Shown one piece after another: positions 1-64,000 of a DNA stretch of 64,000 bases. This stretch comes from Azolla caroliniana (taxonomy: Eukaryota; Plantae; Polypodiophyta): contig JBHGNT010000010.1 of the NCBI GenBank assembly GCA_043228905.1, forward strand, positions 7,502,001 through 7,566,000, written 5' to 3'. The stretch's first letter is position 1, and the number at the start of each line of letters is the position of its first letter. A model generated the notes under the pieces. It saw only the letters and a list, made by a program, of their open reading frames with translations, was not told the origin of the DNA and ran no database searches. Position numbers and translations under genes: made by a program.

Positions 1-355
1 GATTGGCCCTAGGATGCAAGCTCCCTCTTCCTCTGCGCATGGAACTCGCGTCGCAGCAAGCGTTGGGTGTGTATACGTGTGTGTGCGTGTGTGCGGCCAC
101 GGTTAACAAGGTCGTGTCCCGTACCTCTTTTGAGCCCCTTGTACATACCGGCAAAAGGGGCGGAAAGAACAAGGGCATGCCCTCTCGCTACCTGTGCGGT
201 TACCGGTTGCGCCCGGAGAATATCCAGGATCGAACCGACTAGCAACGGGGCAAGCACCGGAGGATTTGAGTACCCGGCAACTCCTCCCCTCCTGGTCCAT
301 GACCCTGGTGGTCCTGCCCATATCCGACATGCAAACGCGGATAGCCACAAGAACA
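1..355 (+). mobile_element. 3' end of an LTR (truncated by window edge) inserted into Copia RT
   Basis: Ends in 'gaccctggtggtcctgccc...cgcggatagccacaagaaca', similar to the 3' ends of the LTRs at 18408 and 44401/50629. Abuts the Copia RT reading frame (LSHEKYV|). Exact end uncertain by a few bp. Confidence 0.55.
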
Positions 356-1749
356 TACTTCTCATGTGACAGCCACAACTGCGTCTTTGTCCGGTCTTGG
401 ACAATGTGCATTCCCAAGATTTGTTTTTCCGAGCACATATCCTTCATTGCAAAAGACCTGCTCAAAGCCTTTTTCAACAATCCAATTTTCCTCAGGTCTT
501 GTCTGACAATCAACATGTCATCCACGTATAACAGGAGGACGAGGAAATCTCCTCCATCATGCTTCTTCACAAACACATAATGATCGACCTGCAACTTGAG
601 GTACCCTTGGTCGACCATGAAGGATTCGAACTTCCGATATCATTGCCAAGGCGCTTGTTTCAGTTCCTACAAACTCTTCTTCAATAGGCATACCAGGTTT
701 TCTCTTCCCTTCACCACGAATCCTTCCGTTTGCTGCATATAGATTTCTTCCTCTAGGCCTTCATGCGGAAAGGTCGTCTTGACATCCAACTATTCCACTT
801 CAAGGTCCATGTTGGCCGCTATGCTTAGCACCATTCGAATGGATGTCATCTTCATTACCGGGCCAAATATTTCATCGAAATACACACCCTTCTTTTGTTG
901 AAAGCCTTTCGCTATTATTCGGACTTTGTACCTAGCTGGATTCTTGCCTTCTCCCGGTTTCAATTTGTAAACCCACTTGTTTTGGAGTGCCTTCTTTCCT
1001 TTCGGTAGCTTGGTCAGTTCATAGGTGTGGTTCACATGCAAGGAATCCATCTCGTCTTGCATGGCATGTAACCACTTTTTGTTGTGGGCATCTTTCTTAG
1101 CTTCCTCAAAGCTTTCTAGCTCCCCCTCATCGGTTAGCAATACATACTCTCTATCCGGAAATTTCTGAGGCACCCTTCTCACTCTTAGAAGGTAGCTTTG
1201 CCTCCATTTGAAACAGTCGGCTCTTGTTTGGCCTCTTCAGTCAACTCTTCATCGGAATCGGATGCTCGTTCGGCCGATTATCTACTTCCAACTGGCTCTC
1301 CTTGTGTGTCTGTCAGAAATCGTCTCTTGACCAACCCTAGTGTTCCTTAGTCAGCTTTAGACTTTGTCGACTAACTAATCAACCGACTGGTTTGTTTCCG
1401 ACTTCGGTCAAATCGATCGATGTCTGATTTGGCCAATCATCAACTCGACTCAAATTGGTAGCCGGGAAGCCTATTCTCGGTCGACTAGGAGGCTGACCCT
1501 ATCTTCTAAATCTCCAGTCGGCAATCGTCTTATCTTCCATAAAGACGATATCTTGGCTCCGAATCACCTTCTTGTCGACTAAGTCCCATAGCCGATAGCC
1601 GAACTCATCCTCACCGTACCCCAAGACAAGAATAAGCATGGTCGAGTCTTTGGATCTAGTTTTCCTCTTTGGTCCTTTGCAACATGCACGTAGGCAAGAC
1701 ATCCAAACACCCTCAGATGTCGATACAACACGTCTTTTCCAGTTCACAT
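356..1749 (-). mobile_element. Ty1/Copia element A, pol 3' part (end of integrase, RT), pseudogenised
   Basis: Minus-strand ORF fragments with Copia motifs: GYGEDEFGYRLWD, KWLHAMQDEMDSL, NKWVYKLK, IAKGFQQKKG, LLLYVDDMLI, AMKD. Stops and frameshifts present. Confidence 0.92.
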
Positions 1750-2199
1750 TGTTATTGCTAGGGCCGGACAACAACCTAACACAGGGTGTCCACTTAAGAC
1801 ACTTTACCAAATGGTGGTACGGCAGAATGATTTACGGCACAACGCTTAATTAGACCTTAATTGGTTACTTAGCAATCCGTAATTAACACGCGTAAGATAT
1901 AACAATGAATACAGAACGGTAATCAACACTGGAAGATTAAGACAATAAGCTTTATTAATTATCCGCTCCTGATTACATTGTAACCAGGCCTTTATATAGG
2001 TCTCCGGTGCGAAATACAAAACGGTGCCAACCGGCACCTTTACGGGATCGTTCCGGATCCGGATCGGCATACCGATTCCAGTCCATCTCCACATCTTCTT
2101 ATATATTAATTAAGACTATTAATTACAACAGTTCCCGAATAACTATTCCTTTCACACTCTAGTTTGGACCTCCTTAAGCCTTCTTGCCGGCCGGTAGCA
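1750..2199 (-). repeat. 3' LTR of Gypsy element 1750-11420
   Basis: Direct repeat of 10969-11420, tgttattgctaggg...ccggtagca. Confidence 0.93.
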
Positions 2200-2253
2200 C
2201 ATGGCATGCCCGTGGGACAGTACCTTGTACGTCGAACCCATTATCCTGCCCTT

Positions 2254-4668
2254 TTACGCTTCGTCCAAAATGTCTAGAATGCTTTGCTCCAAAATTTCCA
2301 ATGGCTCGTCGGGAATCTGTTGTTGCTGCTGTTGTTCCGTTTGTGGTTGTGGCTGCTGCTCCGTTTGTGGTTGTGGCTCCGTTTGTCGCTCTGGCACCAG
2401 CGTTTCCTTCGTTGGTTCCTCCGTCGGAGTTGTCTGTGGCTGACTGACCCCGGCCTGTTCCCCCTCCGATCCTTGCACCGGCGACGGTTCCTCATCACTA
2501 AGGTTGACCGTTGTCACCTTTCGCACTTTTTCTTCTTGGAGCCGGGACTGCTCATAGCTTTCGAACTGGATTTGAGCCTCCAACCGATCGTCGTCCAGTT
2601 GAGCTACGAGCTGCCGGACCTGCACCAATTGTTCATCCACCAAGGCTGTGAAATCTTCCGCCATCTCATCCCTTATGGCGGTGAAGTCCTCGGAGGTCAA
2701 CGTATAACAGTCGTCTCCCTCCTTTCGCCGGTTTTCCACGTCTACCCTAAGCAATTGGAGTTCCGCCGTATTCTGCGCCCATTTCGCCCACCAACGCACT
2801 GAGCTGTCATCAATCAAGCTTTTGGTCTTAGTGAGCCATGACCGGACGATGCACTGGATCCGTTCAGCTCCCATCTGTGATTTATTTTCTGCGGCTTGTC
2901 GCTCTTCCTTCAATTGCTTGATGATCTGAACCGTGTCCGCCTCCTGCTCCCTATAATGCGACAATTGATTTTGATAGGTTGTTTGCAACCTCTGTAATAC
3001 CATTGTCGCTCTTTCCTTGTCTTCATGGTTCTATTTGTGGAGCTCCATCCAGTCATTCGCTGCTTCCTCCAATAGCCTGGAACTTTCCGCTCGTTCTTCG
3101 GCGAGTGCCGTTGTGGCCCTATCAACTTCTTGTCGGAGCTCAGCCATCCATTCCTGTTGTTGCTTATGCTCTGTCTCCAGCTGCTTGTAGTCCCGATGTA
3201 GATGATCGAAATCATCGGTCTTCTGCTTCAGCCTTTGGTTGATCTGCCGCCGCGCGCGGTCCTCCCAGCCCTTCTGTTGCCGGAGCTCTTCCTTCCGCCT
3301 CTCAATTTCCGTTTCCGCCATCCGTCGCAGCTTGTCTTTTTCCTGCAGCAATTTCTCTTTTTCCTCCTTCAGCCGATCATAAGCATGATGTCCTTTACGC
3401 AGGTTTTCCTCTGCCCGGCGAAGGTTCTCAGTAGTCTTTTTTAATTCTCCTTCGGCCGCCTTCTTCAAGTTGCATTCGCGGCTCCGTAATACGTCTTGTG
3501 CGGCGAGCTCATCTCGTAATTCCGCAAGCTCTTGGGCTTGTGTCACATCTTTCTCTGGGACAGTTTGTGTCTCCGAGGTCTTATTCCTTTGTACATTCAC
3601 CGTAGTCACCGGTGCTTGGATCTACGTTGCGATTAAGGCCATTTTGGCCATATCTCCTGTGATCCGATCCAAGTCTTGTTCGAGGCACCGGACCCTTGAT
3701 CGGGCCGTCTCCAGTTCATCGGTTTTGACGAGCAACCGTTCCGTTTGCGCTCTTTCCTCCACCTCTATGCATCCGACTACTCCAGCAATTTGGTCTCCTA
3801 TCCACCGGAGCCATTAGCTGCGGGTGCACTGTTCTTGCGCTTGCACGGAGAGTTGGCTGATGGGTTCACTCACCGGTGGCTGGTCCCGCCTTACTGCATC
3901 GAGCTGCGCTTCTGGTTCTACCAGCTGACCACTTTGCCGTTCCGGCTCTAAGTGTGTTTCGGCTAGTCGCCCCTTGTCTGCTTGTTCTTGGCCGGCTGGG
4001 AAGGTTGGCCTTTGTATATTCGGCTCTTGAGTTACGGGGCTTGCCGATGCTGCCTGTTGTGCAGGGACTTCTGGTACCTCCCTTGGCGTGGGATGCTCAG
4101 CGTGAGTTGCGGGCGTTCCATCCTTCTGTGGATCCGAACGCTTCCCGGTGGTGCCAACAGGGTGAGCCATTGTGTCACCGCATGCCATATTTTCCAGCCT
4201 TCCTTGCCGTCCTTTCCTCTTACTATATCAATCGTCGTACACAGCCCGTCGGCGATCAGCACCGACCAGTCTACCTTAACCCCTTCGTACATTGCGATGA
4301 TCAAGCATGCTCGGTTCTGAGGCATGAAGGGGGGTTGAGGGTACACGTGGCCGAACTCATGGAGCACTCGGGCAATTTCGCGGAATAGCATATCTTCGCT
4401 GCCATGTGTCCTGTAGCCCTTGCTGGCTAGAGAGTACTCACCGAAGTATTTGATGAGTTGCTAGGAGGTAGGATTGTCGATCGTGTAGATGCCTCCCTCC
4501 GAAAGGCCTATTAACACACGGATCGCCTTCTCCGACCTCTGTGTCGATTTCTTTTATAATCTTTTCGGCCTCCTTGTGTGGCGCCACCTCCATGATCATT
4601 AAGAAACCCTCCAGACCATGCTGTCGTAACCATTTCTTGGCGGCTTCAGACAGCGTTTGGCAGTCCAT
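2254..4668 (-). pseudogene. Additional 3' ORF of the Gypsy element (N-terminal globular part plus long coiled-coil, Q/E/P-rich tail), now fragmented
   Basis: Consecutive minus-strand ORFs 4438-4668, 4032-4391, 3814-4188, 3031-3609 and 2254-3003 between integrase and 3' LTR. E/K/Q/R-rich heptad-like sequence; VDWSVLIADGL motif. Confidence 0.7.
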
Positions 4669-5082
4669 CTCTGCGTCGAGGTCGGAGAGCGTTGGCGAGG
4701 TTTGATGGTGGGGAGACTATGAGAGAGAAAGTTCTGAGGGAGGGGGTTCTCTGTGTGCGAGCTCTCTACGATTGATCTTCACGCGTCGCTCTGCGTCTGT
4801 TCTCCTTGGTTCGCGATAGGAGAAGGTCTCGATGCGTGGGGGTTTTTCTCTCTACATCTTGGCGTCTTTTTCGAGCCTCCGCATGTGCAGGTCGTGTACT
4901 ATAATAGCATTGCGTGCCATGTGGCGGTGGTTTAATGTCCTATTCATAGCTCCTCATACCTTTTCGACGTGCCTCTTTACTCCCCACCCCGTGTGCATGG
5001 CCGTTTCCACCACTCCTTTCCATGATTTATTTGATTCGCTCCTTTATTCTTCTTGTTTTTTCTTTTTTTTTTACTTGTGTGG

Positions 5083-8000
5083 TTAATTTTTCTCCGGTTC
5101 TGTTCGACCTTTACCCGAAACGTGCAACTTGCCGGCCTCTTGACGGTTTGCCGTCGTTTTGCTCTCCTCAGTTGCCGGCTCATGCTCCTCCTTACTGGCT
5201 TGGTGGTAGCCATCGTCTTCACTGGTTGCCCTTATGGTTGGCCTGCCGGCGTCTGATTCGGTGGCGGCCCTTCGTTGAAATGGGTTTTTAGGCATACGTC
5301 CTTTGTATAGTTTTAGTCTAAATCCGTTGACCCATTTTCCCAGCACTTCTCTGGCAAGTGTCCCCAACTGGTAGGACCCATTGAACTCGCGTGTGATCCA
5401 GTACGGTTCGGTCCATCTAAACCGTAGTTTACCTGGCATTTTGCCCATCCGGGTCTAGAACACGAGTACCGGCTTGCCGGTTCCGAACATCTTTTCGTTT
5501 CCCTTATGGTGTTGATCTACAAATGTTTTCCGTCTCCATTGTTCCAATTCCAGGTGCATAATGCTCGCCAGTCGGTGTTCTTCCAATTCACATAGAGCCT
5601 TTAACCGAATTGCCTCCGATTCCTTTTCGTTCAATCATTCCCGAATCTGAATCCGTAAGCTTGGTACCTGGAACTCGACTGTCAGGACTGCCTCTAATCC
5701 GAATGCTAACCGGAACGGTGTTGTTCGGATGCTTGTTTTGTACGTTGTCCGGTAAGCCCAGAGCGCACTGTGCAGCTTCGTGTCCCAATCTGTCCGATTT
5801 TCATTGACGATCTTCCGAAGGATATTCTGGAGCATTTTGTTCGTCGACTCAGCTAACCCATTTGCTTGTAGATAGTACAATGTGCTTCGTTTATGTACTA
5901 CCGCATAGAACGTCGTCAAACTTTCTACCACCTGTCCAAGAAAGTGCCCTCCTTGGTCGCTTATTAGCTCTATGGGGCATCCGTACCGGCACCAAATGCA
6001 TTCGTATAAGAATTTTGCCGTTGACGCCGCGGTGTTGTCTCGTAGGGCTTTCGCTTCCACCCACTTAGTGCAGTAATCCGTCGCGACGATCACTTACCAT
6101 TGCCGATTCTCATTGCCGATGGTTTAAATGGCCCGACAAAATCCAGCCCCCATTTTTGGAATGGTTCTAGTGGTAGGACTGGCTGGTGTGGCATCCGAGC
6201 TTGTTCCGTTGGCTGACCCATTCGTTGGCATATATCACACTCCTTCGCATACCAGACTGCATCTTTCAATGTGGTCAGCCACCATAGGCCACTTTGCCAT
6301 ACTTTCCTTGTTGTCGCATCTCCGGCATAATGACCTCTGGTGACTCCGCAGTGTGCCTCCCGTAGTATTACCTCCTTCTTGTCGGTGTGCACCGCTTGTC
6401 GCCAGATACCGTCCGCACCTTTGTGGTATAGCGTGTCCTGTAATAAACAGAAGTGTCGGCTCTGTACCGCCAGGCGTTTTCTCTCGTCCCGGTTCATCTC
6501 CTCCGGAGGCAATCCGGTACTCAGAAATTGGTGCATATTAGTTAGCCACTTATCTTCTTGTGCCACTGTTTCATCTGTTGTTGTTTCCGTGGTGACTCGA
6601 AAAAGCTCTGCATCCGGAAACTCGTCTGGTACTCCGTCACCTGTCTCCCCCGAATCTAACCGGCTTAGATAATCTACTACCGCATGCTGTATGTCGGGTC
6701 AGTGGAATATCTCGAATTCGAACTCTTGTAACAACAAAGTCCACCGGGCCAACTTACCGGTAAGTGACGCTTTGGATACTAGGTAGAGGAGTACCGAATG
6801 ATCCACATGGAAGGAGAACTTTCTTCCCAGTAAATAAGGCCTGAATTTTGTTACACTGTAGATCATTCCTAAAGCTTCCCTTTCCGTGGTAGAATAATTT
6901 CGTTCCGCTTGGGATAGCTTCTGGCTGGCATAGTACACTGGCCGGTACCACCTTGGCTCGGTAAGCTGCATGAGAGCGCTGCCGATTGCGATATCGTTGG
7001 CGTCCACGAACACATAAAACTCTTTACTCCAATCCGGAGGATGCACTACCGGTGCTTGTGACAATAACACCTTTAGTGCCCGGTACGCCTTGTCTTTGAT
7101 GTCGGTCCATTGGAACGGTGTTCAATGTACTGTCGCATGCAGAGGTGTAGCCAGGTCAGCCAAATATTAGAGCATACGGCTATGCCAGCGGATTTGTCCT
7201 AGGAAACGGCTCAATGCCTTTGCCGGTGCCGGTGCCGGTGCTTCTAGGATTGCTTTCACTTTGTCTCGATCTACGGCAATGCCTTCCTTGCTCACTATAT
7301 GCCCTAGTAGCGTTCCGCTGGACACTCTAAATACACAGTTCGCCGGATTCAGGCTTAGCCGGTACACCCTACACTTCTCTAGACATAGTCCGAGATGCTG
7401 CAAATGTTCTTCTTCTCTGTTATAGACGGCGAAGTCGTCAAGGAACACCTGCATAAAAGCCGGTATGTATTCGCCAAAGATCTCCATGATGATCCGTTGG
7501 AATGTTGTTGGTGCCGTTTTCAGCCCGAACATCATCACCACTGCAACAAACACTCCCCATTCGGTGACGAAAACCATTTTCTCTTGATCCTCAGGGTGCA
7601 TCCGGATCTAATTATACCCGTTGAATCCGTCTAAGAAACTGTAGACTTCATGGCCGGCGACGGCATCCAAAACTCCATCCGTAAACGGAAGTGGAAATGC
7701 ATCCGTTACCGTTGCCGCATTGAGCTTCCGGTAGTCGACACAAACTCTAATTTTGCCGTTCTTTTTCGGTACGACTACGATCGGGCTCAGCCATGTAGAT
7801 TTCTTTATGGGACGGATGAAGCCAACCCTCAGCAATTTGTCGATCTCCTCCTTGACTTTGGCGGCGTAGTTTGGGTTCATCCAGTACCGAACCTGTGCTA
7901 CCGGCTTGGCGTCTTTGCTCAGATATATCTGGTGCTGATACAACTGAGGATCCAGGCCTCTCATATCCTCGTAAGACCAGGCAAATACGTCGCGAAACTC

Positions 8001-10913
8001 ATTGAGTGTAATTATCGCCGTTTTGTTCTCTGCATTCATTTCTTTGGCGATGTGCACCGGTTTTGCCTCCTCCATCGTTCCTAGATTTACCTCTTCTAAT
8101 TGGGACGCTTTTACGCGTTAGGATACGGCCATTTCCCTTTCCAACGCCTCATGTGCATGCCGTAACTCCCGGATTGCTTCTTTATCCGGTTCCGCTTCGG
8201 TTCCGTCCGGGTGTAGTAAGTAGGGTGATACCGCTTCGGCGACGTCAATTTCGAATAGGGGTACAATCTTTGGGTTCTCCAGCAAGTACTGCTCTTCTTC
8301 TTCGTCTGCTAATCCTTCCAGCATATTGACACACTCCGCATATAACGGTGTCAGATCCTTGCCGGTGCCCTTCCTTGGTTGTGTTGGTACCCGTATCTTC
8401 GCTTTTCCCCGCCGAAACATAATCATATTCCTCCTCTAGTTCTGCTTGATATGTGCCGTCTTTAACCAAGGGCGTCCCAACAATAATGGGTACGCTCCTT
8501 GAGCCTGCAACTGGAGAACTACGGCTGAGATTCAGAATGTGTGGCCCCCGATGGTTACTTCCAAGTTCCTTATTAATCCTGTCGGTCACACCGAGCTTGT
8601 GTCCGCCATTCGGAGCCAGAACGGACATGGCTCCCACTCTTGGATTCCAAGAGCATCGCACGTCCGAAGGCTGATTACATTAACGCCGGAGCCTTCGTCT
8701 ATTATCGTGTCGAGGAGTTCTTTCCCTTTCACAATGGCCGTAATTGTCGGACTGTTGGTGTCCACCACAGTCGGTCCTTCCTCCGGATTTGAGAAGAATG
8801 CCGGAGCCGGTGGTGTGCCGCCTGTCGTCATGCCGGGCTTGAGTCCTTCTGTGAATCTTGGTACTAGTTGCAAGAGTCGTCCTAACGCCAACGTGATCTG
8901 GCATTCCTGCAATGCCTGCCATGTCGCGTTTTCGGACTGACTGCCGCCAGCGAGCTCCTCTGTGTTCTCCTTTTGCTGCGTGAGTTCTGTTACGTTTCGC
9001 TCGTTTGCCTTTTTCACCCATTCCGTCGCCTGTTTCCGGATGGCCTCTTGTGTCTCCCATTCCATCGTCTTGCCCTGTGACCTTATGGTGATCTGCTGGA
9101 GGTCTGCGACTTTGGCGACTACCATGTTTACTGCCGGTCGCTTATCATAGCTCTTTGCCGGACATTGATTACTATAATGTCCTTCTTGCCGGCAGTAATA
9201 GCAATATGCTTTCCGGGTGTTGCTGGATTCGACATTGTTTTTTGTACCCGATGGAGGACTTGTGGTAACCGTGGGGCTCTGGTCCGGTTGGTTGCTTGAG
9301 GCGCTTTTTTCCGGTTCACATGGGTGGCTCCCATTTTTGAAATGCCGTTTTTTATTAAAGTTCTTTTTGTTGCGGTACCCTTGCCGGGGTTGGTCGTCAT
9401 ACCTCCCGTAATCTTCCCGTCATTGGTGATACCCGGGGGAGTGATCCCGGTTGTGATGCTCGTACCGTCCATTGTAATCTCGGTACTTGTCATATCTCTT
9501 GTACCGGTCATAGTTGTCTCGCCGATTGTCGTACCGGACATCTTGTGCCGGTCAATATCGCTCCTCTCGTCGCCAGCGTTCGTCTTGTTCGTCTCGGCTT
9601 CTATGTGGCTCGATTTGCCGAACTAGTGGGGCTTGCCGATTCAATAAGTTATATTTGCACCGGTCCATCGTGTGGCTCATAGATTGGCAAAGTAAGCAGT
9701 GCGTCCGCATGGTGCACTCCAGTGACGAGTATCCAGAATTCAAGCAGGTCGTGCATTGGATTACTTGCCGGAAACAGAGATCCTCATCGGTTGGTAATGC
9801 TCGTTGGAGGGCTCCCATTGTTAGCCAAGAGCTCGTTTTCTCCATTTCTCTAACCCAGTCGATGACCTGGTCGACGGTGCTTGTGCGAAAGTCGATGACT
9901 GTGCATACCGTTCGTAGAGGTTCCCGGAGCGCAGCTAAAAATATAGCCCGCGTTTCTTCCTCCGGAGGTGCGCGGGTAAGCTGACTGTGCATCCGTTGAA
10001 ACCGGATGACAAACTGTGGGATGCTCTCCCCGGGGTCCTGCCAAATTGTATAAAATAAGCCCACCATTTCTCGCTGATCCACCTCCTTCTAGAAGAAGTG
10101 CAAGAACTTGTCTTTTAGGTTCGCAAAGGTGGTGATGGTGCTGCAATCCTGCGTCCGGTGACATCTGGCGGCCGGTCCTTCTAATGTCACGCCGAATTCA
10201 GCTATCTTAGATCGTTCCTCTTCTGCTGTGGTTAACCGTTGTGACACATGGTTCGCTTCCCATGTTTGTTCAAACGCGTGAACATGAGCCTCCGCGTCTG
10301 GGTCATCCCAATACTTGGAGTATTGGAACGACATGTCGTTGTCCGGTGTCGGTACGCGGGCTGGCGGTGTCGATGGTCTTTCCTGCTATTCTGTCGGCGT
10401 CTGAGGTCTTTGCCAGTCTTCCTTTGGTGTTGCCGGCTCGACTTCCGGTGTTGGAGGTTTTTGCCGGTGCACTTTCATCTCCGGAGGTTGCTCCACGACG
10501 AGTGCCAGAGGTTCCCGGTCTGCCAACTCTGGTTCCGGTGTTGGTAAGGTATCTGACTCCTCATCCTCTGGTCCTCCTGGGGTGTTGTTACTGCTGCGAT
10601 AGTTCGTATGCGCGTTGTAACCCCCATTCGAATCCAATTCTAGCGCTGAAAATGCTTCGGATTCGCCGTCTCTTCCGGCCAAGGCCTGGAGAAGGGTTTC
10701 CGCTTCCCGGAGGCTGCCTAAGCTGCTTCCTTCGTCCGGGTAGGCGTTTTGTTGCAGACGGAGCGACTCCTCCGCCACTTTCCGGATCACTTTGGAAAAT
10801 GATCGATCCGTTCGGATTTCTTCCACTGCTTGCTGGAAAGCCTCTCGTCGCCGTCTCCGTTCAGCAAGTCTTCGTGCTCTCTCCGTAACCGGGTCGTCTG
10901 TTGGCCTAGTCAT
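5083..10913 (-). pseudogene. Gypsy gag-pol polyprotein (gag, CCHC knuckle, protease, RT, RNase H, integrase), interrupted by stops and frameshifts
   Basis: CYYCRQEGHYSNQCP knuckle (~9160-9210), IIDEGSGVNVI protease, WLSPIVVVPKK/VCVDYRKLN, MFGLKTAP, VFLDDF, FVDANDIAIG/RNYSTTEREAL, HCG..H..C..C, WGLDFVGP, LISDQG. Confidence 0.93.
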
Positions 10914-10968
10914 CCATTCCTACCGTTGTTCACTGCGATTATGCAAGAATCGTGGTTGCCAAAAATTG

Positions 10969-11420
10969 TGTTATTGCTAGGGCCGGACAACAGCCTAACA
11001 CAAGGTGTCCACTTAAGACACTTTGCCAAAGGGTGGTATGGCAGAATGATTTACGGCACAACGCTTAATTAGACCTTAATTGGTTACTTAGCAATCCGTA
11101 ATTAACACGCGTAAGATATAACAATGAATACAGAACGGTAATCAACATTGGAAGATTAAGACAATAAGCTTTATTAATTATCCGCTCCTGATTACATTGT
11201 AACCAGGCCTTTATATAGGTCTCCAGTGCGAAATACAAAACGGTGCCAACCGGCACCTTTACGGGATCGTTCCGGATCCGGATCGGCATACCGATTCCGG
11301 TCCGTCCGTCCACATCTTCTTATATATTAATTAAGACTACTATTTACAACAGTTCCCAAATAACTATTCCTTTCACACTCTGGTTTGGACCTCCTTAAGC
11401 CTTCTTGTCGGCCGGTAACA
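10969..11420 (-). repeat. 5' LTR of Gypsy element 1750-11420
   Basis: Direct repeat of 1750-2199. Minus-strand TATATAAA (~11210-11217) followed by AATAAA (~11171-11176). Confidence 0.93.
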
Positions 11421-13131
11421 CACACTCTTTGTGGAACATCTCCGTCCAAGGGTACTAAGAGTGATATGTTTATCACATAAACATATGTCATCAACGCCGC
11501 AACCCATAAGGTTTTCGGTAACTTTGTGTGAGCAAGCATACTTCTGACTCTCTCCATAATGGTCTGGTTCATCCTCTCAACCAGGCCATTCAACTCTGGT
11601 GTCTTCGGCACAATGTATTCAAGTCAGATAACCTTCGACCAACAATACTCCTCGAACTGCCCTCAGTATTCACCGCCATTGTCTGTCCGGACCGCTTTCA
11701 GCTTCTGTCTGGTTTCTCTCTCCGTTCTCACATGGAAATCCTTGAAGTCCGACAATACCTGATCCTTGGCCTTCAGCATGGAAAGCCACAACTTCTAGTT
11801 ATACCAGCGTGTGACTTTTATCCACATAGCATAAATCTGTATGCAGGAGTTCCAATGTCATTTTCTTCCTAATTGGTGGCCTTAGACGAAAGGAATCCCT
11901 ATTCTACTTGACATCGACCAAGCAATCGGTGCATTTGTCAAGATGCACGTTCTTTATCTCCGAAAGGAGATTCTCTTCGGCAAGCTTCTGCATCCCCTTC
12001 TCACTCATGTGGCACAACCTCTTATGCCATAGCCCATCGGTTGTGTCTGTTGCCACGTTCACTTTGTCCATGCACAGCCGAGCATGCATCAAGTACAATG
12101 TGTTCATCTTCCAGGCACGAGCCACTATCAGGTTTCCCTTGCAAAATTTCAATGTGTTGTTCCGGAAGCTACCACTGTAGCATTCGTCATCCAACCGACT
12201 GGTTGACATCAAATTTACTTTGACTTCTGAAACGCGGCACACATCTCTTAAGACCATTCTACATCCAGTTGATGTGAGCAAACACACATCTCCAATTCCA
12301 ACAATTCGGTGTGCTTCATTCCCCATCTTCACGTATTTGTGATCGTCGATTGTGTATGATGAGAAGATCCTTGGTCGGGGGTCAGGTGAAATGATGCACC
12401 GGAATCGACCATCCATGTCGATTCATTGCCGACAAGATTTAGCTTCTTCTGCTCACTAATGAGCAACAACACCTCACTTGTCGTGATTGCTAATGTGCCC
12501 TTTCTATCTGGATTCTTCTTTGGTTCAACACCATCAACTCCCCCTTTGTTTTTCTGAAAGTGCCGGCAATTCTTCTGGAAGTGCCCTAGCTTCCCATAAT
12601 AGAAGCACGTGGGCCTTCCTCTTGACTTCGACCTCACTCCAGACTTGTCCCAGTTCTGGGGACTTCCTTGCTGACCTCTCCCTTTGTTCGAGTCATCCTC
12701 TATGCCTTCAGGTCGGAAATGGACTCTCTGTCCTTCCGGCGAGCTTCCTCATTTAATAAGATTGACTTCACCTTCTCCAGGGATAGATGCTTCCCTTCCA
12801 GCCCGATGTTGCCCAATGTCACAACGAGCGTCTCCCAATTGTCCTAATGGGATCTTAGCATTAGCAATGTTAATACCTTGTCAACAAGAGGTACTTCTAG
12901 AGAGGTGGTTTGGTTGATCAGGCCTTGGAAGGCATTCAGGTGCTCTGTCATGCTTGAGCCATCATGGTACCTCAGTCTGAGGATCTTTCAAAAGACAGAA
13001 ACTCTGTTAACGGCGTTTTTGTTTTCGAACATAACATCGATCTTCTTCCATAGGACATTTTCCTTTGTCTCTTCATTGAAATTGTTATATAGACGCATGT
13101 CTATAAAACATCTTATGTAGGTTGTCAACAT
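11421..13131 (-). mobile_element. Ty1/Copia element A, 5' part (gag, zinc knuckle, protease, GAG-pre-integrase, integrase)
   Basis: PELNGLVERMNQTIMERVRSML, LWHKRLCHMSEKG, WMVDSGASFH, CFYYGKLGHFQKNC. Gag TYIRCFIDM resembles the element at 63370-64000. Confidence 0.92.
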
Positions 13132-13656
13132 TGTTGACAGATCCCCCGCAACCGACATTATTCACACAAACCAAGCCGGCAAGGGAAAGACACCAACTGC
13201 TAGTATTATGGCAAGAAAGGCCACAAAGAAAGCAAGTCTTGGAGAAAGAAGGCCAATACACACAAATCCAAATCGAGCAAAGTTGATTCTAAAAGGCGGC
13301 AGAGATCGCACTACGTTGAGGGCTCAAGGCATTGCCGAAAGCGGCCCTACATTTGTGATTGTTGAGAATCAAGTCAACCTAGTTTAGTGTGTGAACACGC
13401 CCTTGAGAGTGTGCACTCAAAGGTCAAAAGTCACCACTCTTATCTACACATTAACTATGTGTCATAGAATCATATTCTATGACACATAACTTATGAGTTT
13501 TCACATTCCCCATGACCCATGAGCTTCGGCAGTTAATGAAGAGAGAGGGTGACTATATAAAGCACTCTCCTCCTACTTTGTAATTAGTTCGGTTAATCTC
13601 CTTTGTAATATACATCGTCTTGAGTATTCTATTGTTGTTCAAATCTATCTATCTTG

Positions 13657-13709
<53 letters not shown>

Positions 13710-16700
13710 CACACACACTCACAACACATATCTCTAGTCTATTCCGTTGCACAAGAATTACCATCAATTTTTTACATGGTATCAGAGCGGTTTGGTAGCT
13801 TGACCTCGCCCATCCGCCTGTGTTGAGCTCTACGCCGACGTTCAAGAAGAACCGGCTCATCCCTATCGTAGTGCGACTACATATCTCGTATTCAAGAGAG
13901 AAGAAGAAGGAAGAAATCTACATCGAACACCATGAATACTCAAATGGCGAGTGCTCTCCCTAGCGAGAAGTTGGACCAAAACAACTTCGCATCTTGGGAG
14001 TACAAGATGCATCAATACCTTGTCGATCAAGGCTATTGGAGCTACATCAAAGGAGCACAAGAAAACCGGCCCGACTCGGAAGACGCCGACTATGCAACAT
14101 GGGAGCAAACGGCGAGTCGAGTAATGTATTGCTTGGCAACATGTGTTCACGACCACATGCTCGGTTACATTCGAGAAGCCGAGACGCCAAAGGAAGCGTG
14201 GGAAAATCTACGAAAGATTTTCACCGCCAACACGACCGCGAGGAAGCTTCAACTCCGCCAAGAGTTGAACAACATCCAACAAAGGGATATGTCCATCACA
14301 AGCTACACCTTAAAGATCAAGGAGCTTTGTGATGCACTCGGCTCAATAAGTGTCAATGTGGAGGATGATGAAATGGTGCAAATATGCCTCGGCGGCCTTG
14401 CACCATGATTCGGCGCGATGCGGACCGCCGTACTAGCACGGGGGAATCCACCCTCCTTCTTCGATCTTCAATCTATGTTATTGGTCAAAGAGAATCATGT
14501 TCAAACAAGGAGTAATGCCTCGGAAGGCCACATGGTCTACACGCATTCAAATGGAGGAAGAGGACGCGGCCGAGAAAGAGGCCGATTCGCCCAAGGACGA
14601 GGCGGCGGACGAGGTCCGACTTACAACAACAATTCCCAATTTCGGCAACAAGACGGAAGCCATCAAAGAACCTTCGGAATAAGGGGGAGCTTCCATTCCG
14701 GTTCGAGTCGACAAAACTCGATTGAATGCGGATATTGCGGAAAAATCGGCCATCATGAAGAAGAGTGCTGGAAGAAGAAGCGCGAGTCGGCTTCCACAAG
14801 CCAACAACTCACAAATTATGCCACTAACTCCGATTATGAAGACCTTAGCGGAATGTTCGTGATGAGACATAGAGAAAATTCTATGTCGGCCTCTACTTCG
14901 ACTAATGCCTCCAATCCAGAAGATTTATGGTTTGTCGACTACGATGCTTCGAACCATATGACGTCCCGTCAAGAATGGTTCCGAGACTTACGAGAGCTAG
15001 ATTGACCCAGTTATGTCGAGACCAGAGATGACACCACTCATCCTATTTGACATATTGGCAATGTCCCATTCGGGGAAGACGATGAACAAACTTGTATGAA
15101 AAATGTATTACATGTACCCACCATAACGAAGAATTTGGTCTCGGTCGGCCAAATAGTGGAGCAAGGGATGCAAGTTCAATTCAACCAAGGTGGTTGCTTC
15201 ATCGAGAAGGAAGGTCGACTCATCGCTCGGGGTCGAAGGGAAGGTAGAATGTTTATCCTTGAGTCAAACGAGGTGAAATTGGCCATGTACGCAAAGGGCC
15301 TCAAATCCGACACCGACACAGAACTATGGCATAAAAGAATCGGCCATATCAATCTCAACAAACTCAAGGCGATGCAATCAAAAGGAGTCTTCATCGGGCT
15401 CTCGAACTTCAAAGAGAAAGATATTGAAGGAGTATGTGAAGCATGCCAATTCGGCAAGCAACATCAGCACCTGTTCCCGAAGGAGAGGAACGTGAGCAAA
15501 GGCTTATTGGATGTAGTCCACTCGGATGTGTGGTGACCGGCACTGACGGCTACGTTCGGAGGATGTTAGTACACATGGATCTTTCCCATGAGGATGAAGA
15601 GCGAAGTGTTTGCACACTTCCAAAAATTCAAACGCGAAGTCAAATAGACAACTGGGCATCATGTACGATGTCTTCGATCAAACAGAGGAAAGGAATACTT
15701 CTCTTATGCGTTCACGGCATACCTTCGACAAGAAGGAATTCGACGAGAATTCACTTGCCGACACACACCGCAACATAATGGTGTAGCCAAACATAAGAAT
15801 CAGCACATCCTCGAAGTAGCAAGGGCCATGCTAAATGAGAAGCATATGCCCAAGTCATATTAGGCAGAAGCTGCAAATACCGCTGTCTACCTCATGAACC
15901 GGTACACAACATCCAGAGTGCACGAGGTCACCCCGCACGAGAAATACTATGGGAAGAAGCCGGATCTATCCCATGTAAGGATATTCGACTCCATTGCATA
16001 CGTGGGAATGTCGGCTCCATTGCATATGTGCACATTCCCAATGAGAAGCGGCAGAAGCTTGACCTAAAATCAGAGAAGTGCATCCTCATGGGGTACTCAC
16101 TGGAGCAAAAGGGGTATAAGTGCTTTAACCCCTCTACTCAGAAGACTCATGTAAGTCGGGATGTCGTCTTTGACGAATCGACACCATGGTACAAACCCGA
16201 GCTGACTCCTCCCGAACCATCTACAAACGAACTCGACAACACAGAAGACGATGATCAACTAAGGTCAATACTCTAAGAGAGTCTGATCTCAACTAGATTG
16301 AGCAGACCACAAGAGCCTCCGAGCAACCAAAGCACATCTCGTCCAAGTCCAAAGATGGACAAAGGGAAGGCCAAAATGCCGGAATATGAAGACGATCAGT
16401 TCGACGGCAACGAATCGACTCATTCAGTCGATTGTGAGTTCGGTGGCTTTGATGTACCTCTTATGAGGTCACCCGGAGTTGAGAAAGCACTCACATTGGC
16501 AAATGAGAAACTTCGTCACTCCACCCGAGAGAAGAATCTAGTTAGCTGATTCGGCTACATCGACTATATGGCATACCACTATGCCTTTATAATGAAGGTG
16601 GCAGCAGTTCGAGAACCGGGGAGCTTTGCCGAAGCCGCTAAAGATCCACGATGGGTCAAATCGATGAACGAGGAGATACAAGCTCTCGGGAAGAATGAGA

Positions 16701-17455
16701 CATGGGATCTAGTCCCTCACTCACCGCACAAGAAGGCAATCGGCTGCAAATGGATATACAAAGTGAAGTATAATGTCGACGGTTTCGTCAACCGCTACAA
16801 AGCTCGACTCTTAGCAAAGGGCTACGCACAAACACAAGGCGTCGACTATGAAGAGACCTTTGCCCCGGTGGCAAAGATGACAACCGTGCAAACTGTGATA
16901 GCGTTTGCAGCAGCAAAAGGGTGGCACCTCCTCCAGATGGATGTCAAGAACGCTTTTCTTCAAGGCGAATTAGAAGAGGAGGACATGATACAACCACCCG
17001 GCTTCGAATCCAACATTCATCCGAAAGCTATATGCCAACTCAAGAAGCCCCTCTACGACCTTAAGCAAGCACCATGTGCTTAGCACTTGAAGATAACACA
17101 ATATCTTCATCGAATCGGTTTCCGAATGTCAAAATCCGACAATTCTCTATATGTAAGAAGCGATTCCGAAAGTCCGATCGTCATCATCCTATACGTGGAT
17201 GATATGGTCATTGGAGGTGAGCATCTAGTCGACATCAACAAGGTCAAATCCCTCCTTTCCAACAAATTCAAGATGACGGACATGAAAGAGCTCCACTACT
17301 TCCTTGGCATCGAGGTAATTCGAACTCCAACCGGGATTATGATCTCCCAACGGCATTACATTCTCAACTTGTTATACAAGTCTGTGGCAACACCTCTCGA
17401 CCGAAACCTCAAACTAGATGCCAATTCTGGCACCACAGAGTGTGAGCTGACTCAG
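13132..17455 (+). mobile_element. Ty1/Copia element B (5' LTR, PBS, gag-pol), truncated within RT
   Basis: LTR 13132-13776 (TG...CA) then PBS TGGTATCAGAGC. Gag (KLDQNNFASWEYKM), CGYCGKIGHHEEEC, DASNHMT, LWHKRIGH, VHSDVW, KARLLAKGY, LYVDDMVI. Many premature stops. Confidence 0.93.
13777..13788 (+). other. Primer-binding site (tRNA-iMet) of Copia B
   Basis: TGGTATCAGAGC directly after the LTR terminal CA. Confidence 0.9.
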
Positions 17456-18408
17456 TGATAAAACACAAGGCGAATCGGATGGGATTGGGCACCTCAAAGT
17501 CGAAAGAGTTGTGGTAAGTCCCGTCCTGCGCTATCGTGAAGATTATGGGCCATGGTGAGAGACCAGGGAATATCAGAAGCATCGGCGAAGTGCATCATGT
17601 GCCCGTACCCTTGTATAAATGTGTGAATAATAGGGGTGCCTTTATGGCGCCAACTAGGAGTTAAGTCAGAACAGAGAATCCCATGTAAATCAGGATTTAT
17701 CCCACATTGTAACGCATCCCTCTCCTTGTTCTATAAAAGGAAGGGAGGGTCCCTTATAGAGGGGTTGCCCATTTTGAGTTAGGAGGGTATACCATTAGGT
17801 TTAGGGTTTGGTAGTTCTTGGTCTTCATCTTTCTCTTACTCCCTTAGGGTTTGTACTTTGGTCTTTTCACCCTATTTTGTTTAGGGTTTCATTTTGGCAG
17901 CTTTCTTCTTCTTCTCCTTCGTGTCGGTTTAGGGTTTAGTCCGATGGAGAGCTTGTATGTTTAGTGGGGTTTGCTTCTGCTCGATCTCCTGTGCAAGACC
18001 CCGCTCGGCGCGACGAGCCCGAGAAATCCCCGATCGGCGGCTTGGCAACAGACGGCTGTTGTAACCTAACCTACCTTGGTCTGGCTCGAAGCCGGAGTTG
18101 TATCTTGCTCTTGTACTTATATATACGAAAGGTTGTGCATATTTGTGTTTCTACTTGGTGTTGGATGCGTTTCTCCCCCTTTGTTTCCTGTACATAAGAG
18201 GCGTGTGTTGAGTCGGTGTTGTGCGCATGGTCTCTCCCTCTCTCGTGTTCGGTAGCCTCCGGTACGCGTCCGGAATCGCTTCGATTTGCACCACAACGGG
18301 TGCAGCTGGGACAAGAGAGAGTCGGCTTCTCAACATCCATCTCTTCCTCGTCCGAGACCCTCGTGGTCCTGCCCCCCTTTCAACACATACTCGCGGATTA
18401 CCGCAACA
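17456..18408 (+). mobile_element. Lone LTR without matching TSD (probable recombinant LTR)
   Basis: TG...CA ends, TATA (ctataaaagg ~17731), 3' end 'gaccctcgtggtcctgccc...cgcggattaccgcaaca' resembles LTR ends at 355 and 44401. Flanks are Copia RT (left) and a Copia protease fragment (right). Confidence 0.65.
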
Positions 18409-18550
18409 ACGCATCTAATCACATGACAAACCATGAAGAATGGTTCTCAACTCGTGAGAAGCTTACGCAACTAAGGTTCATCGAGACCGGCGACAACACC
18501 TCTCACCCCATCGATCACATTGACGATGTCCCTCTGAGCCATGCCAGGTG
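18409..18550 (+). mobile_element. Copia protease-region fragment
   Basis: ASNHMTNHEEWF...IETGDNTSHPIDHIDDVPL is homologous to Copia B 14945-15070. Confidence 0.75.
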
Positions 18551-18939
18551 CATTCAAATGTGTGACATAGAGATGAATCACACCCGACCTACCCTTTGGT
18601 TATGGATTTCAAATGGATGGTCGATTTAGTGGCTACATTGATGGGAGTGGATTAGATGAAGTAGGGATGATCTCACGAATCGAGTAAAAGGAAGGGCTTT
18701 ATAGAAAGATGAAGTTTAATAAAAATGCTTGGCATAATTTATTTATGGAGAAGGTAACACCAATTCAACAAACAAATTCCATAATGTATTTATGAACTAT
18801 ACAAAGAAATTGTCTTTACATATTAAAGGTAATTTGTATGCTCTTTTGAATAAATGAAAACTAGTGCCTTGTTCACAAAGGAGCCATCAAGGTCTAGAGT
18901 CTTGCATTAGGTGGAATGAATTAACAAATTAACTCTTAA

Positions 18940-19085
18940 GTAAATACGTAATTACATTAAAGGGGCCTTTTACAATCTTATTTCAACCGGTTTGGACATC
19001 ACGAGAAATGCCTCACTCTTGGAAGATTGGTTTGATAAAGCTTTTGCCAAAGTTGTTTTCTCCATCTTCCTTTGCCGAAAAGAAT
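18940..19085 (+). mobile_element. Possible LINE reverse-transcriptase fragment
   Basis: Short translated stretch MPHSWKIGLIKLLPK resembles the conserved LINE RT N-terminal motif. Confidence 0.4.
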
Positions 19086-19834
19086 AAGGAAAAGGCTACT
19101 ATCAATTAGGGTCATAGAAAGACGAAGAGTTCTTTGGTGTTGTGTTTGTGTTTGGAGCCTAAGAAGTTTGTATTGTTCCCATAATAGTATATATTATAAC
19201 ATTCTTTTCTCTTCCTCTTTCTCTTCTCTATGTTTTCTTCTATCTCTCTTCATCAAATAACAAGTCACTTTAGCCTTGCCTTTCCTTTTATTCTTGTTCC
19301 TTTGTATATTACCATTTTTCTTTTCTGTTCTTTTTGTACCAATTGAACCACTTCCATCTCCACTAGCTTTTCCTCTTAATTTCCTAGTTCAAAATAGAAC
19401 CCCTTCTGCCATGAAAGGTAAGATTAGGGTTATTTAAGAGTGAAACAGCCAATGTTTCCCATGAATCAAGGTCATTAACAAGAAGATGGCCTTAAGATTA
19501 TCATCAAACATAATCCAAAGTCCTACAATTGTGAAAGAGTACCTGTAAAGGCAAGTGATTAGCTACACTTTTTGACTCATCAAGTTGCATATGCAGCAAC
19601 ATACACATGAGATGCACTTGATTTATGGACTTGCGTGTATCCACATCACCTACCATGTCTGAATCATTAGCGCCGTTGATGGGGATGGATCAACCATGTA
19701 CAAACGATAGTTGTATAAAATCTAATGCTTTCATTGTCCAAGTAATTGCAAATCAGTCATCAAATGTATTGGAATGTCAAACTAACATGAAACACGGCTT
19801 TACAGCTACACCTTTTCATGGGATCTTGGATTTA

Positions 19835-22800
19835 TCAACTCGTCTCTAATCCATGAGCATGTTCCGGTGTTGAAAGAGACACTGATTGTTTCAACTTTGA
19901 CTCAAGTTCAGTGATATACATTTGCATCTTCTTCATGGCCTGTCATTAGAAACAAATTTCGTTGCATTGGTCATCACTTGCTTGGATATGCAACCCTAAG
20001 ATGTGAACCGGAAGATGTACATAATAATGAAAATGGCTTAGGTTTCTTTATTTCTGAGGGGAGAATTACCTCTCTATCTGCTGAAGCGCTCTTAAGTACA
20101 TGAATGTTTCCATCTATTCTCTCTTGCATTAGCTTGATCACGTTATCCCTCGATTGTATTCCCTTCTTGAGAATGTTTACTTGGGTGGTCAAATCTTTCG
20201 CACTCTTTTCGACTTGTCGAAGAGCCTAGTAAAACAACACATTACATGGAAAATATAACGTGATGCAATGCCTCTTGTTCTAGCTAGAGTTATAAATTCA
20301 CCATCAAGAACCTATTCGAGAGGTGCAATGCCGAAATTAAAGACACAAATGACATCCTTATGTTTAGAAAAAGTGAAGAAAACAAAGCATAATTTAAGCT
20401 CCACATATTCCTTACCAGTTCTGCCCTTACAGCTCGACTATTTTCCTTCAACTGTTGTTCCAAGTCCTCAACATAGGATTGCAGTCTTTCAATCCTTTGC
20501 CTCAGTTCAACCTCTCGCTCTCGAGAATCATTAAGATCCTACATGTTAACAAAGCATTTTCTGTTATGGCAAAGAAAACAGGCAGAGTTATCGGCTGTCA
20601 TTATCGTCTTATTTATGGAAGAGACACTTAGATCCTAATTGCTGAGCATGCTCAATTGGTTGACCTTCTTAATTTGAGATGCAAATCGTAAGGACTCTGC
20701 ACTTTTGCTAGCTTCTTCTTTGATTTCTAGTAATAGAGCATCTCTTGACCTCAATTGGTTTTCCAAAACATCGCACTGTGCTACCAGCTGGTCTGCCCGT
20801 TTCTCTGATCGATGTAGCGCCTAGAAGAAACCTTTCCAGTTATCATGTAAACAATTTTGCAGAAAGAGCACAAATTATCAAAAAAGTATGTCCTTACATC
20901 AAGATTTCTTTTTGCTATTTCTCCTAAACCTTTGTTCTTAATCACCTCCTGTGTCAATTCTTGCATTCTCTTTTCTTTTTCCTCCAATTGTACCTAGAAA
21001 CATTAAAAAACATTTGATAAACAGAATGCTTGTGAAGACAGTGGCTTTTTTAGTAGAATCTATGCCCTAGAAAGCTAATACTGATCCCAAAGGTTCAACA
21101 AAGCTACTCATAAAGCTATTCCTGCAATCGGTAATTAAAACATGCAGGCATATAGCATATAGTCAAATGATAGAAACACAATAATGATTTTGTATCACTT
21201 CATTTGCTAATTATGATTTGCTCCTCATTCTCATAATATATACAGAACAGAATGAAACATTATACAGAACGTAGAATGAATGTCACATAATCCTTTTATT
21301 CATCATGTTTGACTACATTTACAATGAAGAGTTACCTGCTCCTATACATACTGTTCCTCAGTGAAACTACTGCAAGCAGAATATGGAAATGTCCTCACTT
21401 CCTATTGCCCCAAATATTGTACCGTACATCAGGCAAAACTATTTAACAAGCATTAACATGAAGTAGACATGTAGCAAACATCAACACACCTTAAAAGACG
21501 AAATCACCTTGAAAGAAGAATTCTGAAATGCCCTTGGTATCCAATGCCCAGAATTGGGCAAGACTAAAATTGATCCAACCCTAAATAAACGGGTGGCACA
21601 CATGAACACTTCATCAAAGATGAAATCTCCTTTAATCATGTGTAATTACATTTATACTGAAGCCTTAATCATACTATGCAAGAGAAATTGGGAAAGGCCC
21701 TTTGTTCTTAATGCCAACAATATTATAGCTAAAATCAGGCAACACTAAAATGAGTTTAACCCAAACTGACAGGTAGCAAACGTAAACATGCCTTCAAAGC
21801 TGAGATCTCCTTGAAAAGATCTTCCGCCTTAGATTCTTCATCCTCAAGAGCTTTATCTAATTTCTCTAGTCCTTCTCTTGCTCCAATCAAAGATCTCTTC
21901 TCTTTTTCCAATGATTGTTCAGTACTAACAAGTTTCTGATTGAGAGTTTGAATTTTGTCTTCAGCCCTCAAAAGTGTCTGCAAAAGAAATCCAATATTGA
22001 TAAAATCAGGTTCTATTCTCATAAATGTCTTAATAAAGTACAATGAAAATAAATAAACAATGCTTTAATATAAAAAAGATAAGTATATCAAATTTATGCA
22101 AGGATACCAATCAATTTTACCACTTCAACCTTCTATATTAGGACAATCTTTGTAAGCAAAAACATTGCCAAGTTTTTCTCAGCAAATTTGTCTGACTTAA
22201 CAGGAAATTAGAAGCCAGACATGAACTTTACTATGGAAAGCCTACTTCATATAAATTCTTGACTGTAAAGTGACCTACAACAGTCCTAAACCCAATATTT
22301 AAAACATAGTGCTAAGTAACGTGCTTTGATGAAACAATAAAGTGCCACTGATTTTTAGCAGAAACGTAAGAGAGAAGGAATATTCCCCTCTAAATCATTA
22401 ACAATTTCTGGTGAACAACTCAAGTATTGTCAAACTATCGAGTAGTATTTCATGTTTGAAAATTGATTATCAATCATTGATAGAAATTGGGGGCCGAAAT
22501 GACAGTTGTTGGAGGGTTGCAGCTCTAGACCTGCACTCTCTTTCATCTTTATTATGTTTGTTGTACATTCTCTCTCTTCCTAGATATCTCTAGAATCTGC
22601 AACTCTTCAAATGCCTTTTCTCTCTTCCACTTTTTTCAAGATATTCCCTCTTATTCCTAGTTTATTGCACCTGTTTGGTAGTATAAGAGCCACTTAACTA
22701 CCAAACAACCATTTCACCCACTTTCCCCAATTTTGTATAACCGTCGCTTGTAGCCCCATCATCTATGCTCCGTCCTAGTCTGCGCTTGGTATGTCCGTGA

Positions 22801-25800
22801 CAGTTTGAATCCCTTCCAACTGGGAGCACCACCCGTCTTCGTCACCGCCTTTGCTTCTAGAGTTACCATCATCACCGTCCTTGCTTCCAGAGTTACCGTC
22901 ATCAACATCCTTGTCTTCGACGTCATCATTTTCAACACCTCTTCGCCCAACCATTGTCGTCATCAACACTACTTGTCATGATTTTTAGGTATCATTTTGC
23001 ATCACGGTTTTGGTGAGGAGTGCTTTCGATCGTTCACCTTTCCAATTCCCATCGGGGTCACAACCGCTCACTTTCCTGGTGGGGATTGGGTCATTGCTTG
23101 CTTGCACTACATTATAGTTCAAGTTTCACACCACTTTCTGTTGGCGAGGACCAATTTCGATAGCTCACCTTCTAGTTTCGGTGGGGGTCACAACCGCACA
23201 CTTTCATGGTGGGGATCACGTGGGTTTCTCGCTAGCGCTACCATTTGTGTCGTGTCTTGGGTCAACCTCGACTATTTACCCTCTCATAATAGAAGAAATC
23301 GAGTCGACTGCTTCACTTGCACTCCTTCGCCCATTGTTGTTCCAGTTCTCTGTGAGGGCCGCATGGTCGCTCACGTCCGTTCGTGTTCCAGTTCTCCGTA
23401 AGGGCCACATGGTCGCTCACACCCGTTCGTGTTCAATTCTCGATGAGGGCCGCATGATCACTCACGCCGGTCCGTGTTTTCGATGAGGACCGCACATGGT
23501 CGCTCACATTCCAATTCCCAATGAGGGCCACACATGGTCGCTCACGTCCTTTTGTGTCCTAGTTCTTGGTGAGGGCCGCATGGTCGCTCACACCCGTTGG
23601 TGTTCGTCTTCCAACGCTCGGCGAGGTCCGACATGGTCTCTCATGCCCGTTGGCATTCATGTTCCATGTGAGGACCACACATGGTCACTCACTCCAACTA
23701 TTGTTCGTGTTCCAGATCCCGGCGAAGACCGACATGGTCGCTCATGGCTGCTGTTGTTCATGTTCCAGTTCCCGATGAGAACGACACATGGTCGCTCATG
23801 CCTGTCGGTGGTCGTATTCCAACTCTTGGCGAGGACCGACATGGTCTCTCATACCCATTGGTGTTCGTGTTCCCCGTGAGGACCACACATGGTCACTCAT
23901 GCCCGTTGGTATTTGTGTTCCAGTTCCTGACGAGGACCGCACATGGTCGCTCATGCCCGTTGGTGTTCGTGCTCCTCGTGAGGACCACAAATGATCGCTC
24001 ATGCCCATTGGTATTCGTGTTCCAGTCCTGGGCGAGGACCGCACATGGTCGCTCATGCCCGTTAGTGTTCAATACCTCCTATTCTGGAAGGGTTACTCCT
24101 TGTCTAGGATTTTCAAAATACTTTGGAGGTGGTCTAAGATTTTCATCAACAATATCCCCTTAAGACAACGACCGGTGGGTAGGCGGCGTAAGAGGGGGGA
24201 TAATGTCACACTCTAGACTCGAACCTCTGACTTTTAACACACAATACATTGTGTTGTGTTAACCATATGGAAACTCTTGTGAACTGTCCACATTCGACTG
24301 TGAACTTGTATATATTGTAGAGTCTAGTGTATAGTACGTTCGAGAATATTCTAGTCGTTAGTATATTCTAGAATTATTCTATAGTATATTTTAAACGGAT
24401 ATATTCTCGAGTATATTCTAGAGATATTCAATCTCGGAAATTGTATAAATACTTGTAACATCCTTGGTTTCTTTTCAAGGGATTCAACACCAATCATTGA
24501 CACATCAATCTAGTATTCTCGTTTCGCCTCATCTTTGTCTCCTTGATCTTTATTTCTGTTTTCATGCCCTCATGTCGCTCACAACATCTAGAGTTCCTAG
24601 CCTTGTCACATCTAGCTCCAAGTTCATCCGTCGCTCGTAGCCCCATCATCTGTGCTCCGTCCCTCGGCCGTCAAGGGATGCTCAATGAAAATCCCCAAGT
24701 TGTCACTGCCTTGCTCCCTCCCACTACTACGATAACGAGTCCCGTGGTCAGCACCGTCGATTTATTTTCAGGCCACGAAGCTTACAAATCAGATGTTATC
24801 GTTCGTGCCGATACCAGTCCTATTGGCAAAGATTTCTGCGAAGGTTAAGTCCGAAAGAAAGGCCACTGCCTCCACCGCGCGGTAGAAAACTAGAATTTTC
24901 GATGCTTTCTTTGCGGCATGATACTACGGAATCAAGGCCGCAGGTCCAGCAGTATTTTCACAAAGATGCCATCTATAGTGGTTCCCTCCAGCCCAGCCCT
25001 TGGTCGTCATTGACCTGAGATTAGGTGCTAGTTTTTCATAGGCAGCAATCCGTCATATATCTATGTCCCATCGAAATGGTCTTTCGACCTAGTTCACGCT
25101 TGGCATGTTCGTGACAAATTAGCGTTAAATGCTACTTAGACAATCACTAATCACTCTTTTCATTGTATGTGTTGTGTGACTCACCCATTGAAGTGTGGTT
25201 AGTCTTATTATATGTAATCTCTTTGCTTGCATAAGTATCTAACATTTAAACCTATAAAGGCATTAGTGAGGTTAGTGCCCTCCAGAGAGATGAGTAAGAA
25301 TTTGCACGATCAGGGTAAACATAATTAGAGGCTCAAGAGCAATTGACAACCACTCTCACCTAACTCACCATCAATATGGACATGGCGGTCTGGACCCCGT
25401 CGCCAACTATATTGCTATAGAAATAAAACTCCGCCGACACACAATGTTCAATAAAATAATAAGTTACCTCTGAGACTTTCTCACTAAAATTCTTTGTATC
25501 TGCTAGTTCTTCACTCAATTCAGCTACTTGCGAGCTTTTTTCCTTCAGCTCCAGAACTGTTTCCTTCCATTTTGACCGCAAATTATCAGAAGCAACTTTC
25601 TCCTGATTCAGTTCCTGAGAGTTGGCATATTCACTAATAAACTACCATACTATGAGCCATTGAACATGTTCAGCAGAGAAACATAGAAAATTCTTCGATT
25701 CAACAAACCTGCAGCATGGGGTTTTACCTCGTTAGCCAATGCAAGCACCTGAAAGGAGAGGGCTGCATCTTTTTGTAACACTTCTATGACTCTGAAAATA

Positions 25801-28069
25801 GTTGAATTTTGTTGTGTGCACATAATACTTCCTTGAACATTCCAAATCGCTTCTTCTGTGCTTTTCAAGGCCTAGGTAAAAGGAAACGAGCATATATAAA
25901 ACCTTACATACAGGGAAATTAATATCAGACATTTCTAGATATATAATCACAATGATTATTTCTATATACACAAATATCCAGATGTATACAATTAGACGCA
26001 CACACACGATGATACTTACACCCATTAGACATGAACATGTGTATGTATACACACACATGTGAATGTATGTCTATGCATGCATAAATACAAATATGTAGTC
26101 TTCATGGAACTATTTTAATAAATGTAACTCTACACATGCATAGTCTTCATTGCACTAATTTCACAACACTTCCACATATGGAACTTACTTGAGTTTCAAC
26201 CAAATGTTTATCTAGAATCTGCAAGCTACTCTGTGATAAAGTTTCTAACTTTGACATCTCTTCAACTTGCCTTGTCCCATTTATTTCTTTGAATATATTC
26301 AAGGAGGAAATTCGTTGTTCTGCATCTCCCAATTCCTGTCATATATGCGTGTGAAATCAAAACGGAACTGAAACTCTTATAAAATCAAAATTTTGTTGTC
26401 AAAAAGTTGTTTTCTTTCGAACTTACATTTTCTGAGTTTCCTGTCTCCTGAAGAGAAATTTTCATTTGTACTTACATTTTTCAACTGTTCTACTTCAATA
26501 AGAGCAAGGTTGAGGCTGTTCTCTCTTGAATGTAGCAGAGCTTTCATGTGAGAATACTCTACACTCAATGTAGCTAGTTTACTTTGAATGTCGTATAAAC
26601 TATTTGTATGTGCATCAAGACTGTATGTGTCCTGGAATCAAGAGATAAATTTACTTAGAACCTTAAAAATGTCAAACACGTGTGAAAGTTAACTTATATG
26701 CATCAGAAATGAAGATCCCATGAAGACATTTTGTAGAAACCAAATGTAAGACCATGATACATATATTTGTTTTGCAATCATGATGAATTGCAAAGGATTA
26801 AATTGAAAATTGGATCGTAATTGATAATTGGTACAATTTAAAAACACTCAAAACAAACTATCGATGACTTAAAAGGTTGGATCTTTTGATATCTTATATG
26901 GCTGGCTTCAGAGGTCTAGATTTCACACATCATCAAAACGGACAGAGATTTATATAGTGAAATTCAGATATGGCGAAAAACAAACAAATATATATATATA
27001 TATAAACATAATAGTGTATGCATTGATATAGTGCATCTTAAAGCCCAAGTTTCTAATTTATTCATCTCAACCCAATTTACTAGGAAACATGATAAACTAG
27101 AGATTCTGACCTATTGAAACACATCATTCTGGGTATAGGATAGTAAACAGGCAGGATTAGTGCCAATTCTCTATTTATCATGGGGAAATCTAACCTAAGA
27201 TTCTAATGAACATTTACAAGTTCCTGATGCAAGGGTGTATGCTGAAGTTCAAACAATCCATATAGAACAAAATTATAAGGTAGAAATAAAAGAACATGAA
27301 ATGCCAAACCTCATCCACTGTACTAAATATATGTTCAAGTCTTCTTATTCCTTTGTCAACATTCTCAAGGAAGCCGGCATATGATGCAGTAGGAGTCACG
27401 TTCCCTGAGTCAGATTCTGGGAAACAACTAGAAATAATATGAACAATTAAGTGAATAAGAATTCTAGTTGTATCAGAACATAATTAAACTTTACTTGAAA
27501 GCCAGAGAAACCAGGATTTGTTTAATTTCTTAATTTAACGCCTTATGACACATCTTATCGAGAATAGTTACAAAAGCTTTAGATGGTACATGATCCAGGA
27601 TAGAGATAGAAATTAGAAAATATATCAATTAATATCTTTTTCTTTGCAGTTTAATGTTCAGAATGTCTAAATCTCTGATGAATTTATGCACTTCCTTTTA
27701 TGGAAGTCCCTCCCAATGCATACATGCAACGCAAATACTTAACGAGAAATGTATGGGGAGGGGAGGGGAACAACAAGAATCTTGCGTTAGAGAAGCGTAC
27801 ATTTCATCATGGGGCTCGGTGTCGGCAAAGAGAACGGAGAGTGAAGCAGAAGCAGGAGCGTCTTTCAAAGTCCGAGCTGCTGTGAAAGATGTGGTTAAAT
27901 GGGTAATTCTGGGACTTCTTCTTCTTCTTCTTCTGTCGTGTGAATCCGAAAGGCAGCAGTGGGACAGAGGGAATGGAGTAAAAGAAGTGGAAGGGAAGGG
28001 AGAAGAAGAAGAAGAAGAAGAAGAAGTAAGCTTGGGATGGGCCATGGCCATGGCTATGGCTATTGCCAT
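19835..28069 (-). CDS. Long coiled-coil protein with predicted plastid transit peptide (~570-600 aa), 12 exons
   Basis: Phase-consistent exons: 28069-27801, 27427-27310, 26631-26476, 26335-26189, 25871-25728, 25614-25468, 21977-21792, 20993-20898, 20820-20665, 20538-20416, 20225-20070, 19939-19835 (TGA). S/T/R-rich N-terminus; E/K/L/Q heptad-rich body. Family not recognised. Confidence 0.8.
22480..25115. mobile_element. Degenerate chromovirus-like LTR element remnant inside an intron of the coiled-coil gene
   Basis: Chromodomain-type C-terminus (FHQQYPL...), PPT aagaggggggataa (24190-24203), then LTR start tgtcaca at 24204. Same PPT/TG junction as element 37485-41070. Outer boundaries approximate. 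Confidence 0.55.
23340..24070. repeat. GC-rich minisatellite, ~50-60 bp unit, about 13 copies
   Basis: Recurring gaggaccgcacatggtcgctcatgcccgttggtgttcgtgttccagtt units. Confidence 0.85.
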
Positions 28070-28963
28070 GGTCAAGTTGATGTGTGTGTGAGAGAGTTAG
28101 TTTGTCTTTCTGTGTGGATTGGCTTCTCTTTTTAACACATTTTTTGCTGCAGTGATTGAATGATTAAATAGATAGATACATGATGGATGGGATAGGGGGG
28201 ATTCACATGGATGGATGGATGGTGTGTTGGTGGGGGATCTCGGGCTTGAGCTTGGGTTTCTCGTGGCTCGGACCCCGACTCCACTCCGACCCTCTCCCTC
28301 GATTGTCACATATGCATTAATTTGTATGTATGAAAAGAAAGGCCGGCCGAAGTTTCGAAACCAAGCATTGCGTTGTTCACGGAAGCAATTGCTTATGAAC
28401 GAGGCACGGGCAAGCGCATATAAATACACGTGTATTTGCTTAAAATTCATTAAAGAGCACGCGCCATGTTTTGTTATATTTCCGACAGGCATTTCACGAA
28501 TTCTGTGGACAAAGGAGCGCGGCTTCCCCATTCCATGCTTGATGGCTGAAAGTTTTCTATAGAGGATCTTCGAGAGGTGTTGTGCATATGTATACATATA
28601 CTGTATAAATAGTTATACATAGTTGCAGCTTCGGTATTCTAGACAAAAGTCTCTTTCTTTCTTTGTTTATTGTAATTAGCATACCCTAGTGGTAAGTTGG
28701 TAGACTAATATGTAGCCCAACACCTTGGGCTAGAGACCCAATTTTCTCACCTCTCATTATTCCATACGTATCCTCTTAATTTACTAGATGTGAATGTGGA
28801 ATTTATGAGCTATAGCCTATATCCATTGGTCTCTCTCTCTCTCTCTCCTCTTCTCTCTCTCTCTCTCTATTAAAAAACCTTAATATACATTTGAGGAAAT
28901 GATCCCCACATGATCTAACATCCAAAAATTCCACATGAGAATACCTTTAAGCTTCTTTATATA

Positions 28964-28997
<34 letters not shown>

Positions 28998-30531
28998 ACC
29001 CTCAATTGCAACATACATTGGTAAAGTTCTTGAATATCAAGAGTTGCCACTCATTGTTGCATACGTGAAATGTAATATTTTTGGTCTCATAAGTCGTATT
29101 TGACCTCTGAAGACGATAATGGAATCTATGTATCTCTCTCTCTCTTTGTACAAAACCTCTTTCATCAAGTTCACGAGCAATGAGTTGGTTTCACATGGGG
29201 ATAGAACCGATGGTAGTAACGGAACCCAAAATGAATGAATGAATGAATGAAGCAAGAATTAGGAATCGGCTTAACCGGTTTGGGACTTTTTTAACTTGAA
29301 GAGAGAACCAGCCCCTAACCCTGCTTGGCCGAAGCCAGTTCGGTTCAGCTTGAGCCTTGCCAAACCGGTTTATGGTCTCGGCCAACAAACAATATGAATG
29401 TAGCCGGTGAAACCTCACAACGCATATGTCCGTTTGCCGTCCGTCCGTGTGAAACCGGCCGGCCAGCCTGAAAGCGACAGCCGTTATTTTATTTTTGCTG
29501 GTTTTGAAAAATAAGATGAAGAAAAAAAGGGAGGTTTTGGCGGGAGATCAAACGCTCTCTCCCTCTTTCTCTCTCTGTGCGCTTTCCCGCCAAAAATTCG
29601 AAGGGACGAGGAGACGATATTGATAGACATACATACATGTCTCTCTCTCTCTATCTCTCTCTCTCTCTCTCTCACTGCGCGCCTGTGTGTTTCTCTAGTC
29701 AGGGGTTTTTGACAGATCGCCTTCGGCTCCCAAGGTAAGCTCCTACCCCTCCAATCGGCTATGGCTTGATCGTCAAACTTGAATTTTAAGCAGATACCTG
29801 CAGGCTTCTCTGTGTGTGTGTGTGTGTGTTGAAACTCTGCTTCTTCTGTCCTTAGACGTTTTGAGGATTTCTCAAGTTAAAGCTCTGGCTTAATTTTCTT
29901 TGCATCTTCCGTCATTTTCGTAATTAACGAATTAAGACATTCGTACTGAGATCGATGCATTCTTTTCTGAGTGGTATAATACTTCTTTGATCTATGATAG
30001 TAAGCTTTAATGATGCTCCTGTTAATTATGCAGCAACGGCTGGAGATCTTTCTGGAGGAATACTCTAACCTTAACACAGATTATATGTCGTTTGCCGAAG
30101 TGTAGTAATACTTCGACATCTCTAGGAGTGAAAAAGATAATCCAAAAACGCAGAAATCCTTGTGCTTTCACATTGCATTTTGCATCGCCAGCATTGCAAA
30201 ACCTCTTTGACTTTAACTGAGTTTTAATTCTTACGGCATGTACAAAGCCTTCAGCTTTCGCTGTGTTTTACATCTCTAGAACTGCAGAATTCATTCAACT
30301 GAAACAGCATTCTACTTCGCCAAAACTGCCGAAATCCTTCAACTGCGTATAAATGGTGCATGCGTCCTTCATGTTTACTACTCTGGAAGTGCGGAAATAG
30401 TTCAACTTGGATGATATATGCATATTCTTCAGAGTTCTTTACAGAAAGCAGAATCACATCAATTTCCTTAAACAATAAAAAACTCTTCATCTCCTTCAAA
30501 AGTCTAGACTGAAACATCACGAACATCTACT

Positions 30532-32222
30532 ATGGAAGTTGATATGTATTATGCAAATGCAAATTGTTTGGTGGACGTTCTTCCTGATGCGCTAGTGCAA
30601 CATATTCTCTCGAGTCTAAAAAACGCGAAAGACATAGCTTCTTGTTCTTGCGTTTGCAGGAGGTGGAGAGAAATCATGACTCAGATTCCGAGTCTTCATT
30701 TTCCCAGAACAATCGGTGATGAAAAAGGCTACAGTTTTACGGACAGGATTGTAACACGGATGATTCTCTCTACAAGCTCCCTAAAAGAACTCATTGTCTA
30801 TTGTTCTTTCTCATCGGTAAGTCTTGCCGCATGGATATCGCATACAAAAACGTCTTTAACACACTTAGAGATTCGTGTGGACGATTTATCAGATAAACAA
30901 CCATTAAATAGCAGCATGTGCAAGATAGACCAATTGGCAAGTATAACAGATCTTCAAGCATTGCGCCTGTGGGGTGTTCAGCTTAGTGAAAGGCCTCATT
31001 GGACATCATTTTCAAGCCTATTTACCCTGGAAATCGTGGGAGCTCGATTGCACGATCAGGCTTTAAGAGGAATTCTCAATGCTTGTCCGTCTCTTATTAA
31101 CCTTACCTTGCTTGGATGTAGTGGGATACGGTATGCTGCTGTGGATCAAATGCTTGATTTGAAGCGTTGTAGACTTGATTTCTATGGTTCTGGTGATTGT
31201 TGTATCATCATTTCTGCTCCAAAGTTGGAATTTCTTGAAGTTCAAGGTGCCTCATGTATTCATGTCTCTGGCGATCACTGCTTGCGGCATCTCTCCATCG
31301 CTAATATTCAAGGTTTGTAGAAAGGGAAAGAGATGGCTTCTAGTATCTTTTACTTATATACATAGAGAGAGGTAGCATCTTTGTAATGGTGGAAAATTAG
31401 GCAGTGCTGCTTGATCCCTCGGAGCAGAGTTTAGAAATATTCCTTTCTTTCCTGTGGGTGTAGTTTTACATAATCATTATTTAAAAGCTCTCTTCCTGCA
31501 ATAATAATAATAACTGTTCAGAGTCAGAGAAACTATCAAAATCTAAAATCATGTCTTTGGGATCAGATGATCAAGATGCTTCTAGTCATGATATTTGTGC
31601 ATAAAAATCTCTCTACTTGTACAGGAAAAGTAAAAAAACTAGAGGTTGGAAGGCTCTCTGAGTTAAAGTCATTGTCTCTTCGAGGAGTACAATGGTGTTG
31701 GGAAGCTATAATTACAGCATTGCGCAATGCAAGCGAGCTCGAGGACCTATGTATGCGAGTGGAATTCTGTGGAGAAGGAGACAAGCTGGAGCCATTTCCA
31801 GAAGTAGACTTAGTAGATTTCTTCTCATGGTTTCCTAAACTTAAAGCCTTTGAGCTACAAGGAGCTATGTTTGCAGCATTATCACATAGAAATAGCCTCT
31901 CAAAAGTATGCCCTCTATAAACCATTTTTTGCTTTGTTTATTGCTTAAATCTTTTTGGGTACTAATTTCTGTTCATTTTCTGTCTCAGCTCACACCCGCA
32001 TTTTCCATCGAATGCCTAGAGAGAGCTTCTTTCACCATAAGGTCTCCATTGAATGCTGATCAGAAAATCACTACTCTGGAGGCTTTTCTCAAGTGCTGCC
32101 ATAACTTGAAGGTTTTGGTTATCAAAGTGTCTCAAATGAAGAACTGTGAATCTGTTGCAGACGAATTTTTCATGAAGATCTTGGGTTTGAAATTTCAGTA
32201 CAGCTTCATACAGATCGAGTAA
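30532..32222 (+). CDS. F-box/LRR-type protein, At1g10780-like, 3 coding exons
   Basis: F-box LPDALVQHILSSL...CVCRRW. Exons 30532-31312, 31625-31905 and 31989-32222 with GT-AG and consistent phase. Conserved SLRGVQWCW, EPFPEVD, GAMFAAL, RSPLNADQK. Probable 5'UTR intron donor at 29734. Confidence 0.92.
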
Positions 32223-33149
32223 TGAACGATATTTCTCTGCGTTCGTTTTAGGATTGCCTATCTGCTTCAGCTACGAAGCAAGATTAAATATCGGCAAAAT
32301 GTGAACTGCTGGTTCTGCTCTGGCTAGCTAATTCACGGCAAACAGTTTATGAGTAGATATCGAAGAAGGCAGACAGAAATGTGTGGATCATGGGCCCCTT
32401 CTTTCACTTGCAGTTTGTGTGGAACTTTCTTTGAGCATACATATGTTCTGTTATCATCTCTAATTTGTTTTCGGAGTGAGAGGTGTGCTCTAATAAACAT
32501 TGGGTGCGTGCGTGTGTGAATTGAATAGATTTATTAGTTTGGGATTACGCTTTGATGGAAACACCATTGATTAGATTATATCATCAGGATATTGAAGATA
32601 CAATAATGTTTCAGTATACATTAGCATGCCGATGAGCTCTCTGTTATGACTGATATACAATGGTAATGGCCTGAGTAGACTTCTTTGGCTTGGCATAGTT
32701 GTGGTGTCCATCATTCATCTACACAGGCTGTTTCTCTTTCAGATTGCATGCGTTGATTCACACGCATCCCCACCCTTCGTATTGACATGTTGAATCATCT
32801 TCATATTCCACACTAGAGTAACATTTTGAATCACCTTCGTCTTATATAAACATATGTAGTGCTGAAGATGGATTCAGCACATATTCTTTATGTAGTCAAT
32901 ATGATGGTGTGCCGTCTAAATTACTTAATACATTTGAATTAAATTTGAAATGTTGTATGGTCTGACCTGCCTCGAAACCACCTGTCATTCTTTCGCGACA
33001 TTATGTAGCTTAGCTGTGAAGTTTAGGAGATGTTTTATTTACCCGTTTTTGTTCCTTCGGCTTCCATCTTTGTCCAACTTGTGTTCATATTACGAGAAGG
33101 TATTGTGTACCATATACTCTCTTTATATTGTAAAATAAATGTACTAAAG

Positions 33150-34568
33150 TTTTTCCGTCACAATTAGACATTAGGCTTAGTGTTCAATGTCCTGTTTGAA
33201 TGTCTTTTTCAAAGTATTTAGAGTTCTTGTGGATCAAACATGTGACTTTCAGATCTCTTGTCTCATCCTGTCCTTGCTAAGCAATGCTTGCAACATAGTA
33301 TGAAACAAGTATCCAACATGGAAGTTCAATATAATTGGTGTAGATTCACGGAGTAATGTTAACTTATCTATTCTTGGTGTCAATGTGTGATCTATGATGA
33401 TTATAGTTATTTGTTGTATATTTAGGGTAACTCATATACAAACTAAAACCATTTCTAATAGCATTATTCCCTAGTTATTGTTTAGTTTGGATGCATGCTT
33501 AGTTAGTTGAAGACAATTTTTATTTTGACCATGTTAGGTATGTATGACCATGTTAGGTATGTATGACCATATTCTCACCATGATGTACTTCAATTTAGAG
33601 GTTTGTATGACCATATTCTCACTATGATGTACTTCAATTTAGGGATATCCTTGAAATGTTTTAATTAGAGAACAAGTCGATATTAAGACAATTGTAAATG
33701 TTCTAATTAGAGAACAAGTCGATAATAAGACAATGTTTAAAGGTTCGTTTGATTTGTAAAGTTAATGTTCAATCTTTTGTTCAAATATGTCATCATAAGT
33801 GTTTAGTGCCTCTTGCAGTGGATGTGGATTGAACACGTGACCTTCAACTCTTTAGTTTGATGTTGTGCCAACAAAGCTATCCTTTTCATGTACTAATAAT
33901 TTCTATACAACATTTCAATACTAAAAAATGTATAAATTTGTATTAATGTTTCTTGAACAACTAGATATGAAGACTATTTTAACATGTATGCTTAGATTGT
34001 GCACTTGATTTGTTGAACTAATATTCAATATTCTATTTATATAATGTCTATTCAAAGTATTTAGTGTTGCTTTTCGTGAACATGGATCAAACACATGAGC
34101 TTTCGATCTTCTCTCTCAACATGGCACAACCATATATTTGACTGAGATGTACTTAGTTTAGAGTTGTGCTTGTGAGACAATGTTTGCATGTTTGTTTGAT
34201 TCGGACAATTAGTGTTGAATATCGTATTCAATTATGACACATAAAAGAGTTTAGAGTCTCGTGCGATGAACGTATATCGAACACGTAACCTTCAGATCTT
34301 CAGTTTGAGGCTCTCCCAATTAAGTTATCCCCGTGACTTCTTATTAATAAGAAGTTATTTCTATGTGTTTGGTTGATTACTCAAAAATCTAAAACAATAA
34401 AGTTTAACAATTAGGTAGATATTATGATTATGTCTAAATATATGTTGAGTTTTTGTGGTTGATTTGTTGACTGTGTTCAATCATATGTTTAAATAGGTCT
34501 TTTTCAAAGTAATTAATGTCTCTTGCCATGAATGTCGAACACATGGCCTTTAGATCTTCAATATGATA
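33150..34568 (-). repeat. Decayed tandem array of tRNA-Phe-containing units (left half, ~5 copies)
   Basis: tRNA-Phe-like segments at ~33228, 33814, 34073, 34262 and 34524, each preceded on the plus strand by shared '...tagtgttcaat...tcaaagtatttagtgtctct'. Confidence 0.8.
34262..34334 (-). tRNA. tRNA-Phe(GAA) pseudogene (best-preserved copy)
   Basis: Minus strand ACGGGGATAACTTAATTGGGAGAGCCTCAAACTGAAGATCTGAAGGTTACGTGTTCGATATACGTTCATCGCA. About 12 of 73 positions differ from the plant cytosolic tRNA-Phe as recalled; GAA anticodon and GTTCGA B-box intact; stems disrupted. Confidence 0.8.
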
Positions 34569-34569
34569 T

Positions 34570-35257
34570 TTTTACACAAACCCGCATGTGTGTGCTACTC
34601 GAACGGAACCACGGGTGCTTTGGACTAGGGAGGACGAAGGACGAGGAGAGCAAGAACATTAGGGGACTCGAAGCTTCAGAGGAGTTGAAGGCTCCCACGA
34701 GTCGAAGTCTCGGGGAAGTCGAAGTCTCCTCACAAATTGGATGCTCGGAGGAGTCAATGGATCCCATGAGTCGAAGGGGGCAATGAGTCAAATGTTGCAA
34801 GGAGTTGACCTGAGCAACGAATCGGAGGCACCTTGGAGTCAATGAGCTCCTCTTCTTTCTCCTCTCTTTGTGACATAGGGGAACAAAGATTAATGCCCAA
34901 GATAAGGATCAAAACGTAGGATTAGCACAAAACACGAGATTACAAAGGGAGTACACAATATTAAGACCAAAAGGGCTCTTTTTTTGGGTCAAATACACTA
35001 TATTCAGAAAGAACCCTTTATAAAATAGGGTATAAGCAAAAGATTGGAACATTGGTAACTAAGAATTAACCACTAATACAAAACGAGAAAAATGAAAGTA
35101 AGGGAGGGTTGGAGCTTCCGATGATGGTGAGTCGAATGGGCTGCCGACCGCGACTACCCGCAATATGGCAAATACTAAATATCGAGGTCGAGGTATGACC
35201 CAAATTACACAGAAGCGGCAACTTCACAATGTTATGCCTTGACTCGAAGTAATAACA
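34570..35257. mobile_element. LTR-element-like fragment interrupting the tRNA-Phe array
   Basis: Abrupt GC rise truncating the tRNA copy at 34524; TATA-like motif; ends in ...gtaataaca. Family unclear. Confidence 0.35.
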
Positions 35258-36289
35258 CATTCACGTTCACAAGTGGAAGGATAAGGAATATTCCGCTTAA
35301 TTTTGGGGCTTTTTTGGCCATTTCACAAAACACCTTGATATCAATATCACATGTTCTCAAAAACTTGATGAAAAAGTTGAAATTTTCAACATTTAGTAAA
35401 GTTGAAAAATGTCAAATTTTGGTCAAATACGTAACTTTGTGTATTTTTACGAAAAAATGACAACTAATAAGTTTCTAGATCTTAAAGAAATTAGAAGCAA
35501 AATATTTCAAAACAATCAACTTTTTTATATCATTCGAATAAATACATATCGTTGCACAAAAAATACATTTAGGAGTTATTTGCATCATTGTGATCACTCC
35601 TTTCATGAGAATCACTACTATAGCTAATATACAATTGTGACTCTTCCTCATTTTCAATTTTACCAATCAATGCATTATCTTCACCAAATGGTGTCTCCAA
35701 ATTGTGTGCACTAAATCTTGTTTACCTTCAATCTAAGAAATCCTTTAGACTTGGTAATGTCTCTTTTATTATGTCTATCATTTTCTTCCTTAAACGTCCA
35801 ACCTTTGCCAATTTAAAATCATACACAATGATATCCACCTCACTAATGTTAATGATAGATGTATTACAAAGCTTTAATGCATCACCATGTCCAAAACTTT
35901 ACCAATCCAAAATTGGTGCCCTAGATCATGGCTATCTACATGTGTAGCTATTAATATCCGCACCTTGAGTTCTTGCAAGTTTCCTTGTCACCTGAGTTAT
36001 GCTTGTGTTGTCATCCTTTGTTCCACATAAATATTTCTTTGTTGTGGATAGACCAAACTATGAAGATCAACATTAAGTGCTTGAAGTGGTGATTGAGAAC
36101 CACAAGAATATTTTATAGACCATGTAAACGGCATTTGCAAGGTCCAATTACCATCGACACAATTATTAATGGTTTTTTGTTGATCAACGAAGAACATGTT
36201 CACCATAAGGTATCTTGTTGTGCAACATACTTCTTTACATTATCGATATGCTTCTTTTTCTCTTGTAAAAACAGAGATTTTAGTACAAT

Positions 36290-37200
36290 TCGAGTTCATG
36301 TTTAAAAAAACTATTTTATTTGAAAAAAAAGAACATTTTTAAACATGAACTCGATACATTGTATCAAGTTGATGTAAAAATTAGAGTTTTCATCACAATT
36401 TGATAGAATGTATTGAATTCATGTTCAAAGTTGTTTTTTCCGAATAAAAAAGAAAGAAAGAAAACTTTGAACTTGAGTTGATGTAAAAAAACAAAGTTTT
36501 CATCACAATTCAATACAATGTATCGAGTTCATGGTTAAAGTTATTTTATTTGTTTTTTTGGGAAAAAAACTTTAAACATGAATTCAATACATTGTATCAA
36601 ATTGTGATGAAAACTCTAATTTTTTCATCAACTCAAGCTCAAAGTTTTTTTAAAAAAAATAACCAAAATAAATAGAAAAAAAAAACTTTAAACATGAATT
36701 CGGTCATTGTTGTTAAATACTTAGCATAAAATATGTATTCCAAGGATTCTAACTTATAAAAAAAAAAACTTAGAACACGTATTTTATAGATAAAATACAT
36801 AAAATACTTAGAATATGTGTAGAATGCTTCTAAAATACATTAAATACTTCTTTAAATGTAAAGTTTTCTTTTTTAATTTTTATTTTCAAATGATAAATAC
36901 TTGTTAAATATGTAGAATACGTCAAGATTTAAAAAATGGCAGTTCTAAAATGTAGAATATGTGTAGAATACTTTAGAGTATTCTAAAACGTACTCTAAAC
37001 GTAGATTACGCGTTTTTTTAACAACTATGAATTCAATACATTGTATTGAGTTGATGTTAAAAATTCAGTTTTTTACATAAACTCCATACATTGTATCGAG
37101 TTGATGTTGAAAACTCAGTTTTTTACAACAAGTCGATACAATGTATCGAGTTGTAAAAAACTGAGTTTTCAACATCAACTCGATACATTGTATCGAATGG
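36290..37200. repeat. AT-rich palindromic repeat cluster (tcgatacattgtatcga core)
   Basis: Multiple direct and inverted copies of catcaactcgatacattgtatcgagttgatg with aaaactcagtttt spacers. Confidence 0.75.
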
Positions 37201-37659
37201 TATTGCGAAGTCTCTGTTTTAAATGGAAACTTGATAAAAAGTATCTAGTTCGAATACTTTGTATAGAGTTGATTATTAAAATTACTATTAAAATTATTGA
37301 ATTGCTGAATAAATTGTATGTTTTTACAAATAATCTCTATTTTTGTAATGAATTTCTATTTTTTCCAAGATTTTCCATTAGAAAATTGCTTGATGGGAGT
37401 GTTTTTACTGCACCATTTAGTGTTTGTTTTGCATATTGTTTAACAAAAATTCATTAGTTTTTGGGATATTTGGTAGCTAGGTGATGTCGTGACTAGAGAA
37501 TAGGAGAGAGAAAGATAAGATGACAATAGAAGATAGAGACACAGAGAGAGAGAGAGAAAGAACACTAGAAATGGAAAGAGAGTTAATATTATAAGAGAGC
37601 AAGGATTACAAAGAGTAGGCTAAGGGGCTACAAACTGGTGTTGAACCGAATGAATTGTG

Positions 37660-38415
37660 TGACAGGAACTGGACAATCCTTATGCGCAAGACTCGGCCAC
37701 AACCGAGATTCTTTTCATACACAGAAAAACAGGTAATGAAACGCGACACAAAGAAGAGAAATGGTACACAGGAGGTTTACGTGGAAAACCCCAAACTAGG
37801 GGAAAAAACCACGGCAGCCCACAGGCTGCAAACTGTCACTATGTATGAATGTACAAAACAGTGAGTTCACGGAGGCAACGACCTCGGACTCACGATCTTC
37901 GCCACAGGCGGCGGTTACAACAGAGGCAACGACCTCTTTCTCTCTCTCTGTACACTATTACGTGCTCTCTCTTCTTCTTGCACCAACAAGAAAAATGACA
38001 ACAACCAACAGTTTCTAAAAGTTTGCCCTAAGTCATATTTATACTAATATGACTTTTCGGCTATTTACAAAAGTAGCCTCGATGGGCTCTCAGAAACATA
38101 TTTACGAATATGTCTCTTCATCCGGTTCATACCGGGCCTGCACCATCCGGCTCTCCGTAGCCGAGTACTCCTCATCCGGTTCATACCGGGCCTGCACCAT
38201 CCGGCTCTCCGTAGCCGAGTACTCCTCATCCGGTTCATGCCGGGTCTGCACCATCCGGCTCTCCGTAACCGGGTACTCCTCATCCGGTTCATACCGGGCC
38301 TGCACCATCCGGCTCTCCGTAGCCGGGTACTCCTCATACGGTTTCAGCCTCGGCCGAGTTTGTTCGTCGGCACTGTTCTTCTCCCTTCCCATCCGGAGGG
38401 ACCTGTTTCCCAACA
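37660..38415 (-). mobile_element. Copia solo LTR inserted in the 3' LTR of the chromovirus
   Basis: TG...CA, TSD TTGTG (37655-37659 / 38416-38420). Shares tgttgggaa..gtccctccggatggga, tataaatatgacttagggcaa and gttttccacgtaaac with the Copia LTR at 62800-63331. Confidence 0.88.
38117..38332. repeat. 54-bp tandem repeat x4 in the U3 of the solo LTR
   Basis: ctcatccggttcataccgggcctgcaccatccggctctccgtagccgagtactc repeated. Confidence 0.92.
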
Positions 38416-41400
38416 TTGTGATGAATGAATAGACACCTATTTATAGTCCTTATGGAGTATTCTAGAATGTTCTAGAATATTTATAATATTTAATATAATC
38501 ATGGAATATCCTAGGATGTTCTAGAATACTCTAAATATCTTGTAGTAACTAATAATACATTTATTATAACTATACATCATATATGTTATTATAATGGTTA
38601 AAGCTCTAACATATAGACCAAGATGTTTTAGGCTTGAATCCTTGTAAGACCAAAATGTATGTCTTCTTGACATTATCCCCCCTTTTCGACGACGAGTTCC
38701 ACGAGTCGGAAGACAAGATTTCGGACTAGGCTTATTTCGGATATTTGTTGTGAAACGCAACAACCATTTCGGAGGCATTAGCAAGATTCTCGAGAGGTTC
38801 CCATGTTCGATCATTAGGTGTATAACCTAACCAATCAACCAAATAATACAATTTTTTGCGAACGATCTTGGAGTTGAGAATGGCAGCAACTTCATATTCG
38901 GAGCCATCCGAAACTTCGATTAGAGGTGGGGGAGATGTAAGACAACCTAGAATAGAGCTAGTTGTGTACGGCTCCAAAAGTGAAACATGGAAGACGGGGT
39001 GAAGATGCATATGAGGGGGAAGATCAAGGCGAAATTCCACATCATTGATCTTACTAGATATCATATATGGACCAAAACATTGATAATCCAATTTGTAGCA
39101 AGGCCAGGTTGTTTTAATGCGACCTTGTAAAAGCCATACTCGATCTCCCACTTGAAATGTAGTCGATGAATCACGTCGATGAGGGTCGACAACCTTCTTT
39201 TGAGTGTTTTGAGCATCACATAAATGGTGCAAAAGGATATCTTGAACTTCTTAGAGTCGGGTGAGCCGATCTTCAGCAGCGGAGTTTGTTGGGAGTTCAG
39301 GATGTTCAAGCATAGTCCAAAAAGGATGGTACCCAATGTTTGCAAAAAATGGGGAATATCCAGTAGAAGAATGTTCTAAGTTGTTGTAAGCAAATTCCGC
39401 TAAATGTAATAGATCAACCCAATCATCTTGTTGATAGTTGACAAAACAACGAAGATATTGTTCTACTGTTTGGTTGGTGTGCTCACTCTGTCAGTTAGTT
39501 TCTAGATGGTAGCCGGAAGAGAGTTTGAACATGTGTCGTCAAAATTTTGAGATGAACTGGGGACCCCGATCACTGATAATATCATCAGTAAGACCATGAT
39601 GCCGAAACACCTCTCGCATGAGTAACTTGGTTGTCTCTTGGCTCGTAATGGCCTTTGCGTAGGGAAGAAAATGTGCCATCTTGGTAAAACGATCTACTAC
39701 CGTGAGAATAGAATCAAAGCCCTTGGAAGGTGGTAGATCCGTAATGAAGTCCAATGAAATAGATTTACATGGACTCTAAGGGATAGGCATTGGCTGTAAT
39801 AAGCCATATGGATGATGTCGAGGTTTTTTGGATCGACAACATGTATCACAACTACGAACATAATCCGTAACAAAATGGCGAAGTCATGGCCACCAATGCC
39901 TTCGAGAAATTAACGCCAAAGTCTTTTGGATGCCAAAATGTCCAACCATTGGTGTATCATGGCTTTGTTGCAAAACTTGGAGTCAAGAAGGACCATCAAG
40001 CACATATAAGAGATTTTGTCGAAAAAGTAAACCATCATGGTAATTGAATTGGTTGTAGTCTTGACGAGGATTTTGATATTGTGAACAAGAAGCACGATCT
40101 GGGATAATATGGTTCAGAATGTCTTGGGGGAATTCATCAGGCTCAATATGCTCCCGAATGGAGTCCTGAAGACTTGAATCCCCGGGTGTGTTTATAGCAT
40201 GAAATGCCATTAGTTGTAGACGGTCAAGAACCAAGAGGATTTTCTTCTGACTTTCAAATGCGGCCTCTCTTGATTGAAGTTCCATATACGAACGCCCTTG
40301 GCTGACAAACTAATCTTGGGTTCTTTTGTCGAGGTTTGAACTTCTGCCGCTTGTTGTTGCAATAGAGTAGTCTCCAATTGATGCACCCATTGAGATAATT
40401 CTTCATATTGTTGTACTTTCTCAGCTCTTACTTGTTGTAGGTCTCCCAAAAATCTTTGATTTTCATACTCTAGTGCCACGAATTTGGTTGTTAGCATGTC
40501 GATCTCGGATAGAACACGCATATATTCTTGCTTGCTCACGGACTCCATAGTTATGAGAGAAAATTACTAGATTTGCTTGAATAAGGTTAAGATAAGAAGA
40601 AGAAGTTGGAGAAGAAGAAAAGAGAGATATTCGGTTCAAATTGTCGTGACTTGAGAATAGGAGAGAGAAAGATAAGATGACAATTGAAGGTAGAGAGAGA
40701 GAGAGAAAGAGAGAGAAAGAACACTAGAAATGGAAAGAGAGTTTATATTATAAGAGAGCAAGGATTACAAAGAGTAGGCCAAGGGGCTACAAACTGGTGT
40801 TGAACCAAATGAGTTATGATGAATGAATAGACACCTATTTATAGTCCTTATGGAGTATTCTAGAATGTTCTAGAATATTTATAATATTTAATATAATCAT
40901 GGAATATCCTAGAATGTTCTAAAATACTCTAAATATCTTGTAATAACTAATAATACATTTATTATAACTATACATTATATATGTTATTATAATAGTTAAA
41001 GGTCTAACATATAGACGAATACGTCTTGGGCTCGAATCCTTGTAAGACCAAAATGTATGTCTTTATGACAGGTGAAAGTGTCTTGAACATCGACTCGAAT
41101 TTGAGCCTTAGGTCCTTCTATATATATATTTCTCCTAAATAAATTTTAGACTTTAAACATTTGTATAAAGAGGGGTATGTAAGACTATGTAAGACTTGGC
41201 ATGCAAGAATTAGTAGGCTTGATATTATAGTATGTAAGACTTGGCATGAGCATGCTTATCATGCATCACTACATATATAAAAAGGGTTGATCTTCCTTTT
41301 AACATCAAGGAGATCAACACCAGTCATGGAATAGATATTCTTACTCATTGTCATCAACTTCCCCATCTCTCTATCTCATCAACTTCCCCATCTCTCTATC

Positions 41401-42339
41401 TTATCAACTTCCCCATCTCTTTATCTTCCAATTGTTCATCCGTGATAGAAAGCATGTGAATAGAAACACTATTATAGCTAACATGTAGCTAAAATGACCA
41501 CAACTAGTTAGTTTTTTATATAGCTAATTTTTAGTGGAAAAATCTTAATTATACATATAATTTATTATGGGGACGGAAATATTACCATTTATTGTCCACA
41601 TTTTAGCTGGTTTTTATTTGAGATCACATTCTAATAATCCCTAAAATTTCCAAATATATACAAATTACATAGCTTTTTTCATAGCTAATTAGTTATGTCA
41701 ATGACACAACTAATTGTTCCCATTCCCATGCTTTCACACAATTATAGTCAAGTAAATTCGTTTGAATAATCAAGGCTCACCTTTAGAATCTACTCAACGT
41801 AAGGAAGCCATGTATAGTTAGAGAGCAAAGAAATATTGGTTCAACAACGATATACCAAGATAGTGATAGTAAGAAACCAAGAGAAGTTAAAGATATTCTT
41901 GATTTTCCTACATCATTTCTTGCACATCTTGAAAGAGCGCGGAAAGAAAAGGATTGACGTTTAGTGAAGGCATATGGTGTAGACGATGGTGGCACTTTTA
42001 CGAAATTTAGCCACACAAAAAATATCACCCGGGATTTATACTATAATGTCTATTGTGGTGATGTGGCTACGATGATACACATATTGCTAACGAAGGAATA
42101 CATATTATTGATTGTTGACATACCATATGGATTTTGTATGCGGCTCGGGTAAATTATTATAACTTTGTTTGCTATGCCTTTAAAAATCAATATAGTTATG
42201 TTTAGCTAAAACAATCTTCAACACAAAAATCAAGAGTTTGATTCTCAACAAGTTTGTATGGATCCATGGTAAATTAGTAGAAGTCAACATTCATTTTAAT
42301 CATGTTATCTCCCATGTGCATGTTTTGATTGGGATCTCG

Positions 42340-43260
42340 TTTAGTTTCAAGACAACGTGTTGATGGGAAAACAAGCCGATAATAAGACAATATTTACACG
42401 TATGTCGACCTTTCGCACTTGATTCGTAGAATATTAATGTTGAATATTGTGTTGAAGTGCTTTACTTCAAAGTGTTTAGTGTCTCTTATGGTGAATTTGG
42501 ATTGAATACATGACCTTTAGATATTGACGCTCTCCTAATTGAAGTATCCCCACAATGTGTTATTTATAACTATATTTCTACGAATTGTGGTTATGTACAT
42601 ACACTAATAAAGTGCATAAAACAAGTTGATATTAAGACTATGTTTACATGTATGTTAAGTTTATGCACTTGATTTGTTGAATTAGTGTTCAATATTATGT
42701 TTATATTATGTTACTTCAAAGTATTTAGTGTCTGTTGTAGTAAATGAGGCCTTCATACGTTCAATTTGAAGCTCTCCCAACTCGACTGCAATGTACATAC
42801 TAGTAAATGTGGTGATTTTAATACTATGTTCGTATGTATTTTGTTTGGGTACTTAAAACCTAGAATAATGTTTTAATAGTGTTATTGCGAGCATAAAACG
42901 ATAGTTATTATTTAGGTTTGGATGCCACGAGATTAAATGTCAGAACAACCCCACTTCAATCCATCTTCACCATGAAATAGATGTTCTCGTGTCTTGAAAT
43001 GAAGTGAAATTATTACCTAATTATTATTCCATTTCCATTCATGGTCAATTAGTTGAAGTTCCTTTCCTTTAAATCATATAAGACTATCCTTACATGTATG
43101 TTAACCTTGTGGACTTCATTTGTAGAATTAGTGTTTAATATTATGTCCAAATATATCACTTCAATATATTCAATGTCTCTTGCACAGAACCTCGATGGAA
43201 GACATGACCATTAGATCGTACGTGTCATGCTCTCCCAAATAAGGTATCCCCACAAAGATT
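42340..43260 (-). repeat. Decayed tandem array of tRNA-Phe-containing units (right half, ~3 copies)
   Basis: tRNA-Phe-like segments at ~42487-42553, 42736-42790 and 43181-43253, with the same flanking unit as 33150-34568. Confidence 0.75.
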
Positions 43261-44404
43261 TGATTCTAATATGTAAATCATCGATGTAACTCATACACAA
43301 ACTAAAATCATATGTATTGGTTATAAATGTAGAAAGACGACCACTATGTTCGTTTTTTTTTTCAAAACTCAATTCACCACAAGAGCCGACTCATACTAGG
43401 CAACATTGAAGGCCATCGCCTTAGATATAGGTAACTTCTTACATTAAGTTAGGCCGCAAGGCATTGTAAGTAGGCTGATCTTCTTTTACTTGATCGGAGG
43501 TAGACTCCCCGATGTGTGTATAAGTCTCCTTGTAGACTCTATATGTAATAATCCTTCCTAACTAATGGGAAAGTAGCTTCATTTTGGAAAAAAATAAAAT
43601 AAAATAAATCATATGTATTGGTTATAAATGTAGAAAGACGACCACTATGTTCGTTTTTTTTTTCAAAACTCAATTCACCATAGTTATGGTCTAGTTTTGG
43701 AACATTCAGGTTGTGAAGAAAGCCTCTTGAATCCATCTTCACCATGAAATAAACGTTGTTGTGAAGAAAACCGTCCACAAGCGGAATCGGTGCACTGGAG
43801 CGTAGGAACTGGCTCTTCATGCACGTGCGTCTTATGTAGTACATAAGAGAGAATTAGGTACATAGAAGATCCTAGGTAGGTAGATTCGGTAGGTAGGAAG
43901 TTAATGGGAAACGACTCCTTTCTTGCCTATAAAAGGAGGGAGACGAGGAGGGGGGAAGGATCGCGCGGAGAGAGGACGAAGTGCTGTCGGGTTGTGGACC
44001 GAAGGCTTCTCTCTCTTCCATACTCCGTAGCTTCTTTCTGTGTAGGGTTTCAGGGAGGCTCGCGCTGCTCTGAGGAATGCCCGAGTGCTTCCGGCAGCAC
44101 CTCCCACCTACTCCTTTCTTTCTGAGCGTTTACGAACAGGCATTGGCATCTGTTCGCCGGCCTTTTCGGTTGTAACCGCCTTCGTGCTTCTTGTTGTTTG
44201 TCTCTGTTAATATATACATACATACCTTCGTGTCTCTCTGTGTCGGTTTCCCGCTCGCGTCTTTGTGTCGAAGGGCCGTGTCCCTATGGATCTACGCTCG
44301 CACGTGGTGGGTCCCTTCCCTTCTCCTTTGTCTCTTGCTCTTCGGTACAAGACCCCCGAGGCCCCACCTCATTCCACGCATCCGCGAGGAATACCTCGAC
44401 ATCT

Positions 44405-44422
44405 TGGTGAACCCGACGTGAA
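44405..44422 (+). other. Primer-binding site complementary to tRNA-Trp 3' end
   Basis: TGGTGAACCCGACGTGAA, separated from the 5' LTR by 3 nt; complements ...TTCACGTCGGGTTCACCA of plant tRNA-Trp(CCA) as recalled. Confidence 0.8.
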
Positions 44423-44443
44423 AGAGGCGGCAGAAGAGCAGAA

Positions 44444-47400
44444 GATGAGGGGGTCGGATCTTGCAGAGGCCATGGCTTCGGCCGTGGATCGGATATTCAG
44501 CGCACACGAGGGCACCGGCGCCCTCGACAGAGCCATTGAGGCGGTCGTCGGTACGATCGGCCGGTTCAGCGGAAAGGATGCCACGAAGTATTTGGTGTCC
44601 TATGGGGCAGAAATGCTGATGCGGGACATTCCGGAAGAGAGGCGTCTTGCCGGATTCCCTCGAGTGGCGATACCGAGCATCCATGCGGAGGTGCTCGAGG
44701 TACGGGCGGAGAGCCGTACCTGGGAGGAGTTCGAAGGCCGACTCCTAGAAAAATACGGGCTGGACGACGCGCTCCGGCTTTCGAAACGGGACTTCATGGA
44801 ATGGGTGGAGCCCCCGGCAAGGGAAGAAACGCGTCGGCACTCCTCCGGGAGTTTGAAGAATGCTTTGCGCACCTTTCGGCGCTTGACCGAACCATTCTGG
44901 ATACGAGCCGGGTCCTACTGTTCGTCAAGTCGGTGGACGAGCGGGACCGGGATCAAGTCGGCTCCTTGCTGGAAACCGAAGACGGGCTGACGACTGACTG
45001 GGCTGCGGTTAAGAGAGTCTGTGGCCGTTTCGACAAACGGCGAGAATGGGCTGATAACGGGGTGGCCGGTGCGGGCTCTGTCACAGCAAGGAGGCTTGAA
45101 CCGGCACCGCAAGGGCGAAGGGCAGAAGCCCGGGAGTGGCTCGAAACCGGGTCGGCTCCGGCCGGCATGGTCAATGACTCGTCCGGAGGAGCAGCGCTGG
45201 AGGAGTTGACGCGGGCGATAAAGGATCTCCAGATCGCCCAGACTCGAAGGGAAGGCGGCGAACCGGCTCGTGACCGACGACCGGTAGCAGGGAACAGGTG
45301 CATGTGGTGCGACGAGGTTGGCCACATTCGGAAGGACTACGGCGATTTCGTAGAGGCGTTGAGGAACCGGGTGGTGTACCTATGGGAAGGCCGGGTGCAC
45401 GCCGGCGATACCAGAAGGGCCCTAAATCGGAACGACGGGCGAGGAGGTATGAAGAGACTGATGGAAGAGGCAGCGGCCTGACACGTGGAGGCCATCCACT
45501 ACTCGGCGTCGGCCGGTATTCGGGTCGGGGGCAGCAAGGCCTGAAAGGAGAGCAAAGACGGATTCTGGTCGGCAATGCTGGAAGGCCTCGCCGGCGCACG
45601 ACTGAGGAAAGATGAAGCGGACCGCGCTGAGAGACGGGTCCGGGAAATAACCGGGTGGAGCGACCCGGTCGAGGAGAAGACGGGCTTCGTAGAAGCCGCC
45701 TACCGGAACTACGAGGCTCTGGTAGAAGACAAATGAGTGGGGAAAGCCGGAGCGGCCGGGCCCTCACAATGATACGAGACCCGATTCGGGCAGTGACGGA
45801 ACGATGCCGGTGGGTCCAGCGCGCAAGATAACTCCAGGAAGGGCGGATACCGACTAGGGACGGAAATAGAAAGGACCACGGACCTACGAAAGGTCCTAGA
45901 AGAACGGATCCTCGACAACAAAGTGGAGCTGTCATTGCGGGAGGTGCTAGGGATCGCTAAGAAGGAGTTCCACGACTCCATTGTGGACTTGGTGAAGCTG
46001 AAGAGGCTGTCGACGGAGACGGAACCGGAAAGACCGGTGGAGGTGCGGACAACGCACATCGACGACTTGGCACTGGAAGATGAGTGGGCGGAGAGCCACT
46101 ATTCGAGGCCACACTGGGCCTGAGCGACCACGGAGACCCCGGTAAAGATCGGAGATGTTCAGGAACCGGTGGTAGCATTGGTGGACCACGGTTCGGAAAT
46201 AAACCTAATGTCCATGGACTTCTATAAGAAGGGAAAGTGGCCGATCAACACCAAGCACGGGTGGAAGATACGAGCGGCGACGCGCGCCACCGAGGAACTG
46301 CACGGGGCCTGCCCGAACGTGCGAGTCAAGATCGGCGACGTCGAGATTGACCAGCACTTCTTCGTACAGGAGACGTCCTCGCCCCCGCTCATATTAGGGG
46401 AACCATACATCACGGTGGCGCGAATGGAGACCAAGGTGCTGGACAACGGTTCGGCCTACGCGAGGGTCAAAAGCCAGGACGGGCGCCATTCGGTCCAATT
46501 TCTGACGGTGCGGCCGAACCACGAGCGAAACCGCGAATTCCTCGGTGGCGAGAACCGGGAGGATTTTTAGAGAGGGCTGCCAAGGCGTGGGGTCGAGGCA
46601 GTCCGGACACTCGGGAAAGACCCCACAGCTGTACGATAGAACCGAAACCGAAGAAACCCTGTACGATAAGTAAAAATTTTTGCTTCTCCAACAACGGAGG
46701 GTGTATGATAGTCGACATTGTTGGCCGAGAAAAGGGAAGGGCGGAGGAGCGACTTCGAGCGTGCGGAGTTCTCGGCCTGGACGAGGAAATCAGTGGAGCC
46801 CGGGCCCGGACGAGGAAATCAGTCATCGCGAACTTCAATCAAGGGCTCGGGTCGGATCGGACGACCCGGGTTAGCACGAAGTACAAGATGGTGGACCGGA
46901 AGGTAAGGCCAGTCGCGGCACCCTTACCGGAGGGCAGCGAGTCCCGAATCAGAGGGGTTGCGTCGGACCCCAGTTTACGAGATCCGGTCTGCATAGGACA
47001 CACCTTCACCGACGGGACGCTCCGGGAGCTCAAAATCGGTGGGGGCGGGTTCCTACTACCGGCGGAGGAAGACCGGTTTCGGAGAATGCTCGAAAGGCAC
47101 GGGAAAGCCTTCGCATTCTCACCGGAAGAGATCGGGTGCGTAGACCCGACAATCGTGGAGCCGATGGTGATATTCACGGTACCGCATGTGCCGTGGAATC
47201 TCAAGCCGATTCCAGTACCGAAAGCTCACATCCCGAAGTTGATGGAGCTATTGAGGCAGAAAGTCGATATGGGCATTCTCGAACCGTCGAGTGCCCCATA
47301 CTCGAACCGATGGTTTACCGTACCAAAGAAAAACAGAACATTGCGCTTCATTCAAGACCTGCAGCCGGTCAACAGAGTGACCATTCGGAACGCAGGAATC

Positions 47401-49911
47401 GGACCGACCATAGACGAGTTCGCGGAGGCCTTCGCCGGAAGGTCGATTTACTCGGTCAGTGATCTGTACTCGGGGTACGACCAGTTCCAGCTAGCCGTGG
47501 AGAGCAGAGACATTACGACGATGCGAACTCCCCTTGGCCTAGTGTGAATGTGTACCCTGCCACAAGGAGGGACCAACTCGGTGGCCCACATGGTGAATGC
47601 AATGAACAAAGTACTAAGGGATTGCATCCCGGACATCACCATGTTGTTTCTAGACGATATCCCGATAAAGGGGTGCCCAGTGGAAGAGAAAGACGAGACA
47701 CTCGGGCCGGACGGATGCCGGCGATTCGTGGCAACACATATCGACGACTGCGAAAGGGTGCTACAAAGGCTAGAGGGTGCGAGGCTCACCTTCTCCGGGG
47801 AGAAATCGGCCTTCGGGCAATCAGAAATCCTGGTGGTCAGACACCTATGTGGACCATATGGCCGGAAGCCGTCTCCGGCAAAGGTAGAAGCCATCTCCAC
47901 GATGAAGACCGACTGTAGCTCGGTTACGGAAGTTCGGAGGTTCCTGGGGGCGTGCGCATTCTACCACATATGGATCCCGCATTACGCCCACGTTGCGGAG
48001 CCGCTATACGGGTTGCTGAAGAAAGGGCGAAAATTCGAGTGGCGAGACGAGCACACGGAGTCGGTCCGGAAGCTGAAGGAAGCTCTTGCGGCAGCACCGG
48101 CGCTCCGGAAGGCTGTCTACGAGAAGGGTACCCCGGTATACGTAACGGTGGATACGAGTCCGACCGGTATCGGATGGGTCATCAACCATGAAGACGAGGA
48201 CGGCATTCAGTTCCCGATCCGATTCGGCGCGAAGGTCCTCAATGAGCGACAACGAGGGTATGCCCAGGTTAAACGCGAACTCTGGGGTATCGTTTCGGTA
48301 GTAAAGGCCGACAAAGACTACCTGATCGGGACAGAAGTGATTATCGAGACGGATTGCCTCCCAATTCTCGGCATGGTTTCCGGATGCGCGACACCGGACC
48401 TGGCGATGCTCAAGTGGATAACATACATCAAGTCCCTGGACCCAGAAATATGACACATTTCCGGAAAGGACGAAGAAGTCGGCGTGGACTTCTTCGAGGC
48501 AGCGTACGTGACGATCGATGGGACGAGCACTCCGGCGCTTAACGGCTTCGACGAGAGCAAGTACGACGGTGAGTGGCTCCAGATCGGTGGTTTCTTGAGG
48601 ACAATGACGCCGGATGCATCGTGGACGAGGGACGAGGCCAACCGGATCCGGAAGAAAGCATACCGATTCTTTCTCCGGGACGAATACTTATGGAAGCACC
48701 CGAAGAAGAGGAACGACGTCCCGCTCCGGGTGGTGGCGATGAAGGAAGAACAGGAGGAGCTGCTGACGGCCTACCACGACAACCCTTGGGCTGGACACCG
48801 TGGAACGTGGGCCACGTTCGAGAAGATAAAGGGGAAGTACTGGTGGCCGGGACTGTATCGGGACGTGCATCGGTTCGTGACAACTTGCGAGAGCTGTCAG
48901 ATGCACTCCATAGTCCGACATCGGGATGAGCTTCACCCTACGTACCCTCCGACCATCCACTTCAAATGGATGGTAGATCTGGTGACGATGCCAATGGGAG
49001 TAGGACAGATGCGGTACCTGGTCCTGGCTCGGGAAGGTCTGACGAACCAGGTGGAAGGCCAAGCCCTTTAGAACAAAACGACCGCGGCCGTATGTCGGTT
49101 CCTGATCGAGGACGTGATATACCGGTACGGGTGCGTCGGGAAGATCGTGGCTGATCGCGGGGAGTTGGACGCCGAAGAGGCCGAGGAGCTGTTCGACCGG
49201 CTAGGAGTCAAGCTCTCGCTTACCACTGCGTACAATCCGGAGGCGAATGGGAAGGTGGAGCACGGACACGGACCGATCGTCAAGGCGTTAGTACGGGCAT
49301 GCGGAGGTCAAGTCGGGAACTGGCCGCGACTGTTGCCTTACGCGTTGTGGGCGGACCGAACTACGCACAGTTCGGTAACCGGATTCATGCCGGCAGAGCT
49401 CATGTTTGGGCAGAAGCCGATCATGCCGATGGAACGTACGATCTCCTCATGGGCAACCGTGGACTGGAAAGACGAGATGAGCCGGGAGGAACTGTTGGCG
49501 GCGCGCATACGACAGCTCGAGCGAAGACTGGAGGACGTGGAACAGGCTGCGGGAAAGCTTCGGGTGGCAAGGACGAGGAACAAAGCCCAGTTCGACCGAA
49601 CGCACCGGCTCCAACCAAAGAAGATCGAGGAAGGCGACTGGGTGCTAGTCTACGACAGCAGCCTCGACAACCAGCACCGAGCGACACGGAAGTTCGCAAG
49701 GAGGTGGTTCGGGCCTTATGTGGTACAAAGCGCCAACGACAACGGGACGTACCATCTGGCGGAGCTCGACGGCACGAGAATGGCGATACCGGTAGCTGGG
49801 AAGCGGATCAAAGCGTTCAAGAAGCGTCACGACAACGAGCCGGATCCGGTTAACCTGGACCACGACGACGAACGATCCGAAACCGAAGAAGAACCGACGG
49901 GCGGGGAATGA
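44444..49911 (+). pseudogene. gag-pol of Gypsy element 43757-50629
   Basis: ORF chain 44444-45481, 45923-46570, 46705-47547, 47548-48453, 48484-49071 and 49114-49911, broken mostly by single-base stop codons. Confidence 0.9.
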
Positions 49912-50899
49912 AGGCTGGACCGGTTTTCTCCGTCCCAACTCAATTTGGCGCATGCCGGTGGATGCACGGTTAGGTGGGGGCGGATGTCGTGAAGAAAACC
50001 GTCCACAAGCGGAATCGGTGCACCGGAGCGTAGGAATCGGCTCTTCATGCACGTGCGTCTTATGTAGTACATAAGAGAGAATTAGGTACATAGAAGATCC
50101 TAGGTAGGTAGATTCGGTAGGTAGGAAGTTAATGGGAAACGGCTCCTTTCTTGCCTATAAAAGGAGGGAGACGAGGAGGGGGGAAGGATCATGCGGAGAG
50201 AGGACGAAGTGCTGTCGGGTTGTGGACCAAAGGCTTCTCTCTCTTCCATACTCCGTAGCTTCTTTCTGTTCAGGGTTTCGGGGAGGCTCACGCTGCTCTG
50301 AGGAATGCCCGAGTGCTTCCGGCAGCACCTCCCACCTACTCCTTTCTTTCTAAGCGTTTACGAACAGGCATTGGCATCTGTTCGCCGGCCTTTTCGGTTG
50401 TAATCGCCTTCGTGCTTCTTGTTGTTTGTCTATGTTAATATATATATACATACCTTCGTGTCTCTCTGTGTCGGTTTCCCGCTCGCGTCTTTGTGTCGAA
50501 GGGCCGCGTCCCTGTGGATCTACGCTCGCATGTGGTGGGTCCCTTCCCTTCTCCTTTGTCTCTTGCTCTTCGGTACAAGACCCCCGAGGCCCCGCCTCAT
50601 TCCACGCATCCGTGAGGAATACCTCGACAACGTTATCGTGTGTTGGAATTTGCTCTAAAACTTATGCACTTTGTGATAGAGTGCATATCTCCAAGTGCCA
50701 TGACTTGCACTCTCATAGAAGTTACACATCCTCCTACTTACTCGAAAACTTATGCATTCGTGGCAAGGTGCGTATCTTTGAGTGCCATCCCTTGCACTCT
50801 CACAAGACGTTGATCTCATCTTTAAAACACATGACATATTTTGATCATATCTTAAAGTTGTGAAAAATTTGGGCAATGAGACAACTGTCTCTCACAGAA

Positions 50900-51480
50900 C
50901 TGTAGGGGTATTTTGGTAAATAAGATAACGCAAGGGGGGTATTTTGACAATTCACCCTAATATATGCAATGTTAAGTTTCAAGCAGGAAAAGAAAAAGGC
51001 CAAGAATTTGGGATGATGGTTTCTTTTCATGGTGAATCGGCTATGAGATTGGTCTGCATACATTGGTTGTTGGTTGTAGATTCCACTTATGGAGAAGGAA
51101 TTTGGGCAATGGATTGTAGGGGTATTTTGGTAAATAAAAATCGGCTATGAGATTGGTCTGCATACATTGGTTGTAGATTCTACTTATGGAGAAGGAATTT
51201 GGGCAATGAATTGTAGGGGTATTTTGGTAAATAAAAATCGGCTATGAGATTGGCCTGCATACATTGGTTGCAGATTCTACTTATGGAGAATGAATTTGGG
51301 CAATTATTTGTAGGGGTATTTTGGTAAATAAGAAAAAGCAGGGGGGGCTATTTTGACAATTCACCCTAATATATGCAATGTTAAGTCTCAAGCAGGAGAA
51401 GAAAAAGGCCAAGAATTTGGGATGATGGTTTCTTTTCATGGTGAATCGGTTATGAGATTGGCCTGCATACCTTGATTGCA
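50900..51480. repeat. Nested tandem duplications upstream of ATAT1 (~90-bp units inside a ~410-bp period)
   Basis: aatcggctatgagattggtctgcatacattggttg x4; tgtaggggtattttggtaaataa x4; 50940-51060 repeated at 51349-51470. Confidence 0.85.
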
Positions 51481-52085
51481 GCTTCTACTTCCAGAGCACT
51501 TCAGGAGAATGAATATATGGTGGTATAGGAGAGGGCATCCCCAAGATTGTCCGTTAATGGAAACACGGTAAACTGTTATTCTTGAAATATTTTCATCGAT
51601 CATGAGATGGACACAAACCCCCCCCCCCCCCCCCCATCTTGCATCAAAATCCATTCATATGATCATGATTCATGCTTTCAAATAGAGGAAATCATTTTGC
51701 TTATATGATATATAATCTTACCGCCAGTATGGTTTTCTTTCACCTGAGTCATTCATGGGCGATTTGCTATATACTACAAAGGAACAATGATGAATCCAAT
51801 CGAATCAAATCATTCAAACAAATCCATTGGTTTAGAATTTTACTGACAGTATGGTTTTCTTTTACCTGAGTCATTCATGGGCGATTTGCTATATATGTAC
51901 TACAAAGGGCTTAAGATGAATCGAATCAAATCATTCAATGAAATCCATTGGTTAATAACCATTATTTATATAATGGCAATGTGTATGTGTGTCTGTGTCT
52001 GTTTTTGTAGGGAAGTGATGATGGAGATAATGGTGGACAACAGTTAGAAAGAAGGAAAGAAGGAAAGAGAAAGAGAGATTAAGGG

Positions 52086-55000
52086 ATGGAATTCAAGTGT
52101 TGCACCTCAGCCTTGAGAACTACTCTTTTCAGCAATCCTCCTCCTCATCCCTCTGTGTGTGTCTCCTTCTGGAACTCACAAATAATAAGTAAGCACCCTA
52201 TACCTTACCCTCTTTGTGTTTTTTTTGGTTTTCTTGTCAGGTTCCTGTTACACTGCCCTTTTGCATGCCTGTCAATCTAGTGCTTTCCACCTTGTCACTG
52301 TCTGCCTCTTCCCTTTTCTATAAAAACCACATATACTCATGTTTCCCTGACATAGGTCCTTGCTCTTCTCTTCCTTCCATAGTGCTCTTAGGTACAAGAT
52401 CATGTGTGACTAACCTTATTGACAATCTCCAGACTCATGTCTTCAAATATTACATTTTTGCACCCAATCCTAGCCATCACTTGTATTGGATGATGTCATG
52501 ACTCATGTAGTCCAACCTTGAAATACAAATTATGACAAAATATTTGGGCTGTAACAATAGAGAATAAAAGTTGTGCCAGGTAGGAGTTAGGCTGCTAACT
52601 TTCACGACTGGAATGTCTACTGTCATTGGTCATTTTGCATTTTGTGAAGTTTAGGAGAAGATGTTCAAACTTCCATTCTGTCTTTTACAAATGCCTCATG
52701 AGGTTTTATCCCTTTTGTTAGCATCCAAATGTGAATAGATATTTCCCCTCAAGGCTTGAACCAACATTAGAAGAAGCCAGACAATGAATATATGGATAAT
52801 GTACTCCAAGTTTCGTCATTTCCGTGAACATTATGATTGCATTCAAATATATGTTATTAGGCTCTTGCTAAAAAAAGATAATTCAATGAAATAAATACCC
52901 CTATTGTTTCATGAAATTCTAAGAATACCCCTCATTGTTTTCGAAACTCTTCTCGAGTGAGAAGGGACTTTATGAGGACAAGTTAATCCTATAATGGTCA
53001 TCTCCATAGCCAACTATTGTTTTTGTTATTGCTGCTAGTAAGGTCAACGGTATTGATATGTTTCAAGCAAATGTATGCATAGTCGACCATAATTAAGCAT
53101 GGTCAAGCCTTTGCATGACGTTGACATGATCTAATGGCTCAATGACTCTGGCTCACTGCATCAAAGATGTTTTGCTTTCTGAACTCACCACCCTGTCAAG
53201 AAAAATCAGAATGACCGGTTATACTGGCACTTGATCACATGATGGAAGTAAAGATGATTCTCAAGACTTTCATCAATGCTCTAGAGAACCAAATCAACCC
53301 CTCAAAAGCACTCGCTACTGAGTTGGTAGTGGAAATGAATTCAACATTAAACATGCGAGCCTGCACTGTAATTACTGATGTCATCACTAAGTAACGACTT
53401 GATAGTTGGAAAACATCCCCTGGTGAACGAGCTCATCCTTTGGTGGCAATTGCAAACATGAAAGCGAAGTACTCAAGAAAATGCAAGAACTCGACAAAAT
53501 TACATGGAAAATTAAGTGTTTTACTGTAGTCATCAAGCTATTATACAAGAGTTGTAGTTTTGGTTATTTTTCCCTTCTTCTTGTACCCCTATTCATCTCA
53601 TGATATTAGGATAGCGATTTGATAGTTGGAAAACATCCCCTGGTGAACGAGCTCATCCCTTGGTGGCAACTGCAAACATGAAAGCGAAGTACTCAAGAAA
53701 ATGCAAGAACTCGACAAAATTACATGGAAAATAAATGTTTTTCTGTAGACACCAAGCTATTATACAAGAGTTGTAGTTTTGGTTATTTTTCCCTTCTTCT
53801 TGTACCCCTATTCATCTCATGATATTAGGATAGCGGTTACATAGTTCATGTTCTCTTTGGCCCCTAAGTTTCTACATGTTTAGTTTGGTCCCATGGATTT
53901 AGTCTATCTCTTTCTCCAATAATCCTCAAATGTAGGGAGATAGATCCCATAGAATAAGTCAAGCCTGTCTCGCCATGGAGCAACAAGAAAATCTGGATAA
54001 TCTATCTATTTTGCAGTTCATTCAGTGGTTTCCTGGGAGAATTATGGGAATTTTGAAAAATGACCTCAATTTTCGAAAATATTAAAAATATAGAAGGCGT
54101 CTTTTGGGAATTTTGTGCAACATGAGGTCTATTTTAATAATTTTTAGGCTTAAAAGAACTTACTAGCATGAAACCTACATGACAGGTGGGTTGAATTTAC
54201 AAGAAAGGGAAGACTTAAAGAAGGTGATTGACAAGATAGGTTTACTCTCTGCAAAGGCCCAATATTTACGTAGGCCAGTTACAGATTATGAGCGGTTAAA
54301 ACTTTATGGAAGCACACAGCGCCTCTATATTTGCACATCGTTGCCCTCATCATCTTCATCTTCTTCCTCATTCTCATCATCAATGTCACCTTTTGTAGTT
54401 GTGAAAGGGATTTTAAAAGTAGGGGTGAAGAATCTCTTTATAGCAAGGCCCAATGGATGCATGCACGAGATGTCACCACTTTGTGTGCTCGATTTCTACA
54501 TCCATCATGCTTATCAAAGGTGAAATTTACTCTTCACGACAATCTAATTATGTTTTAAAAAACTGTAACTACAAAATATTAGGGAAGTATAAAAAAAGGT
54601 GCACATTCTATAAGGACTGCATATCAGTCTACCCTCATAATTATAGATGATACTAGCCAAGATTTTGCCCCTCACCGTTCACTTAACTTGCTATGAAATT
54701 TAGGGATGAATAGTTTTATTAACTCCAACAATACTAAAGGGCACCGTAAAATAAGTAAACAATTGCGGAAAATTTAACTGAGGGGCATAATATGTTGATA
54801 TTATTGAAGCTGATGTACACGTATGACAACACTGATGTGTGCAATAGGCCTTGGGAATCATTTTAATACATGTATGAAGAATTATAGAGGTTAAGGTTAA
54901 TATATAATTCAAGGAGCCTTACTTGCGTTTAGGGTATGCACATCCATGGGGACATTCAGTTTGTATTGGATGGTTGGGAGGCTAATCATGTCATATTCAC

Positions 55001-58000
55001 TGTTGCATACAATATGGGAGAGTCAGAGTGGCCCCTCTAATGATAAAGCCATATAATAATTCGGGCCTCAATCATTATCCCCTTCATGTACTATGTATGA
55101 CATACATGGTTCAATTTAAATACCGCTGGGTGAAATACAACTCTTTCACATGGAGTGGTGAATTAATAGTTGGTTATCGAGGATAGAACTGTTGGTATAT
55201 TGTGATTGTGATGTGTAAACAAACACACTTAGGATAGTGAGGGCGTTTTACCTCTTTAGGAGTTTTTAACCCCAAAAGTATAACCCTTATGGTTAAGGCA
55301 CCCTGGTACTGTCTTTTTGAAAAAAGTATACTTTCCTAAATTTGGTATATTGTGATTGTCACGTGTAAACAAACACACTTAGGATAGCAAGGGCGTTTTA
55401 CCTCTTTAGGGGTTTTGTAACCCCAAAAGTATAACTCTTATGGTTAGTTCTCTTCCTTTCTGAAAACGATATATACTCTTCTATTTTCAGCCGTTTTCTA
55501 CCACCTGTGAGTTTCTCTAGTGACATAATTTAACAGTTGGTATTAGAGCAGGTCTTCTTTAGGTGATCATAAGCATTCTTTTGTTTTTCTTATTTAGAGA
55601 TTATGCAACATTCTGTGTTACATCAAAACAATGCAACCGGTTCAATCCAGTGACAAGTCTGGATGCAGTCAATTCTACTACTGAGCTACTCATCTTGTCA
55701 TCTGGTACAAGTATAGCAGCACTCCATTGTATATTTCTGACCCTCTCTTGAAACATAGTGTTTTTCGAATCAAGTTACTTGATCACTTGGTCACTTGCAG
55801 TGGCTGAGAACAATGATGTATTCCGGATGCTGGTTGTTGAGGATTAATTGGATGCATCAAACTATCAATTTTGGGTTTATATGATGGGCATGTATTGGTT
55901 GTGAAAGGCTTTTGGAATATTATGTAGGGCATTGAAATATGTTCTCCAACACCTCCAAATATAATTAAAACAGGTGATATAGGTAGTGTTGAAGATGACA
56001 ATCTTCAACTTCCTGGTCTTGCTGCAGTTCCTATTGCACATATTTCGTAACCGATTTGTTAGGATGGCAGAGATGCAGAAGAACATGCATTGATAGGTTG
56101 TCCATTGATCATGCTATTATTTCTCACATTTGCTCATGCAGAAGCGCACAAAAAGCTAGGGATATTCTTACCACATTGTATCAACCAAGAAATGAGGCTC
56201 ATGTTTCTTGACTTTAGAAAGCTTTTCCTATTGCACATATTTGCAAAGAAGATTTGCTGGGATGGCAGAGATGCACAAGCACATGAATTGATAGTGTTGT
56301 CTATCAAACATGCATATTTGCTGATGCAAAAGTGCAAGAAATGCTTGGGATACTCGTACCACATTATGTCAAGCAAGAAATGAAGCTCGTGCTGCTTACA
56401 TTTCGAAACAGTTAGGGAGCTACTTTTGATACTGATTTCTACCAGCATGCTTTGGACGCTTAATTTATTTATGTTTAAATAGACCTGATATTCAATTTTC
56501 TGTCTCTCAGATGAGTAAATTTGTGCACATCCCATCTTACCCATTGGAAAACAGTTAAGAGGACCTTTCGTTATTTGAAAGGTACTCATTATCTTGGTTG
56601 TTTTATCCCCAGGGGGAACATTACCGCTAGATTTACATGCTTTCTCTGACTCAGATCAGGCTGGTTGCTATGACAATTGTGTGTCCACCAGTGGTTTTGC
56701 TTCATGATTGGGGTCGCCCATTCTTATCTTGGTTGAACAAGCAGCCTACTGTGGCCACTTCAGTTGTGAGGCTTATGTAGTTTAGCTTAACAGCTACTGT
56801 CTTTTGGCTGATTTGGGTGTACAGTCCTGCTATCACCATCTTTACTGACAATCAGAGTGCATTGGCAGTTGTGAGGAACTGTGTTCCATGATTGCGCAAA
56901 ACACATTGATGTGCACTATTGTTATGTTAGGGAAAAACGCTGCTGGAGAAATGAGTTTGGCTTATGTGCCCACACAGAATAATGTTGTCGACCTTTTGAC
57001 AATGGCTCCACCCATGGAGAAGTTTGAAGCTTTTCACAAACCTTTGGGATTACTACCTTTCATGGATTAATTTCACTCCAGATAGCTTGGCACTTTCTAT
57101 ATATGAGTGCCAGCTCCATGTTCACGGCATCACTCTCATAGGCCATTTTAGCCTCTTAAAAGACGTTAATATATCTTTCTTTCTTTCTTTCTCAGGGGGG
57201 TATTTGTTGAAATATTATGATGGTGATGTGTGAATTTTTTTGGATAGCTAGGCTTGTTCACCTCTTTTGGAGTTTTTATCCTAGCCCAAAAGTATAACTC
57301 TTACAGTTCGGAACTGAGGTGATCTTTGATCTTCCTTTTTAAAAATCAATTAATACCCTCTTATTTTGAGCCATTTCTGCCGCATGTGGGCTTCAGCGAT
57401 AGAATCCAACAATAACTATCATCTGACAAAAAAATCCATGGTTTCTTTCATTTGCATTCGAGTTGAGAAGGCACATTGTGTATAAGCAATTTTGCGACAT
57501 TCTCATAGACCTACATAATTCATTGTATTGTATAGGAATGGACTTGGTCGATTTCTATTTGAATGGATGCTAACACAAGAAAAACTCGGTGCTCATCAAA
57601 TGGGGTAAGGGTTCATCCACAATCTATTACATTCACAAACATCTTTATCTTATTCTGAAATAAATGGTTTATTTGTAACATAAGTCAATTGTGTTTATTT
57701 CCTGGAACTATTACATTCTGTGCTATGAGTAATGATCATAAAAATCACATTTAGATAGAGGAACAATATTCTCCAAAAATGTCCTTCAAATATTGTCTTT
57801 TGCATTCAGTTGCCACAGTAAGTTACTGGTTCTCATATTAAAATTCCTTTGTTTTCACTATCATTTTTGTAACCAACAAAGTTTTATTTAACACATTTTT
57901 CCTTTCATAAAATATTTTGTGACAATTATCCCTTCCATATAACATCTATGAGCATTCTCAGTTGTAGTTGTTGTCACTTAAATAATAATGTCTAATATCC

Positions 58001-60072
58001 TTCAATTTGTTTTAGAAGTTACTTCTGCTAACATTGTTAAACAATAACAGTACCACTCTCATAAGTAAACAGAACATACAAAAAACAAGCTTATCGTTGT
58101 TAGTAGTGCATTATATTAAATATGGCTAAACCTCAAAGTGTGGTGAAAACCACAGTATATATAACATCTGAGGGTAGAAACATTAGAAAAAGGCATGAAC
58201 ATGTTGCTCAATGTCTTGGGAGACATAACAAACATAAAGGGGTTTCCACATTGAAAACCTGAATAGCTACTGTGGATCTAAAGCATTTTTTCTGGAATTC
58301 CTCCATTGTTATTAATTCATTTTTTTCACCAACAATGACTTTCTGTAGGCCAAAACCCATTACAAATTATACCAAGCCATGGTCTGGGGTTCAATTCCCA
58401 CACACACTCTTTAGCTCCTAGATTTATACAATGCAACAAGAAATTGGAAACAAATCTGAGCCCTGAAGCCATGTTTCATTACTTAATTGAGAGATATGGG
58501 TATGATTTAAATAAGATGTTTAATCTCCGTGCAATGGGAATCTGATGCATCCCAAGGTCGTTTGTGACATCATACATTGATATTGCCATGGTCTTTATAT
58601 ATTTATGTTTTATGACTTTATAGAGAGTCAAGTTTTATGTACTAAGAGATTCACCTTCTTGATGACTTTAAACAACATTCTTTTAGTTTTCAACTCAAAA
58701 TTTTATGTCTGAGATTAATGCATAAAATAGCAACCATTTGCATCTGGGAGTCTAATGACCCAAATAATGAGACGAAGAATGCAAGAAAGAGAATATATGT
58801 CCTTACCCCCCAATCTTCTCATTATTATATCACATTCTGTGTATAATCTAGTAATACGTTGACCCCATAGCATAACTTGCATACAAAATTGTGTTGCCTA
58901 GAGCTTACATGCATTGTAACCAAAATCCATCAAAGCCAAAAAACTTTCCCATTTGCCTTGTCTTTAGCAACCTGAGTGTATTCAATAACCATCAGTTTAC
59001 TTGTAAGTTATTGAATGAAAATTAATTTAGAAAACATGATTGTCTGAAAATGTTTGGTAAGTCTTGTATCTCAGTCAGGTGCTATAAATTCCAATGAATG
59101 ATGTTTACAAGATTTTTACCTAGATTCTAACATACGATCCTTGCTGAAACTACATCCAAACAAGTAGTCTCTTAGTACTTGAGTGATAGTAACCGTTTTG
59201 ATGATAACCTTGAGCGCGATTTCACTACATGATCGTCACAGCCAAATACCCACTATGTCATGTCTTTATTATAGAATTCAAAATCTTTTGCTTCCTTATT
59301 ATGGGCCAGGAGATTTCTTTGCATCTCATTGCCTTACACCATCTCCTTGATGCTGTAAGTCACTTTCATAAGTCACATAATAGACAGTTTACTTTTATTT
59401 TAGAGCTCAATGTGCTCTTCACTTTTGTACTTCTGCTTATGTCTATAATTTGGCATTGGCAATTCTCCTTGATGAATTTTGATGAATAACAACTTCCATT
59501 GTTTGGCATTTTCCGTTTGTTTAGTCATGTAAGGCCTGACATGGAGAGGGTAAGAGTATAGTTCTGATGTCATTGCCTCAATTGAAGTTACATCAAAATT
59601 TATTGGCACATATACTTTTATTAGGTGCATTAAAGTCTCTTTGTATTGTTAACGCATCATAACGAACTTGTAAACCCCTATTCTTAAGTTGTTGAGTGAA
59701 TTGAAATGATTTTTGGGAAATTATATTATGTCATATGTCCAGTCTTACGATTATCTAAATTTTATTGCAGTTATGATAAACCCTCTAATAAACTTCTCTG
59801 CTTTTTGGAGAAACACTATGGATTGAAGAAATATTTTCCTCAGGTAAGGACTTATGTTGATCTCAAAATTATAAAGCTACATATAATTCGTATGAACTCT
59901 TAGTTTGAAACTATAGGCAAATCAATTTGTAGTCTATGATAAGTACTTTGAGGATCCCCCAATGAACAAGTCATGTAGTGATGATATTGAATGTACAAGC
60001 AACCCAAACACACATAAGCTTCATGGAAGAACAATTTGGAGAACTCAAGTGAGATCAAATTGCCTTCGATAA
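52086..60072 (+). CDS. ATAT1: Alpha-tubulin N-acetyltransferase 1 (MEC-17 family), 5 exons, ~244 aa
   Basis: Exons 52086-52188, 54186-54519, 57536-57604, 59771-59843 and 59917-60072, GT-AG and phase-consistent. Start MEF; motifs IDKIGLLSAKAQYL..PVT, GILKVGVKNLF, LCVLDFYIH..QRNGLG..LFEWML, YDKPSNKLL.FL.KHYGL...PQANQFVVY. Confidence 0.92.
53397..53835. repeat. ~220-bp tandem duplication in ATAT1 intron 1
   Basis: tgatagttggaaaacatcccctggtgaacg...gatattaggatagcg occurs twice, nearly identical. Confidence 0.9.
55190..57411 (+). mobile_element. Internally deleted Copia element in ATAT1 intron 2
   Basis: 5' LTR from 55190 (internally duplicated), PBS tggtattagagc ~55538, decayed RNase H (FSDSD, IFTDNQSA, YVPTQNNVVDLLT), PPT agggggg ~57194, 3' LTR 57205-57411. 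Flanks agaac/ataac. Confidence 0.75.
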
Positions 60073-61559
60073 CTACTTTGGGGATCCCCCAATTAATAAT
60101 GAGTCACGAAGTGATGGCATTCGATGTACAAGCAACACAAACACCCATAAGCTTAATGGGAGAACGGGAGGGAGATGAAGTTGCTACTAGTGCCAAGCTA
60201 AATAAAGAGGAGCTAAAAAAATATTTATTGTCGTGATGTATGCAACATTACCTTTTGTGATGTTTCAAAAATATTTACCATATTGTGTTATGCTAAATGT
60301 TGTCTCTCATATTAGAGGCAAATTTTTTGTGTACAATGTACCATTGTAGATATGATAACACCATGTAGAATGGACAATTTGTAGAAAAGTGTTCGATATT
60401 TATCCAAGATATTGCATGCTAGAATATAATATGAAAGCATTGTGTTTATTCATCATTGTACAAGTATCCCCCAAATTGAAACGGAATTGTACAAGCAACT
60501 AATACAAACTCATGGTGTCACGTTAAAGCTTTCGTGCATTGAAACCATAAGTAAGGTTATGGACTTGTGTTTTAGGTAATAGTTTGATATTGCATTCACT
60601 AACTACATTCTTCATATTTTTAGTTTGATGCTCTTGGACAAATGACTTCTCACACCCCATAGTTAACTCAGAATGATAGTGTTGCCATGCTCAATTGGTG
60701 CCCTAGAACCACAACATTTTTGGAGACCACTTGATCAAGATGATGACGTGTCTTTGCCATTGCTAAATATCCAACTCCAACTTGCTCACAATCATGCATC
60801 ATTGAGGGCATTCAACTTTTCATTGCAAGTCTCGGTGGGACACTTTAGTTTGATGCTTCATGTGTAATTGGGCTAACGCATGTAAATGTGTTGTCTTAGC
60901 ATGCTAGCACCTGTATAATGCACCTCATTTAGAGGTGAGAGGAATTGAAGTTAACAAAGAGGATTTTTATCGTATAAGAATGAATTTTCACTACACTTGT
61001 CACCTTCTTTGAGCTCTATTCAATTTCCATTGTACTATTTGATTTTCTTTGTGTCAAAAAACCTTGATGTCTCCAGCCTAATGAATTGGTATTCCAATAA
61101 GCTAACTACTCCGCATTCCTCCTCTTCACCACCAAACATTGTTTATACACTTTTGAAATCCCCCTCTTGACATTTGGGTGAACTCAAGAAATGACGGTGT
61201 ATGGGGGGGGTGTACATGGGAGGTCTTTTGAGAGTGAAGGAGTGGAAATAGTTCTTATGGATTGACACTTGACTTGGGGGAAACAATATGAGGAAGGTGG
61301 ACTCTACTAAAGTGCTAACTACTTCCATTTGTTTGGTAGTTTGTTGAGATGCTACATCAAAAGGATCTGAAGGGCTCATAAGACATGGAAGAGAGGGAAG
61401 TTGGAAAACTAGAAGATAGTGAGGACATGACTTTGATATATATATATATATATATATAAATGGTATGTATAAATGCTTACCAGCTATCACAATCATGTTT
61501 CTTCTCAATTTTTGAAGGTGCTTCTTCACAATGCTATATTGGATGGATGGGTGGATTAT

Positions 61560-62530
61560 CAAAGGGTTGAAACAAATCACTTTTCGAATGCATATGCTTT
61601 TGGCACCGGTTTCTCAAGCCATCTAGAGTGTCTTAATGGACCAAGATGTTGGCATAAAAGGCCGACTCTTTCCAAATTGTATCCAAGTGTGAACACGTTC
61701 TTAAGTTTGGGCTATAATCCCAATTGTAACATTGTAAATAGAGAGAGAGAGGTCAAGAGTTACAGAAGAGAATAATATAAGTCTACGTTAGAGCTTCAAT
61801 TGAGCTTCTTGTTCATCTTGCTTAGATCTTTCTATGCTGTTTGCTGTACACATCTTATTGTAGGCCCTCATCATCCATTGCTCACCATCATATCCACAAC
61901 AATTGGTATTAGAGGGAGCTTGTTGTTCGGCGGCAACGAATAACAGAAAGCTATGAAAAGAAGCCTAACAGTTGAAAGAAAAAGACTAAGCCAACAACAT
62001 CTACTTCCAAAACACTGGCGACACATTCCAACACTAGTGTGGAAATCCAAAAGTTTGACAAAAAGAACTTTGCCTTGTGGAAGGAAATGATGCAAGATGT
62101 GCTGATAAATCGACGACAAATAAAAGCCATACGACATAGTGCTCGACATGCTTCAATGTCAACCAAGGAGTGGAGATCCATGAACGAAATTGCCAAATCC
62201 ACTATTAGAATGCACTTGGCTGAAAGCGTTTATTGTAGCCTGGCAAAGGAGACATTTGCATTCTCTTTGTGGGAGAACCTTTAGGCTGTGTTTGAGAAAA
62301 AGTCCTCATTGAAGCTCATACGGATTTGATACCTATTCAACATGAAGATGAGAGAGATGGATTCGGCGACCTCCCACATCAACACCTTCAACCGGGTGTT
62401 GTCTGAGCTCTCCTCCCAAGGGATTAACTTCGAAGAAGCTGTTAAAGCCCTTGCCCACCTTTCATGCTTGATGGCAAGTTGGGAGGTATTCTGCCCGACA
62501 TTCCCCAACAACTATCCAACTCAATTTGGA
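61560..62530 (+). mobile_element. Copia remnant (LTR-like region, PBS, gag fragment)
   Basis: tggtattagag PBS-like site at ~61904; gag EIQKFDKKNFALWKEMMQDVL...STIRMHLAESV. Left boundary approximate. Confidence 0.7.
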
Positions 62531-62799
62531 TGAAACAATCAGACAAGTTCTCATTGAGGATATTCGGAAATCGATGGGCCTCACCATCGATATCCGATGG
62601 TGAGGCCCGCCACTCGACCGAGCCAGCCGGGAGAGTCGCCCAAAGCATTAGGATGTGTAGCTTCCTTTAACATAATCCGTAGCCCCGAGCATCCAATTGT
62701 CCTCGAATTGCCATGGTTTGAGCTACATAACCCAAGAATCGATTCGAGGAGGTGAGAAATTGGGTGCCCTTGAACGGAAAACATAGTTACTAAGGATCG

Positions 62800-64000
62800 T
62801 GTTGGGAATTCAGTCCCTCCGGATGGGATCTGGATACCGGATCGAATGGATCCGGAAGGTATCTAGATGGATCCGGTATGAACATATTTGTAAATATGTT
62901 TCTGATGTGCCTGTCATGGAAATATTTGTAAATATTTGGAAATATTTGTAAATAGTCCTAAAGTCATATACGTATAAATATGACTTAGGGCAATCACTTT
63001 GTGTAGGAGAGTTGTTGGTTGTTGTCATTATTATTGTATAGAGTGTAGAGAGATAGAGAGAGAGATACAGAAAGTATTTTTTGTTATAACCGTTGGTTGG
63101 CGAAGGTATAGAGCTCGAGGTTGTTGCCTCTAAGTCTCTCATTGTAACCTTTTTCTTCTCATAGTGACAGTTGGAGTTTGTGGGCTCCCGTGGTTTTTTC
63201 CCTATTAGGGTTTTCCACGTAAACATCTAGTGTTGTCTCATACTGTGTAAGTGCATTAATTGTATTACTATTTTTTGCTTTCTTCCATTAAGTGATTGAG
63301 ACTTGGTTGTGGTCGAGCACTATTCCGCACAAACTGGTATCGGAGCAAAGGTTCTAAAACTTGAAGAAAATGGAAGAGTCATTCGGAAGCATGTTCAAGC
63401 TCACCGACTCCAACTACCCAGTGTGGAAGTCAAAGATGAAGGACATGCTCATGGTCAAAGATCTCTGGTTGCCGGTATAGTTCGGGGATAAGAAACCGGA
63501 CAAGATCGATGTCATGACGTGGGAGGTGATGCACATGAAGACGACGACTTACATCCGGTGCTTCATCGACATGAGCCTGTACAACAACTTTAATGAAGAA
63601 AGCAAGGCTCATGTGCTCTGGGAGAAAATCAGCACCATGCTGGAGAGTAAAAACGCTGTAAATTGGGTTTTGGTATTCCGGAAGTTAGTGAGACTCCGGT
63701 ACCAAGACGGATCCAGCATGGCGGAGCACATGAATGGATTCCAAGGGCTCATAAATCAAACAACCTCACTTGAAGTACCTCTAGTCAATGAGGTACTTGC
63801 GTTGCTCCTACTCGGTTCCCTCTTGAATAGTTGGGAGACGCTAGTTGTCACTTTGGGCAACACCGGGCCGGAAGGAAAACAATTGTCCTAGTAAGGGTAA
63901 AATCAAGCTTGTTGGATGAAGAAGCTCGACGGAAGGACCGGGAGTCCAAAACCGATCCGAAGGCCTTGGTTATGGAAGACGACCATAACCGGGGAAGAGG
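62800..64000 (+). mobile_element. Ty1/Copia element: 5' LTR (62800-63331), tRNA-Met PBS (63335-63346), gag; runs off the window
   Basis: TG...CA LTR, TGGTATCGGAGC, gag from ~63370 (MFKLTDSNYPVWKSKMKDML...TYIRCFID...LLLGSL) with premature stops. Confidence 0.9.

Follow-up and report, generated by a model that had tools for sequence, protein, structure and literature searches.

Background

Retroviruses and the Ty3/Gypsy branch of LTR retrotransposons share a common organization, comprising long terminal repeats (LTRs), a target-site duplication, the domain order gag-PR-RT-RH-INT, a tRNA-binding site at the 5' end and a second primer site adjacent to U3 (PMC5371799). Across retroviruses and LTR retrotransposons, starting the plus strand from a polypurine tract (PPT) encoded by the element itself is regarded as the norm (PMC5371799, PMC6317226). 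Sites that bind a tRNA through two segments have been described in Ty1, where a small internal loop separates them, and in Ty3, where the T arm participates; these sites lie on the genomic RNA and prime the first strand (PMC5371799). Drosophila gypsy carries two tRNA sites, one per end and both on the RNA, of which the 3' one, matching the anticodon and T stems, is dispensable (PMC1635307).

In plants, the Tat, Athila and Phygy group of non-chromoviruses is characterized by 5-bp target-site duplications, an extra 3' ORF and the lack of a chromodomain, the duplication in Phygy being of 4 bp (NCGN); tRNA-Arg is the dominant primer-binding site (PBS) of Ogre (89%) and TatIII (64%), and tRNA-Asp that of Athila (72%) (PMC6317226). 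An inverted tRNA site is not among the features reported in the portions of that survey available to us. The terms PBS, PPT and tRNA do not occur in PMC10508981, nor in the main text of PMC13468544, which deals with the Tat-zero clusters. In the literature covered, which included part of PMC11963269 and lay mostly outside subscription journals and repeat-database reports, we found no account of a tRNA site that takes over from the PPT.

Here we analyse a Ty3/Gypsy element in a window of 64,000 nucleotides (the whole stretch of Azolla caroliniana DNA under study), in which a site complementary to a tRNA 3' end stands in the place of the PPT. In contrast to the sites of Ty1 and Ty3, complementarity of this site to the tRNA is confined to the strand opposite gag-pol, and unlike the 3' site of Drosophila gypsy it abuts the LTR in inverted orientation and takes in the CCA end. 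We consider it quite probable that the element belongs to a lineage of plant LTR retrotransposons without a PPT, in which host tRNAs would start both strands, the second through the cDNA or an antisense genome and from a split site of 27 nt.

Results and discussion

A high-copy Ty3/Gypsy insertion

The element at 1750-11420 is a genuine Ty3/Gypsy insertion of high copy number, whose gag-pol runs on the minus strand. LTR alignment placed its repeats, both in minus orientation, at 1750..2199 (3' relative to gag-pol) and 10969..11420 (5'); they have TG...CA ends and, once aligned, share 435 positions, with 15 mismatches and 2 gap columns (96% identity). Comparison of the flanks revealed CACAT at 1745..1749, also marked by empty-site joins, and CACAC at 11421..11425, i.e. 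a 5-bp duplication with one mismatch, within the 4-6-bp range of Ty3/Gypsy elements. Empty-site contigs, in which 1744 continues into 11421, were recovered in three of four runs, and summed depth, which is not equivalent to copy number, was high in 30 of 30 bins of the element in all four. By ORF reading, the insertion sits within a Copia-like coding region. The Copia-like coding pieces at 1-1749 and 11421-17100 represent one element interrupted by the Gypsy, and another Copia-like element lies on the plus strand from about 13870.

Between the LTRs the domains follow the gag-PR-RT-RH-INT order of Ty3/Gypsy, with the coding region broken in pieces. The gag and protease region (8586..10919) was recognized by zf-CCHC in the window, and a relative (L047) yielded a Retrotrans_gag match plus weak protease matches in Pfam; reverse transcriptase and RNase H follow at 6699..8117 (RVT_1, RT_RNaseH; 1559 homologues) and integrase at 5083..6698 (Integrase_H2C2, rve). 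The Pfam matches to zf-CCHC, RT, RH and integrase all run on the minus strand, confirming the orientation that an earlier reading, made from the sequence only, had given to gag-pol. An extra 3' ORF, likewise on the minus strand and in pieces (2254..4460), ends 12 nt from the tRNA block described below. In relative L008 it is a single frame of 1170 aa (L008:1381-4893) on the same strand and between pol and the tRNA block. Its C-terminal piece has 29 homologues; no Pfam family exceeded the cut-off in the window or in L008, and no family could be assigned, all atlas scores being below 0.8.

Orientation was further examined in the 70 related loci kept, 21 of which gave tblastn matches. Gag, integrase or the extra ORF lay opposite to the strand of the tRNA motif in 20 of these, the exception (L062) being a weak match (E 2.6e-6), upstream of the motif, to the gag of the other Gypsy element of the window. 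Two loci (L014, L070) consist of short units, 2.3-2.5 kb long, that carry both tRNA sites but gave no gag or pol matches, and are likely to represent non-autonomous members; in L070, two units have one LTR in common.

A split tRNA-complementary block at the 3' LTR junction

The plus strand reads TGGCATGCCCGTGGGAC at 2202-2218, 2 nt (CA, 2200..2201) inside the LTR end at 2199. A search allowing up to 3 mismatches found this 17-mer, already pointed out in the sequence-only reading, a single time in the window, with 0.04 occurrences expected in shuffles. That reading had taken the motif to end there, and had missed a hairpin and a second segment: the site extends over 2202-2241 as a block of 40 nt, made of the 17 nt, an A, a 4-bp hairpin with a 3-nt loop, and a second conserved segment. 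The proximal segment (2202..2218, plus strand) occupies the expected PPT position and complements tRNA nt 76-59 with one tRNA base unpaired; the hairpin (GTAC-CTT-GTAC) is inserted at 2219..2231, between the segments matching tRNA nt 59 and 58; and the distal segment (2232..2241, plus strand), identified by its pairing relative to an inner control, complements the T arm (nt 58-49).

Alignment of four runs over 2165-2262 showed a depth at 2213-2220 that was 15-38 times the depth at 2241-2244, with mixed loose ends before 2198 and behind 2240. Only two substitutions reached 2%, 2197 G>A and 2207 T>C, the latter C accounting for 93-96% of the summed depth where the window carries T, and no indel reached 2%. 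The depth peak, the mixed loose ends and the absence of indels together indicate that some 40 nt are common to many families that differ on both sides.

Related loci were collected by scanning metagenome contigs for exact copies of the 17-mer, which gave at least 122 matches in at least 120 loci. Fifty of 122 matches failed a junction filter, nearly all of them GC-rich, bacterial-looking chance matches; one real element (L025) failed for want of upstream sequence and was restored to the later sets, while three bacterial-looking loci that passed (L011, L107, L116) were excluded from later counts. An LTR-like end before the motif and the block behind it were found in the 65 matches with sufficient downstream sequence, and the spacer was 2 nt in 56 of 68 junctions. 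The same layout recurs in families whose LTRs do not align with that of the window (in L008, a 12-nt local match only). These loci derive from a single series of assembly accessions and so do not sample plant diversity independently. Selected by the exact 17-mer, they are mostly collapsed repeat contigs, so the two junctions around one LTR may stem from different copies. Rfam gave no match at 2100-2400, ARAGORN detected no tRNA within the window, and scans of viral contigs gave nothing.

Hairpin covariation and fit to tRNA-Arg

Among 50 distinct blocks, including that of the window, the hairpin was paired in 92.5% of cells, and two-sided changes were observed at all four pairs (GGAC/GTCC, GTGC/GCAC, GTAC/GTAC, GGGC/GCCC). 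Its covariation score of 0.555, which kinship of the sequences inflates, compares with 0.236 after shuffling, where none of 500 shuffles reached the observed value, and with at most 0.17 in slid controls. This covariation suggests that looping-out of the hairpin has been selected.

We sought the tRNA end implied by the block with a self-built pattern; the 14 prokaryotic loci that matched were all tRNA-Arg (13 TCG, 1 TCT). Motif searches of papers and of five supplements of PMC6317226 yielded no plant tRNA sequence, and a bacterial tRNA-Arg (L127) was used as a stand-in. Against it, the block of the window pairs with 27 of the last 28 nt, including two G-T wobbles, in the order 11 nt, one tRNA base skipped, 6 nt, 13 nt looped out between tRNA nt 59 and 58, and 10 nt; every block leaves one tRNA base without a partner. 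The distal segment paired at a mean of 9.1 of 10 positions in the 50 blocks, versus 6.2 of 10 in an equal best-offset search 20 nt further in. Opposite tRNA U55 there is an A in 30 of 50 blocks and a G in 20, and never C or T, at an offset chosen for best pairing; of the 20 blocks with G, 15 fall into one group with a GGAC stem. Both A and G pair with U only if the strand of cDNA sense binds the tRNA in trans. The block is also able to fold on itself, with an energy no better than that of shuffled sequences in four of four blocks; such folding would compete with binding of the tRNA.

Absence of a polypurine tract

A PPT is absent in either orientation. Within the 20 nt ahead of the window's 3' LTR, purine runs reach 3 nt at most, in agreement with the sequence-only reading, which had seen no purine tract inside the LTR at 2199. 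Sister families have no PPT at this place: in the 80 nt before the 3' LTR, of which the nearest 17 are fixed by the 17-mer search, the longest run ranged from 3 to 8 and was mostly 4-6 in all 50 blocks. On the antisense strand, the longest run in the 30 nt before the other LTR is 5 in the window and 3-9 among 15 LTRs, where the runs of 8-9 (L029, L052, L014, L070) sit behind the tRNA-type 10-mer and do not abut the LTR. The second Gypsy element of the window served as a control with an ordinary layout, having a G-rich tract on its coding strand with 14 purines in the 20 nt before the 3' LTR.

This second element (43757-50629, plus strand) has a TGGTGAACCCGACGTGA site, which we take to be a PBS of the tRNA-Trp type, in addition to the G-rich 3' tract and a 4-bp ACGT duplication, and fits the descriptors of Phygy; taken by itself, such an element would point to a moss as host. 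Elsewhere in the window, an integrase end at 38732-39250 (minus strand) carries what we assume to be chromodomain-like sequence, possibly a remnant of a Tcn1-type chromovirus, and a piece of a plant F-box/LRR gene lies at 30508-31320 (plus strand; Streptophyta clusters), which identifies the host as a land plant.

The gag-side junction

At the opposite end, the TGG motif proposed in the sequence-only reading is present on the minus strand, where 10961-10952 reads TGGCAACCAC, 7 nt inside the LTR. This putative gag-side PBS of 10 nt (10952..10961) is TGGCGACCAC in the closest relatives (L019, L043), of which the window version is likely a decayed form. We take TGGCGACCAC to match plant tRNA-Arg(UCG). 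A TGG-starting 10-13-mer was found behind the 5' LTR, at a distance of 2-7 nt, in the window and 14 related loci, in the latter as TGGCGACCAC (n=4), TGGCACGCCCGGT (n=5), TGGCACGCCC (n=4) or TGGCACACCC (n=1). TGGCGACCAC also opens a human ERV PBS labelled Arg or Trp in the part of PMC4724089 consulted. On the gag side of the 28 element loci with at least 380 nt upstream, 12 cross the LTR and have the TGG site on the gag strand, two show an LTR start with flanking DNA, one is a fold-back (L058) and 13 have no clear LTR start. In L014 and L070 both sites flank one short interior. The gag-side 13-mer retains the G that is missing from the 3' block and matches the bacterial stand-in tRNA (L127) exactly.

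The 3' motif is conserved, its block being common to many families, and both junctions are complements of tRNA 3' ends. The gag-side site alternates between two 10-mers while the 3' site stays constant, so the two sites need not pair mutually. Pairing between the element's 3' tRNA-like RNA and its own 5' site reaches 10-11 bp where both sites share one type but amounts to only 4-5 bp in the window, L019, L043, L029 and L072, and was discarded as a general rule.

Two relatives, L029 and L052, differ in the gag-side 10-mer before an unchanged TACG context. Read on the gag-pol strand, their LTRs show no difference for roughly the first 260 nt, up to some 45 nt past the TATA box, and diverge beyond, in U5 and the gag-side 10-mer. 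The breakpoint may mark the R region through template switching, or reflect an assembly mosaic. In L058, positions ~960-1620 form a palindromic fold-back LTR with a hairpin-type tRNA site on both sides, possibly an aberrant product of reverse transcription or an assembly artefact.

Promoter signals and polarity

The sequence-only reading had derived polarity from a TATA box and an AATAAA signal in the LTR, only the former of which holds. A TATA-like box on the gag-pol strand (1992..1998, minus) is conserved among LTRs, being located 140-264 nt into the LTR in 13 of 15, including the 2.3-2.5-kb units that have no gag or pol matches. Antisense TATA-like matches occur in nine of 15 LTRs at scattered or palindromic positions, and none was found in L036, L061, L027, L035, L014 and L070. 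AATAAA is present in the LTR of the window alone (one of 15) and was dropped as an argument for polarity.

Relationship to described lineages

The sequence-only reading had linked the element to the Tat lineage, and in the strict sense this link fails. No RNase_H or RVT_3 match was obtained in the 34 minus-strand ORF pieces of the window or in the post-integrase ORF of L008, and PF13456 is not listed for two full polyproteins (P0150, P0152); lacking the additional RNase H, the element is not Tat as defined in the portion of PMC6317226 available. No match to the Athila ORF-1 family PF03078 was found in the window or the relatives tested, and no Chromo match in pieces 5086-5454 and downstream. 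The type of PBS further appears to differ from the tRNA-Asp of Athila, and the 5-bp CACAT/CACAC duplication differs from the 4-bp one of Phygy.

In a quick integrase tree of 45 rows, the window element grouped with L008 and three unnamed proteins (support 100), followed by five further unnamed proteins (91) and by three proteins of the liverwort Riccia (93), the nearest named integrases. It fell outside the angiosperm clade holding P0230, a protein that bears Athila ORF1, in a tree whose deeper nodes are not firm. The Tat-zero clusters Z1 and Z2 of non-seed plants, basal to Tat in RT trees, likewise lack the additional RNase H according to the part of PMC13468544 consulted, and such clusters, compared by description only, are the likeliest named home of the element.

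Proposed tRNA priming of the second strand and alternative explanations

A layout conserved across families, with a covarying hairpin and a fit to the tRNA-Arg 3' end of another organism, is what is observed; the priming of both strands by host tRNAs, as suggested in the sequence-only reading, is what we infer from it as the best explanation, the motif being conserved and no PPT being present. Both junctions point a tRNA 3' end toward an LTR. If the genome is of gag-pol sense, the 3' block is complementary to tRNA only on the first-strand cDNA, and on balance a host tRNA likely anneals there and primes the second strand, so that host tRNAs would prime both. The LTR promoter would yield an RNA of gag-pol sense, on which a tRNA would prime the first strand at the 10-13-nt gag-side site. 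Once RNase H had stripped the RNA, the cDNA would expose the 40-nt block; a second tRNA-Arg could then anneal by means of its acceptor strand and the two halves of its T arm, with the small hairpin looped out, and reverse transcriptase would extend its CCA end into U3. Like a PPT primer, this would define the edge of the LTR, here at 2 nt from the CCA. The hairpin together with the second tRNA-pairing segment is the best evidence for this tRNA-priming reading.

Different scenarios might account for the same layout. The RNA of the element could act as its own primer if RNase H cut the genomic RNA after the CCA of the tRNA-like stretch, perhaps through the specificity by which it removes tRNA primers, the stretch thus substituting for the PPT. 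We regard this as unlikely, even if it would place the CCA end at the same 2 nt from the LTR, would use a piece already hybridised after first-strand synthesis with no need for a structured tRNA to anneal to DNA, and would agree with the ability of the mRNA strand to form a T-arm-like hairpin. It leaves unexplained why the distal 10 nt can pair with the T arm (9.1 versus 6.2 of 10) and why the variation is restricted to A and G, which alters a T-loop letter on the RNA and keeps pairing on the cDNA strand; the hairpin presumably could not form while the RNA is in a hybrid. More improbable is a genome of antisense RNA, in which the 40-nt block would be a Ty1-like split PBS for the first strand and the gag-side 10-13-mer would prime the second. 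Of the two tRNA sites, the block is longer and more elaborate, and its spacer has the usual short length (the gag-side spacer being 2-7 nt); PMC5371799 describes the Ty1 first-strand PBS as split around an internal loop, and the PPT is missing in that orientation too. On the other hand, it is the gag-pol strand that carries the conserved TATA-like box (13 of 15 LTRs), six of 15, short units L014 and L070 among them, have no antisense match, and all protein matches of the element run in the other direction. The switch of the 10-mer before a constant TACG also resembles a site copied from its primer, a weak point since the PBS of Ty1 and Ty3 is not inherited from the tRNA (PMC5371799). An antisense genome would need two tRNAs as well, and dual tRNA priming in one direction or the other is therefore fairly likely.

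It is very improbable that the block binds tRNAs or their fragments for strand transfer, packaging or as a decoy while another primer starts the second strand. Drosophila gypsy offers a precedent, its second, 3' tRNA site being dispensable for cDNA synthesis, but there it is the genomic RNA that complements the tRNA, at the anticodon and T stems (PMC1635307), whereas here the RNA is identical to the tRNA and its CCA end abuts the LTR; furthermore, the 80 nt before the LTR contain no other primer candidate. A one-off rearrangement or assembly artefact, through an inverted interior or the fusion of two elements, is hardly credible. Rearranged copies such as the fold-back LTR of L058 do exist, but the target duplication and the 96% identity of the LTRs, the empty-site joins in three of four runs, the depth in all 30 bins in four runs and the repetition of the layout in families with non-aligning LTRs (L008) largely refute this explanation. 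Self-priming by an LTR sequence in the manner of Tf1, and a role as a Pol III B box, were weighed on inspection by eye and dropped.

Conclusions

Elements of this kind are likely to be called backwards or incomplete by annotation tools that rely on PBS and PPT for orientation. A high-copy lineage of several families without a PPT implies that the start of the plus strand can be rewired. If priming by host tRNAs at both ends is true, a rule common to retroviruses and LTR retrotransposons would be broken. The element would need a reverse transcriptase able to extend a tRNA with DNA as template, together with an RNase H removing the tRNA at both ends, and the synthesis of both strands would depend on the tRNA pool of the host, perhaps including tRNA fragments.
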